Source of the DNA: a virus
Virus record (IMG/VR): IMGVR_UViG_3300019762_000005
Location: 28,676 to 92,675 of that record
Length of the DNA: 64,000 bases
Strand: one strand, 5' to 3'
Part shown: positions 1-64,000 of the stretch, one piece after another
How positions within the stretch are numbered: the first letter of the stretch is position 1
Layout: every line of letters starts with the position of its first letter
The notes under the pieces: model-generated
Told to the model about the DNA's origin: nothing
Database searches by the model: none
What the model saw: the letters and a program-made list of their open reading frames with translations, nothing else
Translations under genes and position numbers: made by a program

Positions 1-2425
1 CTGGGAACTTTATTGTACTTAACATCCTAACGTCGCTACTCTTATTAATCTTCTCTAACATCCAAGATTTAAAGAATCTAAGACCAGTTTCATTTATAGG
101 ACCAGATGCATTTATACCTTTTGAAGTATTCGTTCCAGCTTTGTAGGTGTCTGTATTTCTAAGATGAGGAGGGGTTTCTGCTAGTAAGTATGTCTGCTTT
201 CTGTTTTCGAAGTAAGTGTATAACCCTGGTAAATTCTTCTCATACATTAACGTACCATTGTAATATAGACATAATTTTCTACACATCTCGTAGAAGTCAT
301 TAGGATCATCTGTACGACCTGTATATTCAGCAACTATTCTACGTGTGAATCTATTCATTACAAATACCGATGTTAGCGAGTCTGTTGATGATACTGCTTT
401 ATCAACTGTATCTCCTCCTAACAAGTAAGTTCCTGCTGGAACTTGTCCATCTACCTTTTGAGGCTTCTCTGAAATTTCTAATGCTCCAACTTTGTTTAGT
501 GATTTCTTTGACAGTGGATAATCTCTAATTGGTTCTAATTCTGTGTCATTTTTAAACTCTACTTCTCCAGCTTCATTGAACTCCAGCTTACCAACAAAAT
601 TAGCATCTAACTCTGTACTACTGTATTCTAATTCAGTAAGTGTGTCTTTAAGATCTGCTGCTGGAAAGAATCCTCCTTCAGACACTAAGAATATTTCTGA
701 CGGAATAAGAGGTCTGTTAATTATGAAGGAAAAGTACTTCTCTTTAGAAGATCTCTTCATTTCTTCCCTTCTGTCCTTCCAGTACTTCTCAGCCATAGTG
801 AAGTTGGTTAACTTGTTTGGACCTTCTTTGAATCTGTTTACTGCCATTGATGCAGGAACGAAGTATCCAATCTTCTTGGATCTATTCTCCCATTGGTCGT
901 GAAATGCTAAACAGTTGTAATCTTCTGGATTTTCAAATATCTTTTTAAGGTGAGTTACTGAGTTTCCTTTTACAAATCCTCCAGTACCAAACATATATAC
1001 AGTTCCGTATTGTCTACCATCATCAGATACAGTATCTTCCAGTCCTCCAAGAACTTCCTCGATATTATTCATAAATCCAACTTCCTCAAGCGCAACCAGC
1101 GATGGTCTTGAACCTGCAGCTGCTAATGGATCTTTCTCGAATGTCCTATGTATCAGCTTAGAAGCTGACTTTTTAGCCTCTACTGTTTGCTCTGCATTCT
1201 TGAACGAACCTTTGCTAGGAACATAAAGTGGAGACGGATAAAACTCTCCTCCAAACCATATTGATCCTGGTAGATTGTCTAATCCAATCGTAGCTTTACT
1301 TAGGAGCTCCATAGAATATTTGGCCTCTATAGCACCTACAAGAGTCTCTGATGCGAGTGGTGTTTTATTTCTTTTATTCTCCAAATAGAAGTCATAATCA
1401 ATAGCTCCGTCAAACATCCAGTTATGTCCAATCCATACTCCTGCATTGTATGATTTACCCGTATTGTGTTGAACTACATAGTCTGACTTTACAAACAAGT
1501 GATCCCCGTCAAGCTTGAATCCAAAAAACTCTCCTTTGCCTATGTACTCCATATCGAATGAAGATTCCTGCACATTGCTACGATTCGTTAACCCTTTTAT
1601 CTTTATACTCGACTTATAGAGCTTTATTGATTGCAACAAAGATTGATGTTTGAACACGATTTTGGTTCTGATATTTATGTGTTTTCCGTAGTTTGAAACC
1701 TGTAATTTATGGTTACTATTTGTTACAAATTCATCAAATCCTCCTGTTGTAGGTTTTATCTTATACAGGTCATCTATTCCAGAGTGAGTCCATTGTACAT
1801 TTCTAGGGCCTCCATCTGGACCCATGACTACATCTCCTTTTACAATATCTTGCACAAGCTTTATAGTTCCATCGTACATGACAACCTCAGTATCTTTACC
1901 AAAGCAATCTCTACTCTCCAGATCAATCACGTTCATTGCTGAATTCTTGTATTGAGGTTTACCCATGCTACCTTTAACATGAACCCTCCTTAAGTATTCT
2001 CTGGCTGTGACGTATTCCTTTCTTTGGCCGTTAGCTTTAAAAGCCTCTGGTACTCCTATCTTCAGCAACGCTTCGCTACCAAAATCCCGTACACCTTGCT
2101 CAAATCTAAAACAAGTCTCTTCTGTATCTCCTTCAAATCCAGAGAACCCTCTAGCTTCAGCAAGGTTCAAATGCTTATCCCATTCAAGATCACGAATGTA
2201 CGGCCTACCTAATATCTTTCCGATAGATTTTTCTGAAGACATTTTGATATGCCAAACGTTAGCAAAAGTATATAATGTTCCTGGCATCCACTTTCCGCCA
2301 ACCCACATTCCTTCTATACATTTACGCTTGACATCTCCCCAATAAGCCAACCTTTCGTACCGTTGAGATACAGGATTGTAACTAGGATGTTCCTTCGTTA
2401 TAAAGTTCTGAGTGTTATATAGCAT
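1..2425 (-). CDS. terL: Terminase large subunit (3' end runs off window; contains intein)
   Basis: Not in the ORF track because it is open at the window edge. Manual translation from ATG 2425 gives MLYNTQNF...YWGDVKRKCIEGMWVGGKWMPGTLY. Walker A ESRD/TGKS is split by an intein; Walker B is LVALEEVG; MFGTGG is present. Resembles crAss-like TerL. Confidence 0.92.
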   Translation of the reverse strand, partial: MLYNTQNFITKEHPSYNPVSQRYERLAYWGDVKRKCIEGMWVGGKWMPGTLYTFANVWHIKMSSEKSIGKILGRPYIRDLEWDKHLNLAEARGFSGFEGDTEETCFRFEQGVRDFGSEALLKIGVPEAFKANGQRKEYVTAREYLRRVHVKGSMGKPQYKNSAMNVIDLESRDCFGKDTEVVMYDGTIKLVQDIVKGDVVMGPDGGPRNVQWTHSGIDDLYKIKPTTGGFDEFVTNSNHKLQVSNYGKHINIRTKIVFKHQSLLQSIKLYKSSIKIKGLTNRSNVQESSFDMEYIGKGEFFGFKLDGDHLFVKSDYVVQHNTGKSYNAGVWIGHNWMFDGAIDYDFYLENKRNKTPLASETLVGAIEAKYSMELLSKATIGLDNLPGSIWFGGEFYPSPLYVPSKGSFKNAEQTVEAKKSASKLIHRTFEKDPLAAAGSRPSLVALEEVGFMNNIEEVLGGLEDTVSDDGRQYGTVYMFGTGGFVKGNSVTHLKKIFENPEDYNCLAFHDQWENRSKKIGYFVPASMAVNRFKEGPNKLTNFTMAEKYWKDRREEMKRSSKEKYFSFIINRPLIPSEIFLVSEGGFFPAADLKDTLTELEYSSTELDANFVGKLEFNEAGEVEFKNDTELEPIRDYPLSKKSLNKVGALEISEKPQKVDGQVPAGTYLLGGDTVDKAVSSTDSLTSVFVMNRFTRRIVAEYTGRTDDPNDFYEMCRKLCLYYNGTLMYEKNLPGLYTYFENRKQTYLLAETPPHLRNTDTYKAGTNTSKGINASGPINETGLRFFKSWMLEKINKSSDVRMLSTIKFP
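1463..1906 (-). mobile_element. Mini-intein (148 aa) in TerL Walker A
   Basis: Begins CFGKDTEVVMYDG and ends FFGFKLDGDHLFVKSDYVVQHN, followed by +1 Thr (TGKS). Too short to carry an endonuclease. Confidence 0.93.
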
Positions 2426-2705
2426 TCTCTTCTTTGTATTTGTTCCAATCTTCTTCTCCCATTAAGTCTGGGAACTTGTTTCCTCCGCACTGCTTAGTAA
2501 CAAAGAACTTCCCGGGTGTGCTACATCCGCAATGTTGACACTTGAATTTGCAAGAGTCCTCACATACTTTCATTCTGTAAGCCACTTGCTCTTTCTTATA
2601 CTCTGGTAAATGCATAAACTCCGCAGCCTTAATAGGTGGGAGTTTACTTATTATCAACCTAGTGTTACCTTGGATGAATTCCGATATGTTTTTTAGTGTT
2701 ATCAT
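2415..2705 (-). CDS. Small Cys-rich (Zn-ribbon-like) protein upstream of terminase
   Basis: CEDSC...CQHCGC...C; overlaps the terL start. Confidence 0.7.
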   Translation of the reverse strand: MITLKNISEFIQGNTRLIISKLPPIKAAEFMHLPEYKKEQVAYRMKVCEDSCKFKCQHCGCSTPGKFFVTKQCGGNKFPDLMGEEDWNKYKEENAI

Positions 2706-3283
2706 TAGAAGTCGTCGCTATCTGAGTCATAGACTACCTTTCCGTTATCTTTTGACAAACTAAGGTCTAAGTTCTTTTTAGTATCAGCGTACTCTTTAAA
2801 GTATTTAGCAGTACTGGCTAGTAATTTGTCTAGTGCTTCTACAGATTTGAAGTTGACTACATTTAGTCCTGTTTCAGGATCTTCTCTCCCTTCTAGTTCT
2901 TCTATATACCATTTCTTAAGAGAAGACTGTCTCATCCTCATTATCTCGTACCATTCGTTCATTTCAAACTCTAATGGATCAAGTGCAACCTCTTTGTATT
3001 TAGCTATCAAGCTTAAGGAAAACTCTGATTTCCAATCAAAGTTGACATCCTTTATTATGTCTTTTGCTAATTGAACTTGCTTCTCATCTTCGTTCAACAT
3101 ATACAATTTAGATGCTGGATTGTAGGCGTAATGTAGTGCCCACATAACCTTGCTTGAGTAAGCTTTCATTCTACTAGCCTTATCGTCTTTGTATAGCGTT
3201 TTGAACGGCTCAACGTATTTAAGTTCTGGGAACTCGTCCCAAAATCTCTTTGTATGGTCAAAATGATTTCTAAGGTTGCTCAT
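2705..3283 (-). CDS. Hypothetical helical protein (position compatible with small terminase)
   Basis: 192 aa, coupled to neighbouring genes; function inferred from position only. Confidence 0.5.
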   Translation of the reverse strand: MSNLRNHFDHTKRFWDEFPELKYVEPFKTLYKDDKASRMKAYSSKVMWALHYAYNPASKLYMLNEDEKQVQLAKDIIKDVNFDWKSEFSLSLIAKYKEVALDPLEFEMNEWYEIMRMRQSSLKKWYIEELEGREDPETGLNVVNFKSVEALDKLLASTAKYFKEYADTKKNLDLSLSKDNGKVVYDSDSDDF

Positions 3284-3533
3284 CTAATTTCTTTCTTTTA
3301 TATTCTCTTCGTCTTTCTAACTTGTACTTATTCGGCATTATCTTAGCTATACCGCTGAGATGTAGAACACTCAGAGATTCTTCTATAGCTCCAAGATCAT
3401 CTTCTTTATACTTTTCAGACATCAACTTAGCAGCAGTACGTCCGTAATCTCTGTAAGCTTGAAGGGCCTTTCTTTCGTTAAGACCCTTCTCCCTTGCCAC
3501 TTCTCTAATTATATCTTCCTGCCACTTCTCCAT
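3270..3533 (-). CDS. HU/IHF-like DNA-binding protein
   Basis: IIREVAREKGLN...LHLSGIAKI pattern; IHF-like genes are typical near crAss-like terminases. Confidence 0.6.
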   Translation of the reverse strand: MEKWQEDIIREVAREKGLNERKALQAYRDYGRTAAKLMSEKYKEDDLGAIEESLSVLHLSGIAKIMPNKYKLERRREYKRKKLDEQP

Positions 3534-4205
3534 TTATAAACTCTTTATAAATTCATGTAGTTTTAAATTCCATTTAGCGTCGTCAAGAGCATTGTGTTCA
3601 TTACTTTGTTTAGGGTAGTTTTCTAATCTTTTACAATACTTTAAATGTTTGTTAAAACTCTCTTGTGTAATACACATTCCAGCATTTCTAACTTTACTAT
3701 CTAACTCTTGCTTTAAATCTATACAGTACATTGGGAATCCTTTTGGTAGGTCAATCATACGTCCAAATAACCAACAGAATACTACCCAATCGTAATCAGC
3801 ATAGTATGCGTAGAAATTTATGTCTTTCGGTATAATCTTCTCTGTGTTTTCCTTTGGGTAGCCTGTAACAGCGAATCCGTAAGTAAACTCTATAATTTCA
3901 TTTGCTATTTGAGTCTTTGATTTACCCTTCCAATCAATCAATCTTTTAAACCCTTTGTACGTAAAATCTTCTTTATGGTAAGTAGTTTCAGAATTTAATT
4001 CTTTCCATATATCTTTAAGTACATTTTCTCTTAACCACTCATTATTCCAAGCAGCTCTTACGTCAAACTCTTTACAAACATTGTAGTATTCTCTACCGTC
4101 TTCCGCTACAATACCTATTGAAATAAGCTCTATAGTGTCTGTAGCTTTACCTATAAAAGGTTTCTTTTTGTATTCGTGAAATTCTGTGTCTATATAATAA
4201 TTCAT
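3534..4205 (-). CDS. DEDD 3'-5' exo(ribo)nuclease, Rv2179c/DUF5051-like
   Basis: YYIDTEF, LISIGIVAEDGREYY, YADYDW and HNALDDAKW motifs. Confidence 0.85.
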   Translation of the reverse strand: MNYYIDTEFHEYKKKPFIGKATDTIELISIGIVAEDGREYYNVCKEFDVRAAWNNEWLRENVLKDIWKELNSETTYHKEDFTYKGFKRLIDWKGKSKTQIANEIIEFTYGFAVTGYPKENTEKIIPKDINFYAYYADYDWVVFCWLFGRMIDLPKGFPMYCIDLKQELDSKVRNAGMCITQESFNKHLKYCKRLENYPKQSNEHNALDDAKWNLKLHEFIKSL

Positions 4206-4404
4206 GCTGTCTTTATTGTATTTGTTTAAAACCCTGGTTTAGATTCTTCTTTACGATTCTCGTTGAGATCGTGAGTAGCATCCATTGTTCTCTTTATGAT
4301 TAATATTCCTAAGAAGTATATCTTAACTATCGTCTCTTCATTACAAATGTTGTCTTTTATTGACATCCATTTAATTTTTTGCTCTGTGACTCTTTTAATC
4401 ATAA

Positions 4405-4626
4405 CTACTCAGTAAAGTTTGCTTTAACTGCAAAATGACAAGCTCCTTCTAATTCTGTTTGAGCTATAGATATTACTCTATGCTTTTCTCCAGAAGCTTC
4501 TTCAGTTCTCATGCCTTCAAGAAGGTCTATTACTTCAGCAACTTTGTTTTTGATTTCATCAACCGTGCTGTTCTTTGCTGGATTAAATTCAGCCTTTACT
4601 CTTTTTTGTCCTAGTGTTTGTCCCAT
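4405..4626 (-). CDS. Acb2/Tad1-like helical hairpin protein (putative nucleotide-signal sponge)
   Basis: 73 aa with two helices; C-terminal RVISIAQTELEGACHFAVKA resembles the RxLxIAxTxLxxAxMWAxRA helix of T4 Vs.4/Acb2. Confidence 0.5.
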   Translation of the reverse strand: MGQTLGQKRVKAEFNPAKNSTVDEIKNKVAEVIDLLEGMRTEEASGEKHRVISIAQTELEGACHFAVKANFTE

Positions 4627-4628
4627 GA

Positions 4629-5087
4629 TTACTTTTCTTTTTGATCTTCTGTTAATTCAGATACTATTCTAGTATCTTTTGATAATTCTGCTTCAGTAAT
4701 TACATCTCCTCTTCTGTAGATTAACCTATAAGGTCCGTTAACCTCTGTAAGAGATTTAAGGTTTTCTGCATTCTTTTCCGATTCATTGTCATATATGAAT
4801 ACTAATCCGTTAGCTTCACATTCCCATTTAGTGAAAGGAGATACAACCTCGTCGCTCTTCAATAAGAATATATCTCTAGCCGTCTTTCTATAAACTCTAA
4901 GATTATGACTAGACTCTCTCATAAGTCTTTGAAATATTCTGTTTGCTAAATGCTCGTGAGCTATATCGTTGTCGTGATGATCCGTAACTGTAACGCTACC
5001 ATTCTTGTATAATTCTTGGATGTGTGAATCTACCAATCTAGTAGTTCTACCTGTTCCTCTAAACTCGTCTTCTTTTAATTCTGCCAT
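4629..5087 (-). CDS. Hypothetical protein with P-loop-like RGTGRTT
   Basis: ORF in the operon; N-terminal motif only. Confidence 0.5.
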   Translation of the reverse strand: MAELKEDEFRGTGRTTRLVDSHIQELYKNGSVTVTDHHDNDIAHEHLANRIFQRLMRESSHNLRVYRKTARDIFLLKSDEVVSPFTKWECEANGLVFIYDNESEKNAENLKSLTEVNGPYRLIYRRGDVITEAELSKDTRIVSELTEDQKEK

Positions 5088-5096
5088 GATTATTTT

Positions 5097-5729
5097 TTAT
5101 GAAAATTTAATATCTATTTTTTTCTTCTTTATTACTTCAGCCTCAGACGAATCTGCTATTTCCTTACCTAGCGTAGATGAGCTAGGAACTTTAGGAAACT
5201 CGAATCCACCTATAGAATGAGCTGGTTTTGCTACTGATTCTATTTCTTGCTCTTCTTTAATCGGTAAAACTTCGTCTATGATTTCTTCCGGTACTGAAGG
5301 AGTAGGCTTTGGTATAGGTGTCGGAGTAGGATACACAGCCTTAGCTGGCTCTTCTTTCCTTGTTAGGATTAGTCCTAGTTCTATACCTTCTTCTGACGGT
5401 TCAATGATAAGCGTCTTGTTTAAGACTCCGCTCTCTGATAATATCTCCTTTCCAAAAAACTTCTTCGTTTTTAATCTTTTAAGTACTTGGGAGAAGGCAG
5501 TAGACTTCATTCCTAAGTCTCTATATATCTCCTGTCTAATTTCAGTCGATAGTATAAATTTAGCTCTTTTGTTTTCTTCAATCGAACTATACTCAATATT
5601 GTACTCTATGAGCTTAGCTAGTACTAACTGCTCTTGAGGACTTAGATTTAACGAGAAATTCAGGAAAGCCACCACTTGTCTGTAGACTTGGCCACCTACA
5701 AATGGTAATGCTAACTTGAATTCTTTCAT
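5097..5729 (-). CDS. Winged-HTH protein with Pro/Glu-rich tail
   Basis: LSPQEQLVLAKL...RQEIYRDLGMKSTAFSQVLKRLK. Confidence 0.6.
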   Translation of the reverse strand: MKEFKLALPFVGGQVYRQVVAFLNFSLNLSPQEQLVLAKLIEYNIEYSSIEENKRAKFILSTEIRQEIYRDLGMKSTAFSQVLKRLKTKKFFGKEILSESGVLNKTLIIEPSEEGIELGLILTRKEEPAKAVYPTPTPIPKPTPSVPEEIIDEVLPIKEEQEIESVAKPAHSIGGFEFPKVPSSSTLGKEIADSSEAEVIKKKKIDIKFS

Positions 5730-6101
5730 TTAGTTTTCTTGCTGTTTGATAAATATACCTTTAGCTTCTTTCTGCATCTCTTCATCAGTTCTCATCTGAA
5801 CCGCAGCCTGGTTAATCACAAGCATACCAGTACCCATAAGGTATTGGATCATCTTCTTATACATAACAACGTATTGTTTGAAGACTTGGATTTCCTTGCT
5901 AATAGTTATAGCGAACTCTTGTAACGCTATGGTCCTATTTACACCTGCTGATTTGGTTGTTAGAGTGATTGAAAACACACCATTCTTAGTGTTGTCCTTA
6001 ATATTGAATGATTGCCCCATAGAGACAAATTCTTTATTAATCTCGTTTACCATTGATTCAGTAAACTTCTTTAGGTAATTAAATTCTGCCGTATCTGTCA
6101 T
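5730..6101 (-). CDS. Hypothetical protein
   Basis: 123-aa ORF abutting its downstream neighbour. Confidence 0.6.
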   Translation of the reverse strand: MTDTAEFNYLKKFTESMVNEINKEFVSMGQSFNIKDNTKNGVFSITLTTKSAGVNRTIALQEFAITISKEIQVFKQYVVMYKKMIQYLMGTGMLVINQAAVQMRTDEEMQKEAKGIFIKQQEN

Positions 6102-6111
6102 TACGTGTTAT

Positions 6112-6396
6112 TTATTTAGTGAAACCTAACGCTACTAATTTATCCTCTGGAGAATTCTTAACAGCTACTTTTTCACTCAACTTCTCAATGAAGCTGTCAT
6201 GAGCCTCTTCAATAGGCATCTTAGTATCGTAATATTTAACACCTAATTCCTTTCCTAACTTGTCAGTAGCAATGAACTCGTTGAACACTTCTTGATCCTC
6301 AGACTCAGGATACTCACCTTTTTTGATTCTTTTAGGTGAAGAAAGTTCTACTGTAATGATTACTACTTCTCCGTTGATTGTGGTTGTTTTTACCAT
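6112..6396 (-). CDS. Hypothetical protein (probable start ATG 6396)
   Basis: MVKTTTINGE...; A-rich context before the ATG. Confidence 0.6.
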   Translation of the reverse strand: MVKTTTINGEVVIITVELSSPKRIKKGEYPESEDQEVFNEFIATDKLGKELGVKYYDTKMPIEEAHDSFIEKLSEKVAVKNSPEDKLVALGFTK

Positions 6397-6924
6397 TGTA
6401 ATGTTTTGTTCGTTTATATATATATGAACTGTAAAGATAGGTAAAAATTTGTAATAGAAAAATCTAGGCATAAAAAAGCCCCTACATAATTGCAGAGGTG
6501 TATTTTCTTCCATCAACTCATCACTAGATGGTATCTTATATTCTTTCGGCTTCCTTAGACTCAAAAGTTTTTAATAAGTAATTAAAAATTTATCGCTTCG
6601 TCATCCTCATAAAGAAGATTGTTAATCTCCTTCATCGCATAGCGATGGTTACGGCTTCGCCTATCTACGCTGTTTTGTAGAGAATTGATGCCTAAGAAGT
6701 GAATGTTATACCTTTCTTCGTTACCGTTGTTTGCTTTCAGATTCATATCGCTTCCGTCACGACTTAGATTCTGTAAGTTTTATGTTGTCTCTAAACAGCT
6801 ATGTATTTATTGACTTGTTATCACGATACTTACTAAAAGGATAGCTTGGAATTAAGAGGTCCCGTAACCAAGAATTTTCATTCCTCAACCGGCAAGCTCC
6901 ACTATTTGCTCAAACATCCAGATG

Positions 6925-6955
6925 CAAATATAAGGTTTTATTGCTTATGTGCCAA
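6925..6955 (-). promoter_or_regulatory. Bacteroidota housekeeping-sigma promoter facing the terminase block
   Basis: Minus strand reads TTG-N20-TATATTTG, matching the -33 TTG / -7 TAnnTTTG consensus. Confidence 0.6.
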
Positions 6956-7014
6956 GATATTAGGTGTGTTTTTTATATTTTTTTTTGGGACTTTTGTATA
7001 CGAATTGTATGGGT

Positions 7015-7108
7015 TTTTAATTTTTAGACCCCCCCCTATACTTTTTATATGTTAGCTTCTATAGACTTTTAATTTTTTAGAACCCCATATGTTAGCTTCT
7101 AAAGACTA
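7015..7108. repeat. Two ~40-bp direct repeats with C-tracts
   Basis: ATATGTTAGCTTCTA at 7047-7061 and 7087-7101; each copy is preceded by TTTTTAGA(A)CCCC and followed by AGACT. Confidence 0.8.
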
Positions 7109-7189
7109 TCCACCCAAACAACCCCTACTAAGTTTTAGCGGGAAAAGGTCCCGCCCCTTAAATTGCCAATCGGCCAAACAATTACTACT

Positions 7190-7444
7190 ATGGACATTAT
7201 TATCGACAAAATTACGAACTCAGAAAAGAACGAAGGATTATCACACTTATCTATGACTGCTAGTGTAAAGACTAAGTTTGGTCTTAACACTACAAAGATG
7301 TACATGTGGGTGATGGATACTGAACTTAGCGAGGGTGATACTATTACTGTATCTTCTAGCGACTTCACGTCTTATCAGAAAGAGATGACTGGTGATGATG
7401 GTGTTACTAGAGTATTGACATACCTGAAGCCTTCTGTATTCTAA
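7190..7444 (+). CDS. Hypothetical protein, first gene of the rightward arm
   Basis: MDIIIDKIT...; ATG context ACTACTATG resembles the other early genes. Confidence 0.6.
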   Translation: MDIIIDKITNSEKNEGLSHLSMTASVKTKFGLNTTKMYMWVMDTELSEGDTITVSSSDFTSYQKEMTGDDGVTRVLTYLKPSVF

Positions 7445-7530
7445 TACCTTAATAGGGTGAGTGACCTGTAATGGTTGCTCATCTGTTACCGAGGTTGTAT
7501 GTGATATGCATGCTTATTGGTTTGATAACT

Positions 7531-7730
7531 ACCGACTGTACCAGACTGGACCAGACTGTAACAACAAGGTCGTAGACTATACCTTATTATATAGACACCT
7601 GCAGAATTGGAACTTTAGCAAAATATCAATACGTACAACATTAGCACATTACGGTCCTTATTGGACCAATATTACTAGACTGTACTGTTATGTACTGACT
7701 GTTAACCAGTTAGGCCTTGATAGGACTACA
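7531..7730. repeat. Tandem 10-bp repeats and dispersed GACTRTA-like copies
   Basis: accgactgta-ccagactgga-ccagactgta at 7531-7560; related copies near 7573, 7676, 7696 and 7722. Confidence 0.65.
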
Positions 7731-8005
7731 CTTCTTGGATGGGAAATGTTGAAAAGTGTTGGAAAGTGTTAGCAAGTGTGGATGTAATTTACTTATGCTC
7801 TCTCGTACCAATCCCATCATACCAACATACATCCATTTTAAAGAGCTTAATGTTATTGTCCTTAACAACCAGTCCAGAAGAATACAACAGTCCGTAAGGA
7901 TTACATTTTACTAGCATTATACATAAAATACTATGTGTGTGTTAGCAACCTATTACATAAACAAACAACTTTTTTACACAACAATCATTAAAAACTACTA
8001 CAATT

Positions 8006-8422
8006 ATGGGATTTCAAATACAAACTAGTGAAAAGAAAGCAATAGCTATTAACGATTTAGATATTGAAGCATGTGCTCTATGGGGACATGAAGTTGACAA
8101 GAAAGCATACGCTAAACCTCTTAGCAGAGATAAGTTCGAGAACTCTATGGATTATCATTTCCAATCCAATTGGTTTGATGCCATTGGAGGTATGATAGCT
8201 CATCCATCAAAATCACCTTACTATAGTGGGTGGAAAGAGATTAAGCATGGGTTTATTAAACTACATATGGCATCACATTACTTCAAGGGAGATACTTTAG
8301 AGTGTCAATCACCAGAGTATATTGCTGAAGCATACAAACATGTTGTTAAGTATGTAGAGCCATATTTATCATTAATAGATCATTGGGAGTCTAAAGGATA
8401 TATTCCAGTTAAAATAGATTAA
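8006..8422 (+). CDS. Hypothetical early protein
   Basis: 138-aa ORF with good start context. Confidence 0.7.
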   Translation: MGFQIQTSEKKAIAINDLDIEACALWGHEVDKKAYAKPLSRDKFENSMDYHFQSNWFDAIGGMIAHPSKSPYYSGWKEIKHGFIKLHMASHYFKGDTLECQSPEYIAEAYKHVVKYVEPYLSLIDHWESKGYIPVKID

Positions 8423-8458
8423 AACAAAACTGTAACAAACATTAAAAACTACTATATC

Positions 8459-8770
8459 ATGAAGGAATTATTAGAACAATTGTTAGAGTCTTACAGAGAA
8501 AGACTTGAGTATGCAATCCTTAAAGAAGGAAAAGATAATCTTTATTACATTATAGGATTATGTAATAGTGTTAGACATGCTGCTTCAAATATAGAAGACT
8601 TCTATAAGCTTAAAGATTATCTTAGAAAGAATCTGCCTGATAAAGTACATAGACCTTGTGATGGAGGAAGAATTTGGGAAATAAGTGATGATAACTATTC
8701 TTTCCCATTAACTATCAAAGGTCACGATATGCGTGAAGCTTGGATGATAGAACATATTAACAAACATTAA
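8459..8770 (+). CDS. Hypothetical early protein
   Basis: 103-aa ORF. Confidence 0.7.
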   Translation: MKELLEQLLESYRERLEYAILKEGKDNLYYIIGLCNSVRHAASNIEDFYKLKDYLRKNLPDKVHRPCDGGRIWEISDDNYSFPLTIKGHDMREAWMIEHINKH

Positions 8771-8868
8771 GATATTAATAGAGGACAATAAACGATAGGT
8801 TTTATTAGGGGTAGTCATTTCCTATCGGTCCTCTATTATTCATTTATACCCATAAAAAACAACAACCC

Positions 8869-9036
8869 ATGAAAATAGCATTATCATTAATATTAGTAGG
8901 AGTAGTATTCGCAATATTATTCATAGCCTTTATGGCTACATTAGGAGCGATCAACAACCTTATGTTGAGTAACTCATTTATAGCAGTAATAATAACTGCG
9001 TCGGTATTATTATACTTCAATAGAGAAAGAAAATAA
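8869..9036 (+). CDS. Small two-TM membrane protein (55 aa, below ORF-track cutoff)
   Basis: MKIALSLILVGVVFAILFIAF...FIAVIITASVLLYFNRERK. Confidence 0.6.
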   Translation: MKIALSLILVGVVFAILFIAFMATLGAINNLMLSNSFIAVIITASVLLYFNRERK

Positions 9037-9058
9037 CAACCCTTAAAAATAGATTAAG

Positions 9059-9271
9059 ATGAGATATTCGCAACAAATAATAATTGAAGACTTGAAAAAG
9101 CTTATAGGAAAAAATGTACACTTCTCTAATTATGGAGGAAGAAACATAGATATTAAGCATGTATTTGCTGACATTGAATGTGATCAGACAATATATGTAG
9201 CTGATGATAATGTAGCTTTAGCTATTAACATCTCTGCATTAAAGTATAAAATAAGACAAGAGTCTAAATAA
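9059..9271 (+). CDS. Hypothetical protein flanked by 19-bp direct repeats
   Basis: 70-aa ORF. Confidence 0.6.
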   Translation: MRYSQQIIIEDLKKLIGKNVHFSNYGGRNIDIKHVFADIECDQTIYVADDNVALAINISALKYKIRQESK

Positions 9272-9293
9272 CAACCCTTAAAAACCTAGAGAC

Positions 9294-9536
9294 ATGAAAC
9301 ATTTACCATTTGTATTAATTGTAATATCAATATTATCAATATTAACAGCGTTAATCTTCAGTGAGACTGGAGTAGCTGTAACGTTAGGAGTAACAATATT
9401 ACCTATATCATTAAAGATATGGATAGAGCAAGGTCATTATAATGACAAGAAAGTAGTTAATCGCTACAAGTCAAGACATGCTTATGATAGAATTAATAAC
9501 CCAAGAGCTGTTAATCGCTATAAACAACAAAGATAG
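9294..9536 (+). CDS. Small membrane protein
   Basis: Two hydrophobic segments and a basic tail. Confidence 0.65.
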   Translation: MKHLPFVLIVISILSILTALIFSETGVAVTLGVTILPISLKIWIEQGHYNDKKVVNRYKSRHAYDRINNPRAVNRYKQQR

Positions 9537-9538
9537 TT

Positions 9539-9796
9539 ATGAATCCAATGTATGTATTTGAGTCACCTATATCTTCAGTGGAAGAGAGTAGCGAGACTAT
9601 CAGAAGAATAGCAGTATTCACAAAGAGACAAGGCTTTAAGTTTATCAAAAAGAATCAATCTCCTCTTGCTAAAAGTAAGCTTAATATCAGCGGAATGAAA
9701 CATGGTGAACATCTTATGTTTCAAGGAAGAATATTAATTAGAATCCGAGAGGATCAATGCGTAGGTGCTGAAATAAAAACAGTTAACCTAAAGTAA
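9539..9796 (+). CDS. Hypothetical protein
   Basis: 85-aa ORF. Confidence 0.6.
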   Translation: MNPMYVFESPISSVEESSETIRRIAVFTKRQGFKFIKKNQSPLAKSKLNISGMKHGEHLMFQGRILIRIREDQCVGAEIKTVNLK

Positions 9797-9898
9797 ATAT
9801 TTAAGGAGCGCATAATGCGCTATAATCAGAAGTGGTGTTGTAGTAGTCATCACTTCTGATTTAAAAACAAACTACTAATAAAACCAATCCCTATTATT

Positions 9899-10300
9899 AT
9901 GGCAAAGCCAAGAACATTAAAATCGTTAGAAGAATTAGCAACAGTATTCGCAGTAATGAATAAAGAAATTGCTGAGAAGCAAAGTTCTCATGTATTATAC
10001 ATTGAGATGTTAAGAAGACAGTTAGTTAGCACTCATGAGTTTCATATGCTAATCGACTCTATTAATTCCGAAAAGAAAGAACCAAAGAAAGAAATTAAAG
10101 TTCCTTCTAAAGAAGAAGTTGAAGGTATATTAGCTGAAATGGCACTTGAAATATTACCAATAGATGTTGACAAGACGGTTGAAACTATTAGAGATCATAT
10201 TTCAAAAGGAATAAGCTTTGATGATATTAGAGCTAAAATGAAACATGAGATGCAAAAAGCATCAATATTAGGTATGATTAAATCATCAATAGAAAATTAA
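9899..10300 (+). CDS. Hypothetical helical protein
   Basis: 133-aa ORF. Confidence 0.65.
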   Translation: MAKPRTLKSLEELATVFAVMNKEIAEKQSSHVLYIEMLRRQLVSTHEFHMLIDSINSEKKEPKKEIKVPSKEEVEGILAEMALEILPIDVDKTVETIRDHISKGISFDDIRAKMKHEMQKASILGMIKSSIEN

Positions 10301-10477
10301 GATTAAAAGATCACAAATAAGAAATGAGTAGTAGTACAGAGGAGAGAACGCTGTACTACTATTTATACTACACACTCAGGTAATAGCGAGCTGTTCAAAT
10401 GAAATGTAAAGAAGTCTCAACCAAATCAAAACCAAAAATTAAAACCAGGGTTATAAAACCCACAACAAGAAAAGATT

Positions 10478-10996
10478 ATGAAAAACACAAACACAAGTCC
10501 GAAAGCATTATTTGTTAAAGCTGTTACTTCAGTAGATGAAGAAAACGAACAATTAGTAGATAAGAATGGTAGAGAGTATAAAAGAATTACTGTCTCAAAA
10601 GTAGATTATTCTTTGGTCTTTAATCCTATTACAGGTAAAGACGAAGTTGCCGTTGGTAAAACTAAAGAATCAGGATTCAAAGCCTATAAAAAGAACTATT
10701 TAGATCGTGAAGATTTTGGATGGACTCTTGAACCAGGTAAAATGATCCTTGGTGATTTAATAACTAAGAATACTACTCCTTATGAAATTGATGGTAGAAT
10801 TGTTAATACAGCTACAGCTTTAGTAGTTGCTAACACTAACGAACCTGAAAACTTTAAAAGAGCTACTGCAGCTGCATTTAAAGATTTAGCATCACAAGGT
10901 AAGGATCAACCAGTGAGATTCACGGTTATCGAAGACGTTGTTGAGGAAGCTGCAAGTGCTGTAGTATCTGCAATTCCTGAAGGAATGGAGGGGTAA
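10478..10996 (+). CDS. Hypothetical protein (beta-rich)
   Basis: 172-aa ORF followed by a terminator. Confidence 0.7.
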   Translation: MKNTNTSPKALFVKAVTSVDEENEQLVDKNGREYKRITVSKVDYSLVFNPITGKDEVAVGKTKESGFKAYKKNYLDREDFGWTLEPGKMILGDLITKNTTPYEIDGRIVNTATALVVANTNEPENFKRATAAAFKDLASQGKDQPVRFTVIEDVVEEAASAVVSAIPEGMEG

Positions 10997-11019
10997 TTAC
11001 CTTCATTAAATGTTGAATA

Positions 11020-11054
11020 AAAAGACCTATAGCATAAGTTATAGGTCTTTTTTT
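11020..11054 (+). terminator. Intrinsic terminator
   Basis: AAAAGACCTATA-loop-TATAGGTCTTTTTTT. Confidence 0.75.
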
Positions 11055-11056
11055 AT

Positions 11057-11167
11057 AGTCAAGTGGCGGAGTTGGTTTCAACGCTCCACTAAATAAAGTG
11101 GCAACTGAGTAGTTTAATTATAGCTAATTAAATAAAAGGTACGCAGGTTCGAATCCTGCCTTGACTA
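11057..11167 (+). ncRNA. tRNA-like RNA with aberrant anticodon loop and extended variable region
   Basis: Acceptor AGTCAAG/CTTGACT, D arm TGGCGGAGTTGG..AACGC and T arm GCAGGTTCGAATCCTGC. The anticodon stem CCACT/AGTGG closes a 6-nt loop and is followed by a ~40-nt insert with a hairpin. Confidence 0.7.
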
Positions 11168-11382
11168 CAAGTTAAATAGATAATTCCGAAGAAGGAATAT
11201 ATGTAGCTGACTAATAATACTAATCGTTGTGCAATCTTACTATAAAACCTGCATAGGTAAACGTGAGTGGTAAATAGCAGAAGTGCTAACAACGTGATAT
11301 AAGGGTAGACTCTATGTGTAAGTTCGAATGCGAAGCACTAGAGCTACCCTTTATTTATTTATTTATTAAAAAACAAAACCCA

Positions 11383-11586
11383 ATGAAAAAAGCAATTATT
11401 ATAATAACAACAATCATAGCAACTAGTTGTGCTAATGTTGACAATTCAGAAGACAAGATTATACACGATCAAGGAAGAATAAAATTTATAGACTTTAAGA
11501 GTGAAGGCGCTATAGACTTACATATAATCGAAATAGACGGACAGGAGTATCTTGTTAGCTATAGAGGAGGAATTATAAAACTATAA
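11383..11586 (+). CDS. Small lipoprotein
   Basis: MKKAIIIITTIIATSC lipobox. Confidence 0.7.
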   Translation: MKKAIIIITTIIATSCANVDNSEDKIIHDQGRIKFIDFKSEGAIDLHIIEIDGQEYLVSYRGGIIKL

Positions 11587-11600
11587 TAAAACAAACCCTC

Positions 11601-11939
11601 ATGAAGTATAATTTTACAGTAAGAGTACATGCCGACGAAGATAGAAGTAGCGGAGGTTTAAGTGACATTAGATACATTGATATATCTGGAATAGTCTTAA
11701 TATCTAAGCCAGAGAAATTCGGAGGAGTATGTTTTCATAAAGGAAATCAGAAAAAACACAAGTACACTATGAATTTGTCAAAGAATTTTGCATATGTGGC
11801 AGGGTCTATTAACTATCCAATACTGTGGATAAATAAAGGATTCATTGATATAGTTGTTAAAAACTTCCCAAGAAAACCAGAGTTGAATCTTAATGAATAC
11901 CAATTAAAGTACAGAAAAATAGAAATTATCAACCAATAA
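11601..11939 (+). CDS. Hypothetical protein
   Basis: 112-aa ORF. Confidence 0.6.
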   Translation: MKYNFTVRVHADEDRSSGGLSDIRYIDISGIVLISKPEKFGGVCFHKGNQKKHKYTMNLSKNFAYVAGSINYPILWINKGFIDIVVKNFPRKPELNLNEYQLKYRKIEIINQ

Positions 11940-11950
11940 AAACTACACCC

Positions 11951-12379
11951 ATGAATATACATAAAGATTTAGAGAAGATTACTATGATTGCAATGCATTA
12001 TGCTAAAGAGCATAAATGCAACTACTATATCATAATGACGAATCCTGATGAAAATGGAGAGTTTCAAGACTCTAGCACTTATGAATATGTTGCTGCAAGC
12101 TATTTTGAAAAAGAGAGAACTTGCAAGGTTATATCTACTACTGAAGAACTATGGAGCAGAGAAGAGATAGAGCCAGGCAGTCCTTTTAAACAGATCGACC
12201 ATGAAGCTTTCATAAATGAAGTAAATAGTAGTTATAAAATCAGGAACTATTCATCTCCAACAGAAGAAAGTAGGTACAGAAGACCACAACAATACAGGAG
12301 AGAGTCTCCAAAGATTCAGAGGAACAGTAAGTGTCCATGTGAGTCAGGAAAGAAATACAAGCATTGTTGCTTGAAATAA
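11951..12379 (+). CDS. SEC-C motif protein
   Basis: C-terminal RNSKCPCESGKKYKHCC. Confidence 0.8.
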   Translation: MNIHKDLEKITMIAMHYAKEHKCNYYIIMTNPDENGEFQDSSTYEYVAASYFEKERTCKVISTTEELWSREEIEPGSPFKQIDHEAFINEVNSSYKIRNYSSPTEESRYRRPQQYRRESPKIQRNSKCPCESGKKYKHCCLK

Positions 12380-12388
12380 CTAGATATT

Positions 12389-12856
12389 ATGACAGATCAA
12401 TTAGTAAGCAAGAAAGTAGCAATACTAGCTAGAAAGAAAGCGTTCAACAAGCCTTGCAGGTGGGTTCACTATATGCAAGAAGAGCAAGAAGTGCCAAGTA
12501 AAATAGATTCAGAAGAGATATTTAACTCTGATATAGAAAAAAAGATAGTTGCTACTCCTACTCAGACATCACTATCGACTTGGATTAGAAAGATGAGAGG
12601 TGTTCATATTGAAATTGGAAGAAGTGCATCTGGATACTATTGGGATATGTGTATGTCAGATTCAGGAACTAATCTAGGTGGTAGCGGAATTACTGGTCCA
12701 AATGATAGTGGTCAATGGGATGAATATGAAGATGCTTTAGAAGACGCATTAGAACTTCAATTATCAATGGACTTACCAGAAAACTTCAACTCAATAAAAC
12801 ATTGGAGTAATTATGCTCATTTTGCACAAAAGAAAAGAAAAAAGAATAACAAGTAA
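12389..12856 (+). CDS. Hypothetical protein
   Basis: 155-aa ORF; PTQTSLSTWIRK motif. Confidence 0.65.
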   Translation: MTDQLVSKKVAILARKKAFNKPCRWVHYMQEEQEVPSKIDSEEIFNSDIEKKIVATPTQTSLSTWIRKMRGVHIEIGRSASGYYWDMCMSDSGTNLGGSGITGPNDSGQWDEYEDALEDALELQLSMDLPENFNSIKHWSNYAHFAQKKRKKNNK

Positions 12857-12879
12857 AACATTTAAAAATCAACAACAAC

Positions 12880-13719
12880 ATGGCTATAAAGAAGAAAAAA
12901 CCAATGAAAATAGTAGGACAAGAAGCTTTAATAAAAGAAGTAGGAAATGTCTTCAAGGTATTTAAAGCTTCAGAAGGAGAGTTAAGACCACATTTTATAC
13001 TTACTGGACCAAGTGGTTCAGGTAAGACAGTAACAATTCAAAGTATGTGTGATGAGCACGAGTTGAATTATGTAGAAATTAACGCTGCTCAGTTAACAAA
13101 AGAAGGAACGAGTGGTAATTCATTATCAAAAGCTTTAGGTCCTTTAGGTCAAAGCCAAGGAAAGATGACAGTATGTTTTGTCGATGAATTCGATAAGCTT
13201 TTTATATCTGGAAATAGTAATGATAGTTCAGCACATGAATCATCAACTGGAGTTCAGAATGAATTTCTAAAAGTATTAGAATCAGATACTACGCAAGTAT
13301 TTGGTGATTATGGAAAATTCATTAGCATTCCTATCAAGAATGTATTATTCATTTTTGCTGGAGCGTTTAATGGAGAAGAGCATATCACAGTTGATAGACT
13401 TCGAGAGATAGGAATTAAGACAGAGTTTTTAGGTAGAGTTGGATTAGTGTATAATACTCAAAAGCTTTCATTGGAGGCTTTGTATACAATAGTTGAAAAC
13501 TCTCCTTTACTTGCTAAATATCTTTTGATATATAAAGACGTAAAACGAGAAGATGTAGAATCAACTATTAAAGACTATATTAAAAATAATTTCGAGTTGA
13601 ACACTTTAGGTGCTAGACTAATATCTACGCTTATTCATCAATACTTCATTAAAGGAGGTAAAATTGGTGAAGACGAGGTTAAAGAATTAACTTTTCAAAA
13701 GACTTTAACTCTTGACTAG
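12880..13719 (+). CDS. ClpX/HslU-like AAA+ ATPase
   Basis: IVGQE, GPSGSGKT, FVDEFDK, GVQNEFLKVLE, NVLFIFAGAF, EFLGRV and LGARL motifs. Confidence 0.85.
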   Translation: MAIKKKKPMKIVGQEALIKEVGNVFKVFKASEGELRPHFILTGPSGSGKTVTIQSMCDEHELNYVEINAAQLTKEGTSGNSLSKALGPLGQSQGKMTVCFVDEFDKLFISGNSNDSSAHESSTGVQNEFLKVLESDTTQVFGDYGKFISIPIKNVLFIFAGAFNGEEHITVDRLREIGIKTEFLGRVGLVYNTQKLSLEALYTIVENSPLLAKYLLIYKDVKREDVESTIKDYIKNNFELNTLGARLISTLIHQYFIKGGKIGEDEVKELTFQKTLTLD

Positions 13720-13723
13720 AGAT

Positions 13724-14049
13724 TAAAACATACAGTTGTAGGATTAAAACCAGCGACTACTAACAATGAAAATTGCAGCTAGGTCTGTATGTTTTATAAT
13801 TATAAATCACTAAAAGGAAAGCTTTATTAGACCATCAAGACTACATCAAATTCTTAGAAGCTGAATTAGAAATGTAAAACATTAACTACAGAATGAACAG
13901 AGTGCCTGTGCAGAAATGCAATTTAACATAGTCAGGTTCGATCAGAGGAATGACTCGGGAATAGGTTCAAGAAAGGTGATAAACAGGATATTTAGTTATC
14001 AGGCCTATTATTGATTAGCGTTAGGACTATCATAGTCATTCTGTAGTTA
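13724..14049 (+). ncRNA. Putative structured RNA domains closed by long perfect stems
   Basis: TAAAACATACAG(13724)/CTGTATGTTTTA(13796), 12 bp; TAACTACAGAATGA(13883)/TCATTCTGTAGTTA(14049), 14 bp. Confidence 0.55.
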
Positions 14050-14199
14050 TTAGTAAAGTGAGAGCCAAACACTTAAAAAGCGAGGTTCGTATATGACCTG
14101 TAAACAAAGATATAATAGTAATGCTAGAAATCGCTATGAAAATTAGTGAGCTGCTCGGAAAAGAAGCGGTCAGTAGTATTATGATAAACAAACTGTAAA

Positions 14200-14273
14200 G
14201 TGTCGTTAGTAGAGTGGCCTAGCACGTCTTGTGTAAAAACGAGGAAACATTGGTTCGAATCCAATACGGCATT
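14200..14273 (+). ncRNA. tRNA-like RNA with non-canonical anticodon loop
   Basis: Acceptor GTGTCGT/ACGGCAT and T arm ATTGGTTCGAATCCAAT. The anticodon loop TGTAAAAA is 8 nt and has no clear U33. Confidence 0.65.
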
Positions 14274-14288
14274 CAATTATTATTAAAA

Positions 14289-14371
14289 GGGGAGGTAAAG
14301 GCAACAATATAGGTTTAGTAGATTTCTATTAGATAGGGGTCTAAATGCAGGTTCGAGTCCTGTCCTTTCCA
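14289..14371 (+). ncRNA. tRNA-like RNA lacking D stem; G3.U70/A73 acceptor
   Basis: GGGGAGG/CCTTTCC-A acceptor and T arm GCAGGTTCGAGTCCTGT. Confidence 0.6.
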
Positions 14372-14409
14372 CTTATTACAAAAAAACACATTTAAAAAAA
14401 AACAATCCT

Positions 14410-14613
14410 ATGAAAGGACTAAGACAAAAGTTTGAAAAAGATGAAATAGTAGGTCTTGATAAAGATTTAGCAACTAGTAGTGAAGTCAAAGTGGTTTCAC
14501 AATCATCAGGAAGGTTATATACAACTGTTACAGCAAGCGACTATAGATGGTCTGTTATGACGTATAGGTTAAGTAAATTGAATCCTGAGAAAGAAGAAGA
14601 TATTAAAACCTAG
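14410..14613 (+). CDS. Hypothetical protein
   Basis: 67-aa ORF. Confidence 0.6.
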   Translation: MKGLRQKFEKDEIVGLDKDLATSSEVKVVSQSSGRLYTTVTASDYRWSVMTYRLSKLNPEKEEDIKT

Positions 14614-14617
14614 CGAA

Positions 14618-15217
14618 ATGATAGTAGATATTAAAGATGAAAATAGTTCTGAGGAAAGAAGTGCAGAAATAAACGATCTTTTACCAAAAGTTCCGTTAAC
14701 AACTTCAATTCATAAAAAGATTGAAAAGCTCCTATGTCCTTTGATGGTGAAAGCTATAAAAGCTGAACTTGAGATATACAGAGCCTATCCTAAAAGAATG
14801 AATGAAGATCCAAAAGTGGCTACTAAAACATTTGACACTAGGAATCCTTCAACATGTTTTGTTGGTAAAGGATTTAAAATGAATTCTTCCTTGGTAGATA
14901 AGGAGTTAGCAATATATAGGAGCAAAATAGGAACTATAGAACACAAAGAATGGGGTAACTGTACCTTGTTAGAAATATGGGGAGGCGACCATTTTGCTGA
15001 ACATCCTAAGATGGTTAAAGCTGCATTTTCTTATGGAGTTGGACTTCGTGATACTATGCCTACAATAAAGATTTACGTTAATCCTCTTGTATATACTGAA
15101 AAATCAGGAAAGACTAAGTACACTCAGGAGGAAATCGAAGAAAGAGAAGCGTTTGACCTAATGGTCGCTAAAGCTCAGTTATTTGGAGTAAAAGAACCTA
15201 AAAAACGAAGAAGGTAA
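14618..15217 (+). CDS. Hypothetical protein
   Basis: 199-aa ORF. Confidence 0.7.
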   Translation: MIVDIKDENSSEERSAEINDLLPKVPLTTSIHKKIEKLLCPLMVKAIKAELEIYRAYPKRMNEDPKVATKTFDTRNPSTCFVGKGFKMNSSLVDKELAIYRSKIGTIEHKEWGNCTLLEIWGGDHFAEHPKMVKAAFSYGVGLRDTMPTIKIYVNPLVYTEKSGKTKYTQEEIEEREAFDLMVAKAQLFGVKEPKKRRR

Positions 15218-15429
15218 TGTATAAAACTGAACCACATATTCTAATTCATAAAGAAACGAAAGAGTTTGTGTACTACGATGAAGATGGAGTAAGCTAAACT
15301 TCTAAAGACGGAAAGAAAGCTAAAATATTTATGGGATTAAAAAGTGCTAACTCCTATAAGAATGTAATGTTGAGTGACGATTACAAAGCATATAAAGTAT
15401 CAAAGATAATCGTTAAAGAAAATTTATAA
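15217..15429 (+). pseudogene. 70-codon gene with in-frame TAA at 15295
   Basis: TAATG-coupled start; MYKTEPHILIHKETKEFVYYDEDGVS*TSKDGKKAKIF...KENL exactly fills the gap between neighbours. Confidence 0.55.
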
Positions 15430-15436
15430 ATTAGAT

Positions 15437-16132
15437 ATGAAAAAAATTGAAAGCAAATTGAAAGAATTTCTTACTTCTGTTTCTAGTGGAAATGGATATG
15501 GACATGGATATGGAGATGGAAATGGAAATGGACGTGGACATGGATATGGAAATGGACGTGGAGATGGAAATGGAGATGGAAGTGGAGATGGATATGGAGA
15601 TGGAAGTGGAGATGGATATGGAAATGGAGATGGGAGCGGAGATGGGAGCGGAGATGGATATGGACATGGATATGGAATCATAAGTTTTTGTGGAGATCCT
15701 GTAGTTTATATTGACTCCACAAAAACTGTGGTAAGTCACATTAAAGGAAAAATACTTCAAGGATATATATTAGATGAAAGTTTAAGATTAACTCCTTGTT
15801 TCGTTGTTAAAGAAAAAGATGTATTTGCTCATGGAGAGTCTTTAAAAAAGGCTTATAAATCTTTAAAAGAGAAGATCTTATTAAAAAACCCCATTGAAGA
15901 TAGAATCCAAGCTTTTGTTGACGTATTCGAAAAAGGAATAAAATACAAAGCTGAAGAGTTTTACAACTGGCACTTTATTTTAACAGGTAGTTGTCAGATA
16001 GGGAGAGATATTTTTTTAAAAGAAAACGACATATCATTATCTAGTAAGATGACAGTGAAGGAATTTATTGAAAAAACAGAAGATAAATATCAGGGAGATA
16101 TTATAAAACAATTAAAATTAAAATATAAATAA
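15437..16132 (+). CDS. Gly-x repeat protein (GNGYGDGSG) with C-terminal domain
   Basis: About 30 Gx dipeptides encoded by GGANNN repeats; FAHGE and WHxxLTGSC motifs. Confidence 0.8.
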   Translation: MKKIESKLKEFLTSVSSGNGYGHGYGDGNGNGRGHGYGNGRGDGNGDGSGDGYGDGSGDGYGNGDGSGDGSGDGYGHGYGIISFCGDPVVYIDSTKTVVSHIKGKILQGYILDESLRLTPCFVVKEKDVFAHGESLKKAYKSLKEKILLKNPIEDRIQAFVDVFEKGIKYKAEEFYNWHFILTGSCQIGRDIFLKENDISLSSKMTVKEFIEKTEDKYQGDIIKQLKLKYK

Positions 16133-16134
16133 TT

Positions 16135-16425
16135 ATGATAGGCAAAAAAGTTATCACAAGAAATGATGGAGCTGGAGTGTTTTTTGGAGAATTAGTCTCA
16201 GCTAAAAAGGACAAAGTAATACTTAAAAATGTTAAAAAGCTATATTATTGGTCAGGAGCGGCAGCAATTGAACAATTAGCTGTAGAAGGAGTAAAGTCGC
16301 CAGAAAAATGTAAATTTACAGTAGTTGTAGAGGAAATGGAAATAGGTCAAACATTGCAAATAATTCCATGTACAAAAGAAGCTATAAAAAATATTGAAGC
16401 CGTTCCTACTTGGAGAATTGATTAA
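16135..16425 (+). CDS. DUF6948-like phage protein, partner of the Gx-repeat gene
   Basis: IGKKVITR..AGVFFG..LYYWSGAA...LAVEG..IIPCT. Confidence 0.7.
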   Translation: MIGKKVITRNDGAGVFFGELVSAKKDKVILKNVKKLYYWSGAAAIEQLAVEGVKSPEKCKFTVVVEEMEIGQTLQIIPCTKEAIKNIEAVPTWRID

Positions 16426-16445
16426 AGTATCAAAAATAAATTACC

Positions 16446-16766
16446 ATGCTCGAAATAGGAAACAAAGTAATATGTGTAGATGCAAGCATCCAGAATCACA
16501 TGATAGAAGAGCTATCTAAAGACGTTCCTAATTGGGTGAAGCAAGACGAAATATATACCGTCAGAGGCTTTAACAACAACAAAGGAATAGTAGTAGGTGT
16601 CCTTTTAGAGGAAATAAGTAATCCAATAAAATTCTTTAAACTAACAGGTGAATATCAAGAACCTGCTTTTGCTACTTGGAGATTTAGAAAACAAGAAGAA
16701 GCATATATTGATTCGCTAGAAATTGAAGAAGAAAGTATTAGAGAGTTTGAGGTTTTAGAAAACTAA
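16446..16766 (+). CDS. Hypothetical protein (SH3-like beta fold)
   Basis: IGNKVICVD...IYTVRG...LLEEI.NP...F..WRFR. Confidence 0.65.
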   Translation: MLEIGNKVICVDASIQNHMIEELSKDVPNWVKQDEIYTVRGFNNNKGIVVGVLLEEISNPIKFFKLTGEYQEPAFATWRFRKQEEAYIDSLEIEEESIREFEVLEN

Positions 16767-16800
16767 CCCCTCCGCCTCCACAAGAAAAAAAAAGAAAGCG

Positions 16801-17148
16801 ATGTTAAAAATTAAATGGAAAAAATCAAAAGGAGGAAGAGCTTTTGAGCACATATTAGAAGGGTGGGTTGGAAATCTACACTCTTTCAATATAGAAGGTC
16901 GTTTATGTGTAACTGACCTAAGAGGGATTAGAAAAACCCCTTGGCAAGCACCAAAACACTACATCATAGATGAGGTAGATAACAAAAGAGAGTTTGCTAA
17001 AAACATGGCTTATGAAATTTTAAACAACATAAATCCAGAAGTTTACAAAGCTAACTTAGAAAAGCAAAGAATTGATAACGAGAGAACTCAAAAAGTCATG
17101 AAAGAGGCACAAGACTTTTTAGATAAGATTCAAAAAAAACAACAATAA
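16801..17148 (+). CDS. Hypothetical protein
   Basis: 115-aa ORF. Confidence 0.65.
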   Translation: MLKIKWKKSKGGRAFEHILEGWVGNLHSFNIEGRLCVTDLRGIRKTPWQAPKHYIIDEVDNKREFAKNMAYEILNNINPEVYKANLEKQRIDNERTQKVMKEAQDFLDKIQKKQQ

Positions 17149-17150
17149 CT

Positions 17151-17360
17151 ATGAAAATATTTGAAGTTAAAGAATTTACAGATGGAGGTCCTAACGATAA
17201 AGGAGTCTTAATTGGCTACGAAAAAGGAGAGTCAAGTGAACAGTTAAAAAAGAAAAATGGAATAACTCATGGTTTCATATCTTTTCATGAAATATCTCAA
17301 GAGGAATATAACCGAAGAAAAGAAGGAGCTCGTAGACATTTTGAGTCGTTCACCTTTTAA
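17151..17360 (+). CDS. Hypothetical protein
   Basis: 69-aa ORF. Confidence 0.6.
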   Translation: MKIFEVKEFTDGGPNDKGVLIGYEKGESSEQLKKKNGITHGFISFHEISQEEYNRRKEGARRHFESFTF

Positions 17361-17386
17361 TTATTAACAATATTAAAAACTATATT

Positions 17387-17569
17387 ATGACAATAGGAGA
17401 AATCAACTTACTATTAATATTATCAATCTGTATTGTAATAGGGTTATTTACTAGCGATTTTCTATGGTTTTTACAACCTCTAAGAAGCTGGGAAGGAAGA
17501 ATACTAATATTAATGCTAATAATATTAACAACAGCTCTATCGTACTTAATATGGTGGATGAATCATTAA
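17387..17569 (+). CDS. Small two-TM membrane protein
   Basis: Two hydrophobic helices. Confidence 0.6.
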   Translation: MTIGEINLLLILSICIVIGLFTSDFLWFLQPLRSWEGRILILMLIILTTALSYLIWWMNH

Positions 17570-17687
17570 AATATTAACATTTATAAATTATCCTCCTTAT
17601 GTATTTGAAAGAGTACGCATTATAAAAACTAGGCTGTAGAGGTAACGCGCAGTATAGGGGAAGTTTATAAATAAAACAAAAAGACTC

Positions 17688-19466
17688 ATGAAAGACGAAG
17701 AATTATTAAGAAAAGCAAATTGGCTGTATCCAAAAGGCACAGTATTTAACTCTTTAGGAGGGGTGAAAAACATTACAGTTGATGAGTTGAACTTAAAAAA
17801 ATCAAACACAAGAACCATAGAATGTAAAGAGGGATACCTTTATAATAAAGTAGACGATAAATGGGCTGAGATAGTTTCAAGACCAAATCAATACTTCCGA
17901 GTGTCAGATGTAGGAGAATACTACCCTTCAAGATCAGAAGGAAAAAAATATCCAGGATACATACCTGAAAAATCAATGACTACAGGTCTTTATAAAGTCA
18001 TAGGAAGAGAGTTTTCAGAAAATATAGGAGAACTTTTAGTACTTTCAAATAAAAGTGGAGTGTTTTTTTACAAAGGAACTTCAAGACATCTTGAAGAAAT
18101 TTCTAAAGAAGAGTATGGAGGTACACCTGCAAATAGGTATAAAGGAGATTTAAAAGGATTCCCTACTGAAGTAGTAGAGAAAATGCTAGAATTTCAAGTA
18201 GCTCAAGGTAATAAAAGAGATGTAACTGTGTTTGAAAATGATAAACGGGGGGTAAAAGACGATGGTGGTTTTGATTGGCGTAGTGACAACATTGTAGGTA
18301 TTCCAGATTTTTTCAGTAGAGTTATAGGTGAAAGAGATTTTAGCTTGTTCTTTAAAGTATTTCCTAATCCAGAGACTTTCTCAGGAAAGATAAAGGGATG
18401 GCCTAAAGAAATTGTACATGCTATGATCTCTAACCAAGTAAAACAAGGTAACAAGCCAGATAAATCTATATTCGAAGAAATTCCATCAAGAAATCTTTAT
18501 AATAGAGGATTTGACTGGGATAAATCTACAGAAGGTTCACTTTTATGGGAAAAAGTTTTAGCAAATGGAAATCATAAAGCTTTCTTTGATAAAGATATTG
18601 AAGAAAGTAAGCCTGATGTAGATCTAAAAAACTTAGAAGAAGTAAAGAAAGCTATATTATCTGGAGAATTGTGGATAGATAATAATTCTAAAAAACTTAA
18701 ACCTGAGGATCTAAAAAGTTTAATTTCAGAAGATACCAGAAGTAGGTGTAGTTACAAATATTACTATAAAAATTCTTTGAATGATAATATAGGGTTTTCA
18801 AATTCAGATAAGAAGAAATCGTTAATACCAACTATAGAAGCTAAAGATCTTCAAAAAATGTTGAATGTACGTGAAGAGTTTAAAAAAGGAGAGTATATAG
18901 TCCTAATAGAAGATAATGGAAGTTCAGCTTTTAAAGGAAATCACTGTTATAAACAAGCTTGCAATAGAGGTCATATTTACGTAGAAATATCTTCTAGTCA
19001 AATTAAAAACGGTCAATGGGCTATTTATAAATTCAAAGACAAAGACAAAACTTGGAGGTATGCTACGATGTTAGAAATAGCAGAGTACAACGAAAGAGGC
19101 AAGCCTTATGACGTTAGTGAAGTGAAGCCTTTAGAATTTAAAACTGTGCCAAGATCAGCACACGCTTCTAAAGGAGGTAGACCTTCTAGCTTTGGACAAA
19201 TTGTATTGTATGGAACTGGAGGTGAAGTGAATGGAAAAGGTTTCTTTGAAAAACAATTTATAACAGGTGTTGATCCAATAATTGAAGATTGCTCCGACTT
19301 TTTAACAGAGTATCCTTTTACTACTGAAGAGTCGTTCAAGAAGAAGAATTGGTCAAGACAATTAGTATCAGATCATTTTTCACCAATAAAAGAAAAACAA
19401 GAGGCAGAGGTAAGCCTTCGATTACCTAGTGAAATAAATATTTACAAACATTTAAAAAACCATTAA
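17688..19466 (+). CDS. Mosaic multi-domain protein with internal repeat; paralog of 23267-25048
   Basis: Duplicated KGFPTEVVEKM..QV.QGNK.D..FE..GFDW unit; shares YPxGTxF and WRYAT..EI..Y...GKPYDV with the paralog. Confidence 0.75.
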   Translation: MKDEELLRKANWLYPKGTVFNSLGGVKNITVDELNLKKSNTRTIECKEGYLYNKVDDKWAEIVSRPNQYFRVSDVGEYYPSRSEGKKYPGYIPEKSMTTGLYKVIGREFSENIGELLVLSNKSGVFFYKGTSRHLEEISKEEYGGTPANRYKGDLKGFPTEVVEKMLEFQVAQGNKRDVTVFENDKRGVKDDGGFDWRSDNIVGIPDFFSRVIGERDFSLFFKVFPNPETFSGKIKGWPKEIVHAMISNQVKQGNKPDKSIFEEIPSRNLYNRGFDWDKSTEGSLLWEKVLANGNHKAFFDKDIEESKPDVDLKNLEEVKKAILSGELWIDNNSKKLKPEDLKSLISEDTRSRCSYKYYYKNSLNDNIGFSNSDKKKSLIPTIEAKDLQKMLNVREEFKKGEYIVLIEDNGSSAFKGNHCYKQACNRGHIYVEISSSQIKNGQWAIYKFKDKDKTWRYATMLEIAEYNERGKPYDVSEVKPLEFKTVPRSAHASKGGRPSSFGQIVLYGTGGEVNGKGFFEKQFITGVDPIIEDCSDFLTEYPFTTEESFKKKNWSRQLVSDHFSPIKEKQEAEVSLRLPSEINIYKHLKNH

Positions 19467-19467
19467 A

Positions 19468-19863
19468 ATGGCAGGAAAAAAATTAATGACAAGGTACAAA
19501 GATGAATTGAAGAAATCTTCAGAAGACATCTTAATTGAAACTTTAGAGCATCGTGTAGAAGACTTCAGAGATAATACTGATGAAACTATCGACAAGCTAA
19601 AAAGAGAGAAGGAAGTAGAATTTCCTAAATTAATTAAAAGAGCCAAAGCTAAGGTAAGCAAAGCAAAAGAAGATCTTAAGAAGGTTAAAACTTTTGGACC
19701 TATGAGTCATAAAAACTTTGACTCATACATAAGTGCGGTCATCTCTGCTGAAAAAGAAGTTTCGGTAGTAGAATCAGCATTGAACGTTCTTGAAGGTCAA
19801 TTGAGCTCTACAGAAGCTCAATTAGCTTTTTATGAAGATATTAAAGAGTCAATTTCTGACTAA
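19468..19863 (+). CDS. Coiled-coil protein
   Basis: Heptad-rich, 131 aa. Confidence 0.7.
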   Translation: MAGKKLMTRYKDELKKSSEDILIETLEHRVEDFRDNTDETIDKLKREKEVEFPKLIKRAKAKVSKAKEDLKKVKTFGPMSHKNFDSYISAVISAEKEVSVVESALNVLEGQLSSTEAQLAFYEDIKESISD

Positions 19864-19869
19864 TTGATA

Positions 19870-20245
19870 AAGGAACTGAAACCCTTTCAGCCTTAATATT
19901 GAAATTACATAGTAATATGTAGAACACCTCCGATGTAATCCGTATGCGGAGCAAAGGTGTTGGGAGTCGGGAGCAAGGCTTAAAGGTCGTGATCCATCTA
20001 TTCGTCGCGAAAACAAGTATTTAGTTACTGAGACAATAGGTGGATGCTAAGAAAAGGAACACCTCTGTAACGAAGACTAATTGAATCGCTATTATTAGTG
20101 AGAATATTACTTAGTAAGAACAAGTGTAGGTTTTTAATGTGCTGAAAATAGACAGGAATAATAGTCACCTGCGTAGCTATATTGTTACTACCGTCGTTTA
20201 ATCGTCGTGAGTTTTAAACATATCAAACATTTGCGTGCACATTTT
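19870..20245 (+). ncRNA. Putative multi-domain structured RNA cluster
   Basis: About 400 nt without ORFs; closing stems CCTTTCAGCCTT/AAGGCTTAAAGG, ATCCATCTATT/AATAGGTGGAT and AATGTGC/GCACATT. Confidence 0.5.
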
Positions 20246-20275
20246 TAATTTTACAATTCAACAAAACAATATATT

Positions 20276-20470
20276 ATGTATCACATCAAGAGAGATGGAG
20301 CTTTATTCTGTCAAACAAAAAGAAACAAATCTTTTATTAAAGCTAGGTATAACACAATCTCCTATAAAGATGCTCACAAGTTAAGACTTATGAATGGATG
20401 CTGTGGCGTATGCAAGAAAGTGTATTTTGAGAAAGTCTCAAAAGAATTAATAGTTGTAGAAACAGAATAA
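20276..20470 (+). CDS. Small Zn-finger-like protein
   Basis: H...C...CGVC. Confidence 0.55.
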   Translation: MYHIKRDGALFCQTKRNKSFIKARYNTISYKDAHKLRLMNGCCGVCKKVYFEKVSKELIVVETE

Positions 20471-20481
20471 TTTCTATATAT

Positions 20482-20742
20482 TTGAAAACAATTATGACAA
20501 CAACAATAATCATATCTAAAATACTATTTGTCGTATCCTTATGGGTTATAGCTGTTGTGGCAGATTACTTAAACAACTTAGACAATAGAGGTCTGAAACT
20601 AAAGAGGTCGCAGAACATACTCTATATATTCAAACAGCCGACACTAAGGTCTTGGATATATAAGATAGATCTGGGGTTTACACCTTGGATCGTTTACCAT
20701 GATGGGTTAACATACGACCAGTGCATTACTCTGAAGAGCTGA
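20482..20742 (+). CDS. Small membrane-anchored protein
   Basis: N-terminal hydrophobic helix. Confidence 0.5.
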   Translation: MKTIMTTTIIISKILFVVSLWVIAVVADYLNNLDNRGLKLKRSQNILYIFKQPTLRSWIYKIDLGFTPWIVYHDGLTYDQCITLKS

Positions 20743-20811
20743 GTGCTGTTGTAAAAAAGTATAAAAAAAAACGGGTAGGACTAAATCGCCCATGAAATAA
20801 TATTGAAAACT

Positions 20812-20852
20812 AAAAAAAACCTCTTTGTATGATACGCAAAGAGGTTTTTTTT
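20812..20852 (+). terminator. Intrinsic terminator
   Basis: AAAAAAACCTCTTTG...CAAAGAGGTTTTTTT. Confidence 0.7.
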
Positions 20853-20870
20853 ATGCTTAAAAACAAGATT

Positions 20871-21272
20871 ATGAAAAGAAATAAAAAAGTAGTAATAGTT
20901 TGTGGTCCAGGAATATTATCTCACATTAGAGAAGTAAATGCAGCTGCTAAAGTGAAAGCTCTATCGTCTAGCGATTTAAGAACGATAGATAGTAAACCAA
21001 GATTTGTAACTTCTTTAGCAGGTGCAAAACAACTAGAGGCGTGCCTTGAGAAAGAATTCAATAATACCCTTAGAATGCCTGCTGAACTACTAATAAAAGC
21101 TAATCCAGGAGCAATAGGTCCTAATGTAAAATTGCTAGAACATTATGATAAAGCTAATTACTTTAGAGGAAAAGTTAGCAAGGTTAACTGTAAGAAAGAA
21201 GAAGCATCATTTGCTAAAGCAAGAAAGAAACGTAAAAAAACAAAAAAATGTCGAAAAAGGAAGAAAAAATAG
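20871..21272 (+). CDS. Hypothetical protein with basic tail
   Basis: Probable start MKRNKK, downstream of the terminator. Confidence 0.6.
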   Translation: MKRNKKVVIVCGPGILSHIREVNAAAKVKALSSSDLRTIDSKPRFVTSLAGAKQLEACLEKEFNNTLRMPAELLIKANPGAIGPNVKLLEHYDKANYFRGKVSKVNCKKEEASFAKARKKRKKTKKCRKRKKK

Positions 21273-21532
21273 AAATGCCAAAAAAGCATACAGATCTAGT
21301 TGGTACTAAGAGGATATTTTCTGGAGGTCTTTTTTCTAGCAATAGAGATGAGCCAGAAGCAGAATACGACATCTTAAAATGGAGATGGGGCAGTGCTAGT
21401 ATATGTGACATGAAGACTATGAAGCTTAAGCATCCAACTATAGAATACCTCATCAAGAAGGAAGGAATGAAGCGTAGCAGATGGACCAGAGGTTTTCCTG
21501 TTATAGAGATAGAACTTATAGACGAACATTAA
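21248..21532 (+). CDS. Hypothetical protein
   Basis: 94-aa ORF. Confidence 0.6.
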   Translation: MSKKEEKIEMPKKHTDLVGTKRIFSGGLFSSNRDEPEAEYDILKWRWGSASICDMKTMKLKHPTIEYLIKKEGMKRSRWTRGFPVIEIELIDEH

Positions 21533-21544
21533 AATACTTTGATT

Positions 21545-21802
21545 ATGTCAGAAAAAACAATACCAGTATCAGTAAAAAGAGAACTGAAAACTTTAGGAGT
21601 TATGTATGGTGAATCTTTTTCTGCTATAATGGAAAAGAAATGCACCTATATATACATAGAAGAGGATTTATCTAATCTGTCAAAATACGAGATTGATTTA
21701 ATGTTTAACATTTACCCAGCTCTATTAGACTACAGTTATATATCTAAAAAAATACAAAATGAGATCCAAGAAGCATTGGATTTTGTAAAAGACACATTAT
21801 AA
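21545..21802 (+). CDS. Hypothetical protein
   Basis: ORF in the operon. Confidence 0.55.
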   Translation: MSEKTIPVSVKRELKTLGVMYGESFSAIMEKKCTYIYIEEDLSNLSKYEIDLMFNIYPALLDYSYISKKIQNEIQEALDFVKDTL

Positions 21803-21806
21803 TCAA

Positions 21807-22028
21807 GAGGGAATGACGGAATGGTAGACGTATAGCTTATCGGGCTAGAATGGAAAGGAGACGTGCTTAGGGTGCACAAGTCAGGTAAATACGAGTTACC
21901 TAAGACTTTCCAATAAGATTGATGAAAATATTAACGATTATCCGTACTAAGCTACCTGTTTACAGGATAGATAGCGTGCTGACTAACATCAATTATAATT
22001 CGTGCAGGTTCGATTCCTGCTTCCCTTA
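21807..22028 (+). ncRNA. 222-nt RNA with tRNA ends and a ~165-nt structured insert
   Basis: Acceptor GAGGGAA/TTCCCTT, D arm TGACGGAATGGTAGACGT and T arm GCAGGTTCGATTCCTGC; internal helices TGGAAAG/CTTTCCA and TTGATG/CATCAA. Confidence 0.7.
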
Positions 22029-22047
22029 CTAAAACAACAACAACGAC

Positions 22048-22296
22048 ATGAAATTAGAGATTCATCCAGACGGAGAGTGGAATACAGAAAGATATGAATA
22101 CAAAGGTAGAACTATAGAAATCAAATCTAGGGATGACCACGGAATAAAGGCTCATTGTTACCACCAAGGTAAGGTAGTGTTTACCCAAAGATTTGTATTT
22201 ATTAGACCAGCAAGACTTCTTAAGAGAATGGAAAGAAGAATTGACATGTGGATTAGTGGAGAATGGACTCCAAAGAAGTTACTAAAACAGAGATAA
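22048..22296 (+). CDS. Hypothetical protein
   Basis: 82-aa ORF. Confidence 0.6.
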   Translation: MKLEIHPDGEWNTERYEYKGRTIEIKSRDDHGIKAHCYHQGKVVFTQRFVFIRPARLLKRMERRIDMWISGEWTPKKLLKQR

Positions 22297-22297
22297 T

Positions 22298-22528
22298 ATG
22301 TGGAATGTAAAAAAAATAGAAGATTTGAACTTTGTTTTAATATCTAGTCACAATCAATGGTGTCATTTTAGAGGTCATGGATTTGATGTTCATGTAAATT
22401 TAAACACTAAAAACGGAAGTGGCAATTACTTCAATTTCCATTCCTACAAATCAAATTTTAAAGGAAATTTTAAAGCTATAATAGAAACAGAAGAAGAATT
22501 CAAATCTTTGTTAAAAATGATACAATAA
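22298..22528 (+). CDS. Hypothetical protein
   Basis: 76-aa ORF, coupled. Confidence 0.6.
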   Translation: MWNVKKIEDLNFVLISSHNQWCHFRGHGFDVHVNLNTKNGSGNYFNFHSYKSNFKGNFKAIIETEEEFKSLLKMIQ

Positions 22529-22746
22529 TGAAATTCATATCAACATCAGAAAGCTTTCCAAAAAACAACAATGTAAAAAACGTGTTAGTCAAAACAATAA
22601 CAGGTAGATACCTTGTTACTAGGTATTCGACGTATAATAGGTTTTTTAAATTTGATCAATACGACGAACCAGAATTTTGGCAATCAGGAGGTAAAACTTT
22701 TAAAAAAGCAAGCATCGTATCTTGGTGCTATATAACAGAAGATTGA
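22528..22746 (+). CDS. Hypothetical protein (DUF551-like)
   Basis: FISTSESFP...VLV...IVSWCYI pattern. Confidence 0.55.
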   Translation: MKFISTSESFPKNNNVKNVLVKTITGRYLVTRYSTYNRFFKFDQYDEPEFWQSGGKTFKKASIVSWCYITED

Positions 22747-22767
22747 CATTTTAAAAACAACAACAAC

Positions 22768-23259
22768 ATGAAAACATTAAAAATATTATTAGTACTAGCA
22801 ATTGGATTAATGATTCAATCTTGCTCAAAAGAAAAGAAACTTGAAAGACAAGTTGAAAAGAAAGGATGCCTTGGAGGCGGAGTAGTAGGCTACGTAGTAG
22901 ACGAATGTACATTAACAATACCTAATATCATATCTGTAAATGGAGATGGAGTTAACGAAATGTTTTCGATAACGGTTCACAACCTAAGTGAAGATGATAC
23001 TATTATAGAGAGATTAATAATCACTCATAATGGAGGTGCGTTGATGGATAACAATACTAGAGTTTGGCAACCGATAAGAAGCATCGTGGATGAAGGTTTT
23101 TACACCTACAGATACAGAGGGTCTATTAACGGAGAGACGTTTGATTTACAAGGAGATTTCACACTTGTAAAATACCAAAGAGCCATTAAGAAATGTGAAC
23201 AGTGTATAACCGTATACGGAAACAGTATCGCTAATGATCCTGGATTAAGTTGTAAATAA
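22768..23259 (+). CDS. Lipoprotein with T9SS type-B (CHU_C / gliding-motility C-terminal)-like domain
   Basis: Lipobox IQSC; IPNIISVNGDGVNEMF; G.YTYRY...GDFTLVK. Confidence 0.7.
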   Translation: MKTLKILLVLAIGLMIQSCSKEKKLERQVEKKGCLGGGVVGYVVDECTLTIPNIISVNGDGVNEMFSITVHNLSEDDTIIERLIITHNGGALMDNNTRVWQPIRSIVDEGFYTYRYRGSINGETFDLQGDFTLVKYQRAIKKCEQCITVYGNSIANDPGLSCK

Positions 23260-23266
23260 CAATGTT

Positions 23267-25048
23267 ATGAAAATAGAAGATTTAAAACCTGGTCAATTTA
23301 TCGCTATAGAAAGCTGCCCAGGAGGAGTTTACATGAGTCCAGATGGGAAAATATCAGGAAACAGCATTAAAGCTTTGTATGAAGACTTATATTTCACTTG
23401 TTCTCTTGAAGTAGATGAAGAAGAAGGAGACGAACCTCTAGGAGAAATAACAGTCCTTAATAACGATTCTTTAGAAGCTATACAATTGAAAGCTTGCATT
23501 GAAAAAGACAAATATGTTAGCCTAGAAGATGCTGCATTAGATTACGCTAGAAAACATTATCCTGTTGGAACTAAATTCAGTCCAGCTCACACCGACGATA
23601 CTTACGATAAGGAAAATCAATGCATAATCACAAGTGATGGTCAATTCCACTTAGAATACGGGGTTATTTGCAACTCTATTAATGGAGATTGTTGGACTAG
23701 CTTAGAAAATCCTAAGTATGGAAATACAACAAAGAATAGAAATGTATTCTATAAAGGAATATGGGCTAAAAAAGAACCAGCTAATGAAGAGAGAGCTCAG
23801 TCTATACGCAAACATCCGATAATTAAGAAAGGAATGTATATTGTTATTCTTGATGATGCTAAAGGGCTTATCCCAGGAAGACACGTTTATAGGCAAAAAA
23901 AAGACAACAGTAGAGTTTGTCCAGAATTAGACATTATAGAAGGTAATAATAATGAAAGAATAAGTGTTAAACCTTGGAGATACGCTACTGAAGAAGAAAT
24001 AAAACATTACGATGCTATAGGTAAACCTTATGATGTTACAATGCCTAGAGCTGTAGTGGATTCAGTTTTAGGTAAGTTTACTGTTGGAAAATGGTATTCA
24101 AATCCAAAGAACAGGCACATGGATTACGGAAGAGTTTCAAAAGCTGAAGTAAAGGGCTCTTCCCACAGATACAACACGATTCATTTTGACTCAATTGTAA
24201 AAGATGGAGTTCAGTCAGATTATAAAGGTACTCAAAGTAACCTTAATTTCGATAGAGAAATGAGAGAGATAGATTTTGATGATATTCCTATTAAGTCTAA
24301 TAATGGACAAGAAGAGCTTATAGTTGGAAAATGGTATTATTACAATAAGTATTACATAAAATTCTTAAAAGTAGAAAGAGGGCTAGTAATATCAAGTGAG
24401 TCGATAGACGATAAAGGCTATCACATATTTAAAGAAGAGCCTTATGGTCCTCTTGAGATGAATAAGGGACAGTATGAATCTGCAAACATGAGAGGTGTAG
24501 AAATATTACTACCATCTGGACATCCTGAAAAGAAAACTATAACTCTTAGAGAGCTTAAAGATGGGGAAACGTACTTCTTCGATTACGTAACCGGTAAGTA
24601 CATAAATAAGATAACCGACAAGAGTCGTCATCTATGCACTTCAATAGAAGTTTGCGGAGATGAAGAAATTCCAAAGCTTAATACTGGATCTATGTACGGA
24701 ACAGCACATATTAGAGTTGCAACAAAGGAGGAAAAGCATTGGATGAATCTTTGTATCAAAAAAAATAAAGGTATATCTTTGTCTGAAGCAAGGTTAGAAG
24801 ATAAAAAGGATTTAGAGTTAGCTCTTGAAAAAGAAGAAGGTAAAAAGGAATATGAATTTCCTGGAAGAATAGAATTAAGAATAAGCAACAATAGCAACAC
24901 AACGGTAAAAACAAAGAAAAGATCAGTACCGATTAGCGTATCTAAAAGCTTAGAGTTAAAAATAGAGGTACGTACACCTAAAAAAAGTACAGAATTATTA
25001 ACTAATAAAAGAACCACCTCGTTAAAAATAAGAGGTAAAAACAATTGA
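23267..25048 (+). CDS. Mosaic multi-domain protein; paralog of 17688-19466
   Basis: ARKHYPVGTKF, KKGMYIVIL and WRYATEEEIKHYDAIGKPYDV; repeated VGKWY units. Confidence 0.75.
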   Translation: MKIEDLKPGQFIAIESCPGGVYMSPDGKISGNSIKALYEDLYFTCSLEVDEEEGDEPLGEITVLNNDSLEAIQLKACIEKDKYVSLEDAALDYARKHYPVGTKFSPAHTDDTYDKENQCIITSDGQFHLEYGVICNSINGDCWTSLENPKYGNTTKNRNVFYKGIWAKKEPANEERAQSIRKHPIIKKGMYIVILDDAKGLIPGRHVYRQKKDNSRVCPELDIIEGNNNERISVKPWRYATEEEIKHYDAIGKPYDVTMPRAVVDSVLGKFTVGKWYSNPKNRHMDYGRVSKAEVKGSSHRYNTIHFDSIVKDGVQSDYKGTQSNLNFDREMREIDFDDIPIKSNNGQEELIVGKWYYYNKYYIKFLKVERGLVISSESIDDKGYHIFKEEPYGPLEMNKGQYESANMRGVEILLPSGHPEKKTITLRELKDGETYFFDYVTGKYINKITDKSRHLCTSIEVCGDEEIPKLNTGSMYGTAHIRVATKEEKHWMNLCIKKNKGISLSEARLEDKKDLELALEKEEGKKEYEFPGRIELRISNNSNTTVKTKKRSVPISVSKSLELKIEVRTPKKSTELLTNKRTTSLKIRGKNN

Positions 25049-25050
25049 TT

Positions 25051-25491
25051 ATGTCAGAAAATGGAAATGCAGCAGTAGGATCAGAAAACACTAACCCAAC
25101 TTTAGGAGCTTACGCTAGAGAAGTATTAGCTGGACTTAACAAGAGTGATGCTGAAAAAGCTGCTGAAAGAGTAAACGTTTTAGTGGAGAACTACATCATT
25201 GAGACTGAAATGCAAATTTCAACTTTAAAAACTGGTAAACTTCCTCACTTAAACAATGAGATTAGAAGAGCTAAAGAAAGCATTAAAAATGCCAAAAAAG
25301 CTGAAGAAAAAGCTATGTTGGATATTTTAGGGTCTTCAAGTTACGAAGATTTCATTGGAAGAGTGAATGAAAAGTCTTTAGCTATTGATGAAGCTAAGGA
25401 AAGAATAGAAGCGTTAGAAGCTAAGAAAGTTACTCACGAGGCTGAAATTGCTAAGTATGAGTCTATATTAGAAAAATTCAAAGCTGCTTAA
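25051..25491 (+). CDS. Coiled-coil protein (counterpart of 19468-19863)
   Basis: Heptad-rich; same position after the mosaic gene. Confidence 0.7.
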   Translation: MSENGNAAVGSENTNPTLGAYAREVLAGLNKSDAEKAAERVNVLVENYIIETEMQISTLKTGKLPHLNNEIRRAKESIKNAKKAEEKAMLDILGSSSYEDFIGRVNEKSLAIDEAKERIEALEAKKVTHEAEIAKYESILEKFKAA

Positions 25492-25519
25492 TTGGGCTTG
25501 GAGTGTTAGTATAAAATGT

Positions 25520-25553
25520 AAATGGGAGCTGTATATCAGTTCCCATTTTTTTT
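25520..25553 (+). terminator. Intrinsic terminator
   Basis: AAATGGGAGCTG-tatat-CAGTTCCCATTTTTTT. Confidence 0.7.
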
Positions 25554-25587
25554 ACCAATTCTGACACCCAAAAAAAAAGATAATATC

Positions 25588-26088
25588 ATGAGAACAATAG
25601 AAATGTATTGCGATGGAGGAGCGAGACCTACCAATCCTGGAACAGCTGCTAACGCTTTTTGTGTTATAGAAAATGAAGAGTTGTTGGATAGTGATTCTGA
25701 ATTTCACGAACACGCCACTAATAACCAAATGGAACTTAAAGCTCCTATAAATGGGTTGAGGTTGATTGCTTCTATTTTTAAGCAGGAGCCTAAAGAGTCT
25801 ATGCCTAAAAAGGTACTTATACATGTTGATTCTCAATATGTAAACAAAGGGATAAGCGAATGGATATTTGGATGGATAAAGAAAGGTTGGAAAACGGCCT
25901 CAAGAAAACCAGTCAAGAATAAAGACTTATGGATTGATCTACTTAAAGCCTCTGAAAAAGTTCAGAAGATAGGGATAGAAGTAGAGTTTAAATGGGTAAA
26001 GGCCCACAATGGAAATAAATTTAACGAAATGGTAGACTCAATGTGTACTGAATGCATAACTGTAAATACAAAAAAAAATGAGCAATAA
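25588..26088 (+). CDS. rnhA: Ribonuclease HI
   Basis: YCDGGARPTNPG, TNNQMEL, DSQYV, WKTASRKPVKNKDLW and WVKAHNG..NEMVD motifs. Confidence 0.93.
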   Translation: MRTIEMYCDGGARPTNPGTAANAFCVIENEELLDSDSEFHEHATNNQMELKAPINGLRLIASIFKQEPKESMPKKVLIHVDSQYVNKGISEWIFGWIKKGWKTASRKPVKNKDLWIDLLKASEKVQKIGIEVEFKWVKAHNGNKFNEMVDSMCTECITVNTKKNEQ

Positions 26089-26701
26089 AGAAATTTTGTC
26101 AGAAGAAGAAAGATTATTAACAATGTTATTAAACATCTTTCATAACAAAACCCCTTTCAAAAACTTATCAAAAAAAGTAGAGGAAGAAGGAATGAATAAG
26201 TACTATTCTGTAGTTCTAAACAAGACTAATCTTTTAACTAAAGATTCAGATGGTTATATTTCTTGGTCTAATGAAGTTATACCTAATGTCGAGACAGCAA
26301 AAAAACTTCTTAAGATGAAGAAGAAATATGCTTTAGAGCTTAGAGAAAACGAAAAAATAGCTAGAAAGAAAAGACGAGAAAAAGCTAAAAAGAGAGGTGT
26401 TTCTGCAGGTGCAAAAAAGGTTATTCAGAAAGCTAAAAAAGCTAAACAAGCAGGACAAGCTAAACCAACTCCTAAGCTTGAAAAGCCTGGGTTAACTCCT
26501 GAAACAAGAAAAGCTATAGCGGACTTAAAAGAGAAAATGAATGCTAATCATGAAGCTCCTTCTGCTCCTATAGAAGAGGAAGTAGAAGCTAAAAACGAAG
26601 TTGCATTTACTCATCCTCCAGTAGAGCCAGTTGAAGAAACTGTAATCCTTCCTCAAAAAAAGTCTCGATGGAAGAGATTCTTGGCTTGGATGAATCGGTA
26701 G
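26078..26701 (+). CDS. Hypothetical basic protein
   Basis: 207-aa ORF. Confidence 0.65.
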   Translation: MSNKEILSEEERLLTMLLNIFHNKTPFKNLSKKVEEEGMNKYYSVVLNKTNLLTKDSDGYISWSNEVIPNVETAKKLLKMKKKYALELRENEKIARKKRREKAKKRGVSAGAKKVIQKAKKAKQAGQAKPTPKLEKPGLTPETRKAIADLKEKMNANHEAPSAPIEEEVEAKNEVAFTHPPVEPVEETVILPQKKSRWKRFLAWMNR

Positions 26702-26726
26702 CTCTGCTATATTAATATTTTTACTG

Positions 26727-27089
26727 TTGACTATGAGCTCTTTTACAGCTCGTAGTCAAACAGTTGATTCTGTTTACAGTTATCTAGTAGAGATAGGTGT
26801 AAAACACCCTGAGATAGTACTAAGACAATCAATTCAAGAGACTGGATGGTACAAGTGCAAGAATTGCTCTTTAAGTAGAAATAACATATTTGGGTTCTGG
26901 TATAAAAAGAAATACATAGAGTACTTAGATTGGAAAGATTGCTGTAGGTATTATTTGCGTTGGCAGAATAGACACTACAAAGGAGGAGATTATTACGTAT
27001 TCTTAAAAGAAAGAGGATACGCATCTGACCCTAATTACGAATCGCTTGTAAAAGCACTAAAACCATTTAAAAATGATGAAAAGAATTAG
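26727..27089 (+). CDS. Glucosaminidase (GH73-like) cell-wall hydrolase
   Basis: QSIQETGW, NNIFG and GYASDPNY motifs; start uncertain. Confidence 0.8.
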   Translation: MTMSSFTARSQTVDSVYSYLVEIGVKHPEIVLRQSIQETGWYKCKNCSLSRNNIFGFWYKKKYIEYLDWKDCCRYYLRWQNRHYKGGDYYVFLKERGYASDPNYESLVKALKPFKNDEKN

Positions 27090-27342
27090 GAGGTATTTTA
27101 GACCTCCAGTATCAGGATATTACCAAGACTTTACGTTTTGGGACTATATGAGTCAGTATTTGTTTCTGTACGTATTAATAGCGATAGGAATATCACTAAT
27201 GCATATATTCGATATGGCTCACAAGTTAGGATTAACGTACTTTTTGTTAATCTGGGGATTTTTGTGGTTTTGTGGCGGAATATATACATGGAATCACGAC
27301 TTTAAGAAACGTCAAGAAAAGGACAAATGGAAGAAGTTTTAG
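27073..27342 (+). CDS. Two-TM membrane protein
   Basis: Two hydrophobic helices next to the hydrolase. Confidence 0.6.
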   Translation: MMKRIRRYFRPPVSGYYQDFTFWDYMSQYLFLYVLIAIGISLMHIFDMAHKLGLTYFLLIWGFLWFCGGIYTWNHDFKKRQEKDKWKKF

Positions 27343-27731
27343 CAGTTTTTTTAATCGTAAAAGCAATATCTGTATTCCTGTTGATGTATTCAGCAGGATA
27401 CAGTAAAGCTTGCATGGATATAGTTCAACACAAATACAGTAGAAGTATATTTAGCTTAAGAAATAATCCTGGTTATTACAATCCAAAAGAATCCTGGAAA
27501 AGAAAACACGAGAAGAAAAGTTGGTTGTATAAAACCGTACTTGTATGGACTACTGATTTTTGGCACAAAAAAGGAATGCATTACTCAGTGTCTCTTTCTC
27601 TTGGTTTTTTTCTGATAGGAACAGGATTCAATGAAAATCCTATAGCAACTTTGATCGTGTTTTTAGCATGTCAATATTACTATAGGGTTGTTTTTGAATA
27701 TAATTACTCAATAAAACTAATGATAAAATGA
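27327..27731 (+). CDS. Membrane protein
   Basis: TM segments; SWKRK and TDFWH motifs. Confidence 0.65.
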   Translation: MEEVLAVFLIVKAISVFLLMYSAGYSKACMDIVQHKYSRSIFSLRNNPGYYNPKESWKRKHEKKSWLYKTVLVWTTDFWHKKGMHYSVSLSLGFFLIGTGFNENPIATLIVFLACQYYYRVVFEYNYSIKLMIK

Positions 27732-28129
27732 GCAAAAAAAAAACGAAAGAAGACGAAGAAAGAACGTATAATTACGTAAAACTAGCAATTGCTACTCAGG
27801 TTATAATAGAGATGCAAGCCGAATTAAGAAACACAAACGTCTTCAATGGTAAGGCTAAGAATGCAGCTCTAGTAATTAGAAAACAAGCTAGTCATGATAT
27901 AGAGAAGGATATTATAGGTATATACGAAAGAGATAGCGATACTGCTAATAGCTTAATATCTGGAATAGAAACTGTAGCATCTCAACTAGCTACTCTTGAC
28001 GTAAAAAGAATAGCTAATATGTCTCTTATTATTAAGAGAATAGAAGATCAAAATTGTATGCTTATAGATAGAGGTTATTATGAAGAGCTCGAAAAGATAA
28101 AAGAAAAATACAATAAACTTAAGAAGTGA
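27728..28129 (+). CDS. Hypothetical protein
   Basis: Coupled ORF. Confidence 0.65.
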   Translation: MSKKKTKEDEERTYNYVKLAIATQVIIEMQAELRNTNVFNGKAKNAALVIRKQASHDIEKDIIGIYERDSDTANSLISGIETVASQLATLDVKRIANMSLIIKRIEDQNCMLIDRGYYEELEKIKEKYNKLKK

Positions 28130-28545
28130 TGGGACTAGAAGAGATAATAGGGTCTAACGAGATACTAGAAGAGTCTTCAATGTTTACTTGCTGGTTAAAT
28201 GAAGAGGAAGAGTACTGCATGCATGTAAGAGGGTTGACTATTACCGACTTTTCTACTGACGAAAAAGGAGTGTTTTCTGGAGATATTGTTGAGCTTTTTG
28301 GCAAGACAGAAGTAATTCTCAATACAAATACTACTCAAAGCTTAAAATCATTAATGGATGAAGTTTGTGCCTCTATTCGCAATATTACTATTAAAGACGG
28401 AGGGACGGAAGGTATGTCTCTTGTATTAGATGCAGATAATAGGTTAACTCAGTTTGAAAATTATCAAATCTACAGATTTAGAACAATAAAATCTATTCAA
28501 ATTGTAGGTGACAATCAATTAGTGTTAACATCTTACAAATTATAA
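28126..28545 (+). CDS. Hypothetical protein
   Basis: Coupled ORF. Confidence 0.65.
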   Translation: MMGLEEIIGSNEILEESSMFTCWLNEEEEYCMHVRGLTITDFSTDEKGVFSGDIVELFGKTEVILNTNTTQSLKSLMDEVCASIRNITIKDGGTEGMSLVLDADNRLTQFENYQIYRFRTIKSIQIVGDNQLVLTSYKL

Positions 28546-28546
28546 T

Positions 28547-30367
28547 ATGACAAAGAAAAGAAGTAAATTTTTATACAGCTTGGAGTCTTTTAATGATTTA
28601 TTTTGCGTTGTTTTTTTAAATACAGAGACAAAGGTCCACTTGTTTTATCAGATTAGTGAAAAGAATAATATGGTTGAAAAACTACAGAAATTTCTGATTA
28701 GCGGTATTCAATTGATAGGATACAATAGCATTGGTCATGATTATCAGTTGTTGCACGAAATAGTACTAGCTGATAACAATATAGGGCCCGGTTATATTCG
28801 TAAGATTTCAAAAGAAATATTGAAAGGAGAAAGAGCTATAAGCAATTCCAGTATATTTCCTCAATTAGATCTTTACAGGATAAACGGATATAACTCTAAA
28901 AAAATACCATTAAGTTGGTTGCAATTTTCTTACGGTAGAAAAGTAATAAGATCTATCCCTGTTCATAAAGATTATCTTTTAAAGAATGTCGACCATCCTT
29001 CTATAATTGATAGCTGTAGAGAGAATGTAGATTTCTTGAATGAGATTTACGAGAATTCAAAGCCAGCTATTAGAAAAAGAATGGCTTTATCTAAAGAGCT
29101 TGGAAACAAGGTAATGAATATGTCAAACAGTAAAATTGGAGAGTTACTGATAAGGACTGAATTTGAAAAAATATCAGCAAAGACAATTAAAAAAGGAATG
29201 AAAACCAGTTCGGTAGAATCTATAAAACTTTCTGAAGTAATACCTGATGATATTGAATATAATCATGTAGAGCTAAAAAAGTTTGTATCTAGGTTGTCTA
29301 AACTTGAAATACATCCAAAAGATAGTCTTACTACGGATATTGACCTAGACGGACTTGTTATCACATTTTCAAAAGGAGGCTTGCACACCAACGATGTCTC
29401 AGGAGTTATAGAGAATACTAAAGGAGCACTTGAAGAGCATGATGTAATATCAATGCACTCTAGCACCATTGTTAACGAATCTATAGCTCCTAGACATTTA
29501 GGTAGGCCTTGGATTAAAGCTGTTGGAAAAGTTAAAGACATGCGAATGGAGACTATAAGAAAAGACCCTTTAAAGAAAGAGGTGTTTTTCAAAGAAGCCT
29601 TAAACGCAGGTTCTTACGGAAAGTTGAATTATGCTCCATCTTGGCAGTACGACCCTTTAGCCTCCTATAAAACAACGATAATTGGGGAACTTAGGATGTT
29701 GGAATTGATCGACAAGCTAATAGCTATGGATGTTGAAGTGATTAGTGTAAATAATGACGGTCTAGTATTACATTATTCGGATTGGGATGAAAACCTAGTA
29801 GCTGATGTTATAGGTGCTTGGGAGTCAAAGAATGGATACTCTACAAAGAAAACTACTTTAAAAAAAATAGTTTATAACGGTATAAATAACTATATTGGAT
29901 TCCTTACTGATGGACATCTACTTAAAGGTCAATTTGCTATTAACAAGAGCAAAGCTAAAGACAATTCTAGGAAGATAATTCCAATAGCACTGTTTGAGTA
30001 TTTTGTGAATGGTAAATCCATAAAAGAAACAATAACCAACCATAAGAATATATTAGATTTTTGTGTTGGTTTGAAAGCTAAAGGTAAGGTGTACTGGATG
30101 TCTGACGAAGAAAATCCCATGAAAATAGAAAGAGAAGTTATAAGGTATTTCGTCTCTAACGATTCTGTGAAAATATTTGAAGAAGACATTAGAGGTAACA
30201 AGATTCCTTTAGAAAAAGGATTAAACATTACTATGTTTATGGAGGTTATAGAAGATGTTGATTATAATGTCAATTACAATTATTACATAAACGAATGCTC
30301 GAAGATTATTAGATCAGTAGAAGCAAGAAGAGACGATAAGAATTATAAACAAGAAAAACTATTTTAA
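28547..30367 (+). CDS. polB: Family B DNA polymerase with degenerate motifs
   Basis: GYNSIGHD (ExoII), GGLH, DVISMHSS (motif A), KEALNAGSYGK (motif B), NNDG (motif C), INNYI and KGQF. Confidence 0.85.
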   Translation: MTKKRSKFLYSLESFNDLFCVVFLNTETKVHLFYQISEKNNMVEKLQKFLISGIQLIGYNSIGHDYQLLHEIVLADNNIGPGYIRKISKEILKGERAISNSSIFPQLDLYRINGYNSKKIPLSWLQFSYGRKVIRSIPVHKDYLLKNVDHPSIIDSCRENVDFLNEIYENSKPAIRKRMALSKELGNKVMNMSNSKIGELLIRTEFEKISAKTIKKGMKTSSVESIKLSEVIPDDIEYNHVELKKFVSRLSKLEIHPKDSLTTDIDLDGLVITFSKGGLHTNDVSGVIENTKGALEEHDVISMHSSTIVNESIAPRHLGRPWIKAVGKVKDMRMETIRKDPLKKEVFFKEALNAGSYGKLNYAPSWQYDPLASYKTTIIGELRMLELIDKLIAMDVEVISVNNDGLVLHYSDWDENLVADVIGAWESKNGYSTKKTTLKKIVYNGINNYIGFLTDGHLLKGQFAINKSKAKDNSRKIIPIALFEYFVNGKSIKETITNHKNILDFCVGLKAKGKVYWMSDEENPMKIEREVIRYFVSNDSVKIFEEDIRGNKIPLEKGLNITMFMEVIEDVDYNVNYNYYINECSKIIRSVEARRDDKNYKQEKLF

Positions 30368-30368
30368 C

Positions 30369-31166
30369 ATGGATTGCACAAGGTTGAAAGATTATGATTT
30401 AATAATACTTAATACAAGCGCAGGTAAGGATTCTCTAGTAATGATGTGGGACATCTTAAGAAGAGCAAAAAAGGAAAACTACCCAATTGAAAGAATAGTG
30501 TGCTCACATCAAGACTTAGGTAGGTTCGAATGGCCAGGAACAAAAGTTCTTGTTGAGACTCAAGCTAGTATATTTGGATTAAAGACTTATTATTCTAAAA
30601 GAAGAAACAAGGACGGATACGAAGAAAACCTGCTTGAATATGTTTTAAGAAGAAGGAAGTGGCCATCTAATAAACAAAGATGGTGTACTAGCGACTTTAA
30701 AAGAGGTCCTGGAGCAAGAGTAGTGACTAAATTAACTAAAGATTTAGGCAAATGCAAAGTTTTATATGTGTTCGGATTTAGAAGCCAGGAAAGCCCTGCA
30801 AGAGCTAAAAAAAATGTTATAGAAATAAACAAAAATCTATCAACAAAAAACAGGACGGTACATACTTTTAATCCTATTCTAGGGATGGACATAAAGAAAG
30901 TTTGGAGAATAATAAAATTATTCAAACTTCCTTACCATTATGCTTATGACTTAGGAATGCCTAGACTTTCTTGTATATTTTGTATATTTTCTCCGTTTGA
31001 CGCTTTAGTTATAGCTGGTATCGAAAATATGGAATTACTGGAAGAATATATTTCTGTTGAAGAAGAAATAAATCATACTTTTAGAGATAAGTTTTCGTTA
31101 AAAGAGGTTAGAAAAAGCATAGAAGAAGGGTATAGACCTAAAGGAATTCCAGACTGGGTTATGTAA
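30369..31166 (+). CDS. PAPS-reductase-family (PP-loop) protein
   Basis: SAGKDS, RWCTSDFK, GFRSQESPARA and RLSCIFCIF motifs. Confidence 0.85.
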   Translation: MDCTRLKDYDLIILNTSAGKDSLVMMWDILRRAKKENYPIERIVCSHQDLGRFEWPGTKVLVETQASIFGLKTYYSKRRNKDGYEENLLEYVLRRRKWPSNKQRWCTSDFKRGPGARVVTKLTKDLGKCKVLYVFGFRSQESPARAKKNVIEINKNLSTKNRTVHTFNPILGMDIKKVWRIIKLFKLPYHYAYDLGMPRLSCIFCIFSPFDALVIAGIENMELLEEYISVEEEINHTFRDKFSLKEVRKSIEEGYRPKGIPDWVM

Positions 31167-31184
31167 GTACAAAAAAAAATTAAC

Positions 31185-31607
31185 ATGGAGAAATATCAAA
31201 AAAAATGTGATTGCTGTGGAAAACCCTTCAATGCTGGCTTTTTAGATGCTGGTAGTGAATGGTGTTCTATGAAGTGCTTAATAAAAGAGAACCAGAAAGA
31301 CATTCCATCATATTCAAAGTCAGATTGGGAAAAGGATTGTGAAATTTCTCCAGATGTATGTTACTATACTGAATGGGAGGAAATAGATGAGGACGAATGG
31401 TACAATAAAGACGGAGTATTATTCAGAACAGATACTGAGCAGCTTTTATACGAAAGGTTAAACGCTTGTCATTCAGCTATAGACTCATTCTCTGACTTCC
31501 AAAAAGAGCTAGGTATTGATAATCAAGAGTCTGAGTCTTACCTCGCTCTAATAGGAGAATTAGCAGAAAACGAATCATTATTAAAAAAGATAGAAGATGG
31601 CAAGTAG
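31185..31607 (+). CDS. Cys-rich hypothetical protein
   Basis: CDCCG...WCSMKC. Confidence 0.65.
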   Translation: MEKYQKKCDCCGKPFNAGFLDAGSEWCSMKCLIKENQKDIPSYSKSDWEKDCEISPDVCYYTEWEEIDEDEWYNKDGVLFRTDTEQLLYERLNACHSAIDSFSDFQKELGIDNQESESYLALIGELAENESLLKKIEDGK

Positions 31608-31857
31608 ATTACAGAAACTGTCAAGAGACAGATCTCATTTTAAGTGGAGAATATCAGGAATGGTTATACCTGTAAAAGGATTGACTGATTTTGAACGTGA
31701 AATTGTTGAAGAGATTAATGTTAAGATAAAGCTATTAAAGGATAACTTTGTTGAACAATCAAGAGTACTTGGATTAGACGCAAAACATAGATGTTCTTGC
31801 GGTAAAGTCGTTGAAAACAAAGGAGACTCTTGTAAAATACACACTTGGGATGAGTAA
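31597..31857 (+). CDS. Hypothetical protein with C-terminal Zn finger
   Basis: CSCG...CKIH. Confidence 0.6.
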   Translation: MASRLQKLSRDRSHFKWRISGMVIPVKGLTDFEREIVEEINVKIKLLKDNFVEQSRVLGLDAKHRCSCGKVVENKGDSCKIHTWDE

Positions 31858-32019
31858 AATGACAAGAAAAACAAGAGATTTCGCAGAGTGCGAGACTCAC
31901 GGTGTTACCAATTTTGAAGAAAATTCGTTCAAGAACTGTGACGAAAATTGCGAGATCTACAAGATAGGAACTATCACGGAAACTAGAGTAGCGACAACTA
32001 CTCCTAAAAAGAGACAAGC

Positions 32020-33198
32020 ATGGACTCTAACAGAACTGAAAGACAAAAAGGATTAGTCCTTGATTGGTTTTCTGCAAAAATGAAAGGTGTAGTATTAGCT
32101 GCTACTGGATTTGGAAAATCAAGAGTTGGACTACTAGCTATAAAAAGAGCTATAAAAGTCAAGGAATTAAAATCTTGCTTAATAATAGTTCCTTCAATAG
32201 GATTAAAAATACAATGGGAAAAGCTAGTTGCGGAAGCAGGTATTAACATTGTAGATGTAATGGTGATAAATACTGCAGCTAATAGAGCTGAAAATCTAAA
32301 GTATGAACTAGTGATATATGATGAATTTCATAGAGCTGGTTCAGAGTTTTTTATAAAGGCTTTAGAAATTAAAAAAAAATATATCCTTGGTCTTACTGCT
32401 ACGCTAGAAAGGCCTGATAACACTCACTTGGAGTTGGTAAAAATAGCTCCTGTAATTGGAGAAGTTAAACTTGATGAGTGTTTAATAAAAGGATGGGTAA
32501 GTAATTATAGGATACTAAATTTAATAGTTCCATTTACTAAAAAAGAAAGAGCAGCTCATGAAACAGCTGTTGGAACTTACGAGTACTACAATAAGCTTTG
32601 TACTGGAAATGGTAGATACGCTTTTGAAAATGCTAGAAGTTGGATTAAAGGTAGTGAGCCTACGTTAAAAAGGCAAGCTGCTAAATATTACAACGCTTTG
32701 AGAACAAAGAATGATTTAGCGAAGTACAACGTGAACAAGATAGCTGTTATAGAAGACATTGTGAATAATAATTTTAGAGATAGAAAAGGATTCATATTCA
32801 GTACTTCTATAGAATTCGCTACCGACTTGCAAGGTCTGATAGATAAGAAATCTATAATGTATCATAGTAAACTGAAGAAGAAAGAAAAGGAAAAGGCTGT
32901 AAAAATGTTTATTTCTGGGAAGAAAACAGTATGCAATGCTGTTCAATCTATGAATGAAGGTCTTGATTTTCCAGACGCTTCTTTAGCTATTATACTAGAC
33001 TCGGATAGTTCGGTAAGAAAAGCTAGACAGCAATTAGGAAGAATAATTAGAGCTACTGAAGATCCTGATAAGGTAGCAACGTTAATCAATGTTTGTTCGG
33101 AAGATTCCGTAGAAAATGGGTGGGCGGATAAGAAATTTCAGGGATTAAAAACAAAAACTGTCACTATTGACAAGTTAAAACTAATACTTAATGAGTAA
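32020..33198 (+). CDS. SF2 DExH helicase
   Basis: AATGFGKS, DEFH, GLTAT, EGLDFP and QQLGRIIR motifs. Confidence 0.92.
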   Translation: MDSNRTERQKGLVLDWFSAKMKGVVLAATGFGKSRVGLLAIKRAIKVKELKSCLIIVPSIGLKIQWEKLVAEAGINIVDVMVINTAANRAENLKYELVIYDEFHRAGSEFFIKALEIKKKYILGLTATLERPDNTHLELVKIAPVIGEVKLDECLIKGWVSNYRILNLIVPFTKKERAAHETAVGTYEYYNKLCTGNGRYAFENARSWIKGSEPTLKRQAAKYYNALRTKNDLAKYNVNKIAVIEDIVNNNFRDRKGFIFSTSIEFATDLQGLIDKKSIMYHSKLKKKEKEKAVKMFISGKKTVCNAVQSMNEGLDFPDASLAIILDSDSSVRKARQQLGRIIRATEDPDKVATLINVCSEDSVENGWADKKFQGLKTKTVTIDKLKLILNE

Positions 33199-33748
33199 GA
33201 TTGAAGTAGACCTTGTTAAATGTCAACTAAACAATATTACTCCTAGCGATTATGTTTTGATACACCTCATGTATCACAGGGATTACAAAAGGATAGAAGG
33301 AATTTTCACTAGAAAAGGAGCTTCTGAGATCAAAAATGGACTAATAGGAAGCAAGTATATACTTAGCGGAAGAGAAGTTCCATTCAAAGAGACAATCCTT
33401 AGTTTGAAGAATGTTAAGTCCTTATTGAATATCAAAGATGATACATTCGATTTTTGGAAATGGTATAGTATATATCCTCATAAAGTTGGATCGAGAATCC
33501 TTAGAGCTACTACACATGGCTCTAAAGCTGCAACGGACCACGAAAAGAAGTATAGACGAGTCGTTAAATCAATCGAGCATCACGATGAAATTTGCAAAAG
33601 GACTGAAAACTATGTAGAATCGCAAAGGATAGCTGAAAAGTTACCATATTTGCCGGCAATACTAACGGTTCTTAATGGTAGATTATGGGAGCAATGGGAC
33701 GATATTGAAAAAGAGGAAGACGCAGCATGGAATCAGACGCTTATATAA
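33191..33748 (+). CDS. Putative replication initiator / helicase loader
   Basis: FWKWYSIYPHKV and LTVLNGRLWEQW (DnaD-like pattern); overlaps the DnaB start. Confidence 0.55.
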   Translation: MSKIEVDLVKCQLNNITPSDYVLIHLMYHRDYKRIEGIFTRKGASEIKNGLIGSKYILSGREVPFKETILSLKNVKSLLNIKDDTFDFWKWYSIYPHKVGSRILRATTHGSKAATDHEKKYRRVVKSIEHHDEICKRTENYVESQRIAEKLPYLPAILTVLNGRLWEQWDDIEKEEDAAWNQTLI

Positions 33749-35547
33749 AGAAGATATTACAAAACATCGAGAGAGGGAAGCAAGGTCTTAATGTTGGGTT
33801 GCCAATGGGTCTTAAAAGATTGGGCTCAGTGATAAGCAATATTCAGCCAAAAACGTACACTATTATATCTGGTGGAACTGGTTGTTACGACAGTAATACT
33901 GAGTACTTCAATGGAAAGCAATGGAAGTTCTTTAGTGACTATAAAAAAGGAGAGAAAGTCTTAATGTATAACGGTGACGGAACTGCAGAGTTAGTAATTC
34001 CTTCTGAATACATAAAGAAAAAAGCTTCTTACTTCTATAACTTCAAGAGCAAATACGGAATAGACCAGATGATTTCTGGAGAGCATACCGTGATTACTCT
34101 TTCAAAGCAGGGAAGTATAGTTAAAACTAGAGCTGATAAGTTTGTTGAAGATCATAACAAGACATCAAGAGGGTCTAAAAAAGCATTTATAACTACGTTT
34201 AGGTACAAGCCTGAAAAAGAGATAGATGTTAGTAAAGATTTGATAAGGAATTATATAGGCGCAAGAACTAAAGTTTTTCCTGATGAATGGTACAATATGT
34301 CTAGTTCTAGTTTGAAAGTTTTTCATGACGAGCTTAAATACTGGGATGGTAGTATACCTAAGAATAGTAGCAAGCTGTACTCGTACTCTTCTAATAACAA
34401 GAAGAATATCGACTTCGTTCAGTTTGTCTGTTCCTCTTTAGGGTATAGAGCTAGTGTACACGTAGATGAAAGGTATGAGAATAAGAACTATACTATTTAT
34501 CAATCCAATAGAACGAAGCCTATGATGGTTAATTCTTTAGGAGTTGACAAGATAGATAAAGTCTATAACCACGATGGAATGAAATACTGTTTTACTGTTC
34601 CTTCAGGAATGTTAGTAACAAGAAGAAATGATTGTATAACTATATCTGGGAATACAGGAAAGACAGCTTTCGTTGATACAGCCTACGTTTCAAACCCTTA
34701 CAGACATATATTGACAGGTAATAACATTTACGATTTGGAGGTTATTTATTTTTCGTTAGAGATAGATCCAGAACAGAAAATAACAAAGCTTATAGCTAAT
34801 AAGTTATGGGCTGATTATGGATTAAAAACTACCGTAGGAGAGATACTTTCAAAAGGAGATAAAAGAATACCGCTAGAGGTCGATAGAGCTATAGGTGAAA
34901 CTACTGATTATTTTGTCAAAATGGGAGACAAGATTAAGTATAGGAGTGCAGCTAGTCCAGATTATATCTATAGAGAGTTAATGAACTACGCTAAGAAAAG
35001 AGGTAAAATTACATTGAACGATAAGGGAATAGTTATTAACTATCAACCTCATAATCCAATGTTAGTAACCTTAGTTATTGTAGATCATATAGGTCTTATA
35101 AAGCCAAACTCTAAAGATAGAAACCTTAAAGAAGCTATAGATAGAGCTTCTAAAACGTTGATATACTTTAGGAATATATTTGGATTTGCTCCAGTTGTTG
35201 TTTCTCAGTTCAATAGAGCCATAGAGGGGCACGACAGGATGAAAGGCGATAACGAACCTAAGCTTAGTGATTTGAAAGAGTCTGGAGGCCCTAGTGAAGA
35301 TGCTAATCTTGTTATAGGATTGTACTACCCATATAGGTACATGAAGCAAACTCATCTTGGATATGACATGAAGATTATGAGGAACAATTATCGTTCAGCT
35401 CATATTTTGAAAAACAGAGATGGTCCTGATGGAGGTGTGATAGGATTAGCTTTTAACGGAGGTAACGGATTCTTTAGGGAAATGCCTACCTTAGAACAGC
35501 TAAAAACTACCGTGTCTTACGATAGAGTATTGGCTGCAGTTAGATAG
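33727..35547 (+). CDS. dnaB: DnaB-like replicative helicase with intein
   Basis: GGTG/TGKT, YFSLEI, IVDHIGL, VSQFNR, SDLKESG..EDA and ILKNRDG motifs. Confidence 0.93.
   Translation: MESDAYIKKILQNIERGKQGLNVGLPMGLKRLGSVISNIQPKTYTIISGGTGCYDSNTEYFNGKQWKFFSDYKKGEKVLMYNGDGTAELVIPSEYIKKKASYFYNFKSKYGIDQMISGEHTVITLSKQGSIVKTRADKFVEDHNKTSRGSKKAFITTFRYKPEKEIDVSKDLIRNYIGARTKVFPDEWYNMSSSSLKVFHDELKYWDGSIPKNSSKLYSYSSNNKKNIDFVQFVCSSLGYRASVHVDERYENKNYTIYQSNRTKPMMVNSLGVDKIDKVYNHDGMKYCFTVPSGMLVTRRNDCITISGNTGKTAFVDTAYVSNPYRHILTGNNIYDLEVIYFSLEIDPEQKITKLIANKLWADYGLKTTVGEILSKGDKRIPLEVDRAIGETTDYFVKMGDKIKYRSAASPDYIYRELMNYAKKRGKITLNDKGIVINYQPHNPMLVTLVIVDHIGLIKPNSKDRNLKEAIDRASKTLIYFRNIFGFAPVVVSQFNRAIEGHDRMKGDNEPKLSDLKESGGPSEDANLVIGLYYPYRYMKQTHLGYDMKIMRNNYRSAHILKNRDGPDGGVIGLAFNGGNGFFREMPTLEQLKTTVSYDRVLAAVR
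33883..34653 (+). mobile_element. Intein (257 aa) in DnaB Walker A with remnant LAGLIDADG
   Basis: CYDSNTEY...YCFTVPSGMLVTRRNDCITISGN followed by +1 Thr; only one LAGLIDADG-like block (ELKYWDGS). Confidence 0.92.
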
Positions 35548-35569
35548 TGAAAACATAAAACAAATAATT

Positions 35570-36537
35570 ATCGCAAAATTAGTATTTATTGTTGGTGATA
35601 CCGGGAGTGGTAAATCGACTGCAATTAGGAATTTAGATCCTAAAACAACGTTGCTTATGAATAGCGACCAAAAGGACCTGCCGTTTAGACAGTTCTCTAA
35701 GAAGTATAACAAAGAAGCTAGAAATTACAAGAAAACTTCTGACTTAAAAGTCATAAAAAGATTGTTATTAAAGCTTAATGATGAATCTAATAAGCATGTT
35801 GAGGTAGCTATAGTCGATACGTTTACTCGTATAATGACTGACTATGTTATGAACAACAAGTTTAGATCTTCTAACGGATTTGAGAAATGGGGCAACCTAT
35901 CTGGAGACATGTATGACTTTATCAACATGATAAATGAAGTATTAAGAGACGATTTAATTATCTATCTGTTTTGTCATCCAGAAACAATAATTAGTGACGA
36001 AGGAAAATCGTACAAAAGAATAGCTTGTCAGGGTTGATAGAAAATGTTTGCCCATACTCCTCTAATTGCGGGAATATCCTTAGAGCTTTCAACTACCAAC
36101 CAACCACAGCAATGTAGGTTGGGGTCATAACTAACTATTATGAATATGGTAAAAACGTTGAAAGATTGGACAATCCGCAGCGAAGCCTCCTACATCCGTA
36201 GGTTAAACGTTCACAGACTATTCCGTAAGGAAGTAGGGCTATTTATAGTTCGAAACGGGGAGCATTTTACAAAAGTAAGATGAAGATATAGTCGGGTTTA
36301 TAGTGAAAGCTATAATGTAATACGAAACAATTAGAAAAGTTTGCACTAGAGAGCTTTAGTTCGATTGTGTTTTTCACTGAAGTAAAGGCGTTACCTTCAA
36401 AGCCTACTCAGTTCTTTTTTAGAACAGTAAATAAAGGTAAAGACTCTTGCAAGACTCCTATAGATATGTTCGAGGATGACTTAATAGAGAATGATTTAGT
36501 AATTGTAACAAAAAAAATAAAAGAATATTATGACTGA
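35570..36537 (+). CDS. AAA_24/Sak4-like ATPase, spliced (exons 35570-36034 and 36325-36537)
   Basis: IVGDTGSGKSTAIRNLDP and AIVDTF motifs. The joined reading IACQG|KQLEKFALESFSSIVFFT...KTPIDMFEDDLIENDL is in frame. The start appears to be ATC. Confidence 0.88.
36035..36324 (+). mobile_element. Group I intron (290 nt, no homing endonuclease)
   Basis: Exon ends in U (CAGGGT) and can pair with IGS GCCC. Core elements: P AATTGCGGGAA, Q AATCCGCAGC, R TCACAGACTA, S AAGATATAGTC. Terminal G at 36324. Confidence 0.92.
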
Positions 36538-37165
36538 TTTAAGTTTCGGTATACCAAAAAAAGCAGTAGTAATTTCATGGGATTTTAACCCTGAAATAGC
36601 AGCAATCAAAATCTCTAAAAAAGCTGAGAAAGGAAAAGCTACAAAGATAAGTCTTAACGCTAAAGGAGCTGCAATGCTTACTGGAGAAGGAGAAGATGCT
36701 TCTTTAGAGCAAATAGCTTTGAGCTTTGACGAAGAGAATAAAATCATGAGAGTGGCAAATATTAAGGTGGAGTCTTCTGTTAAGTTGACAAAATCCAATC
36801 CTCGTTCTTTCTCAAATTCAAGAACATACTTATATATTTGTGAGTTTTTAGGTTTGGACGGAGAAGAAGATGCTATTTTCGAATTAGTAGCTGAAGAGAG
36901 AGAATTCCCTTGTGTAGTATTAAGACCTATTGGAGCACCTATAGATTCTGCAGGTGAATCAGCTACGGAAGAAAATGATACTAAAGAAACTGCTCCTGAA
37001 GAGAGTCCAGAAAACTTACAGCCAGTTGATGCTGCTGAAGAAACTGAAGAAACAGAAGAAACATCTCCTGAAGCAGATAGTCCTAGTGAAGAAGAGGATG
37101 GTGGAGTAGATTCGTCTGATGTAGACAGCTCTGTTACTCAAGAAGACGAGGATGATTGGGACTAA
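36530..37165 (+). CDS. Hypothetical protein with long acidic tail ending DDWD
   Basis: 211 aa. Confidence 0.75.
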   Translation: MTDLSFGIPKKAVVISWDFNPEIAAIKISKKAEKGKATKISLNAKGAAMLTGEGEDASLEQIALSFDEENKIMRVANIKVESSVKLTKSNPRSFSNSRTYLYICEFLGLDGEEDAIFELVAEEREFPCVVLRPIGAPIDSAGESATEENDTKETAPEESPENLQPVDAAEETEETEETSPEADSPSEEEDGGVDSSDVDSSVTQEDEDDWD

Positions 37166-37250
37166 TATTCAGTAAGAAATTACTATATTAGCAATCCAAA
37201 AAAAAAGTGAAAAATTATTATTATTAACAAAAAAATAAACAAAAAAAAGT

Positions 37251-37874
37251 ATGAGTGTAGGAATTGATTTGAATGACGACGAGTTTAATGAAGGAGAATC
37301 TAAAGGAGCTATCAATGGTGGTAAAGCTGGATTAGTAGAAAACTTGTCATTTGTAAAAGTTACAAAAAAAGGAAAAGACGATCACGAAAAAGCTCCTGAT
37401 TATAAAGTTTTCTTTAAAGATGAAAATGGAGTCGAACTTGACATGCCTTTCTACTATTTAGATCCTTCGTTAGAATGGTTTCCTAAAGCCAAGAAAACTC
37501 AAGGGGCTGCAATGAAGTCGTTAATTACGACTATGATAGACCCTGAATACAACGAATGGGCTTTTGCTAGTTATAAAGCTATGTTGGACACCTGTATGAA
37601 AATGCTTAAAGATGCTGATACTGAGCCTCTTTATAGAATTGCTACGAACTACGGTACTAGCATGAGTCATAAAGCATTTATTCAGTTTAGAACGTGGACT
37701 CCATTTATTGAGTCTATGGAAGTTCCGATGGCTGAATCAAAAAAAGGATTACGTCCATCTAGTATTGAGATGTTGACTGGGTTAGAAGCTGACGAAGACG
37801 GTTCTGGTAACAGTCATTCTTCTACTCAACCTCCAGCTGGAGCTGCAGCAGCAGAAGAAGACGATTGGGATTAA
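37251..37874 (+). CDS. ssb: Single-stranded DNA-binding protein (crAss-like type)
   Basis: Lies between the AAA ATPase and primase; flexible linker and acidic tail EEDDWD. Confidence 0.65.
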   Translation: MSVGIDLNDDEFNEGESKGAINGGKAGLVENLSFVKVTKKGKDDHEKAPDYKVFFKDENGVELDMPFYYLDPSLEWFPKAKKTQGAAMKSLITTMIDPEYNEWAFASYKAMLDTCMKMLKDADTEPLYRIATNYGTSMSHKAFIQFRTWTPFIESMEVPMAESKKGLRPSSIEMLTGLEADEDGSGNSHSSTQPPAGAAAAEEDDWD

Positions 37875-37893
37875 TTTTTTTATAAATGTAACT

Positions 37894-37933
37894 AAGGGGA
37901 TAGACAGTTAATTCTATCTATCCCCTTTTTTTT
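37894..37933 (+). terminator. Intrinsic terminator
   Basis: AAGGGGATAGA...TCTATCCCCTTTTTTTT. Confidence 0.75.
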
Positions 37934-37944
37934 AATAGTAACAA

Positions 37945-38961
37945 ATGGTAGACCTTAATGAATTACAATACGAAACTAATTATGAAGAGCTGAGAGACTT
38001 AATATTTTCGAAATATTCAGATGAAGAAATATTTAGATATTACGTTGGAGATTTCAAAATAGGTAAAACATTTATAAGTCCATTTAGATCAGAGAGAATA
38101 CCATCCTTTGCTATTTTTATAGGAAAGAATCATGGAGACTTAATGTACAATGAGATGCTCTTAAAAGACAAGGGTGATTGCTTCAGGCTAGTGGAAAGAC
38201 TTTTCAACCTGTCAGCTATAGATGCTCTTTTAAAAATATGCTTAGATTTAAACATACAAAACACAGGAGTTTCAGATGTAGACAGAGTGAGGATAAAAGC
38301 GATAAAAAAGAACAGAGTAGTAGAACCCTTAAACATAGGAGTCAAATACAGAGAATGGAATAGAGAAGATAAGATTTTTTGGTCCAGTTTTGGAATATCA
38401 AAAAAGACACTACTAAGGTACAATGTTAGGCCTATATCTCATGTGTTTTTTAATGGCTTTATGGTAAAATGCGATCCTTTAGCTTATGCTTTTAAGGAGA
38501 TGAAAAAAGGAAATATAACCTTTAAAATCTATCAACCTCATTCAGAAACTAATAAATGGTCTAATAATCATGGTAATTCTGTAATACAAGGATGGGATCA
38601 ACTGCCTGAGACTGGAGAAATACTAATAATAACATCTTCATTAAAAGATTCAATGTCGATTATTGATAATAACAAAATACCAAGCATAGCTCCTCAAGGA
38701 GAAAATCACACGTTCTCTAAAGAGATAATCAAGGAATTAAAAGCAAGGTTCAAGAGAATATATATTTTCTACGATAATGATTACACCAAAAAGGTTAATT
38801 GGGGTCAAGAATACGCTATGGAGACATGTTTAGAGCATAACTTGTTAAATATATGTATTCCAGAAAAGTGTAAAACCAAGGATTATTCCGATATGATTGA
38901 GAGGCATAAAAAACAAAAAACAGTAAGATGGCTAGATTCAGTATTGAAAAACGTAGCTTAG
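37945..38961 (+). CDS. DnaG-type primase
   Basis: SPFRSERIPSF, KIYQP, TOPRIM IITSSLKD, YDND and KDYSD motifs. Confidence 0.88.
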   Translation: MVDLNELQYETNYEELRDLIFSKYSDEEIFRYYVGDFKIGKTFISPFRSERIPSFAIFIGKNHGDLMYNEMLLKDKGDCFRLVERLFNLSAIDALLKICLDLNIQNTGVSDVDRVRIKAIKKNRVVEPLNIGVKYREWNREDKIFWSSFGISKKTLLRYNVRPISHVFFNGFMVKCDPLAYAFKEMKKGNITFKIYQPHSETNKWSNNHGNSVIQGWDQLPETGEILIITSSLKDSMSIIDNNKIPSIAPQGENHTFSKEIIKELKARFKRIYIFYDNDYTKKVNWGQEYAMETCLEHNLLNICIPEKCKTKDYSDMIERHKKQKTVRWLDSVLKNVA

Positions 38962-39206
38962 AACTACCTATAGAACTATGGGGAAAATTTAGCAAAGAGG
39001 ATAAATTAGCTTTTATTCCAACAAAAATTAAAAATCACTACGCTGTAGTGAAGTCAAGATTAGGGCTTTCAAGTAAAGATGGAATCCGATATAGAGGAAT
39101 TAACCAAAAAGAATCTAATGTATTTGGTGACATTAGAAATGCAAACATTACATTTGCATTTAACTATAAAAAAACACCAGTAATAAAACTAAACATTATA
39201 GAATAA
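38928..39206 (+). CDS. Hypothetical protein
   Basis: TAATG-coupled to the Ubl gene. Confidence 0.55.
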   Translation: MARFSIEKRSLELPIELWGKFSKEDKLAFIPTKIKNHYAVVKSRLGLSSKDGIRYRGINQKESNVFGDIRNANITFAFNYKKTPVIKLNIIE

Positions 39207-39715
39207 TGAGATCAATAATAACTTACAGCACTAGAGGTGCTAAACTTGAAACAATAGAAAGTGATGCTACTAGATTAGGAGCTCTTAAAGAAGATATGGA
39301 TGAAGCTGGAATAGATTATTCAGGGTTAAAACTTATGGTTTCTGAGACCGAAGTTACTCTTGAATCTGACGAAGCTGTTCTTCCAGAAGGAGAATTCACA
39401 TTGATGATGCTTCCAGATGAGGTTAAGAGTGGAAACTCTAAAGACTGGTCAAAAATGTCCTACATTGAATGTTTTAATGAGGTGAAATTAAGAAAACTTA
39501 TAAGTGAAGACGGTCTTGACGTTAACTTAGATTTTCAAGATTTAGTTTCAATTCTTAACAAGTCAGACTTAGAAGGTTCTGATTACGGAGTAGAAAAGAA
39601 AGAAAGCCTTGAAGAAAGAATGGATAGATTAGAGAAAAAAGTATCAGAACTAAGCTCAGGTCCAGATACGTCTACCTATGCTAAAAGAGCAGCGGAGTTA
39701 GGAAGAAAAAGATAA
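39206..39715 (+). CDS. Ubiquitin-like precursor (beta-grasp 1-76 ending KSG plus C-terminal helical extension)
   Basis: beta-beta-alpha-beta-beta pattern: ATRLGALKEDM helix, LESDEAVLPEG, FTLMMLPDEVKSG76; sits next to E2, JAB and E1 genes. Confidence 0.7.
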   Translation: MRSIITYSTRGAKLETIESDATRLGALKEDMDEAGIDYSGLKLMVSETEVTLESDEAVLPEGEFTLMMLPDEVKSGNSKDWSKMSYIECFNEVKLRKLISEDGLDVNLDFQDLVSILNKSDLEGSDYGVEKKESLEERMDRLEKKVSELSSGPDTSTYAKRAAELGRKR

Positions 39716-39741
39716 GGCTGTTAATCAGTATTTTTTAACAC

Positions 39742-39770
39742 AAAGGGAGGCGTTGCTTCCCTTTTTTTTT
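39742..39770 (+). terminator. Intrinsic terminator between Ubl and E2
   Basis: AAAGGGAGGC-gtt-GCTTCCCTTTTTTTTT. Confidence 0.75.
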
Positions 39771-39779
39771 GCAAAAAAA

Positions 39780-40760
39780 ATGACAAATAAAGAACAATGC
39801 GAAGAGGTATTACAGAGAATGTTTAAAGATTCTTGGGAGATAAAGAACGAAGAAATAGTAATAAGAATAAAAGACTTAACGATAAGAAATTCAAAACAAA
39901 AATCTCATGTTATAGATGATATATTTGTCAAGATTAAGGTGAATGAAAGTATGAAGTTTAAAACAGCTGGATTAGAAGGTTTTAGGTCAATATTCAAAAT
40001 AAAAGACTTCTCATCTAGTTATGCTCACTCTCATTTACCAGGAAGTTGCGTTAGAAATTCAATGGATTTTAAGAGCTTCTGCTTAGGAACAGGACCTATA
40101 AACACGATAATAATGAAGCTTGTAGCTAAGTTTGATATCACTAGTTTCACTTTTTTTCTTCATCAACTTAAAGTTTATCTAGGCTGGGAAAGTTTAGAAG
40201 GGAGACCTTATAAACTTATGTCTGGAATCAAGCTAAAGCTTGACCACTCATCTTCTCGAAGTATATCGGTATTAGACTTTCTTCTTGATGACGTAATTCT
40301 AATGTCAAAGTCAATGAGGTTTAATATATTGTTGTCAGAAAATGAAGTCAAAATACTTAGAGACAGTACCTTTTACGAGAATGTAAAGAACTATATAGTT
40401 TCAAACGAAATACCTAATTGCATGTTTTTGTTTAAAGATGGAAAATACAGTAATGACGATGTTCTAGTAGGCGATGGATTAGGTTACGACACTATAGATA
40501 ATGATTTTATAAAGATTAGAAACAAGGACAAATTTATTTTTAGAGATGAAGAAATAAGGATCTCTTTTTCGGACTACAAGCTTGGAGAAAATAATAAAAA
40601 ACTAGGTGTCGAAGATAGAGAAGAAAAAATCGTTCATCATAAAGTTCTTGATAAGATAGAAGAACATTTAAACACATTATTAATTAATTATTATGAAAAA
40701 AACAATAAAAGAATTGCCGAGAAAACCAGAGATTATCGTTTCAAAAAAGTTATTGTATAA
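39780..40760 (+). CDS. Prokaryotic E2-like conjugating enzyme
   Basis: YAHSHLPG...FCLGTGPI resembles the HPH..xCLG active site of prokaryotic E2s; operon context. Confidence 0.68.
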   Translation: MTNKEQCEEVLQRMFKDSWEIKNEEIVIRIKDLTIRNSKQKSHVIDDIFVKIKVNESMKFKTAGLEGFRSIFKIKDFSSSYAHSHLPGSCVRNSMDFKSFCLGTGPINTIIMKLVAKFDITSFTFFLHQLKVYLGWESLEGRPYKLMSGIKLKLDHSSSRSISVLDFLLDDVILMSKSMRFNILLSENEVKILRDSTFYENVKNYIVSNEIPNCMFLFKDGKYSNDDVLVGDGLGYDTIDNDFIKIRNKDKFIFRDEEIRISFSDYKLGENNKKLGVEDREEKIVHHKVLDKIEEHLNTLLINYYEKNNKRIAEKTRDYRFKKVIV

Positions 40761-41811
40761 GATACATAGGCTTTGTCAAAAAAATGTTAGGATAGAATGG
40801 TCTGGAATAATGTTTCATAAAGAACTGGAAGGTGACATGTCAGACCCTTCTGGATTTAAGTTAGAAATAGTAGACATGTTACTAATGGATGTAGGTACTC
40901 ACTCGTTTACGTCTTACAAATTTGATGCAGATTTCGTAAGGTTTATGAAAAAGAATCCTGAGTATATGAAAATGAAGCTTTCTCAAATTCATTCCCATAA
41001 CGATATGCCTGTATTTTTCTCCTCTACAGATGTAGACGAGTTAAAAATAAATTCTCCTAATCACTTATACTATTTATCATTGATAGTTAACAATGCTGGA
41101 GATATGGAAGCTAAGATAGCTGTTTCAAGAAAGACTAAAAGTGTTCAAACAACAGTCATAGATTACAAGAAATGGGAAGAAGGAAAGTGGAAAGATAGTC
41201 AAAGAACCGAAGTTAAAGAGTTTGAGTCTAAAGAGATGGAAACATTCGATTGCAACATAAAAGTTGAATATGATCCTGAATTCGAAGAAAGAATGGAATA
41301 TATAGAGAAAGTTTCAAAAAAGCGTGCTGAGGAAAAATTAAAACTTGAACGTGAACTTAGATTTAAAGATAGTAGAAGTATAGAAAGACTACCATCGTTA
41401 TCTACAAACAGTTCTCTTCACGGGAAAAACAAGCAAATGATGGCTAATTTTGACAACGACGATTGGGATGTTGAAGAAGAAGAAGAAAACAAAATTATTC
41501 ATGTTCAAGAAATTTGGGCTAGAGTTTCATTTGGCAAGAACTTCAAGACTGATTTTATAAATGTAGACACAATTAAAGATACATTGAAGGTGTTAAACGA
41601 AGGTATTCCTGTCGATAAAAACAAGTTTGTAACAAGTCTTGAAAAAGACATTGTTGATGCTATTGGAGTTATGAAACTTAAAGGATCTATAGGTGAATAT
41701 ATAGACATGCTTAGAGACGAATTAGTAGAATATGAAGGAGACTTCAAATTTGCTAAAAGATTAGTAGAGCATTTAGATAACAATGTAATACCTAAATACT
41801 TTACTACATAA
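40693..41811 (+). CDS. JAB/JAMM metallo-isopeptidase
   Basis: EWSG plus exact HxHx7SxxD (HSHNDMPVFFSSTD), and YLSLIVNN. Confidence 0.88.
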   Translation: MKKTIKELPRKPEIIVSKKLLYKIHRLCQKNVRIEWSGIMFHKELEGDMSDPSGFKLEIVDMLLMDVGTHSFTSYKFDADFVRFMKKNPEYMKMKLSQIHSHNDMPVFFSSTDVDELKINSPNHLYYLSLIVNNAGDMEAKIAVSRKTKSVQTTVIDYKKWEEGKWKDSQRTEVKEFESKEMETFDCNIKVEYDPEFEERMEYIEKVSKKRAEEKLKLERELRFKDSRSIERLPSLSTNSSLHGKNKQMMANFDNDDWDVEEEEENKIIHVQEIWARVSFGKNFKTDFINVDTIKDTLKVLNEGIPVDKNKFVTSLEKDIVDAIGVMKLKGSIGEYIDMLRDELVEYEGDFKFAKRLVEHLDNNVIPKYFTT

Positions 41812-41813
41812 TT

Positions 41814-42560
41814 ATGAGCACTATAAAGAAAATAGATTTAGCAGAAGCACATGAATCTGTTTCGAGATTTAAGGGTGCTGAATGGATGGTAGAACCGTTA
41901 GATATTTTGTTACTAGGTGCTGGAGGTATAGGTAGTTGGACTGGATTTTTCTTGTCAAGAATAGGCCATAATCTATCTGTATTTGATGACGATACTTATG
42001 AAGTAGGAAATATGTCAGGACAGTTCGTAGCTAATTGCGGAGTAGGTGTTCAAAAAAGTGAAGCTTTAGTCGATTTGATGTATGGGTTTAGCGGTGAGGC
42101 CCAGACTTTTAATCATTCTAATTACGGAAGGTATGAAGAGAACAGTATGACATCTCCTATTACCATAGCTTGTTTTGACAATATGGCTTCAAGAAGACTT
42201 GCATTTGACAAGTGGTTTAACTATTTGAGAGAAAATCCCGACAAAAGAAAGGATGCTATATTCATAGATGGAAGACTACTTGCTGAGCTTTTTCAGATAT
42301 TTACTATCCAGGGTAGCGACATCAAACAGATAAAAAAGTATTACAAGTATTTGTTTAGTGATGATGTAGTAGAGCCAGAAGATTGTTCATTGAAGCAAAC
42401 AAGCCACGTAGCTGCAATGATAGGTGCTGAGATAACATCTACATTTAATAATTGGATTGCTAACAAGGTTACTGGCATAAATTTTAGGAAAGTCCCTTTC
42501 TATCAGGAAAGATTTACACCTACAATAATGCAGAAACTTAAGTCTGAAAAAGAAATGTAA
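41814..42560 (+). CDS. E1/ThiF-family activating enzyme
   Basis: LGAGGIGSW, DDDTYEVGNMSGQ, CFDNMASRR and IDGR motifs; candidate catalytic Cys in EDCSLKQT. Confidence 0.9.
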   Translation: MSTIKKIDLAEAHESVSRFKGAEWMVEPLDILLLGAGGIGSWTGFFLSRIGHNLSVFDDDTYEVGNMSGQFVANCGVGVQKSEALVDLMYGFSGEAQTFNHSNYGRYEENSMTSPITIACFDNMASRRLAFDKWFNYLRENPDKRKDAIFIDGRLLAELFQIFTIQGSDIKQIKKYYKYLFSDDVVEPEDCSLKQTSHVAAMIGAEITSTFNNWIANKVTGINFRKVPFYQERFTPTIMQKLKSEKEM

Positions 42561-42561
42561 T

Positions 42562-43164
42562 ATGTATTATAAAAACTACAATCGAAACGAGCAAAAGCCT
42601 TCATTTAGGTTTTTAGCTAACGAAAATACATGGGTAGATCCTAGCTACAGTAATGTTAAGTTAAGACTTTACCAAAGTGTGCTATTTAATTCAAGTGTAA
42701 ACAGAAACAGCATGAAGTCAATGTTGATGAATTTTAGTAGCAGTAATACTCAAAATTGGGAAGTTCGTATTAATGGTGGTCAATGCGTTTTTCTGTGCGG
42801 AGGAGGATTCCTTTATGACTACACTGCTGGTAAGTTTCTAGCAATTATGACTATAGATAGAGATTACCAAGACTTACCTATACTAAATAGTAGGTTAGTG
42901 GATAGATTTTCGTTTATGACTGTTAGGTTTTCAAGAGAATTTTACGAAGGTAAAAACAATGTATATCAGAAACTATTCAGGTCTTTCAAGTTCAATGCAG
43001 CTCCTAGATTAAAGAAAGAAGGAGTTTCGTTTGAAGTTGTAGAAGATTATAGAGATATGATGTCTGGAGTGAGAAAGATTATAGACTTAAGCGATCATAA
43101 AACGATAGAAGATATTAACCAATACAAAGAGAGAGTAGCTAATGAATTTAAACATAGGGAGTAA
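42562..43164 (+). CDS. Hypothetical protein downstream of E1
   Basis: 200 aa, starting 1 nt after the E1 stop. Confidence 0.65.
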   Translation: MYYKNYNRNEQKPSFRFLANENTWVDPSYSNVKLRLYQSVLFNSSVNRNSMKSMLMNFSSSNTQNWEVRINGGQCVFLCGGGFLYDYTAGKFLAIMTIDRDYQDLPILNSRLVDRFSFMTVRFSREFYEGKNNVYQKLFRSFKFNAAPRLKKEGVSFEVVEDYRDMMSGVRKIIDLSDHKTIEDINQYKERVANEFKHRE

Positions 43165-43744
43165 AGTACACAAAAGTGGGGATAAGATCGTAGTAGAAGT
43201 GCTTAGATTTCCCACTCATATATGTGTAAAAGAGAAAAAGAGAACACCAGCTAAGCATGTAAAAGTTAATGGACAACAGATTTATTCTGGCCTTCATTAT
43301 CAAACTAGAGCCGTGTTAGTTACCAAACTGAGAGAAGCCTTGATGAAAGAGTTCGTTAAACATTTCGAACCTTTCACTGAGGAACTTGAAAATATGATTC
43401 CGTTGGAAATTTCAATGGAATGGCATGTGCCGCCAAACTGGGAGACAGTTAGATTTTCTTCAGTTAAAGAAGTCCTTTTATGGAAGCCTATAAAAGAAGG
43501 AAAGAAATATAAAGGATTGTTTGATGCAGATAATCAGTGGTTCTGGATAAAGACCTTCACTGACTGCATATCAAAGGATATGGGATTGATACCTGAAGAT
43601 AATGTCCCAATAGTTCCTATAAACGGAAGAATCAAACATGTCCCAGTAAAGCACATGGATGATAGAAAACTTGTATTTATTGTAGAGAAAATACAAGACG
43701 TAGAGCATATTAACCTTTTAAAAAAATATTACGAATATGAGTAA
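43142..43744 (+). CDS. RusA-like Holliday junction resolvase
   Basis: DADN...KTFTD...IPEDN matches the RusA DxDN..K...D...DD pattern. Confidence 0.65.
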   Translation: MNLNIGSKVHKSGDKIVVEVLRFPTHICVKEKKRTPAKHVKVNGQQIYSGLHYQTRAVLVTKLREALMKEFVKHFEPFTEELENMIPLEISMEWHVPPNWETVRFSSVKEVLLWKPIKEGKKYKGLFDADNQWFWIKTFTDCISKDMGLIPEDNVPIVPINGRIKHVPVKHMDDRKLVFIVEKIQDVEHINLLKKYYEYE

Positions 43745-44705
43745 TTACAGAGAGATGCCGGGCATGAACCAATCTCTTTTGAAGAAGATATTAATCAGCC
43801 CTTCTTCCTACCTTAAAACAAAGGAGGAAATGTATATAGATACTGATGAGGATCATTACAGACTAGGTCATTTGTTTGACTTTATAATGACTGAAGATAT
43901 GTCAACTTTTAAAGAGCATTATGTCGTGGACGAGGGAGACTTCAAGACTAGTGAAACAATATTTGGAATATTGAACCAAGCTGCCTCAGAGATGGACTAT
44001 AGCGATGATAATCTTATAGCTATAGCCAAAAACTTTGAATACGGAAAAAACTGGAAGAACGAAACTATCTTGGATAAGATAAAGACAGAGGGATGGGAGC
44101 AGTATGTTGATTTTAGAATTAACGCTGTAGGAAAGAAGATGGTGTCGCTTACTGAGTATAATAACTGCGTAATGTCTAAACTTAAGCTTACGAGAAACAA
44201 GTACACGAAAAAGTATTTCTCTACAAATTCATTTATAGAGATTCAAAAGAAGGTTGTTATAACTAACGTTGTTTCTGGAGTCAGCATGAAGTACGAACTA
44301 GATAAAGTTGTTATTAATCATAAAGCTAAGAAAATTCAGCCGATTGATTACAAAACTATGTCAGGAAGCACTTCTTCTTTTATGTATAATTTCTGGAAGC
44401 TTAGATATGACTTTCAAGGAGCTATGTATTGGGACGCATGTTTAGATCATTATGAAGATTTAATGTCTAAAGGATATACTGTACTTCCGTTCAGATTTAT
44501 AGTAGTCGAACCTGCAGGAGTTAGCGAACCTATGATTTATCAAATGAGTGAAGAGACTCATTTAGCAGCAATGAGAGGTACTGAAATACCTCCAAAAACA
44601 GTCGAAGGTGTTCAACAAGCTATCGAAAGATTAACGTGGCACATGACTAATGATGAGTGGGATTATCCTATGGAGTATTACGAAAAAGGATGCATTATAA
44701 TATGA
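43737..44705 (+). CDS. PD-(D/E)XK exonuclease (RecE/ExoVIII-like)
   Basis: NQSLLK, KYELD...IDYKT, YDFQGAMY and FRFIVVE motifs. Confidence 0.85.
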   Translation: MSNYREMPGMNQSLLKKILISPSSYLKTKEEMYIDTDEDHYRLGHLFDFIMTEDMSTFKEHYVVDEGDFKTSETIFGILNQAASEMDYSDDNLIAIAKNFEYGKNWKNETILDKIKTEGWEQYVDFRINAVGKKMVSLTEYNNCVMSKLKLTRNKYTKKYFSTNSFIEIQKKVVITNVVSGVSMKYELDKVVINHKAKKIQPIDYKTMSGSTSSFMYNFWKLRYDFQGAMYWDACLDHYEDLMSKGYTVLPFRFIVVEPAGVSEPMIYQMSEETHLAAMRGTEIPPKTVEGVQQAIERLTWHMTNDEWDYPMEYYEKGCIII

Positions 44706-45301
44706 TGAATTTCAATGATACAACTATATTTTTGTTCCCTTTACTAGGTATTCCTAAATTAATATTTAGTAAAGGACATGAAACAAGATATATAAACAGT
44801 TTTCTTAGAGATGACTGTTTAGCGAAGTATGGTCATTATCATTTATTTATTACTCATAAGAATTTCCAAGACACGCAATTTAAAGCGTTTGAAGATTCTT
44901 TGACTTCCCTTGATAATTATGTAGATGAATATGATATTTGCAATAACGAAGTTGGTGTTAAGATTTTCAAGATACCAGAAGAACATATAGACGATTACCA
45001 TGCCTTTATTGAAGGTAGGTATTCTGATTTTTCTAAAGAAGCACAGGAGAAAGTGCTAACCAATAATTTCTCAATAATAAGTTCAGCGCATATAGATTAC
45101 CTTAAGCAGGTGTTTAATAAGTGCGAGATTTTAAGAGACTTTCAAGAAAAGAAAGTAGGTCAAAGCATTTTCAACCAAGATGTGAGATCAGTGTATAACA
45201 AAGAAAAAAACGTACTAACCAAGAATATGAAAAAGATTCTTTCATCGAGAAAGAAATTAGAAGCAAAACTTGGTGAAAACGAAGAAATAGAACTATACTA
45301 A
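44702..45301 (+). CDS. Hypothetical protein
   Basis: TTIFLFPLLG...F.EGRYSDFS; coupled to both neighbours. Confidence 0.7.
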   Translation: MMNFNDTTIFLFPLLGIPKLIFSKGHETRYINSFLRDDCLAKYGHYHLFITHKNFQDTQFKAFEDSLTSLDNYVDEYDICNNEVGVKIFKIPEEHIDDYHAFIEGRYSDFSKEAQEKVLTNNFSIISSAHIDYLKQVFNKCEILRDFQEKKVGQSIFNQDVRSVYNKEKNVLTKNMKKILSSRKKLEAKLGENEEIELY

Positions 45302-46020
45302 TGAAGGAAAAAAAACTAGTACTCGACAAAATGTATTGGTACGGTCAGTTAGCTGATTGGACACCAAGACTAAAACCTATAATAAAAACTCCATATATGG
45401 TTAAACTTATAAACTTCCTCCTACAAGAATACGAGAAGGAAGAAGTTCATCCGACGTTTAATAAAATATTTAGAGCGTTTGACCTTAGTAGTTTTGAAAA
45501 GCTTAGAGTCGTAATACTAGGATTAGAACCTTCAACACTCACTGCTGCAGGTGGCCCTATTGCTAATGGGGTTGCTTACAGTAATGATATAGATTCACCT
45601 AATCCGTTTGGTGGTCCAATAGATAAGATTTCTGTTTGTGTAGAGCAGAAACTATATAAAGGTTTAAATTTAGATTTTAACCCTAATCTTAAAGGTTGGA
45701 TGAACCAAGGCGTATTACTATTAAACGTTTGCCCTACTGCCGTAAAAGGAAAACCAATGAGCCATGAAAGACCTTGGAAGAAATTCATATCGTATGTATT
45801 TGAATTGATAAACAAGGAACATGATGGTATTATATTTTGCTTATGGGGTAAGGAATTGGAGCATTACAGAGATTTAATAGATGAAAAGAAGCACATAGTC
45901 CTAGTTAACGAAACTAGCCCTAGAGATGCTGTAAAAAGAGGAGATAACTGGCAGTGTGACCACTTCGGTCAAATTAACAAAATACTGCTTAATAACAAAC
46001 AACCAAAAATAAAGTGGTAA
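45301..46020 (+). CDS. Uracil-DNA glycosylase family 1 homolog with altered catalytic motifs
   Basis: IFRAF, VVILGLEP (normally GQDPY), W..QGVLLLN, IFCLWG, ETSP (normally HPSP) and HFGQIN. Confidence 0.85.
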   Translation: MKEKKLVLDKMYWYGQLADWTPRLKPIIKTPYMVKLINFLLQEYEKEEVHPTFNKIFRAFDLSSFEKLRVVILGLEPSTLTAAGGPIANGVAYSNDIDSPNPFGGPIDKISVCVEQKLYKGLNLDFNPNLKGWMNQGVLLLNVCPTAVKGKPMSHERPWKKFISYVFELINKEHDGIIFCLWGKELEHYRDLIDEKKHIVLVNETSPRDAVKRGDNWQCDHFGQINKILLNNKQPKIKW

Positions 46021-46265
46021 TGAGTATAGAAAAAGAAGAGAACTTAAAAGAATGGGTAGACAACGAAGTTCGAAAAAGAGATGGTATAGTTACTGATATG
46101 GAATCTGTAAAAAAACTAATAAAAACGGCTGTACTTCATGGAGAAAGTAGCTGTTTATTGAAGTTTCAAGACAGTGACACTCTTTCCTTAATAGAAGGAA
46201 AGCTTACTAGGCAAGGATTTGAAGTCTCTGAAATTACTGATCTTTCTTTTAATATTTATTGGTAA
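46020..46265 (+). CDS. Hypothetical protein
   Basis: Coupled ORF. Confidence 0.6.
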   Translation: MSIEKEENLKEWVDNEVRKRDGIVTDMESVKKLIKTAVLHGESSCLLKFQDSDTLSLIEGKLTRQGFEVSEITDLSFNIYW

Positions 46266-46277
46266 AAAAAAATAGAA

Positions 46278-46910
46278 ATGGAAGAGGTTAGAAAAACAAC
46301 AAAAGAAACGATTAAGCTTGAAGGGCCGTCTAAAGATAATCCTGATGATTATAAACATAAAGAGTTTATAGCTGCGTCTAAGAGTGCTGAAGAAAACAGA
46401 ACCAGATCAGCTTCAGAACTAATGGTTAAAGATTGGAGATTTGCGTTTGACAGAAAAGTCAATGGAGGTTTACAAAGACCGTCTAATAAAGATATAATGT
46501 TTGCAATCAATATGATCCAGGAAGAGTTCAAAGAGCTTACTGATGAAATATTTGGAGAAGACAGAGAGATCAAAGAAGAAAACATCGTTGATTTTCCGTT
46601 AGACAGAATTGCTGACCATTTAGGTGATACAAGCTGGGTTACTCAGGGCATGATGTATTTGTTTGGATTGAATCCTACGAAAGTAGCTGAAGAAATCTAC
46701 AATAGCAACATGTCAAAAATGTGCTCAACACTAGAAGAAGCAGAACTTACTGTTACTTGTTACGCTGATGGAACACATCCAAATAAACCCGGGAAGGAAA
46801 TAGAAGCTCATTATCAGGTTTTTGATGATATGTACTTTGTTCATAGAACATCGGATGGTAAAATCCTTAAGTCTATAAACTTTATAGAGCCTGATTTTTC
46901 AGGAATGTAA
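46278..46910 (+). CDS. MazG-like / PRA-PH NTP pyrophosphohydrolase
   Basis: IQEEFKEL, ADHLGD, SNMSK and DGKILKS..F.EPD motifs. Confidence 0.85.
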   Translation: MEEVRKTTKETIKLEGPSKDNPDDYKHKEFIAASKSAEENRTRSASELMVKDWRFAFDRKVNGGLQRPSNKDIMFAINMIQEEFKELTDEIFGEDREIKEENIVDFPLDRIADHLGDTSWVTQGMMYLFGLNPTKVAEEIYNSNMSKMCSTLEEAELTVTCYADGTHPNKPGKEIEAHYQVFDDMYFVHRTSDGKILKSINFIEPDFSGM

Positions 46911-46975
46911 GGTTAAATATACTCAGAAGTAAGTATTGTAGGAGAATGATAATAGTTTTAATTTAGCAAAAAAAA

Positions 46976-47245
46976 ATGTACAAATACGAAGAAACAAAAC
47001 CTCTTTTATTTAAAGAGGAAAATCAAGAAAAGTTTTTACAATTTATAGACGAGGTTAAAAAGTTAATTGAAAAAAACAATTACTTTACATCTAATGAGCT
47101 ACAAACAAAAAATCCATTTTCTGACGGACACTTAAGGTTAGCAGCTTATGACAGACTAGTAGAGCTTAAAGAAATTGAAGAGCTTGAACTGGTAAGAGGA
47201 AGAGTTAATTACAATAACAGAATTTTTAGAAAAAAACAACAATAA
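46976..47245 (+). CDS. Hypothetical protein
   Basis: 89-aa ORF. Confidence 0.65.
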   Translation: MYKYEETKPLLFKEENQEKFLQFIDEVKKLIEKNNYFTSNELQTKNPFSDGHLRLAAYDRLVELKEIEELELVRGRVNYNNRIFRKKQQ

Positions 47246-47559
47246 TGAATATAATAAAAGCAGTAAAAAAACCTATTGAATTGGAATTCATGAAGGTTGT
47301 TAGAGATGAGAAGTCTATTAAAGATCTATTAGATTTTGGAAAAACAGAAACCGACAGTAAAATAACTAAAGGAGCGGGAGGTGTCTATGTGGCAACGAAT
47401 GAAGGTAGTCTATTTACTCCTTATGGATCTTTAATCGCTAGAGGGTTTTCCGTTAAATTAGGTTATCATTTCTGGCCAGTTGATGAAGGTTATTTTCAAG
47501 AAAATTACAAGGTTTTAAAGTCTGTAAACTTTAAAAAGCCCAACTTCAGAGAGATGTAG
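47245..47559 (+). CDS. Conserved phage protein (KKP...TxEG...PxD..F...Y family)
   Basis: KKPIELE, VATNEG and FWPVDEGYFQENY motifs. Confidence 0.65.
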   Translation: MNIIKAVKKPIELEFMKVVRDEKSIKDLLDFGKTETDSKITKGAGGVYVATNEGSLFTPYGSLIARGFSVKLGYHFWPVDEGYFQENYKVLKSVNFKKPNFREM

Positions 47560-47571
47560 GTGTAATAACTG

Positions 47572-47613
47572 AAAAACGGAACTAACCTTTTAATAGGCGT
47601 TCCGTTTTTTTTT
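47572..47613. terminator. Bidirectional terminator at convergence of replication and RNAP modules
   Basis: AAAAACGGAAC...GTTCCGTTTTTTTT. Confidence 0.75.
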
Positions 47614-47632
47614 AGACATTCGCAAGCGAGGT

Positions 47633-50600
47633 TTAATCTCTTACATAATTGTTTGTGAATTGTTGCTTTCCTTTTAAGTAAGAAGAAGTACCAGGTAACA
47701 GCTTCATTGTCTTCATTAAAAGTCTTGAATCGTCTTTGTTTGGGCCTGTTTTCAAAGTATCTTTTCCTTCCATAAAGTAACCTATCGCATCAATCCATCC
47801 ACCTACATCATCTACTATCACTGTGGCAGGGATTATACTCTTTTGGATTTTCTGAACTTCTGTAGGGTTTACATAAAGCAAGATGTCAGTCTGCAGTCTA
47901 CCCATTTGATTCATTAAGAAGTTTAAAACATAAGGATCTTTCTCTTCATCATCAGAAGAGAATGCTGATAGAACCGCTGCAAACCCGTATAGACTCATAA
48001 GAATCATGACTTCTGTAAGGTTTGCTCTCATATTAGCAGCGTCAACTTCGCTCATTCTTTCGTCAAATTGTGTGCTCTGCAGCGTAGCTTTTCTAATCAA
48101 CTGTTTCATGGTAAACAGAGAGTTGTCTATACTATTGAAGGCTGAACCATAACTTCTCCATCTACCCTTAACTTGCATGTTAAGTATGTCATCTCTTTTT
48201 TCAGATTCAAACCTAGAAGCTACACCTTCAAACATCCATGTTCTAAATTGACTAACTAGTCTTCCTAGAGCTGCATTCTTGAGAACTACTGGAGATTCAG
48301 AATCGTAGTTACCATGTGTCTTCTTGACAGCTTGGTCTACCTGAATTTTAAAGTCAACCATGAAGTCTTGGTTAAGAGCTTTACTTCCTACCATGTATCC
48401 TTCTGGAATATTACCACTTTCATCAAGTATATCCCATAGACTACTAGTTTCACCATCTTTGGTAACGTTAGTGTTTAGCATCATTCCTATCATTACAGGA
48501 GCAGATACTAAGAATTCAGAACGTTTCTGTAGCTCGTAGGGAGCTAGAGATGATAGTTTTTTAGAGAACAGTCCTTCATTGCTCCTTTTGTATAGCTCTT
48601 CAGAAGCATCCTTAAGAATATCCAGCTTCTCCATCCATTTAGAAATCTTTAGACCTCCCTTGTTTTTGAATCCAGAAGCTTTAAGCGTACTACCTAACGT
48701 TAATGATCTCGCTTTGTAGAATTGCTTTAAAGAGAATAACCTTCCGTCAGAAGCTAGTAATAGGTTTGCTATGTCTCCAAACGCTATATTTGCAAATGCG
48801 GAAGGTATATTCCAACCCATAGATTTAAGTTGCACATACTTCAATGCAGCGTCAGCAACTTTATTACCTGTTATCACACCACCTAATATCTCCAGTTGTT
48901 TATCTATATTTGCTTTGCTGCTTTCATATTCAGCAGAATCTATAGTTTTATTATCAAGAGCTATCTGGAGGTTTACTAACGCATTCTCAAGACCTTTTTT
49001 CTTTTTCTTCTCTGCAAGAGTATAAACTTTCTTTTTAGATTTACCCTCTACCTTTTTGGTAGAAATACCATAGGAATTGTCAATATGGTTTTCAAGTACT
49101 TTTTCATAATTGTCTAATTTCTTGTTACTTATTAATGGACTTCCATCTTCATCTGTCATTACCGTTCCCATAGCATTAGTTTCAACCCTATCTCTTTCAA
49201 GCATTAAGTGTGAAGCTAATCGAAGAGTATCTTCGTGTTTTGATTTATGTTTGTACGCTATAGATTGAGCTGCTAACATTTTCAAGATTTTCCCAATATC
49301 GTGAGACTTTTCAGCAGATGCTTCTCCCATAGATTGAGACCTTAGTTCCACATATTCAGATCTTGTAGGTGCTCTACCGTTCTTAGCTTTAAAGTTTATC
49401 ACTTTGACTTTAGTGCTTTCGTTTATAGCTTTCCTGTCACTAGCGATGTTTACATTTACTCCTTTTACTATGTTTCCAAATTCATCTTTTTGACCATAAG
49501 TAGTTTCTGATAAATCAGTCATTCTTATACTGTTCTTCATAGAATCAAGTCCATGAGCAAACATTCCTGATACAGGAGAGTCTTGCATTTTGTCAAAAAT
49601 ATCTTTTCTTATCGAGATAAGAGAGTTTGCGTATATACCTTCTCTTTTATGCTCAGGTATCATAGCTAGTAAGCTTTCTTGAGTGTCTAAATATTTTTCA
49701 TAGAATTTTAATAATGTCGGATCAGACTCTATAATCTTGTATTGGTCGTCATACCATTCTGTACTTTCTCCAGTAGACTTATTGGTTTTTCTAGGAACTG
49801 TTTGAACGTATGTATTTTTAGGATTGATAAGTTTTCCGCTAGAATCCTTTATACTCTTACCGTCTTCTATCATTCTAGCAGCGTAGTATGGAGAATTCTC
49901 TTTGTTCCATCTATCTAGTTCGCTTTCTGATAGTTCATCTTTTACAGCTTCGTATTGTCTTTTGAAGACTTCTACATCTTCCTGTGCCTTTTTGAAAAAC
50001 AAGTCATACCCTTTGCTTCCTAATTGGGCCTTTATCTCTTGAATTAAAGACTCTCTAGCTCCTTCTGAAAAAGAGTGAGGATAGTGATAAGAATCTCCTT
50101 CAGATGTAGGGAAAAGAACCCTAGGGTCAAAAGTGATAGTGTTATTCTTTTTAAAGTTGTAATACTCATCCCAACCAGCTTTGTATCCTTTCTCTTTTTT
50201 GCTTTTCTTTTTAGCGTTATTCAGTAGTTCGAACTGCTTGTCGTAAAACGATTGTGATGCTCGTCCAACCAAGTTTCCAGTCTCTCTACCTGCAGAATCT
50301 CTTTGCATGAAAATACTGTAGAGATCCTTATTCTTTTTATGCTTCTCTAAAGAAGGTAACGCTTCCTTAAGAAGTGTATCAATCTCTTTTACAACATCGT
50401 CAATTTCAAACTTAGAATTTAAAGAAGCTCTTTTGGTTATTTTATACACTGCATTCAACAAAGGATCTCCTTGTCTACTTATGTCAAGAACATTTGTAGA
50501 TAAGTTGTTAAGATCTGATACCTCTTTAAGAACTTCACTTTCAGAGTAATCAGTCTCTAAAACCTCATTAACTTTTTTTGTCATGTTCTTTCTTATAATA

Positions 50601-51421
50601 TCAGAAAGATTAGCAGACATAGCTTCTGCTCTTACCTTGAAGTCTGAAAATCCAGGGATTTTTTCTCCAGCTTTGTTCTCATATCCGTACTTCAGCTTGT
50701 CAGACTCTAGTTCTTCTTTACTAAAAAAGATATTTGTATTCTTACTGAAGTCACCTGCTCTTTTCCATAACTCAATATAAGATCTTGCTTCAGCTATCTC
50801 AGAATCAGTCATATCTTCACTAATCAAACTCTCAGCCCTATCTAGGTGCTCGTTCGCAAAAGATCTTAAATCTTCAAGCTTTGTTGCTTTACCTGCCTTG
50901 TTCAGTTCTTCATGAACTCCTTCCAGCATTTCCTCTAAACGAGCTTTTGTCGCATTCAGTTTTTTTAACTTTTCGACAGATTTCTCAACTCTTATCGTGT
51001 TGTTTATGTTAAGAAGCTTTCTGTCAATGTCATTATATCTATTCTTTAATAGGTTCGACAATTCAGCGTACTTTACAACCCCTTCTCCTTCTTTCTTGTT
51101 AGGAAGATAGTTAGTAGTAAAAGAGTCTTTCTTTCCTGCAGATTCAATCTTTATTGAATGATACATCTTACCTCTATTAGGTCCAAACCCAGGAACTTTT
51201 ATTGCTTTAAAAACGATATTCGGATGCTTCTCGTGTAAAGCATCAATTTTCTTTTTTATAGCAGAAAGGGAACGAATACTAGAGCGAACATATCGTCCGC
51301 CCTCTTCTCGTAGCCCCATCTTTATTTCTAGCCTTCCGTAAGGCTGAGACAATGCTCCATATAATATTTTCAGCTCTGAAGCTGTGTATTCTTTTCCTTC
51401 AAATGTATATTTACATGCCAT
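47633..51421 (-). CDS. Large virion-delivered protein co-encoded with the vRNAP
   Basis: 1262 aa, helical; MACKY start, HGNY and QFRTWM motifs; starts 1 nt after the RNAP stop. Confidence 0.7.
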   Translation of the reverse strand: MACKYTFEGKEYTASELKILYGALSQPYGRLEIKMGLREEGGRYVRSSIRSLSAIKKKIDALHEKHPNIVFKAIKVPGFGPNRGKMYHSIKIESAGKKDSFTTNYLPNKKEGEGVVKYAELSNLLKNRYNDIDRKLLNINNTIRVEKSVEKLKKLNATKARLEEMLEGVHEELNKAGKATKLEDLRSFANEHLDRAESLISEDMTDSEIAEARSYIELWKRAGDFSKNTNIFFSKEELESDKLKYGYENKAGEKIPGFSDFKVRAEAMSANLSDIIRKNMTKKVNEVLETDYSESEVLKEVSDLNNLSTNVLDISRQGDPLLNAVYKITKRASLNSKFEIDDVVKEIDTLLKEALPSLEKHKKNKDLYSIFMQRDSAGRETGNLVGRASQSFYDKQFELLNNAKKKSKKEKGYKAGWDEYYNFKKNNTITFDPRVLFPTSEGDSYHYPHSFSEGARESLIQEIKAQLGSKGYDLFFKKAQEDVEVFKRQYEAVKDELSESELDRWNKENSPYYAARMIEDGKSIKDSSGKLINPKNTYVQTVPRKTNKSTGESTEWYDDQYKIIESDPTLLKFYEKYLDTQESLLAMIPEHKREGIYANSLISIRKDIFDKMQDSPVSGMFAHGLDSMKNSIRMTDLSETTYGQKDEFGNIVKGVNVNIASDRKAINESTKVKVINFKAKNGRAPTRSEYVELRSQSMGEASAEKSHDIGKILKMLAAQSIAYKHKSKHEDTLRLASHLMLERDRVETNAMGTVMTDEDGSPLISNKKLDNYEKVLENHIDNSYGISTKKVEGKSKKKVYTLAEKKKKKGLENALVNLQIALDNKTIDSAEYESSKANIDKQLEILGGVITGNKVADAALKYVQLKSMGWNIPSAFANIAFGDIANLLLASDGRLFSLKQFYKARSLTLGSTLKASGFKNKGGLKISKWMEKLDILKDASEELYKRSNEGLFSKKLSSLAPYELQKRSEFLVSAPVMIGMMLNTNVTKDGETSSLWDILDESGNIPEGYMVGSKALNQDFMVDFKIQVDQAVKKTHGNYDSESPVVLKNAALGRLVSQFRTWMFEGVASRFESEKRDDILNMQVKGRWRSYGSAFNSIDNSLFTMKQLIRKATLQSTQFDERMSEVDAANMRANLTEVMILMSLYGFAAVLSAFSSDDEEKDPYVLNFLMNQMGRLQTDILLYVNPTEVQKIQKSIIPATVIVDDVGGWIDAIGYFMEGKDTLKTGPNKDDSRLLMKTMKLLPGTSSYLKGKQQFTNNYVRD

Positions 51422-51422
51422 A

Positions 51423-54400
51423 TTACTTACAGTCTTTTTTTTCTAATTTGTTTTTAAAGTCGTCAAAACTTAACGGTCTTTCATTATCTGAGAACACATC
51501 TTGAGGAGCACTCTCTCCAATACTATCTGGATCTACAAATGTACCAAAAGGATTTGACTTTTTAACCTTTGATAGAACTTTAGGGTTAACACCAGTAGTA
51601 TTTACCTGACCAAGACCTGCTCCTATAGGTTTTCTGGTTAGGGCGGTATTGTCGTTTACCAGACTTATAACCTCTTTTAAAACTATAGGGTTTAAGTCTA
51701 CTCCCTTTTTTACTCCTAAAGCTACTAGTATCGACTTAAACACTTCTGTTAATTTATCAAAGAATGTTTTCTTGTCGTTCCATATTTCAGTCTTCATGAA
51801 AGATTGAAACTTACTATCAGTCATTGATATAGCTACAAACTCCTCTATGTTTAAAGCTGCTCTTTGCCATGTATCGTTATACATTAAATCGTTAAGCTCT
51901 GACTCTGAATATCTACTTTCCATTTTCTTGACAAACAAAGAGTGTAGAGCTTTAATATTATTGTAAGCTTTTCCTTTCTTCTCTTTTATCACAGCTACAG
52001 TTACAGCATGTAAAGCTTCATGTAGTAGAGTTTTGCTTAAATCTCCAGTAGTAGGGTTTATAGCAATCTCTATCTTTCCTGTATTAGTAGACCTTCTTGT
52101 AGCTCCTTGAGCCTCCAAATCTGACTCTATAGAGAAAGATATATCTTCAGGAAGAGATTTTGTTACCACATCAACCAAGTCTTTATATTCGGGGTTAACA
52201 TCTACTTGCTCCAGTAATCTCGTTATCTTCTCTTTTCCAGAAATATCTAATCCGTCTATCTCGTAGAATTTGTCAGAGTTGTCAACGACACTGTCTTTTT
52301 TCGGCACAGCTATTTCATTAACTCCATTTATAGTGTTTTCGTTATTCTTTTCAATAACACTGAGAAGATTAACTTCCGACATATCATATTCGCTAATATC
52401 GGTTGTACCGAGGGTAGGTATTTTTTCCCATGTAGATCCATTGAACTTGAATAGTAAATCTCCAGCCTGTTGTTCAACTCTAATATATGTAGGTGTCAAG
52501 TCTAACTCAGAGTTGTATGTTAACTCGTAAGCCTTGTTAATTGGAACACCTCCGAAATCTAAAGACTTAGAGTCTACAGTTTCAATCTCGAAAGAGTTGT
52601 TCTGAAAATACTGAGTCATAAATCCATTAGTTATTCTATATCCAGCTGTGTCTCTAAAATCTATATCTCTCAACATTTCTGAGAATCCTAACTGATTGAA
52701 TACTTCTACAGGTATATATTTAACGAATTCTTTAGCTTGCTGAATGCCTCCGTTCATCATAGAGTACACCATTAAGTCACCTATAAGTTCATTAGAAGTT
52801 CTGTCGATTGAAGGATAATTTTTGTTTCCAGCAAACATATCAATGACAGACATATAGATAGACTCTTCATCGAAATCTTCTCCTTTAGCAGCATCAAACG
52901 TTACTAATGATGGCTGTCCATTGAAGTTTATCTCTGTATTAAGACGACCTATGAACGGATGTTTATCCATTCCTGGTTGTTTCTTTAACTTGTCAATAAC
53001 AGATGCTAAAGATTGTTTAGTTATAACACCTTTATCATCTTTTCTATCCATTAATAATTCGTCTCTTTTTTGAGGAAGATAAGCATCAAACGTATGTTCA
53101 AAAGAATCTGTGTACAAGTATGACTTAAGGCCATTAAATATCTTTTTGAATATCTTCTCAGTAATAGCTTTCTTTCCTGTTATCTCTTTGTATTCAGATA
53201 TAGCTTCTCTAACTACTGGAGAATCATAAGGAAACAATTTAGAGAATATTTCATTACCAAGTGCAGCTCCTCTAACAGAAGCGAATCCGTTAATAGTTGT
53301 AGGTCTAATCCAATAGGGGCCAACACGTTGATAACCTGATTCTTGAGGATTATCATCTTCCATGTCTTTTGGTAAAACATAGTCACCTATAAGGTTGTCT
53401 GCTCCTCCTATTGATTTGTGTCCGTATAAATCTATAACTCCATCAACCTTCTTGTTAAGAGCAAACATAGATTTACCAACCCCACTACTATCAGAGTTTA
53501 TTGCTAACTGAATCTCAGTGATAGTATCACCTAGCTCATCAAGCTTTATAAACTTCGCCAATATAGCTTTCTGAGTAGATTTGTAGTCAGCTATAGCTTC
53601 ACCTTTCTCGACATACTCTAATAGATTGCTTGTAGACCTATCAGCTAATGCTGGATCAACTTCTCCATCTATTTCATCAAGCATATTTCTCATTATGTCT
53701 TCTTTCGTTAATCTTTCAGAAGCAAGAGCAGAGTCATTAACTGTAAGTCTGTTTGCTAATTCGAATATAACATCTTGAGATATTACAGCTGATATTGTAC
53801 TTTCATCAAACCCTAATAGAGCTAATGCTTTAATAGTTCCAAAAGTATATCCATTAATATTCAACTTGTCAAGAATTTGCTCTTTCTCATTATCCACGGC
53901 TGCAGATTGATAAGCAGCAATGACATCTGATATGTATTTCTTTCCATCAAGAGTTTTTGCATTGGATATGACTCCAGTAGATTTCTGAAGTCCAAACCTC
54001 ATCTCAAATGGATTCTTTTTAGTCCCTCTAACAAACAGCCCTTTGTTTTGTGCAGTCGCATGGAATACAGAATCTAAAGACAAAGCTCCAACCCCTGCCT
54101 TACCTGCAGATGCGTTTACATATTTCTGTCTTTGGTAGGTGGCAGACGTGGGATTGAATAACTTACTACCTTCTAGTCTAGCACTCCTTTGATTAGCGAT
54201 TGTGTTAGCAAGTCCTTCAGCTCCATCTAAATCTCCAAAATCAATAGGCTTAGCCATTAATGATTGCATTTCAGTATCAGGATTAGACATTACCGCATTA
54301 TGAATATCTAGGATGCTGTTTTGAGTTTGCTTTTCTTTGAACTCGCTTTTAAGTTTTCTCCAGTTTTCTGGAATAGCGTCTTCACCAAACATAGCTTCAA

Positions 54401-57400
54401 GCAATTTCGTTGAAGCAGGATCATCATCTACATGGTTGTCGTATATCATTCTAATGTTCTCATCAGTAAGTTTTCTCACATCTAAGAACGTACCGTCAGT
54501 ATCTTGGAATATATTGTACTGGTAAGTATAAAGCTTATCAACATCAAAATCTGATCCCATCTGAATAGTTAAATCCCTAGAAGCGATCAATAAATCTCCC
54601 ATCTCTTTCGGTAGAAATCCAACAATCTCCATCATCATCATAGAGTTATGACCCTGGGTAGGAATACGAAATCCAAACAACTGCAATAGTTCTTTAGGAA
54701 TCTTCGTTTCGTCAAGCATAAGCTTTCCATCTACTTCAGTAGCGTAATCCTGTACATTGATAACCTTTCCATTTCTATCCTTCATTATAGTCGGAACAAG
54801 CACTTGAGAAGGTCTAAATGTAGAAGATGTAAACTTGTGAGGTAATAGCTCGTTATTAAAAGAACTAGTCCATACGATCTTGTTCTTGTACTCAGAAAGA
54901 GCACCTGCAGATTCTTCGAATGATTTCACATTTCTAAAACCTTCTTCCGAACCTAATACATAAGATTTACCATGATGTTTCTTCTTTATAATCTTGTTAT
55001 TAACTATCGAAGTTAGTAGAGATTCTACTTTCTCTGTACTAGTTAGGGCCCACAAAGGGACTTTAAAGTCACCGTCAACGATTTCTAATGCCAACTGGTC
55101 ATTAAGAGGATAGTCTCTCTCAATAGCCTCTTGAATAAGCATTTCCCCAAGCTTCTGTCGGTTAAGATCCTTTCCGTTCCATTCTAAATCTTCTATCAAC
55201 TGATTGTAAGAGTCTTCGTATATCTCTTCGTACAAAGAATTGTAGACAGCTTCAAGCTTTTCTCCAGTATATTTTTTACCGTTATAACTGAATCCACCTA
55301 TACCTTTGATATTAGAGAACAAAAGCTTTCTTTCTTGAGTACCAACATTAATCTTGTCTTTATCCTCTTTATAAGGTACATCTTGCTGAATTCTCCATCC
55401 ATCATAAGAAAGGTCTATAGCGTTATCGAAAGATATGTCATTCTTAAGAGTTCCATCTTTTTCGTAAGCTTCTACAGAGTTAGAAGGAGCACCTACTTTT
55501 GTAGCTGTATAGAAAACAACTTTGTCAACACCTTGCTCTTCCATCTTTTTTCTCATCTTGTCAATCTCTAATCCTCCTGTTAATTGAGGAAGTAATGGAA
55601 ATGCAGAAGACTTGATATAGATACGTCTATCCAAGTCGTTATGTTTTTCAAACTTGTTGGAAACATGAACCGGTTTTAACGGCTGAAATACCACGTCTAG
55701 CTCTCTACTATCTAAAGACTCGTTCTTTTCAAGCTTCTTAGTAAGTTGTTGAAGCTTCTTTTCAGAAATCTTTCCAATTCCTTTCAACACTTTCAAATGT
55801 TCTTTCCATGATACAAACTCTTGAGCATCTGCACCTTCAATATCGAAGTACGGACTAGACTTTGGATACTTAGCTTTGATTTGTCCTTTGATGCCTTTAG
55901 ATCCATTCTTGTACGATTCTATCTCTGCATCAGTTATTTCTTCACCATCAAGAGTCTTTGTATAGAACTTGATATTGTTGGATACTGATTCTGGATCTTT
56001 TATGAATGCAACTTTATAAGTTCCTTTCAAGTCTGATTCATAACCAGGAGCTAAATCACCAGCAAGACGTTTACCCATATTGATAAATGTATCCATAGAT
56101 TGCTGTACTGAATCATCAGACTTACTCTTGTAAAACAATGCAGGATCTCCAGTATAGTTTTTGAATACGCTTGCATTATGAAGCATATAGTTAATAGCGT
56201 AATCAGCAGCTATATTCTTAAGACCATGCTTTTTGAACTTCTTCTTATATTGAGAATCAACAAACGTTAAAACACCTTTGTCATTTACAATACCTAGATT
56301 TCTCCAGTCTTCTATTTGTTCAGATATTACGTTGTTGAGGAAATCTTTAAGATACGCAATTATAGGCTCTGGATTATTAGGAGTTATAACTAGCTTTCCG
56401 TCAAGCATTATACTCGGGTCATTGTTAAGCTCTGGGAATATCAAGAACTTATTAGCTCCATCTTTGTATCCCTTTACGTCCACACTCTTACCATTCTCCT
56501 TTATGTTTTCAAAAGATCTGATTCTGTTCAATTCTGGAAGTGCCATTTGCTCATATACAGTTCTAACAGAACTATCTGAGATACTTCCGTTTTCATCGAC
56601 ACCTATATCTTGAGCAAGTGTTTCTAGTAGTAGCATTGTTGACTTATCGGACATAGTAGGGTAGAACATCTTAACTCTTCTGTTCCCTTCTTTGTCAGAA
56701 GCTCCCCTGTTTGCGAACAACCCTAGCTTCACAACTTCATGTTCCATAGGAGAGTTCTCGGTAAGTTTACCAGAACCTTTCGCTTTACTCTTTAGTTTCT
56801 TAAGTGTTTCAAGAGATAAATATGACACCTCATAGAACTTGTACATCTTACTGTTTTTATCTATAACAATCTCTCCATTGTCGGCTATCATAGGTTCTCC
56901 AGCATCATCCAGTAAGGCCATTCTCATAAGGTCGTTATGAGTACCATTGAATGATAAAGAGTTTAGTTGTGTTAGCTTTGTGTTGGTAAACACTTTCTCT
57001 CCATTGAACGTAGACTCATTCAGTCTTTTTAAATCTTGTATCCTATTGTTTGCATACTTGTTATTACTGAATGACCAGATAGTTTTCTCTCCTGCCTTGT
57101 GAGATGCGCTATACTTGTTGGTTATGAACTTGCTATTGACCTTCGCTAAATGTTTAATCTCTGTTTCCTTGAATGGAAGAGACAAAGTATCCAGAGGTTT
57201 CTTCTTTTTTGACAAAGCTGACAATGTGTTAACCATCATAGCTAATGGAGAAGCTTTAGGAAGCGTCATTAGCTGCTTGTATGTAAGTACTATTCCTGCC
57301 TTATTCTTGTATTTACCAGTAAGCATCTTGTCTATAACATCTTCACTAAGGTCAAGACCTATAGAGCTTAATAAATCGGTGAAAACTTCCTGACTAGGAG

Positions 57401-60400
57401 GTGCTGTTTTGTAACTTTTGAATCTAGCTTCTACACTTTGAAATGCTTCTTTATCAACAATATGATCTCCTTCGTCATTAGACTTTATGTACGGCATTGA
57501 AAACAAGTTACCTTTCCATTCTTTCAATAGAATATCTTCCACCTTCCCTGAGTTAGAATCTGCTGGAGACAATGTGTACTTTCCTCCATCTACTTTCCAG
57601 AATACCATATTCATCTTAACGTGATGTTTAGTCATCGCTACAGTAAACTCAGTTTTAACCTGGTCGTCAGCAGTCTTAAGCTTGTCTACAAAGTTTTTCA
57701 TCCAAGGCTTAGCAGCGTGTATTTCTGTATCAGAAAGAACATCTACATAGTCATTGAAGTCTGGTTTCCTCCCTGCCAACAAACTCATAACCTCGTTAGA
57801 CACTTCATCAAACTCCATAAAGTTTTCTATACCAATAAGATTATGAGTATTAGAAGCTGGAATACCTGCCATAAACATCTTGAGTCTTTCACTCATTGTG
57901 TCCTTTGTATTCAGCAAGAATGTAGTAGAACCGTCTTCAAAACTTTTCTTCTCTAATATTCCAGCACTTTCTCCAAAGTCTAAATCTTGACCTGTTTCTC
58001 CTTCTATAATCTTGATATTTGAATACTTAGAAAGCCTACGCTTAGTAAGTGTAGCTACATTTTCAAAGTTGTTTACAAATAGTGATATTAAAGCTTTCTT
58101 TTTTCCTGTAGCTTCATCTCTTAACCTCTCAAGATTATCTTTTTCTTGCCTAAAGAAAGTTACAGTATCCTCTTTAGAAAGCTTATTATCGTTCTCTAAA
58201 ATCTTAATGAACATTTTAGCAGATATACCTCTAATAGTAGAGTGTTGTAATCCAAAAGGAATCTTAGGATGAATGAATAGGTGCTCAACAGAACTTCTTA
58301 ATGCTACTTTGTTGTCTTGAGTAAAAGGAAGTTCAAAGACATCAAAGTCAGAAAAGTCTATATCTTCATCATCTTCGAAAGTTTCTTGACCGAAATCAAA
58401 CTCCAAAGCATCATAGTTAATGTTTCCTTTAGAGTCAACAGCTTTTACATCTGATTTAGGAGCAGCTTCTTTTTTAGCAGCTACTTCTTTGTTGGCAAAT
58501 GAATCGTCAAATTCTATTGAAGGTTGTATTGTGTAGATGTATTCAGGGTTCTCTTCAGTACCAATATTAAAAGACAATAATCCTGTAGATGTATTCTCTT
58601 TGATTAAGTCGTTGTACGAGTTAGCTAGTACGTCTACTTCTCCATTTACCAATCCTTCTACAGCCTTAGAACTGTTAATACTTGTTTGGTTTACATTGAA
58701 GAAAGACTCTTCCAAATGAGTCTTTAATCTGTTCATTATAGCAGGTCTAGCCTCTTCTGGAGTATTAGCAGAAAGAGAGAAAGTTTTCATTCCTCCACCT
58801 GCACCAAAGTCGATACTATTTCCAGTAACTGTCATTAGCCTGTAAATAGAATTCACATCTTCATGCTTTAGGTAATCCTCTAAACTGTCATACGTGTCAG
58901 GGACGTTAAACAAGTAAGCAAATTGCTTTAAGTATTTTCTAAGACCTTCAACATTTCTAACGTCAGTTTCGCTATTGTTTACTAAGTGCTCTGATAAGTC
59001 ATTATGTTCTTGAGAAGAGAAAGCTTCAACTGCTGATATAATACTATGTACCATATCGCCACTCATCTTTTCGTTAGATATAGGAGTAGCGATTGACTCT
59101 CCGTTAGAAGTAGGCAACAATGTGTACGCTACACCTTCTAACAAACTATCAACATCATTAATCAAGCTACCTTTGAAAGGGGTTTTCAATCCTTTCATTT
59201 CTCCATTCACAGTTATGAATATCTTAAGATTTGGGTCTGGAAAAGCATCAGATACTTTCTGGTATCCATCTTTGTTAGAGATTAGAGACCCTGGCTTTTT
59301 ATCACTAACAGTAGTGCTAATAGATCCTTTGTCAATAATCTCTTTCCTTATACTTCTAATATTTTTTAAGTTCTCTTCTATAGATCCTTTGATATTTTCT
59401 TCCTTCATCCAATCTGCAGAATGTAGATATGCAATATTTCTTCCTTCAGAATCTTTAATAACTATAGGAATGTAGTCTGCGATCTCAGATTCAGACAGGT
59501 TGCTTTTCAAAGCACCCCAAGTAGTCTTCTCTTTTTCAGTACTGTTAGGTACGTAAACTTCTGTTTCAGCGTTATCATCAACAGCTATAGTTATAGGAGT
59601 CCCAATGTCAAAAGAATCGCTAAGTAGCAACTTACTGTTTCCTTCTAATAGCGAATTGTCTAAATCTTCCCTGCTAACTTTACCTTCGTCATTAACCATT
59701 TGAGAAAATGCTCTCGATAAGTACGCTAATTTGTTGTATCCGTCTGTGGTTCTACTATAGTCGAATTCATCGTTAGTATCGCTTGAAGCTTCTGCATTAG
59801 CTTTTTTAACGTCTGCAACTGCTTTTTCAGAAGCTTCATCAACATCCTTTGCTTTGTCCTCGTTGAACACGTCGTTTAGAGTTGATTCTGTTTCGGAAGT
59901 TTTTTGAGCAGCAAACTCTCTAGCATCTAAAGCTTTCTGAATAGCCTGAGACTTCAGTGCTATCTTATCAGCCATATCTGGAGTTAACATATCTAAGTCA
60001 TCAGCATACTTTCTAATCTTGTCAAGTTCACCCTGGGTAGCAGAACCATCCACAAACTTCTCCAAGTCAGCAGTAGTTGTTGTTGATTGTTGTGGAGCTT
60101 CTTTAGCTACAGAACTCTGGTCCTCTTGATGTTGGTAGAACTTTTTAGCAAGGTCTTTCAATTCTTTATCGCTTAACGATTGATTGCCTTCAATAGTTTC
60201 TTTAGCATCTTTAAGATCGGTCTTTTCCTTCGCTTTCTCTTCTTTTCTTTCAGCTTTGTCAGCTTCTTTAGCCTTTTCTCTTTTAGCGTCTTCAATATTC
60301 TTTTCAGCTTCTTCTTGAGCTTCAGCAGCTTCTATACTTTTTTGTGCCTGATATTCTGGAGTAATTATCTCGTTGAAAATATCGTCTAATTTCTTAACAT

Positions 60401-62279
60401 CGTTATCTATGTTAATTAAATTGCTTTCTAAGTTCTTTATCTCGCTATACTCTTCAAGTTTTTTAACTTCCTTAAGAAATTCATTATACTTGCTAGTTTG
60501 CTCAGTAGTTTTTCCAGGGTTCAAGTCTAATGTAGAAGAGTCGTATGAAAGCCTATCTTGTCCAGCTACAGACTCCAATGAACTAATACCATGTCTTTTA
60601 CCAACTCTTTCTAATTGTTCGTTAAAAGCTAGAGTTTTACTATCAATAGCACTCTTGATATTGTCGTACTGAATTAAAGAGTTCTCTCTATAACCCCTGT
60701 TAAGGAATACTTGCCTCTGGTTTACGTAATCCTTTGAACGATTATAAACATTTTCTAATCTTTCTATAGTTGCTATAGCTTTGTCAGCTCGCTCTTTATA
60801 GTCGTCACTCATGTCTTTTTGCTGAGGACCGTTTTTTAACCCTTTGTAAAGTTCTATAAGTTTCCCTGTGGTACCATTTTCGAACGCTCTATGAGCTTGA
60901 GAAACAAGAGATGCTTCATTCAGTTTTTCAACCTTATCGTAATCTTTAGCTTTTTGAGCTTCTAGTATTTGGTTATTAAGAACTATCTGGTCAGCAAGGT
61001 CATTGAATACATCTGTAGCCGTTTTGACATCTCCACTCTTAGCTATATTATCATATTGAGAAAGTATTGCTTGTTGTCTTTCATAAGCATTGTTAGCGGC
61101 TGTTCTCTCAGAAACTCTACCGTCTTCAGTATCGGTTTTCTTTATAGCTCCTTTTAAGTTTGTTCCACCAGTTTGAGAAGCTCCACCAATAGCACCCCAA
61201 AATGCTGCGGCCCAAGCTTGGTCCTGACCTAAGTACTCGATAACTTCAGCCATTCCAACCTCTTTACCCTTACCTATAGCAGTACCAGCCTCAGCACCTA
61301 TATGATTGACTAACTCTTCTATTGCTTCCTGTCCAGATTCAAGTCCAAGTTCTCCAATAGTTCTACCTATGGTTTGTTTGCTTAGAATGTTACGGGTAAG
61401 TTGATTGCCTTTTAACAGCTTTCCTGCAGACGTGATATTCAATAAGAAGTTTACTTTGTTGATCTTAGAGGTCATTGCTGCTGCATCTCCAGCCAACTTC
61501 TTAGCATCTTCGTAGCTTTTTCCAAGACTAATATTGTCCTCTAACGTTTGGTGGTAAACACTGTTAGTCTCCATTAACGTTTCAATATGATTTAACGCAT
61601 AAGCATTTGCTGAAGCTCCAGCAAAGTCTTGTATTCTTTTGAAAGAGTTTCCTCTCTCTATACCTGCTAAAGCATTACCATAAAGTTTACTCTTGTTAAG
61701 ATTCCTAACAGCTTTTAACCCAGAGCCAATAGCTTTACCTACTCCACCTAAGACCATACCTTCAACGATAAATTCTGCAGCAGACTTAACTGTGTCAGAA
61801 CCTCCTTCAATCCACCAAGCAGGGTCTCCCATATCGAATGCTTCATTAGGATTTTCTTTATAGATAGGTGTAGCTTCACGTAATGATTCTTGAGCTTCGT
61901 TTGTGAAATCAGTAAGCCAGTTAGACGTGTCGCTAGAATCAAAGTATGAAGGTATATCAAAAGCAGATGCTAATCCACCTATAACACCAGGAACTACATT
62001 CCCTAATCTCGCAACACCGTTGCCTAATTGCTCCCAGTTAGATTGTGATTGAGCTCTTTGCTTTTCTAAATTATCGCCATAAGGGTCTATGTTTTCACCA
62101 AGGTAATTAGTGAATTCATCAATATTTCTATCTGTTGTTGAGAATCCTTTAGAACTTTGATTAGCCTCCCAACTTTGTTGACCAAGGCTTTCTAAATCAT
62201 CATATAGAGGGTCGGGGGCTGACCCTCCACTTGATAAATTTTCATCATACTCGTCTGCGTTAAATCTTTTCTTTGCCAT
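51423..62279 (-). CDS. Virion-associated two-barrel RNA polymerase polyprotein (3618 aa)
   Basis: FRIPTQGHNSM and catalytic GSDFDVDKLY (~54530-54560); C-terminal zincin-like LLHEALH...EEFVA. Confidence 0.92.
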   Translation of the reverse strand: MAKKRFNADEYDENLSSGGSAPDPLYDDLESLGQQSWEANQSSKGFSTTDRNIDEFTNYLGENIDPYGDNLEKQRAQSQSNWEQLGNGVARLGNVVPGVIGGLASAFDIPSYFDSSDTSNWLTDFTNEAQESLREATPIYKENPNEAFDMGDPAWWIEGGSDTVKSAAEFIVEGMVLGGVGKAIGSGLKAVRNLNKSKLYGNALAGIERGNSFKRIQDFAGASANAYALNHIETLMETNSVYHQTLEDNISLGKSYEDAKKLAGDAAAMTSKINKVNFLLNITSAGKLLKGNQLTRNILSKQTIGRTIGELGLESGQEAIEELVNHIGAEAGTAIGKGKEVGMAEVIEYLGQDQAWAAAFWGAIGGASQTGGTNLKGAIKKTDTEDGRVSERTAANNAYERQQAILSQYDNIAKSGDVKTATDVFNDLADQIVLNNQILEAQKAKDYDKVEKLNEASLVSQAHRAFENGTTGKLIELYKGLKNGPQQKDMSDDYKERADKAIATIERLENVYNRSKDYVNQRQVFLNRGYRENSLIQYDNIKSAIDSKTLAFNEQLERVGKRHGISSLESVAGQDRLSYDSSTLDLNPGKTTEQTSKYNEFLKEVKKLEEYSEIKNLESNLINIDNDVKKLDDIFNEIITPEYQAQKSIEAAEAQEEAEKNIEDAKREKAKEADKAERKEEKAKEKTDLKDAKETIEGNQSLSDKELKDLAKKFYQHQEDQSSVAKEAPQQSTTTTADLEKFVDGSATQGELDKIRKYADDLDMLTPDMADKIALKSQAIQKALDAREFAAQKTSETESTLNDVFNEDKAKDVDEASEKAVADVKKANAEASSDTNDEFDYSRTTDGYNKLAYLSRAFSQMVNDEGKVSREDLDNSLLEGNSKLLLSDSFDIGTPITIAVDDNAETEVYVPNSTEKEKTTWGALKSNLSESEIADYIPIVIKDSEGRNIAYLHSADWMKEENIKGSIEENLKNIRSIRKEIIDKGSISTTVSDKKPGSLISNKDGYQKVSDAFPDPNLKIFITVNGEMKGLKTPFKGSLINDVDSLLEGVAYTLLPTSNGESIATPISNEKMSGDMVHSIISAVEAFSSQEHNDLSEHLVNNSETDVRNVEGLRKYLKQFAYLFNVPDTYDSLEDYLKHEDVNSIYRLMTVTGNSIDFGAGGGMKTFSLSANTPEEARPAIMNRLKTHLEESFFNVNQTSINSSKAVEGLVNGEVDVLANSYNDLIKENTSTGLLSFNIGTEENPEYIYTIQPSIEFDDSFANKEVAAKKEAAPKSDVKAVDSKGNINYDALEFDFGQETFEDDEDIDFSDFDVFELPFTQDNKVALRSSVEHLFIHPKIPFGLQHSTIRGISAKMFIKILENDNKLSKEDTVTFFRQEKDNLERLRDEATGKKKALISLFVNNFENVATLTKRRLSKYSNIKIIEGETGQDLDFGESAGILEKKSFEDGSTTFLLNTKDTMSERLKMFMAGIPASNTHNLIGIENFMEFDEVSNEVMSLLAGRKPDFNDYVDVLSDTEIHAAKPWMKNFVDKLKTADDQVKTEFTVAMTKHHVKMNMVFWKVDGGKYTLSPADSNSGKVEDILLKEWKGNLFSMPYIKSNDEGDHIVDKEAFQSVEARFKSYKTAPPSQEVFTDLLSSIGLDLSEDVIDKMLTGKYKNKAGIVLTYKQLMTLPKASPLAMMVNTLSALSKKKKPLDTLSLPFKETEIKHLAKVNSKFITNKYSASHKAGEKTIWSFSNNKYANNRIQDLKRLNESTFNGEKVFTNTKLTQLNSLSFNGTHNDLMRMALLDDAGEPMIADNGEIVIDKNSKMYKFYEVSYLSLETLKKLKSKAKGSGKLTENSPMEHEVVKLGLFANRGASDKEGNRRVKMFYPTMSDKSTMLLLETLAQDIGVDENGSISDSSVRTVYEQMALPELNRIRSFENIKENGKSVDVKGYKDGANKFLIFPELNNDPSIMLDGKLVITPNNPEPIIAYLKDFLNNVISEQIEDWRNLGIVNDKGVLTFVDSQYKKKFKKHGLKNIAADYAINYMLHNASVFKNYTGDPALFYKSKSDDSVQQSMDTFINMGKRLAGDLAPGYESDLKGTYKVAFIKDPESVSNNIKFYTKTLDGEEITDAEIESYKNGSKGIKGQIKAKYPKSSPYFDIEGADAQEFVSWKEHLKVLKGIGKISEKKLQQLTKKLEKNESLDSRELDVVFQPLKPVHVSNKFEKHNDLDRRIYIKSSAFPLLPQLTGGLEIDKMRKKMEEQGVDKVVFYTATKVGAPSNSVEAYEKDGTLKNDISFDNAIDLSYDGWRIQQDVPYKEDKDKINVGTQERKLLFSNIKGIGGFSYNGKKYTGEKLEAVYNSLYEEIYEDSYNQLIEDLEWNGKDLNRQKLGEMLIQEAIERDYPLNDQLALEIVDGDFKVPLWALTSTEKVESLLTSIVNNKIIKKKHHGKSYVLGSEEGFRNVKSFEESAGALSEYKNKIVWTSSFNNELLPHKFTSSTFRPSQVLVPTIMKDRNGKVINVQDYATEVDGKLMLDETKIPKELLQLFGFRIPTQGHNSMMMMEIVGFLPKEMGDLLIASRDLTIQMGSDFDVDKLYTYQYNIFQDTDGTFLDVRKLTDENIRMIYDNHVDDDPASTKLLEAMFGEDAIPENWRKLKSEFKEKQTQNSILDIHNAVMSNPDTEMQSLMAKPIDFGDLDGAEGLANTIANQRSARLEGSKLFNPTSATYQRQKYVNASAGKAGVGALSLDSVFHATAQNKGLFVRGTKKNPFEMRFGLQKSTGVISNAKTLDGKKYISDVIAAYQSAAVDNEKEQILDKLNINGYTFGTIKALALLGFDESTISAVISQDVIFELANRLTVNDSALASERLTKEDIMRNMLDEIDGEVDPALADRSTSNLLEYVEKGEAIADYKSTQKAILAKFIKLDELGDTITEIQLAINSDSSGVGKSMFALNKKVDGVIDLYGHKSIGGADNLIGDYVLPKDMEDDNPQESGYQRVGPYWIRPTTINGFASVRGAALGNEIFSKLFPYDSPVVREAISEYKEITGKKAITEKIFKKIFNGLKSYLYTDSFEHTFDAYLPQKRDELLMDRKDDKGVITKQSLASVIDKLKKQPGMDKHPFIGRLNTEINFNGQPSLVTFDAAKGEDFDEESIYMSVIDMFAGNKNYPSIDRTSNELIGDLMVYSMMNGGIQQAKEFVKYIPVEVFNQLGFSEMLRDIDFRDTAGYRITNGFMTQYFQNNSFEIETVDSKSLDFGGVPINKAYELTYNSELDLTPTYIRVEQQAGDLLFKFNGSTWEKIPTLGTTDISEYDMSEVNLLSVIEKNNENTINGVNEIAVPKKDSVVDNSDKFYEIDGLDISGKEKITRLLEQVDVNPEYKDLVDVVTKSLPEDISFSIESDLEAQGATRRSTNTGKIEIAINPTTGDLSKTLLHEALHAVTVAVIKEKKGKAYNNIKALHSLFVKKMESRYSESELNDLMYNDTWQRAALNIEEFVAISMTDSKFQSFMKTEIWNDKKTFFDKLTEVFKSILVALGVKKGVDLNPIVLKEVISLVNDNTALTRKPIGAGLGQVNTTGVNPKVLSKVKKSNPFGTFVDPDSIGESAPQDVFSDNERPLSFDDFKNKLEKKDCK

Positions 62280-62314
62280 ATTTGGATATTGTAGACTCCA
62301 AATATATGAAAATT

Positions 62315-62614
62315 TTAACCAAACTCTACATGGTAGTGCAATGGATTTCCATGCTTAATAACCTTCTTCACTCCAGGGAACTTAGATGGGTCTGCTTTGA
62401 AGTCCTTGTAGAACCTAGCTCCATCTGCATTATCTCTAAGATCAATAGCGTCTCCAGTAAGATGCTTTGACTGTTTAACGCTGGACTCAAGAGAATCGTT
62501 CAATTCTTCAGTACGCATACCGCTGGTAAGAACTGACCCTGGATATGAAGACTTTATATTTTGAATAGCAGATACGTTAGCTTTTCTCGTTGTAGGCTGA
62601 CTAACACTACCCAT
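62315..62614 (-). CDS. Peptidase M15 domain (probably a -1 frameshift extension of the upstream gene)
   Basis: TSGMRT..N, SKHLTGDAIDL and HYHVEF motifs. Confidence 0.85.
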   Translation of the reverse strand: MGSVSQPTTRKANVSAIQNIKSSYPGSVLTSGMRTEELNDSLESSVKQSKHLTGDAIDLRDNADGARFYKDFKADPSKFPGVKKVIKHGNPLHYHVEFG

Positions 62615-62644
62615 ATCATCTCCAAAAATACTACTGATGTTCTC

Positions 62645-62674
62645 TAGCCCCTCAGCAGGGCTATCTACTTTCCC
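62645..62674 (-). promoter_or_regulatory. -1 programmed frameshift signal
   Basis: G GGA AAG immediately before TAG, then hairpin TAGCCC..GGGCTA. The -1 frame is open into the M15 ORF. Confidence 0.75.
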
Positions 62675-64000
62675 GGCTGTCCTTTTACTGGTCCTAGTTT
62701 TTCAGGAGTTACAGTAAGGAACTGCATAGCAGTATTCTTGTTAGGGAAACTAAACCCAGGGGTTTTAGTCAATCCGCTAAGCTTTGTAGTCATCTCTAAA
62801 AATCTTTCGAAGTCTCCTTCTTTAGGATTTCTAGCAATAGCTTCAAGCTCTTTTACAGCTTCAGGAATAGTCTGATCTTCAGTCAACGGACCATCCAACA
62901 TATTGTTTTGTAGGTGGTGATATATCATATTGAACAAAGGTGCTATTTTTTGACTATCACTTTTGTTGCTGTTTGAGAACGCTTTCTTATAGTAGTCAGC
63001 CATTCCTTGTAGATTCACTAGACTAGTTTCTTTTCCTTCTTCAAGTCCAGCTTTAACCTTTATACCTACAGTTCTATTATCAAGATGTTCTTGGTAAACA
63101 TTCACTTCTTTAGGATTAGCACCATCTCCAAACACACCAGGTCTTATTACTGAACCTGTAGCTTTAATGTCGTTTATAACATTGTTATCCTTGGTAAAAT
63201 CTGTCTTGATGTTTTTCCATTTGAAGTCTCTTCTTTGATCTTCAACTCTTCCTACAGAACCAGCAAGGCCAATTCTTTTTGATTGAGGAGTCTTGGCACT
63301 TTCAGTATAGAACTGCTCAAACTCTCCTTGAAGCTTGGAAGGAACATCAACGATATAACTAGTAGAGTTACCATCTTTATCTTCGACTCTCATCTCCATT
63401 TGAGGAGCTCTACTGTCGTAATCAATAATCTTATTGATAGATACATTTTTAGCAGTAGAGAATTGCTCTAACAAGTCTTCATCGACATCCATATACTCAG
63501 AATCTCCACCACTAACTTTGTAGACTCTGCTTCCTAGATTTTCTCTAACTTTTGTACCACTGTAATGAGATCCAATTATTGTCTTAGAGATATTATCCCA
63601 AACACCTTTTCCTCTAGCTTCTGGAGTAATAGCGAATCCTTGAGTTATTAAGTCTCTTTGTAGTTGCTGATCTAAACTCTTGTTATACATCTTCTCATAA
63701 ACCTGAGATGCTTCCATCTTCGTAGCGATGTCTTCTCCTAATCCACCTACTTCTCTATCTGCTATAGTTGAAAATTCATAAAGAACTTCAGACTGAACTT
63801 CTCTTAAAGCTTGAATCTCTTCAGGAGATAAACTCTTACTAGCATTGTTTATGAAGTTTCTGTAATTGTTCGCAGCTAGAGCATCAGTATCTTTAGTAGC
63901 TATACCGAATACAGATTTCTGAAGTTTAGCTCCGTGAATATTTGTAGTCTCATAATCAAGATTACCTACTATATTGTCTATAGTTGCTCCATCTAATCCT
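62665..64000 (-). CDS. Large virion/ejection protein (5' part outside the window)
   Basis: The frame appears open upstream of ATG 63717; ends ...GQPGK*. Confidence 0.7.
   Translation of the reverse strand, partial: GLDGATIDNIVGNLDYETTNIHGAKLQKSVFGIATKDTDALAANNYRNFINNASKSLSPEEIQALREVQSEVLYEFSTIADREVGGLGEDIATKMEASQVYEKMYNKSLDQQLQRDLITQGFAITPEARGKGVWDNISKTIIGSHYSGTKVRENLGSRVYKVSGGDSEYMDVDEDLLEQFSTAKNVSINKIIDYDSRAPQMEMRVEDKDGNSTSYIVDVPSKLQGEFEQFYTESAKTPQSKRIGLAGSVGRVEDQRRDFKWKNIKTDFTKDNNVINDIKATGSVIRPGVFGDGANPKEVNVYQEHLDNRTVGIKVKAGLEEGKETSLVNLQGMADYYKKAFSNSNKSDSQKIAPLFNMIYHHLQNNMLDGPLTEDQTIPEAVKELEAIARNPKEGDFERFLEMTTKLSGLTKTPGFSFPNKNTAMQFLTVTPEKLGPVKGQPGK

Follow-up and report, generated by a model that had tools for sequence, protein, structure and literature searches.

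tRNA-shaped elements lacking a canonical anticodon loop in an uncultured phage: candidate non-decoding carrier RNAs

The uncultured phage considered here has a 92.7-kb genome with direct terminal repeats, is of Bacteroidota type and carries an N4-like gene set. The stretch analyzed (the window, 64,000 nt, positions 28,676 to 92,675 of IMG/VR record IMGVR_UViG_3300019762_000005) contains four tRNA-like elements, here called E1 to E4 (Table 1; positions are those of the window). All are on the coding strand and within intergenic gaps, and the genome has four such elements in total and no canonical tRNA gene. A custom scanner requiring a 7-bp acceptor, U8 and a T arm, applied to both strands of the whole 92.7 kb, matched exactly these four, with 0.53 matches expected from shuffles, and GC-containing T-arm hairpins genome-wide are likewise confined to them. 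The first-pass annotation had reported no normal tRNA in the window, and this now holds for the entire genome. In its standard mode ARAGORN calls E2 alone, as tRNA-??? with no anticodon assigned. The Rfam tRNA model (RF00005, gathering score 29) gives E1 39.3 bits and E2 33.8, leaves E3 beneath the gathering score at 25.6, and finds in E4 the T arm only (13.6 bits). Other Rfam families tried for the elements gave no match.

Table 1. The tRNA-like elements and neighboring features (window positions)
Feature	Position	Strand	Description
Terminator-like hairpin	11024..11056	+	8-bp stem, 8-nt loop, seven-T run; ends 2 nt before E1
E1	11057..11167	+	111-nt leucine-type tRNA frame; assigned as a divergent member of a large phage frame family
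ORF-free stretch 3' of E1	11168..11380	+	210 nt; closes with a long imperfect hairpin, then a T-rich run
Possible collapsed family-element remnant	13930..13955	+	within a 480-nt ORF-free stretch (13720-14199)
E2	14200..14273	+	74-nt tRNA-sized element
E3	14289..14371	+	83-nt element; starts 15 nt after E2
E4	21807..22028	+	222-nt leucine-type tRNA frame around a ~170-nt multi-helix insert

The initial description of the acceptor stems as 7 bp in all four elements is borne out (28/28 positions paired, five of them as G-U). That of the T arms as perfect needs slight qualification, the T stems being paired throughout (20/20) with one G-U that leaves E3's not strictly perfect. Acceptor and T-stem positions combined are thus paired at 48/48, while every anticodon region is aberrant. 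U8 is present in 4/4 elements, as is a C just after the discriminator, and positions 15 and 48 form a matched pair in E1, E2 and E4. On the other side of the ledger, the lack of a canonical 7-nt anticodon loop persisted under every fold tried for E1 to E4, none of which combines a 5-bp stem with a 7-nt loop whose 3-base anticodon is preceded by U and followed by a purine. Nor did an alternative fold restore such a loop, ARAGORN's intron mode yielding mismatched or sub-threshold models only. As a matter of bookkeeping, E4 sits outside the start-end range under which the first-pass annotation filed these elements, though it is named in the text.

E1 has a type-II D arm, A73, G15:C48, U8-G9 and a D stem of three pairs and one mismatch. 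Its anticodon position is taken by a 5-bp stem closing a 6-nt loop, alternatively by 4 bp closing 8 nt, so that the stem is intact and only the loop size is off, and this is followed by a variable region of ~40 nt holding a 9-bp hairpin, the whole middle amounting to 59 nt. A weak STnc370-like Rfam match covers the terminator-like hairpin just upstream. A scan for promoters and terminators around the elements was uninformative, with no promoter evident for E1. The ORF-free stretch on its 3' side may be part of the E1 transcript; homologues of that stretch were not found in searches that included ~1.2 Mb of related loci. A resemblance of the region to YrlA, the bacterial Y RNA (RF02553), was discarded at 21.4 bits and E 1.3 over 11120-11213, compared to a gathering score of 69. 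E4 shares with E1 A73, U8-G9 and a D stem of three pairs and one mismatch, and has A15:U48. Its D arm is as in phage tRNA-Leu(UAA) genes, the same D-arm word occurring both in canonical phage tRNA-Leu genes and in members of the family now to be considered.

On more than 119 IMG/VR contigs is found a near-invariant leucine-type tRNA frame enclosing a hypervariable middle of 45-75 nt. The 107 unique elements have 33 distinct acceptor stems and middles that fall into 82 unrelated clusters, A15:U48 is present in 102/107 and A73 in 92/107, and all 7 acceptor pairs are formed in 112 of the 121 elements extracted. Changes on both sides are seen at all 7 acceptor pairs with 99.8% of cells paired, an outcome matched by none of 500 shuffles (0/500). 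U is at −1 in 79% of members and C directly follows the discriminator in 94%. Compared to shuffled sequences the middles are more stably folded (mean z −0.71), and subfamilies show some compensated pairs. Words of AGGTR type are enriched in them ~3-fold and were considered as a shared motif, but their complements are enriched also, and G/C-rich helices are the probable source. The family is absent from Rfam and we found no publication on it. No conserved partner gene emerged beside its members, the most frequent neighbor being present in no more than 9/118 loci, and there was no defence-related partner.

The family model (R1) gives E1 59.8 bits over its full length (E 2.7e-14), which exceeds all canonical tRNA-Leu controls (36.6-48.1); core members score 76-77. 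E1 has in common with the family U8-G9, the D stem, the T arm, A73, the post-discriminator C and a long middle that is not an anticodon arm. It differs in a longer, different D loop and in having G15:C48 instead of A15:U48. Where its acceptor and T stems depart from the consensus, both partners of a pair have changed in a compensating way, with just one such pair in the acceptor word. By these several sequence features E1 is a divergent member of this huge phage family. For E4 the model returns 43.5 bits, also at full length (E 8e-10); this falls inside the tRNA-Leu control range, and because canonical tRNA-Leu genes score 36-48 bits R1 alone cannot separate E4 from a tRNA-Leu gene with an insertion. 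Set beside the family, E4 carries an acceptor of its own and an insert over twice the usual size; its architecture is the same. The 59-nt middle of E1 and the 170-nt one of E4 resemble neither the family middles nor other DNA of the phage. Target-site duplications flanking the inserts were considered but seen in only 2-3/13 elements, and inserts as repeats of, or antisense to, the own genome gave nothing beyond chance.

E2 and E3 are another matter. The anticodon arm of E2 can be drawn with a 5-bp stem and 8-nt loop, or with 6 bp and 6 nt, its stem being intact and the second position of its loop being G, not U. It has U73 and a D stem with 2/4 pairs; four pairs across its stems are G-U, and its loop, of the wrong length, holds an A-run. 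It has no match to R1, and a search of IMG/VR with its D-arm/T-arm pattern revealed no relatives. On its sequence E2 may be decay as much as design and its status is ambiguous. E3 begins with G1-C72, G2-C71 and G3:U70, the last being the alanine identity pair, and has A73. There is no D stem, and before the T arm comes an 11-bp hairpin with three G-U pairs and a 3-nt loop, a region that folds with a z of −2.87. R1 gives it 29.8 bits, no better than a generic tRNA, and a pattern search for homologues returned only other frames without G3:U70.

Does this assemblage represent no more than the ruins of a former tRNA cluster, four pseudogenes whose damage merely appears selective? The first-pass annotation had countered that random decay would erode all arms. 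That argument is weaker than claimed, because elements are noticed only if acceptor and T arm survive, and the detection bias is real. The mismatched D stem, G-U pairs and A-run loop of E2 fit decay well, as does the standing of E3 under the Rfam gathering score. Decay is also consistent with the short segment at 13930..13955, where the 5' acceptor word of the family abuts directly on a T-loop word and the final five bases of the corresponding 3' word close the segment. This is possibly a collapsed family remnant, in what is a post-hoc reading, and the ORF-free stretch that surrounds it has two T-loop-like words. Yet the unbroken pairing of acceptor and T stems next to uniformly aberrant anticodon regions is not what decay leads one to expect, the anticodon stems of E1 and E2 are intact with the loops alone off, and E1 matches a family maintained by compensated changes on more than 100 contigs. 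Further, what E3 and E4 show is not erosion but the addition of well-folded inserts, and the rest of the genome is, from its ORF map, tightly packed. We consider decay an unlikely origin for the set as a whole. The initial proposal of selection for non-decoding tRNA mimics is sustained for E1 by the family-level evidence, is likely for E4 with the same architecture and plausible for E3, and does not carry over to the ambiguous E2.

Mimicry may serve several ends. Of the two suggested in the first-pass annotation, nuclease decoys and processing signals, neither gains favor from the results obtained here. One is that of a decoy or sponge for a host factor that binds the tRNA body, be it a defence toxin that cleaves or modifies tRNA, a synthetase, EF-Tu or SmpB: the chassis would compete with host tRNA, and the missing anticodon loop would make it uncleavable or inert. 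The parts retained are those used by body-binding proteins, and tRNA-targeting defences and phage tRNA counter-measures are documented (PMC10264068, PMC13056530). In a version specific to E3, ribosome rescue would be disturbed by a mimic that accepts alanine and imitates tmRNA's tRNA-like domain. E3 resembles that domain in G3:U70 and A73, in the lack of a D stem, in its intact T arm and in having a single long helix where an anticodon arm would be, and the closest cultured relative, Chryseobacterium phage MA9V-3, has a permuted tmRNA (RF04321, 64.7 bits) together with two G3:U70 tRNA-like elements. However, the D-region sequence of E3 is unlike that of tmRNA, and E3 was rejected as a tmRNA itself, there being no mRNA-like part, no pseudoknots and no model match. 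The tmRNA models (RF00023, RF04321 and their clan) match nothing in the window at gathering scores, nor at E<=10 over 9000-24000, and ARAGORN's tmRNA mode also gave none; these results and the failure to find an E3 homologue weaken the E3 version. More generally, known anticodon nucleases recognise the anticodon loop, precisely the part that is missing, the long, hypervariable and structured inserts are left unexplained by a decoy, and the absence of a conserved defence-related neighbor beside family members does not help. We are accordingly doubtful about decoys, to about the same degree as about decay.

Could some of these elements decode after all? With its 8-nt loop E2 might be a quadruplet-reading tRNA of the frameshift type, and the inserts of E1 and E4 might be spliced out by some route. 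ARAGORN can indeed draw E2 with a 4-base anticodon and, in intron mode, E1 with a 20-nt intron and a UUA anticodon, as a suppressor of ochre stops. But the intron models come with mismatched anticodon stems or with thresholds lowered to 85-90%, and were too poor for an intron-containing tRNA to be retained as a candidate. E2 is without U before its anticodon, and no suppressor is needed because the ORFs are intact under the standard code. Though the Rfam scan finds the phage's real group I intron (the single Intron_gpI match, 35963-36315), it finds no group I core in the inserts; with no such match in E1 or E4, and inserts of 20-170 nt, a group I intron tRNA gene was set aside too. Among the 61 window ORFs there are no genes for a splicing endonuclease or RNA ligase, nor for RNA repair, CCA addition or SmpB (0/61). 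Decoding is to our minds highly improbable.

Position within the transcripts brings up yet another thought. Only 4 nt separate E4 from the gene before it and 19 nt from the one after, and E2-E3 sit 38 nt before the next start codon. The elements may then be processing punctuation and nothing else, with RNase P and 3' tRNA nucleases cutting early polycistronic transcripts at fixed points, or freeing the ORF-free RNAs at 11168-11380 and 13720-14199, and the excised piece being a by-product. Long ORF-free stretches do adjoin E1 and E2, as they do three elements of a distant relative, and the family-conserved U at −1 is in keeping with such cutting. For punctuation, however, a frame of 59-75 nt would do, and an insert of 170 nt, or of hypervariable structured sequence, is left without explanation. 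In addition the 480-nt neighbor folds no better than shuffles (z −0.91), and ~1.2 Mb of related loci contained no homologue of it, T-arm matches only. As a sole function punctuation seems to us decidedly improbable, if less so than decoding.

We think it rather probable that E1 and E4, and probably E3 with them, are not broken tRNAs but genes for non-decoding, tRNA-shaped carrier RNAs. From the observed anatomy, family membership and covariation of the frame we infer processing, stability, charging and a cargo function, as follows. The elements would be transcribed along with early or middle genes from the + strand. Their intact acceptor stem, T arm, D/T elbow and 15:48 pair would lead host tRNA enzymes to take them for pre-tRNAs, with RNase P cutting the 5' end, and a 3' nuclease and CCA-adding enzyme finishing the 3' end. 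The resulting RNA would be stable and L-shaped, a chassis with a folded insert held out at the site normally taken by the anticodon and variable arms. Lacking an anticodon loop it could not read codons. Charging would be possible, because the leucine-type features (A73, 15:48, type-II D arm) and the alanine-type ones (G3:U70, A73) are those of synthetases indifferent to the anticodon. Excision of E2-E3 and of E4 would also cut the surrounding mRNAs, because both lie inside operons. Counting against the carrier reading, E1 directly follows a terminator-like hairpin and has a D loop unlike the family's, E2 looks degenerate, and E3 is without a homologue and scores at the level of a generic tRNA.

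A bolder extension would have this phage, devoid of decoding tRNAs, making chassis RNAs only. Swappable inserts would be delivered by bodies that are processed, CCA-tailed and perhaps charged by anticodon-ignoring host enzymes to a tRNA-binding host machine, for example a ribosome, EF-Tu, synthetase or defence nuclease. The platform would be modular, serve host takeover or counter-defence, and pass horizontally between phages that differ widely. We regard this reading as unlikely.

There are precedents. GenBank AY543070.1 lists RNA1, RNA2 and RNA3 of phage T5 as misc_RNA at 30501-30644, 32959-33083 and 33877-33949, under the label 'tRNA-like stable RNA with unknown functions'. Like the E-elements, these stable phage RNAs keep the acceptor, D arm and T arm of a tRNA, with an enlarged middle between them, and RNA1 has a leucine-type D arm and scores 33.7 bits with R1. 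In T5 they are found among 20-odd working tRNA genes, whereas the present phage has none, the frames and inserts are unlike in sequence, and the D-stem-less alanine-type acceptor of E3 is without T5 counterpart. In kind the E-elements go with these T5 RNAs, at least one being in a very large uncatalogued phage RNA family. RNAC and RNAD of T4 (species 1 and 2) are small phage RNAs from its tRNA region (PMC3014915). The likeness to these, with roles just as obscure, is by description, not sequence. The ends of RNAC and RNAD are tRNA-like. Human design also offers a parallel: Ponchon and Dardel reportedly engineered a 'tRNA scaffold' for recombinant RNA in which cargo replaces the anticodon arm. 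That is a laboratory device, and by analogy it provides our working model for the phage elements, with the tRNA body giving processing and stability and the natural inserts as hypothetical cargo.

The usual explanations for tRNA genes in phages are that they add to codon supply or help evade defences that cut tRNA. Here is a complete phage genome with four tRNA-shaped genes, apparently none able to decode, and because it has no canonical tRNA to confound the picture it constitutes a clean test case for a question posed for some forty years by the stable tRNA-like RNAs of T5 and T4. The near-constant frame with unrelated inserts, on more than 100 viral contigs in unrelated gene neighborhoods, points to widespread non-decoding use of the tRNA shape, to which two unusual variants are now added, the alanine-identity element without a D stem (E3) and the 222-nt giant (E4).

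As to relatives of this particular phage, the neighboring ATPase has at most 64-69% identity to others in IMG/VR, JGI metagenomes, GTDB genomes and GenBank phages, and relatives at 70-74% identity are on 92-97-kb contigs. Two small flanking ORFs and a 592-aa protein have no relatives in IMG/VR, and the search for insert homologues in ~1.2 Mb of related loci gave T-arm matches only. Elements whose anticodon arms are long or missing occur also in distant relatives that share the ClpX-like ATPase. On one such contig this is so for 3/3 elements, with two paralogues having the same frame around unrelated middles.

The four tRNA-like elements of this phage, E1 to E4, are real and non-random. ARAGORN reports a single gene in the window, E2, and calls it tRNA-???. 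A whole-genome Rfam tRNA search gives no match beyond the four, our own scanner (7-bp acceptor stem, U8 and a 5-bp T stem with TTCRA-type loop, all within 400 nt), run on both strands of the whole genome, returns exactly these four and a mean of 0.53 in thirty shuffles, and no T-arm hairpin elsewhere in the genome contains G/C. The first-pass annotation, made from the sequence alone, had described intact acceptor and T arms, no canonical anticodon loop and no normal tRNA, and on all of this it was right: beyond the search results, 28 of 28 acceptor and 20 of 20 T-stem positions are paired (six as G-U) and a 7-nt anticodon loop is present in none of the four. All four have U8, and E1, E2 and E4 also have a matched 15:48 tertiary pair. 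At the anticodon position of E1 a perfect 5-bp stem closes a 6-nt loop, and about 40 nt that include a 9-bp hairpin follow; in E2 the stem has 5 bp and the loop 8 nt (or 6 bp and 6 nt), and its D stem has only 2 of 4 pairs; E3, without a D stem, forms an 11-bp hairpin closed by a 3-nt loop; and E4 has some 170 nt of several helices. No alternative fold with a canonical loop emerged when they were treated as intron-containing tRNA genes, ARAGORN's intron mode giving mismatched anticodon stems or models only at 85-90% of the normal threshold. With no decoding tRNA at all, this phage is unusual.

Features of the window, with scores against the Rfam tRNA model and R1, the covariance model of the leucine-type frame
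Feature	Position	Strand	Rfam tRNA (bits)	R1 (bits)
E1	11057-11167	+	39.3	59.8 (E 2.7e-14)
Possible closed hairpin after E1 T arm	11120-11213			
ClpX-like AAA ATPase gene	12880-13719	+		
Stretch without ORF	13720-14199			
Perfect 14-nt long-range inverted repeat	13883-13896 with 14036-14049			
Possible collapsed frame-family element	13930-13955			
T-loop-like words	13935 and 13964			
E2	14200-14273	+	33.8	no match
E3	14289-14371	+	25.6 (below gathering score of 29)	29.8
E4	21807-22028	+	T arm only	43.5
ORF fragment	35657-36037			
Group I intron (RF00028)	35963-36315			
ORF fragment	36530-37165			
Core family members				76-77
Canonical phage tRNA-Leu genes				36.6-48.1
T5 RNA1				33.7

A leucine-type tRNA frame whose anticodon and variable arms are replaced by a hypervariable middle, between D arm and T arm, recurs in IMG/VR phages. 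A pattern scan for a leucine-type D-arm word, a gap of 48-78 nt (exceeding that of any normal class II tRNA) and a T-arm word finds this frame family on at least 119 contigs. The matches listed yielded 121 elements (97-127 nt long), of which 107 are unique; all seven acceptor pairs form in 112 of the 121, though the acceptor was absent from the search pattern, and A15:U48 is present in 102 and A73 in 92 of the unique ones. One acceptor word is common to 58 of the 107, at least 33 different acceptor stems occur, and the middles fall into at least 82 unrelated clusters. When 60 representatives are aligned, both partners vary at each of the seven acceptor pairs and at the first pair of the T stem, and paired cells amount to 99.8%, a level reached by no shuffle and dropping to about 35% in slid controls; the representatives were picked for complete acceptor pairing, which slightly inflates the percentage, not the covariation. 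Against dinucleotide shuffles the middles fold somewhat better (mean z -0.71, 15% below -2), with compensated changes in a few helices inside subfamilies. Among the matches listed (family loci L205-L323), U stands before the 5' end (position -1) in 79% of elements, C follows the discriminator in 94%, usually then AA, and the full CCA is encoded in 3 of 98; half of the loci also have normal tRNAs, and no neighbouring protein family is conserved in more than 9 of 118.

R1 was built from the family frame and searched against the window and controls. Judged by sequence, E1 is a divergent family member: one acceptor pair is changed on both sides relative to the commonest family word, as is one further pair in the T stem, and it has in common with the family U8-G9, the D stem, A73 and the C after the discriminator, the D loop being different. 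A possible closed hairpin after its T arm, formed if the 3' acceptor strand pairs instead with the four bases that follow, gave a weak match to YrlA (21.4 bits, well short of the threshold). E4 has the leucine-type frame, A15:U48 and A73, a D-arm word found in canonical phage tRNA-Leu(UAA) genes and family members alike, an acceptor of its own and an insert more than twice the usual family size; it is an element of this kind, though R1 does not separate it from a tRNA-Leu gene with a large insertion. E3 has a different frame (G1-C72, G2-C71, G3:U70, A73), which is the identity set of alanyl-tRNA synthetase, an enzyme that does not read the anticodon. Searches for relatives found no homologue of E3; G3:U70 occurs also in two odd elements of Chryseobacterium phage MA9V-3. 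The same searches found no relatives of E2, which looks worn, a decaying tRNA and an odd-loop tRNA not being told apart; decay of a tRNA gene is a fair explanation, hinted at by what may be a collapsed family element upstream. The 480 nt between the ATPase gene and E2 fold overall no better than shuffles (z -0.91).

What might such a frame be for? Acceptor stem, elbow, 15:48 pair, U at -1 and discriminator, all features for tRNA-processing or tRNA-binding proteins, are retained, and what decoding requires is dropped. Anatomy and covariation argue best for the E1/E4-type frame being a tRNA chassis that displays its insert: RNase P and 3' tRNA nucleases would cut it out, a host enzyme would add CCA, and it would fold into a stable L-shape with the insert displayed. 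Charging, by LeuRS for E1 and E4 or by AlaRS for E3, is predicted as possible because both enzymes ignore the anticodon. A role as decoy, for instance for tRNA-targeting nucleases, fits the retained tRNA body but leaves the long, variable, structured inserts unexplained, and the known anticodon nucleases require an anticodon loop, which is absent here. The inserts are likewise unaccounted for if the elements are processing punctuation, signals for transcript cutting. Whatever other role the chassis has, E4 (4 and 19 nt from its flanking genes) and the E2-E3 pair (38 nt from a gene) are wedged between genes, so excision would also cut operon transcripts. Selection for non-decoding mimics, as the first-pass annotation proposed, is borne out in kind for E1 and E4 by frame and family covariation, is plausible for E3 and is no better a reading than decay for E2.

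E1-E4 add copies to a kind of element already known. In GenBank AY543070.1 the annotation reads 'tRNA-like stable RNA with unknown functions' for T5 RNA1 and RNA2 and 'putative tRNA-like RNA' for RNA3; by sequence, an enlarged middle lies between tRNA ends in these RNAs, and the D arm of RNA1 is of the leucine type. A review gives the roles of RNAC and RNAD, which come from the tRNA region of T4, as unknown (PMC3014915). A 2023 survey of 10,006 structured viral RNAs, 'tRNA or tRNA-like' candidates among them, contains no description of the frame family (PMC10690425), and a 2026 preprint deals with three other bacterial tRNA mimics of different connectivity. A full-text literature search found no paper on the family, which does not prove its absence from the literature.

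The virus record, of 92,675 bp with exact 123-bp direct terminal repeats and 35% G+C, has tightly packed genes in three strand blocks. The + strand block from about 7190 has small early-type ORFs, the ATPase, DNA polymerase and helicases, and a - strand ORF of 3618 aa matches a PHROG of giant virion proteins. Judged by its ATPase, the phage is closest among cultured ones to MA9V-3 (65% aa) and Tenacibaculum phage Gundel_1 (60%), with enterobacterial N4-like phages next, and it is read as Bacteroidota-type and N4-like, a label drawn from these similarities only. Across IMG/VR, JGI metagenomes, GTDB genomes and GenBank phages the ATPase has no match above 64-69% identity; proteins at 70-74% are encoded on 92-97-kb contigs. 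IMG/VR contains no relatives of the small flanking ORFs or of a 592-aa neighbour, and in the regions compared the three closest contigs there have only ATPase and helicase in common with the phage. The evidence from relatives and from the family concerns the class of element, not these four copies.

Across about 1.17 Mb surveyed around the ATPase gene in distant relatives there are 48 canonical tRNAs and roughly seven convincing tRNA-like elements whose middles are aberrant. In whole-contig searches enterobacterial N4-like phages have ordinary tRNA arrays, and the contigs closest to the phage have long, low-scoring tRNA-like elements: three (100, 119 and 114 nt) on one 29.8-kb fragment without a normal tRNA, and single ones of 115-124 nt on others. 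Two of the three are near-identical base for base in acceptor, D arm and T arm, their middles of 48 and 67 nt being unalignable. Beside the same ATPase gene in distant relatives are elements of 59 and 67 nt (L090:2904-2962 and L149:2295-2361) with these arms intact and no anticodon arm. Among 15 such elements, a set that includes E1-E4, 14 have a matched purine-pyrimidine pair at 15:48.

Several minor observations may be added. A group I intron (85.1 bits, E 3e-20), placed between two ORF fragments, probably splits a gene. L188:1501-1624, on the IMG/VR contig of L038, is a tRNA-like gene of 124 nt; its anticodon arm is canonical (CUA, amber suppressor type), about 55 extra nt precede the T arm, and the T loop, TGCAAAT, is unusual. 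A recurrent phage frame (L326:8525, L328:1460, L330:4694) has an acceptor starting GGGGAGG, not G3:U70, a normal D arm and an over-long anticodon arm, for 82-84 nt in total. The annotated tmRNA of MA9V-3 (PV245944.1; L045:12502-12726) matches the permuted tmRNA model RF04321 at 64.7 bits, so that the early region of this cultured relative encodes a tmRNA in two pieces.

Follow-up and report, generated by a model that had tools for sequence, protein, structure and literature searches.

A conserved four-gene cassette in the replication module of a crAss-like phage predicted to encode a ubiquitin-like conjugation system

Among the DNA-replication genes of a crAss-like phage, four adjacent genes resemble a ubiquitin-fold tag, an E2-like carrier, a JAMM protease and a minimal E1 activator, which raises the question of whether a virus might attach its own ubiquitin-like (Ubl) tag to other proteins, using a kind of machinery so far studied in bacteria only as an anti-phage defence. 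We addressed this question in a 64,000-nucleotide stretch of viral DNA (the window, to which all positions refer), starting from a sequence-only reading that had proposed a complete Ubl-E2-JAB-E1 operon. All four genes are present on the plus strand, and the computational criteria by which that reading could have failed (beta-grasp fold, conservation of the Ubl glycine and of the E2 cysteine) were examined and spoke in its favour. The same four families occur in the same order and on the same strand in 83 of 86 related phage loci, while the other three are cut at a contig end, so that the arrangement is far more than chance. Synteny extends across Steigviridae-type crAss-like phages, including crAss001 and DAC15/17, and FpV4-like Flavobacterium phages, and the operon always lies in the replication module. 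Hundreds of relatives, culturable ones among them, carry the cassette, and we found no paper describing this operon.

The first gene (39206-39715, +) encodes a 169-aa pro-Ubl (PHROG 15560), in which a ubiquitin-fold domain of residues 1-76 (39206-39433) ends in VKSG and is followed by a 93-aa helical C-terminal extension (39434-39712). In the AlphaFold model, residues 1-70 have pLDDT above 95 and show the beta-beta-alpha-beta-beta-beta order of a ubiquitin-type beta-grasp. The best PDB matches are ubiquitin itself, and the Foldseek PDB top 50 are almost all ubiquitin, NEDD8 or other ubiquitin-fold domains (TM 0.55-0.69 by target, rmsd 2.5-3.0 A, prob 1.0), with no ThiS or MoaD among them. Gly76 is invariant and Ser75 at least 90% conserved in 30 non-redundant sequences (S75-G76 at 39428-39433). 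The Ubl ends in Ser-Gly and not in Gly-Gly. Processing after the glycine has independent genomic support: four lineages lack the extension and encode a stand-alone Ubl ending in KSGK, KSGR or KAGKQN, 1-3 residues after the Gly, and in one locus an HNH homing endonuclease gene is inserted exactly after KKIRSG and separates the extension into its own ORF.

These features also bear on a possible sulfur-carrier function, in which a ThiS/MoaD/TtuB-like protein would be converted by the E1 to a thiocarboxylate for thiolation of a nucleotide, tRNA or phage DNA, with JAB exposing or recycling the carrier as QbsD and Mec+ do. E1, JAB and a beta-grasp protein are indeed also the signature of sulfur-transfer operons (PMC1779556), and records annotate the E1 as "thiamine biosynthesis protein ThiF". 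Furthermore, a PAPS-reductase/PP-loop gene lies beside the PolB at 30369-31166, 8 kb upstream, and the statement of the sequence-only reading that no sulfur genes are nearby is not strictly true for this window. However, PAPS reductase and PP-loop ATP_bind_3 are absent from 5 of 5 other operon-bearing phage genomes, and there is no rhodanese domain in the E1 or anywhere in this complete genome. Besides, the nearest structures of the Ubl are ubiquitin and NEDD8, the characterised carriers generally end in Gly-Gly, and this reading gives no role to a strictly conserved UBC-fold protein with an invariant Cys. We therefore consider it very unlikely.

Between the Ubl gene and the E2-like gene we found a feature that had not been noted before: a terminator-like hairpin with a 10-bp stem (39742-39764) followed by a T9 run (39742-39773 in total, +). 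An equivalent hairpin plus T-run, with a different sequence in different lineages, occurs in 61 of 69 distinct Ubl-E2 intergenic regions, in contrast to 1 of 58 at the JAB-E1 junction used as a control. The hairpin probably makes the Ubl transcript more abundant than the enzyme transcripts, which fits a tag consumed stoichiometrically alongside catalytic enzymes.

The E2-like protein (39753-40760, +; PHROG 15310) has 335 aa when counted from a TTG start, but since the TTG at 39753 lies inside the hairpin, the gene probably starts at ATG 39780 (Met10). Its UBC-like N-domain covers about residues 11-160 and is modelled with pLDDT 85-98, whereas the C-terminal half is variable. In structural comparison by VIA-align, about 43 of 50 top rows in a wide search and 47 of 50 in a second look are E2, UEV or RWD domains, with Z of 4.4-5.8, about 120 of about 150 target residues aligned (about 80% of the UBC core) and an rmsd of about 4 A. 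An H-S-H motif (H92-S93-H94, 40026-40034) lies where E2s have HPN, and Cys110 (40080-40082, within FCLG at 40077-40088) lies in the loop before helix 2. The HSH motif and Cys110 are invariant in 151 of 151 sequences that are at most 50% identical, as are N46, G112, E146, S147, G150 and P152, and the family comprises 3350 cluster representatives at 50% identity.

Nevertheless, the fold match of this protein is modest (Z 5-5.8) and, by the calibration of the method itself, can be a common arrangement. Neither the Ubl nor the E2-like family matches any Pfam or PDB sequence profile. Because E2, UEV and RWD domains appear at the same Z and the invariant H92/H94/C110/E146 set could be a metal site rather than a thioester site, it is conceivable, though unlikely, that the protein is a UEV/RWD-like adaptor or a metal-binding scaffold. 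In this case the Ubl would be processed by JAB and activated by the E1 as in archaeal SAMP/UbaA/HvJAMM1 or Thermus TtuB/TtuC, and conjugation, if any, would come directly from the E1. Against this stands the order of a His-containing triplet and then a Cys between strand 4 and helix 2, which follows the usual layout of catalytic E2s, as well as the invariance of the Cys, which UEV and RWD domains characteristically lack. In addition, the protein is as strictly syntenic as the enzymes.

A genuine E1-E2 cascade with a non-protein acceptor, such as a lipid head group as in Atg8-PE via Atg7/Atg3, or a nucleotide or DNA end, would mark membranes or replicating DNA instead of proteins. The best Foldseek hits of the E2-like model are Atg3 chains, although weak (E 0.06-0.1), the operon is embedded between primase and UDG/exonuclease genes in all loci, and one member each of the Ubl extension set gives a weak SAP or HeH domain hit (E 0.007 and 0.044). 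However, the Atg3 hits do not stand out from ordinary E2s once realigned, the extension is absent in four lineages, and location in a replication module is weak evidence of substrate, which makes this alternative improbable as well.

The third gene (40693-41811, +) overlaps the E2-like gene by 68 nt and encodes a 372-aa JAB/JAMM metalloprotease with a C-terminal region of unknown fold. The JAMM motif is exact, with E35 (40795-40797, in EWSG at 40795-40806) and HSHNDMPVFFSSTD (HxHx7SxxD, 40990-41031) containing H100-x-H102 (40990-40998), S110 (41020-41022) and D113 (41029-41031), and these five residues are invariant in 27 full-length homologues. All 27 members match Pfam Prok-JAB at E<=1 (best 1.6e-5), although the window protein, at 0.031, remains below the cut-off. 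The crAss001 orthologue gp77 is annotated as a metalloprotease, and independent homing elements split the gene inside the HxH-coding site in three loci.

The fourth gene (41814-42560, +) encodes a 248-aa minimal E1, a ThiF-family adenylating domain that passes the Pfam cut-off (4.4e-8, 33 bits against 28.1) and is hit by PADLOC Cap2 "E1-E2" models down to 1e-7. A profile search against the PDB gave UBA5, a minimal thioester-forming E1, as the closest solved relative (5e-14), followed by MccB/PaaA, TcdA, ThiF, UBA3, Uba1, MoeB and Cap2, and hhalign to E. coli MoeB gave 97% probability over the N-terminal half. Key residues are R18, G35-x-G37-G38-x-G40 (GAGGIG, 41916-41933), D58/D60, N66, K81, D122-N123, R127 and C191 (42384-42386, in CSLKQT at 42384-42401); the nucleotide-binding loop, the Mg/ATP Asp, the Lys, an N-terminal Arg and one Cys are invariant. 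Contrary to the sequence-only reading, the Cys is not alone, since the protein has C75, C120 and C191, but only C191 is invariant. Two points call for caution: an invariant Gly69 occupies the place of the Arg in the "RQ" motif of E. coli MoeB, and since the C-terminal half could not be aligned to a solved E1, the placement of C191 in the crossover loop is inferred only from its position in the sequence.

The ORFs at 42562-43164 (+, 200 aa) and 38928-39206 (92 aa) had been suggested as E3s or adaptors, but this is not supported, as neither has detectable homologues in the 86 loci or a recognisable domain. An ORF of 166-362 aa starts within a few nt of the E1 stop in nearly every locus, and the one at 42562-43164 is translationally coupled. 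However, these sequences diverge fast, the copy of the window has no significant match to any of them and no Pfam, PHROG or PADLOC hit, and its membership in the system is uncertain. No E3 or target is identifiable.

Taken together, the cassette is probably a virus-encoded Ubl conjugation system that forms part of the core replication-module gene set of a large clade of crAss-like phages, although conjugation itself remains an inference, as no thioester, cleavage or conjugate has been observed and no biochemical data exist for any member of these families. In the proposed mechanism, the JAMM protease cuts the precursor after Ser75-Gly76 and exposes a C-terminal glycine, which the single-domain E1, probably a homodimer like MoeB or UBA5, adenylates and takes onto Cys191 as a thioester. 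The tag would then pass to Cys110 of the E2-like protein and be transferred to lysines of phage or host proteins, with specificity possibly arising from the variable C-terminal half of this protein or from the fast-evolving gene downstream of E1, and the JAMM enzyme may also remove the tag. The biological roles suggested by the sequence-only reading, namely defence neutralisation, replisome control or tagging for unfolding, remain hypotheses.

The cassette probably works like Bil, Bub or CBASS but fails the membership criteria of these systems. The bacterial ISG15-like anti-phage system Bil (types I/II; PMC10557695, PMC11601596) has the same four components in the same listed order (Ubl BilA, E2 BilB, JAB BilC, E1 BilD), lacks an E3 gene, with the E2 proposed to pick the targets, and relies on Cys-based chemistry. 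In contrast to Bil, the present cassette is encoded in the replication module of a virus and not in a bacterial defence island, its E1 is a single domain of about 230-250 aa rather than the IAD-AAD-CYS architecture reported for BilD, its Ubl and E2 match no existing profile, the Ubl usually carries a long C-terminal extension, and PADLOC gives no hit except the Cap2 E1 region. The Bub (formerly 6E/DUF6527) pathways (PMC11601596), as proposed for the phage cassette, make the Ubl as a fusion precursor that a JAB peptidase must cleave (BubAB cut by BubCD) and use a homodimeric single-domain E1, and the Bub E2 (9eav_D) is among the structural neighbours of the E2-like protein (Z 5.2, rmsd 3.8 A, 108 residues). 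However, Bub works through Ser/Tyr oxyesters and its E1 and E2 lack catalytic Cys, while both phage proteins have an invariant Cys; moreover, scans of the operon genes found no DUF6527 protease, and the genes are separate rather than fused as Ubl-E2 and JAB-E1. Type II CBASS, with Cap2 (E2-E1 fusion) and Cap3 (JAB), shares a detectably similar E1 domain (PDB Cap2 3.6e-8), the logic of E2 plus E1 plus JAB and a Gly as the activated C-terminus, but here there is no CD-NTase and no effector, E2 and E1 are separate proteins, and a dedicated ubiquitin-fold tag replaces the CD-NTase tail.

In the context of phage-encoded Ubls, it is worth mentioning the tail-assembly protein TAPI of lambdoid/T1 phages, in which a Ubl with a conserved C-terminal Gly is fused to a C-terminal domain and paired with the JAB-containing TAPK, predicted to cut at that Gly (Iyer et al. 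2006, PMC1779556). TAPI/TAPK lies in the tail module and has no E1 or E2, whereas the module described here is replicative and contains a full activation and transfer set. Finally, the compact single adenylation domain is shared with UBA5 of the UBA5-UFM1 pair, and the partnership of a JAMM protease with a Ubl is found in archaeal SAMP/UbaA/HvJAMM1. The phage E1 has Gly where MoeB, and presumably also these enzymes, have the ATP-binding Arg, the SAMP system has no E2, and sequence identity is low and limited to the N-terminal half.

The operon lies in the right-hand part of a complete 92,675-bp virus record with direct terminal repeats, and our data place this virus as a distant crAss-like phage, as its 1262-aa protein matches the crAss-type "RNA-polymerase subunit" and the gene order around the operon matches that of crAss001. 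The surrounding + strand replication block comprises a family B polymerase, a PAPS-reductase-like gene, helicases, a DnaB-like helicase, a Sak4-like ATPase and a primase (37945-38961), then the four genes of interest, followed by two unknown ORFs, a PD-(D/E)XK exonuclease, a UDG-like gene and a MazG-like gene. All ORFs and motifs of the Ubl-E2-JAB-E1 arrangement proposed in the sequence-only reading are present, which confirms the observation, and its interpretation as a conjugation system is supported at the level that computation allows, the conjugation itself being inferred.

To assess how widespread this arrangement is, we first compared the operon by blastn with 50,697 phage records, which gave no match, and a word-index protein search with the Ubl found only the query itself. 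In contrast, tblastn detected the E1 in 79 phage records, the E2-like protein in 73 and the Ubl in 64, namely crAss001, 24 PhiCrAssBcn isolates, DAC15/17, several "cr" metagenomic Steigviridae, Kolpuevirus/Kehishuvirus isolates and 29 FpV4-like Flavobacterium phages. In five annotated genomes the order is primase, Ubl, E2-like, "metalloprotease", "ThiF", unknown and UDG. A search for related loci with the single E1 returned nothing, whereas an E1 alignment recovered 365 relatives in IMG/VR, of which 80 loci were kept. Profile searches of all ORFs in the 86 loci gave the order Ubl, E2-like, JAB and E1 on one strand in 83 of them, and the other three are cut by a contig end. Besides, the E2-like profile finds 3350 cluster representatives at 50% identity among 1.84 billion proteins, 1719 of them below 1e-30. 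This is a large, conserved and previously unnamed gene set and not a chance juxtaposition.

For the tag, an AlphaFold model based on a 30-sequence alignment gives residues 1-70 at pLDDT above 95 with the beta-beta-alpha-beta-beta-beta order of the beta-grasp. The Foldseek PDB top 50 are almost all ubiquitin, NEDD8 or other ubiquitin-fold domains, including the Bacteroides fragilis ubiquitin (TM 0.55-0.69 by target, rmsd 2.5-3.0 A, 74-77 columns, prob 1.0, about 20% identity). Nevertheless, none of the 30 members has a hit to a described Ubl family (Pfam ubiquitin, ThiS, Prok_Ub and others) at E<=1, and a profile search against PDB gave no hit. Gly76 is invariant in 30 non-redundant sequences and Ser75 nearly so, with the consensus [KR]-S-G, and three observations mark the residue after the Gly as a module boundary. 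First, in the related loci L012, L033/L034, L053 and L029 the gene ends "...KSGK", "...KSGR", "...KSGK" and "...KAGKQN", 1-3 residues after the Gly, and no copy of the extension occurs elsewhere in those loci. Second, in locus L018 (2952-4250) an HNH-type homing endonuclease gene is inserted exactly after "...KKIRSG" and the C-terminal extension is left as a separate ORF. Third, the extension varies in sequence and in length, from 93 to about 210 residues. This is the pattern of a precursor trimmed to a C-terminal glycine. The extension itself (39434-39712 and homologues; consensus MSRxEAYxxIK..GLQ...FGKNFT.C.T.DL..L) gives weak SAP (E 0.007) and HeH (E 0.044) hits in one member each and may be a small DNA-binding module released on cleavage.

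Directly after the Ubl stop codon we found a 10-bp GC-rich, terminator-like hairpin followed by T9 (39742-39773). The TTG start listed for the E2-like ORF lies inside it, so the gene probably starts at ATG 39780, which aligns with a nearly invariant Met. Among the related loci (L001-L085), a hairpin plus T-run occurs at the same place in 61 of 69 distinct Ubl-E2 intergenic regions, against 1 of 58 at the JAB-E1 junction used as a control; the feature is structurally conserved but differs in sequence between lineages. This suggests attenuation between the tag gene and the enzyme genes; a partial terminator would give more tag than enzyme, which fits a consumed modifier.

The JAB protein carries the exact E...HxHx7SxxD motif of JAMM (MPN+) metalloproteases, which is invariant in 27 full-length homologues. 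All 27 members hit Pfam Prok-JAB and no other family recurrently (best 1.6e-5), although the protein of the window scores only 14.6 bits against a cut-off of 25 (E 0.031) and the JAB alignment found no meaningful PDB match. The E2-like and JAB genes overlap at 40693-40760, and by about 60-170 nt in almost all loci; the overlapped JAB N-terminus is part of the conserved fold, so the overlap is real and implies tight translational coupling. In three loci (L017:4188-6551, L029:4506-6906 and L076:4266-6555) the JAB gene is split inside the codons of its HxH motif by 1.3-1.5 kb inserts, of which that in L017 encodes a 340-aa LAGLIDADG-type ORF. These are probably group I introns or other homing elements that target the active-site sequence.

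The E1 passes the curated ThiF cut-off (PF00899; 33 bits against 28.1, E 4.4e-8). Its closest PDB match by profile is UBA5, followed by MccB/PaaA, TcdA, ThiF, UBA3, Uba1, MoeB and Cap2, and hhalign to E. coli MoeB gives 97% probability over the N-terminal half. The nucleotide-binding loop (G35, G37, G38 and G40), D58, D60, K81 and D122-N123 are invariant or nearly so and align to the MoeB equivalents; R127, an N-terminal R18 and a single Cys (C191) are likewise invariant. C191 may correspond to the catalytic Cys of MoeB and ThiF by its position in the 248-aa chain, but the C-terminal half did not align to a solved E1. One anomaly stands out: the Arg of the N-x-x-R-Q ATP-binding motif of MoeB is replaced by a Gly69 that is invariant in 30 sequences (N66-M-S-G69-Q70; 42009-42023). 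This could mean an altered nucleotide-binding mode or compensation by R18 or R49, which are both invariant.

The E2-like protein has no sequence relatives in Pfam or PDB; none of 36 members hits UQ_con or the Prok-E2 families at E<=1, and an ESM Atlas search with the N-domain returned only sub-threshold unnamed clusters. The N-domain is modelled at pLDDT 85-98 as a helix, four strands, a long loop and then helices, an order that fits the UBC fold. Foldseek with the whole model found nothing at E<=0.001 and the fold assignment therefore rests on VIA-align: an all-against-representatives structural search returns about 43 E2, UEV or RWD domains among the top 50, including the bacterial Bub E2, and a second look at the Foldseek candidates returns 47 of 50 (Z 4.4-5.8, about 120 aligned residues, rmsd about 4 A). 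Since the Z is modest, we treat the fold as assigned by the consistency of the list rather than by score. H92-S93-H94 and C110 lie between strand 4 and helix 2 and might correspond to the HPN motif and catalytic Cys of E2s, although the spacing is longer than in canonical E2s. Together with N46, G112, E146-S147, G150 and P152 they are invariant in 151 of 151 sequences. In the absence of a residue-level superposition or models of the complexes, it cannot be excluded that the UBC-fold protein is a non-catalytic or metal-binding adaptor and that any conjugation is E2-independent. A further alternative, a non-protein acceptor, rests only on weak Atg3 hits and the genomic setting.

The main alternative for a combination of E1, JAB and beta-grasp protein is sulfur transfer. 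The sequence-only reading had argued against this from the lack of sulfur or cofactor biosynthesis genes nearby, but overlooked a PAPS-reductase-family (PP-loop) gene at 30369-31166, 8 kb upstream of the operon and immediately after the family B polymerase. However, this family and the TtuA/Ncs6-type PP-loop family are absent from five other complete phages with the operon, so the gene is a lineage-specific addition rather than a conserved partner. There is no rhodanese in this genome, and the tag resembles ubiquitin rather than ThiS/MoaD and ends Ser-Gly. A sulfur scheme also gives no role to the UBC-fold protein with its invariant Cys.

Compared with known systems, the cassette works like Bil, with the same components, the same listed order and no E3, but the three-part E1 of Bil is lacking: the E1 of the window is 248 aa with one adenylation domain, and longer homologues only add non-conserved N-terminal extensions. 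With Bub it shares precursor processing and a compact E1, whereas the Cys-less oxyester enzymes of Bub contrast with the invariant Cys in both proteins here, and no DUF6527 hit was found among the operon ORFs. The E1 is similar to Cap2 of type II CBASS, yet PADLOC hits only the E1 region of the Cap2 models and no cyclase or effector was found among the operon genes. The two ORFs proposed in the sequence-only reading as E3s or adaptors have no detectable homologues and no recognisable domain. One of them, 38928-39206, has no homologue in 86 loci and may not be a gene. The other belongs to the coupled ORFs that follow the E1 in nearly every locus but diverge too fast to be called one family, and we rejected a conserved fifth family for this window, since a profile built without its copy scores it at 2.7 bits.

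So far, ubiquitin-like conjugation in prokaryotes has been characterised only on the host side, as anti-phage immunity (CBASS Cap2/Cap3, Bil, probably Bub). Here, the complete set belongs to the virus, sits among its replication genes and is as conserved as those genes in a clade with thousands of sequence clusters. Two of the four proteins are families that no public profile recognises and are annotated as "hypothetical" in deposited genomes, while the E1 is annotated as "thiamine biosynthesis protein". We found no paper on a crAss-like or other phage-encoded E1/E2/JAB/Ubl operon, which is absence of evidence only as most subscription journals were not covered, and the only phage Ubl-JAB pair encountered was the lambdoid tail-assembly pair TAPI/TAPK, which lacks E1 and E2. 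It is possible, although we propose this only tentatively, that the cassette is a working thioester cascade used offensively or for replication control, tagging host proteins (defence, replication or proteolysis factors) or phage replisome proteins with a viral ubiquitin-like protein. This would be the mirror image of Bil, in which bacteria tag phage proteins, and a core, possibly essential, function of a very abundant clade of gut and aquatic Bacteroidota phages. Several carriers can be grown in the laboratory, namely crAss001 and PhiCrAssBcn on Bacteroides intestinalis, DAC15/17 on B. thetaiotaomicron and FpV4-like phages on Flavobacterium psychrophilum, so that what the tag modifies is directly testable and could reveal a new layer of phage-host conflict or of replication control in the most abundant human gut phages.

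In this context, it is of note that jumbo phages of Xanthomonas and Erwinia also have a ThiF homologue (30% identity). In Xanthomonas phage PhiXhv-16 (locus L086, 2214-5588) it lies next to topoisomerase genes and is preceded by an 892-aa protein with Cys-rich termini and an "IHPHM...SLCLGSF" motif resembling an E2 active site. However, hhalign of the E2-like profile against this protein showed no relationship, so the resemblance is at the motif level only. Within the window, two adjacent ORFs without family hits (36530-37165 and 37251-37874) both end in acidic tails finishing "...DDWD", and the JAB protein has an internal "DNDDWD". These may be SSB-like partner-recruiting tails or a shared docking motif.

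Follow-up and report, generated by a model that had tools for sequence, protein, structure and literature searches.

Gene order and the peptidase frame of the cargo block

We analyzed a window of 64,000 nucleotides from the circular genome record of an uncultured crAss-like phage from microbial mats. The ORFs and junction features listed by position here lie on the minus strand. The C-terminal 444 codons and the stop codon of a long open reading frame (ORF) occupy positions 62665 to 64000. Because the record is circular, this ORF is not clipped by the window but runs on across the circular junction (G000:C1:124-1487) to a full length of 899 amino acids (aa). It is followed by a 99-aa ORF (62315 to 62614) that carries the motifs of an M15 (LAS-fold) zinc peptidase (SGMR, SKH-x6-D, and H-Y-H) and then, as the next gene downstream, by a giant protein of 3,618 aa (51423 to 62279). 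The giant protein had no match in Pfam, but based on its DFDVD and HEALH motifs and its position it is taken to be a crAss-type virion RNA polymerase/zincin protein.

The 899-aa ORF is immediately preceded by the genes for the muzzle protein (PF25731) and cargo protein 1 (PF25725), and its own position matches the cargo protein 2 slot of the Crassvirales. The cargo proteins of PhicrAss001, gp45 and gp46, have the same gene order (PMC10172136), in which the muzzle gene is followed by cargo protein 1, another protein of cargo size, and giant RNAP-associated proteins. The original prediction was that the upstream ORF encodes a virion protein. Synteny (muzzle, cargo protein 1, ORF, giant RNAP-like protein) agrees with this, but no family in Pfam, PHROG, or NCBIfam matched the 899-aa protein, so it is not tied to PhicrAss001 gp46 by sequence, and a tblastn search of GenBank phages returned no match. 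We therefore refer to it as a cargo-type protein (putative cargo protein 2, by synteny only). The muzzle protein matched only distant crAss-like phages in GenBank, with 25 to 28% identity.

Assignment of the smaller ORF to the M15 peptidases agreed with the original prediction, with PF08291 (Peptidase_M15_3) matching at a marginal 23.6 to 23.7 bits against a cutoff of 23.2; the ORF also matched the endolysin family phrog_894 (E value of 6e-4). The S-G-M-R, S-K-H-L-T-G-D-A-I-D, and H-Y-H motifs were invariant in four homologues. An AF2 model (pLDDT 77) had ShhN, VldE, VanXY, MepA, VanY, VanX, and LdcB as its top structural matches (Z scores of 4.5 to 6.7, modest but coherent), and the predicted fold is thus the Hedgehog/DD-peptidase (LAS) fold. 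The zinc motif aligns to that of the phage T5 L-alanyl-D-glutamate peptidase, and both the SKH-x-TGDAID motif and the fold are shared with this and other M15 endolysins (PDB 2mxz, 8p3a, and 2vo9). In contrast to these enzymes, the peptidase described here is shorter (99 to 118 aa versus 137 aa) and lies in the cargo block, not beside a holin.

Further, the phage has a separate lysis cassette, consisting of a holin (PF05105), a 158-aa protein matching phrog_894 (E value of 2.7e-13), a patatin-like protein, and a lipoprotein. The endolysin of the phage is also M15-like but distinct from the enzyme in the cargo block. The cargo-block peptidase is therefore a second enzyme, and nothing obvious other than fusion would carry it into the virion.

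Slip site, linker, and hairpin at the junction

The junction between the two ORFs was found without differences in Logan contigs from two other samples, and contigs from four further microbial-mat runs were 100% identical to the window, with zero strain variation and with part of the stretch uncovered. Thus, the junction is not an assembly error. The statements that the original prediction made about the sequence (the ORF end, the phase of the heptamer, the open −1 frame, and the hairpin) all hold on the minus strand. The upstream ORF ends in CAG CCG GGA AAG TAG, and its last two sense codons belong to a slippery heptamer, G_GGA_AAG (62668 to 62674), in the X_XXY_YYZ phase. The 0-frame stop codon, TAG (62665 to 62667), directly adjoins the heptamer; only 10 of the 80 large ORFs in the genome terminate in TAG. 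This heptamer is highly shift-prone in Escherichia coli (reviewed in PMC5009743). Its first G comes from the proline codon CCG, which is needed to form the heptamer yet makes up only 7.9% of the proline codons in the genome, and we counted this in favor of frameshifting. The slipperiness of AAG depends on the tRNA-Lys set of the host, a point that we counted against frameshifting.

The heptamer alone is not beyond chance. GGGAAAG was observed 3 times in the window, compared to 6.1 expected, and 22 in-phase slippery sites were found within the last 24 codons of the 80 large ORFs. Such in-phase sites close to the ends of ORFs are frequent in this AT-rich genome, an observation that we counted against frameshifting. 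A −1 frame of more than 50 codons opened at only 3 of the 22 sites; at the two besides this junction, the frame is that of an ordinary overlapping gene whose ATG lies 0 to 4 codons past the heptamer. We also considered whether the TAG might be read as an amino acid and rejected this, since the 0 frame meets a second TAG after 6 codons and does not lead into the peptidase frame.

The −1 frame opens only 9 codons ahead of the heptamer and, as originally noted, runs without a stop codon into the M15 domain, with 117 codons open. From the slip site to the first ATG, it reads K followed by an 18-codon linker (62615 to 62668), V-D-S-P-A-E-G-L-E-N-I-S-S-I-F-G-D-D, and then M-G. No ATG, GTG, or TTG occurs in the −1 frame ahead of that ATG (62612 to 62614), which is the only canonical start of the peptidase frame and which has a GGAG 5 nucleotides (nt) upstream. 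Located 19 codons past the slip site, it gives the downstream frame a possible start of its own and is a rival entry point for a free 99-aa protein. Its presence removes what would have been the strongest argument for a frameshift, without precluding one. Shine-Dalgarno-like motifs are rare ahead of ORFs in this genome (9 of 80), and the GGAG is therefore unlikely to act as a signal. In the structure model, residues 9 to 19 were ordered (pLDDT of about 80), and an 80-aa version of the peptidase would miss the core helix formed by residues 30 to 42.

The predicted GC-rich hairpin was also found 4 nt 3′ of the heptamer (UAGCCCU-GCUGA-GGGGCUA, 62645 to 62663), with a 7-bp stem, a 5-nt loop, and a folding energy of −11 kcal/mol, and it is a candidate frameshift stimulator. 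The hairpin is small, and its spacer is shorter than the usual 5 to 9 nt between heptamer and structure. Two sets of simulations placed it differently: only 1.4% of 3,000 synonymous recodings of the −1-frame peptide folded as well as the hairpin, whereas it was unremarkable against dinucleotide shuffles (z score of −1.5; 16 of 200 folded as well). Its arms are built from the rare codons AGC (11%), GGG (9%), and CUA (15%). Rfam had zero family matches at the junction. A terminator-like prediction on the plus strand at the same palindrome was disregarded because it falls inside the minus-strand gene block.

Conservation across related phages

A search of 1.84 billion representative proteins returned just two relatives of the upstream protein, P0005 (891 aa) and P0006 (903 aa). 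Each shares a Logan contig with a homologue of the peptidase, P0005 with P0003 (phage B; 96,624 bp) and P0006 with P0002 (27,008 bp). P0005 is a full-length homologue of the 899-aa protein, with 61% identity in the N-terminal half. Between the window phage and the phage encoding P0006 and P0002, the upstream proteins were 48% identical and the peptidases 73% identical. All three upstream proteins end in P-G-K followed by a stop codon (GQPGK in the window, YTPGK and GQSPGK in the others); in P0006 this end is retained even with one additional residue immediately ahead of it. Conservation of the heptamer was seen here at the level of the amino acids P-G-K at protein ends. It is important to note that about half of the last 30 alignment columns of the upstream protein are invariant, so that three conserved residues carry little weight.

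The linker bears more directly on how the peptidase frame is entered. It aligns without gaps to the N terminus of P0002, with 11 of 18 residues identical (61%). Unconstrained spacer DNA would lose its reading frame at such a distance, which argues that the linker is kept as protein. Where the window has the methionine of the ATG at 62614, P0002 has isoleucine, and this methionine therefore looks like a start gained in the lineage of the window phage. In P0002, the gene-caller start lies at the very beginning of the linker, apparently at an RTG codon overlapping a TGA stop, and the linker would thus be translatable without a frameshift in that phage. Like the window phage, phage B, the closer relative, has no called start in the linker region (P0003). 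Counted from the slip site, the called peptidase starts fall at codons 2, 20, and 39 in the three phages, as would be expected of a frame that is independent of a start codon of its own.

A search for longer forms, a weak one, found no homologue in which cargo protein and peptidase are fused in frame. IMG/VR scans with the upstream protein, the peptidase, alignments of both, and cargo protein 1 returned no relative; the upstream-protein alignment found nothing in JGI metagenomes, GTDB genomes gave no relatives, and neither DNA nor protein searches of GenBank phages matched the junction, the peptidase, or P0005. The peptidase alignment retrieved only one sequence from JGI metagenomes (L006), which has the zinc motif but is an unrelated phage endolysin of high GC content. 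An IMG/VR search for a DNA pattern combining the heptamer and the M15 motif gave three ordinary endolysins, with GGGAAAA lying in the leader sequence. In Cellulophaga phage phi14:2, no gene of the cargo block is annotated as a peptidase, and a final homologous-protein search returned only the query itself.

A proposed frameshift fusion and its alternatives

We lean toward the reading that this junction produces a genuine −1 frameshift product, a 1,016-aa fusion of the cargo-type protein and the peptidase. Most ribosomes translating the 899-aa gene would end at the TAG. A smaller fraction, positioned with GGA in the P site and AAG in the A site, would slip one base back onto GGG AAA, and slowing by the neighboring stop codon and by the hairpin 4 nt past the heptamer probably favors the slip. 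Slipped ribosomes would continue through the 18-residue linker into the M15 zinc peptidase. The resulting fusion would be packaged alongside the ordinary cargo protein and ejected at infection, where the peptidase could locally cut peptidoglycan cross-links and allow the ejected channel and the DNA to cross the wall, with the separate holin/endolysin cassette responsible for host lysis. In addition, the ATG at 62614 may give rise to a free 99-aa peptidase. The original prediction of a fusion was thus upheld in part. The anatomy of the site, the retained P-G-K-stop, the linker kept as protein, the rare-codon hairpin, and the separate endolysin favor it, but independent initiation at ATG 62614 is allowed by the sequence, and P0002 appears to have a start codon at the junction.

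These last two points are central to the main competing explanation, two ordinary genes in which ATG 62614 is the sole point of entry and yields a free 99-aa peptidase, with ribosomes either initiating there independently or re-initiating after the TAG 51 nt upstream. We regard this as a real possibility, though not the probable one. The ATG has its GGAG 5 nt upstream, the database call for the window phage is this same 99-aa protein (P0001), and a 50-nt gap is not unusual between adjacent genes. The heptamer, which is within chance expectation and of a kind common in phase near ORF ends, would then be a by-product of the conserved P-G-K C terminus, and the hairpin would serve mRNA stability or initiation control or have no role; that the weak search for a fused homologue found none also fits. 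Two ordinary genes would leave the 18 conserved start-less codons unexplained, unless an upstream start was lost very recently, and P0003 likewise has no called start there. Moreover, the GGAG is a doubtful signal in a genome where so few ORFs carry such a motif, the hairpin uses rare codons, and a free cytoplasmic peptidase of 99 aa that lacks a signal peptide, is encoded at a distance from the holin, and coexists with a dedicated endolysin would have no obvious function.

The start-less linker could also be translated by other means, such as noncanonical initiation at an ATC or ATT in the linker or transcriptional slippage. Such routes would account for a linker that is conserved yet has no canonical start, but we consider them very unlikely: the ATC and ATT fall downstream of the conserved P-A-E-G-L-E-N, and runs of three Gs and three As are too short for polymerase slippage. 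Even less probable, to the point of being nearly negligible, is a broken gene, in which cargo and peptidase parts that once formed a single in-frame ORF were separated by an indel of one base, through mutation or assembly error. In its favor, the offset between the two frames is exactly one base, and a start codon is missing from the linker. Contigs from other samples are nevertheless identical across the junction, both distant upstream homologues stop at the same P-G-K, so that any split would be old and maintained, and the in-frame form did not appear in the weak search for it.

The frameshift fusion would resemble several known systems. At the G/GT genes of phage lambda, ribosomes shift frame close to the 3′ terminus of a virion-assembly gene and make a minor, C-terminally extended product beside a major short one, and the downstream frame needs no start. 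That tail-assembly-chaperone system uses the identical G_GGA_AAG heptamer and a −1 shift (PMC5009743). Its product is an assembly chaperone absent from the virion, whereas here a podovirus-like crAss phage would carry an enzyme domain on a protein that is presumed to be ejected; unlike in lambda, the stop codon follows immediately on the slip site, and an ATG is present in the downstream frame. The 3′-terminal frameshifts of T7 gene 10A/10B and of Listeria phage capsid and tail genes are likewise end-of-gene recoding events that give minority subunits with an added C-terminal module. These extensions are short structural or decoration modules, and we know of none that is a peptidoglycan hydrolase on internal cargo. 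Some ejection or internal virion proteins do include a peptidoglycan hydrolase domain in frame; an example is T7 gp16, with its lytic transglycosylase, where an ejected protein of a short-tailed phage likewise brings a wall-cutting domain to the cell envelope. Terminal recoding of structural genes and ejection proteins have both been reviewed (PMC5009743 and PMC8954989, respectively). In the gp16 type of arrangement, every copy bears the domain, whereas here a fraction of copies would acquire it by recoding, and the domain is an M15 peptidase, not a glycosidase. We found no published description of this arrangement.

In the structural atlas of PhicrAss001, cargo proteins are named but no wall-degrading enzyme is, and the words "peptidase," "peptidoglycan," "lysozyme," and "hydrolase" are absent from its main text (PMC10172136). 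If the peptidase were simply the product of its own gene, it would be a small second M15 gene and ordinary. If the frameshift is real, gene callers miss the fusion, and annotations of these phages would need correcting. The appended peptidase would then identify a wall-degrading enzyme with which crAss-like phages may cross the cell wall of the host, and it would explain how a 12-kDa domain is packaged. More tentatively, and with somewhat less confidence than in the fusion itself, we propose that in Crassvirales of non-gut habitats a conserved, Gag-Pol-like −1 frameshift at the last codons of a cargo gene attaches a peptidoglycan-cutting enzyme to a set fraction of the ejected cargo and so loads it into the capsid, dosing the wall breach for genome delivery with no need for a separate packaging signal. 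This would be a new use of phage −1 frameshifting, the dosing of enzymatic cargo.

Genome context of the upstream gene

The window spans bases 28676-92675 of a 92,675-bp IMG/VR virus record. This record has a 123-bp terminal repeat, and we therefore consider the genome circular and complete. The window does not truncate the upstream open reading frame (ORF), which extends across the circular junction to a length of 899 aa. Upstream of it on the minus strand lie a Crassvirus muzzle protein (1,417 aa; PF25731, E 4e-145) and a protein with a cargo protein 1 domain (543 aa; PF25725, E 2e-21). It is followed on the same strand by the small peptidase ORF (62315-62614) and a giant 3,618-aa protein encoded as a single ORF (51423-62279), and then by a 1,262-aa protein. 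The order is the same in PhicrAss001, where gp44 (muzzle), gp45 (cargo 1), and gp46 (cargo 2) precede giant RNAP-associated proteins (PMC10172136), and this match identifies the phage as crAss-like. The giant protein had no Pfam match; it carries DFDVD and, at its C terminus, the zincin motif HEALH, and we take it to be a virion RNA polymerase of the crAss type joined to further modules.

The GC content (35%) and the near absence of Shine-Dalgarno-like motifs (found before 9 of 80 ORFs) would fit a host in the Bacteroidota, and DNA of this phage was present in eight microbial-mat metagenome runs. A tRNA-like gene at 14200-14274 (plus strand) was reported by ARAGORN as "tRNA-???" with a two-letter anticodon, "aa"; its acceptor-stem pairing is poor by eye, and either the call is spurious or the tRNA has perhaps degenerated.

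Sequence features at the junction

The upstream ORF ends in CAG CCG GGA AAG TAG, which places G_GGA_AAG at 62668-62674 (minus strand) in the canonical phase, directly adjoining the stop codon. The -1 frame opens 9 codons ahead of the heptamer and continues for 117 codons past it, to the end of ORF 62315-62614. The heptamer and a -1 frame open into an M15 domain are as described in the original prediction, all of whose coordinates were correct. In E. coli, G_GGA_AAG is described as strongly prone to shifting, and lambda uses it for G/GT (PMC5009743). The codon supplying the first G of the heptamer, CCG, makes up 7.9% of Pro codons in the genome.

ORF 62315-62614 scored 23.6 bits against Pfam PF08291 (cutoff, 23.2), and its S-K-H-L-T-G-D-A-I-D motif matches the L-alanyl-D-glutamate peptidase of phage T5. 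The Arg, H-x6-D, and H-x-H residues do not vary among its four homologues, and the best structural matches of its AF2 model (pLDDT, 77) were Hedgehog-N, VldE, VanXY, MepA, VanY, VanX, and LdcB (Z, 4.5 to 6.7), with which Foldseek agreed weakly. Together these results identify a small M15/LAS zinc peptidase, as had been proposed for the downstream frame.

The hairpin predicted to start 4 nt 3' of the heptamer was recovered at 62645-62663 (minus strand), with a 7-bp stem, a 5-nt loop, and a folding energy of -11 kcal/mol; the 4-nt spacer is shorter than usual. The linker, the 18-codon stretch from the slip site to ATG 62614, was recoded 3,000 times with codons drawn according to the usage of this genome, leaving the peptide unchanged. 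Only 1.4% of these recodings folded as stably as the native hairpin (mean, -5.1 kcal/mol; standard deviation, 2.3), and rare codons (AGC, GGG, and CUA) make up the stem, which suggests that the RNA structure itself is under selection. Against plain dinucleotide shuffles, the hairpin was not significant. On the plus strand, this palindrome also drew a terminator-like call with a weak run of T; as the surrounding gene block is on the minus strand, the call is probably meaningless.

GGGAAAG occurred 3 times in the window (6.1 expected), and the heptamer on its own is not beyond chance. In this AT-rich genome, the last 24 codons of 80 large ORFs contained 22 in-phase slippery heptamers, only 3 of which opened a -1 frame longer than 50 codons. 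Apart from the junction, these are the in-phase AAAAAAA heptamers near ORF ends at 21242-21248 and 17133-17139 (plus strand), with -1 frames of 94 and 73 codons. In each case, no more than 2 codons of open -1 frame precede the A7 run and an ATG follows within 0 to 4 codons, so that they look like ordinary overlapping gene starts and represent the chance background. The site at 62668-62674 is set apart from this background by comparative and codon-level evidence.

Conservation across the junction and its alternative explanations

When 1.84 billion representative proteins were scanned in full with HMMER, the upstream protein had only two relatives: P0005 (891 aa, 57% identity), of which it is a full-length homologue with 61% identity in the N half, and P0006 (903 aa, 48% identity). 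Each is encoded on one Logan contig together with a homologue of the peptidase: P0003 beside P0005 in phage B (96,624 bp) and P0002 beside P0006 in phage C (27,008 bp). No relatives were found in the DNA collections scanned (IMG/VR, JGI metagenomes, GTDB, and GenBank phages). The three upstream proteins end in GQPGK, YTPGK, and GQSPGK, that is, in P-G-K followed by the stop in all three, with one extra residue just ahead of the tripeptide in GQSPGK. This is how a conserved CCG GGA AAR heptamer would be expected to look at the protein level, but it weighs modestly because about half of the last 30 alignment columns are invariant.

The linker aligned without gaps to the N terminus of P0002; the two are identical at 11 of 18 residues and differ mostly by conservative changes at the remainder. 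This identity (61%) is nearly the alignment-wide level of 71%. Between phages this far apart, spacer DNA that is not translated would not preserve a reading frame. The linker contains no ATG, GTG, or TTG, and translation from the upstream ORF is the only way we can see for it to be translated in the window's phage. The called peptidase start is at codon 2 in phage C (GTA in the window), at codon 20 in the window's phage (Ile in phage C), and at codon 39 in phage B. Because the other two phages have Ile at codon 39, the phage B "Met" may be a Val or Leu codon, and the resulting 80-aa version would be missing helix 30-42, which the AF2 model places in the core with confidence. A start codon that wanders while the sequence ahead of it stays conserved behaves like that of a frame entered by recoding.

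Contigs from two further samples covered the junction with zero differences (X5, 62381-62847; X7, 62592-62742), and the stop position is common to distant homologues of the upstream protein, so that neither an indel introduced during assembly nor recent inactivation by mutation is likely. We lean, at slightly better than even chances, toward a real programmed -1 frameshift, in which slippage at G_GGA_AAG would yield a 1,016-aa cargo-peptidase fusion; a free 99-aa peptidase may be made as well. That these are two ordinary genes is less probable, though it deserves serious weight: ATG 62614 has GGAG 5 nt upstream, the public gene call for the window's phage is the 99-aa protein, and a weak search found no in-frame cargo-peptidase fusion among the homologues. 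The phage C linker also seems to open with a start codon. Judged from protein ends only, this codon, if spacing is conserved, must be RTG overlapping a TGA stop, which the second residue, Ile (A-T-H), fits; phage C could then produce the whole 117-aa peptidase through ordinary coupled initiation, and the Met at ATG 62614 could be a replacement start gained after loss of the upstream one. Other readings share the small remainder.

A second peptidase and the meaning of the proposed fusion

A lysis cassette lies outside the window (minus strand; G000:C1:11926-14200 on the whole record; L005 776-3050). It encodes a holin (PF05105, E 3e-10), a patatin-like phospholipase (PF01734, E 1e-15), a 158-aa M15-like endolysin (phrog_894, E 2.7e-13) with its own H-x6-D and W-V-H-L-D motifs, and a 198-aa lipoprotein with a lipobox. 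Holin and endolysin genes do not usually flank a phospholipase, and this enzyme might disrupt a membrane at lysis. Since the cassette has its own endolysin, the cargo-block peptidase is an additional enzyme, divergent from the first; it lacks a signal peptide and lies away from the holin.

We found no description in the literature of frameshifting in Crassvirales cargo genes or of a frameshift-appended virion peptidoglycan hydrolase. That ejected proteins of short-tailed phages can carry wall-cutting domains is well established. Ejection proteins have been reviewed (PMC8954989). If true, the frameshift proposed here would be a variant of two established phenomena, frameshifting in structural genes and the carriage of wall hydrolases on ejected proteins, and the fusion would also account for the entry of so small a domain into the capsid.
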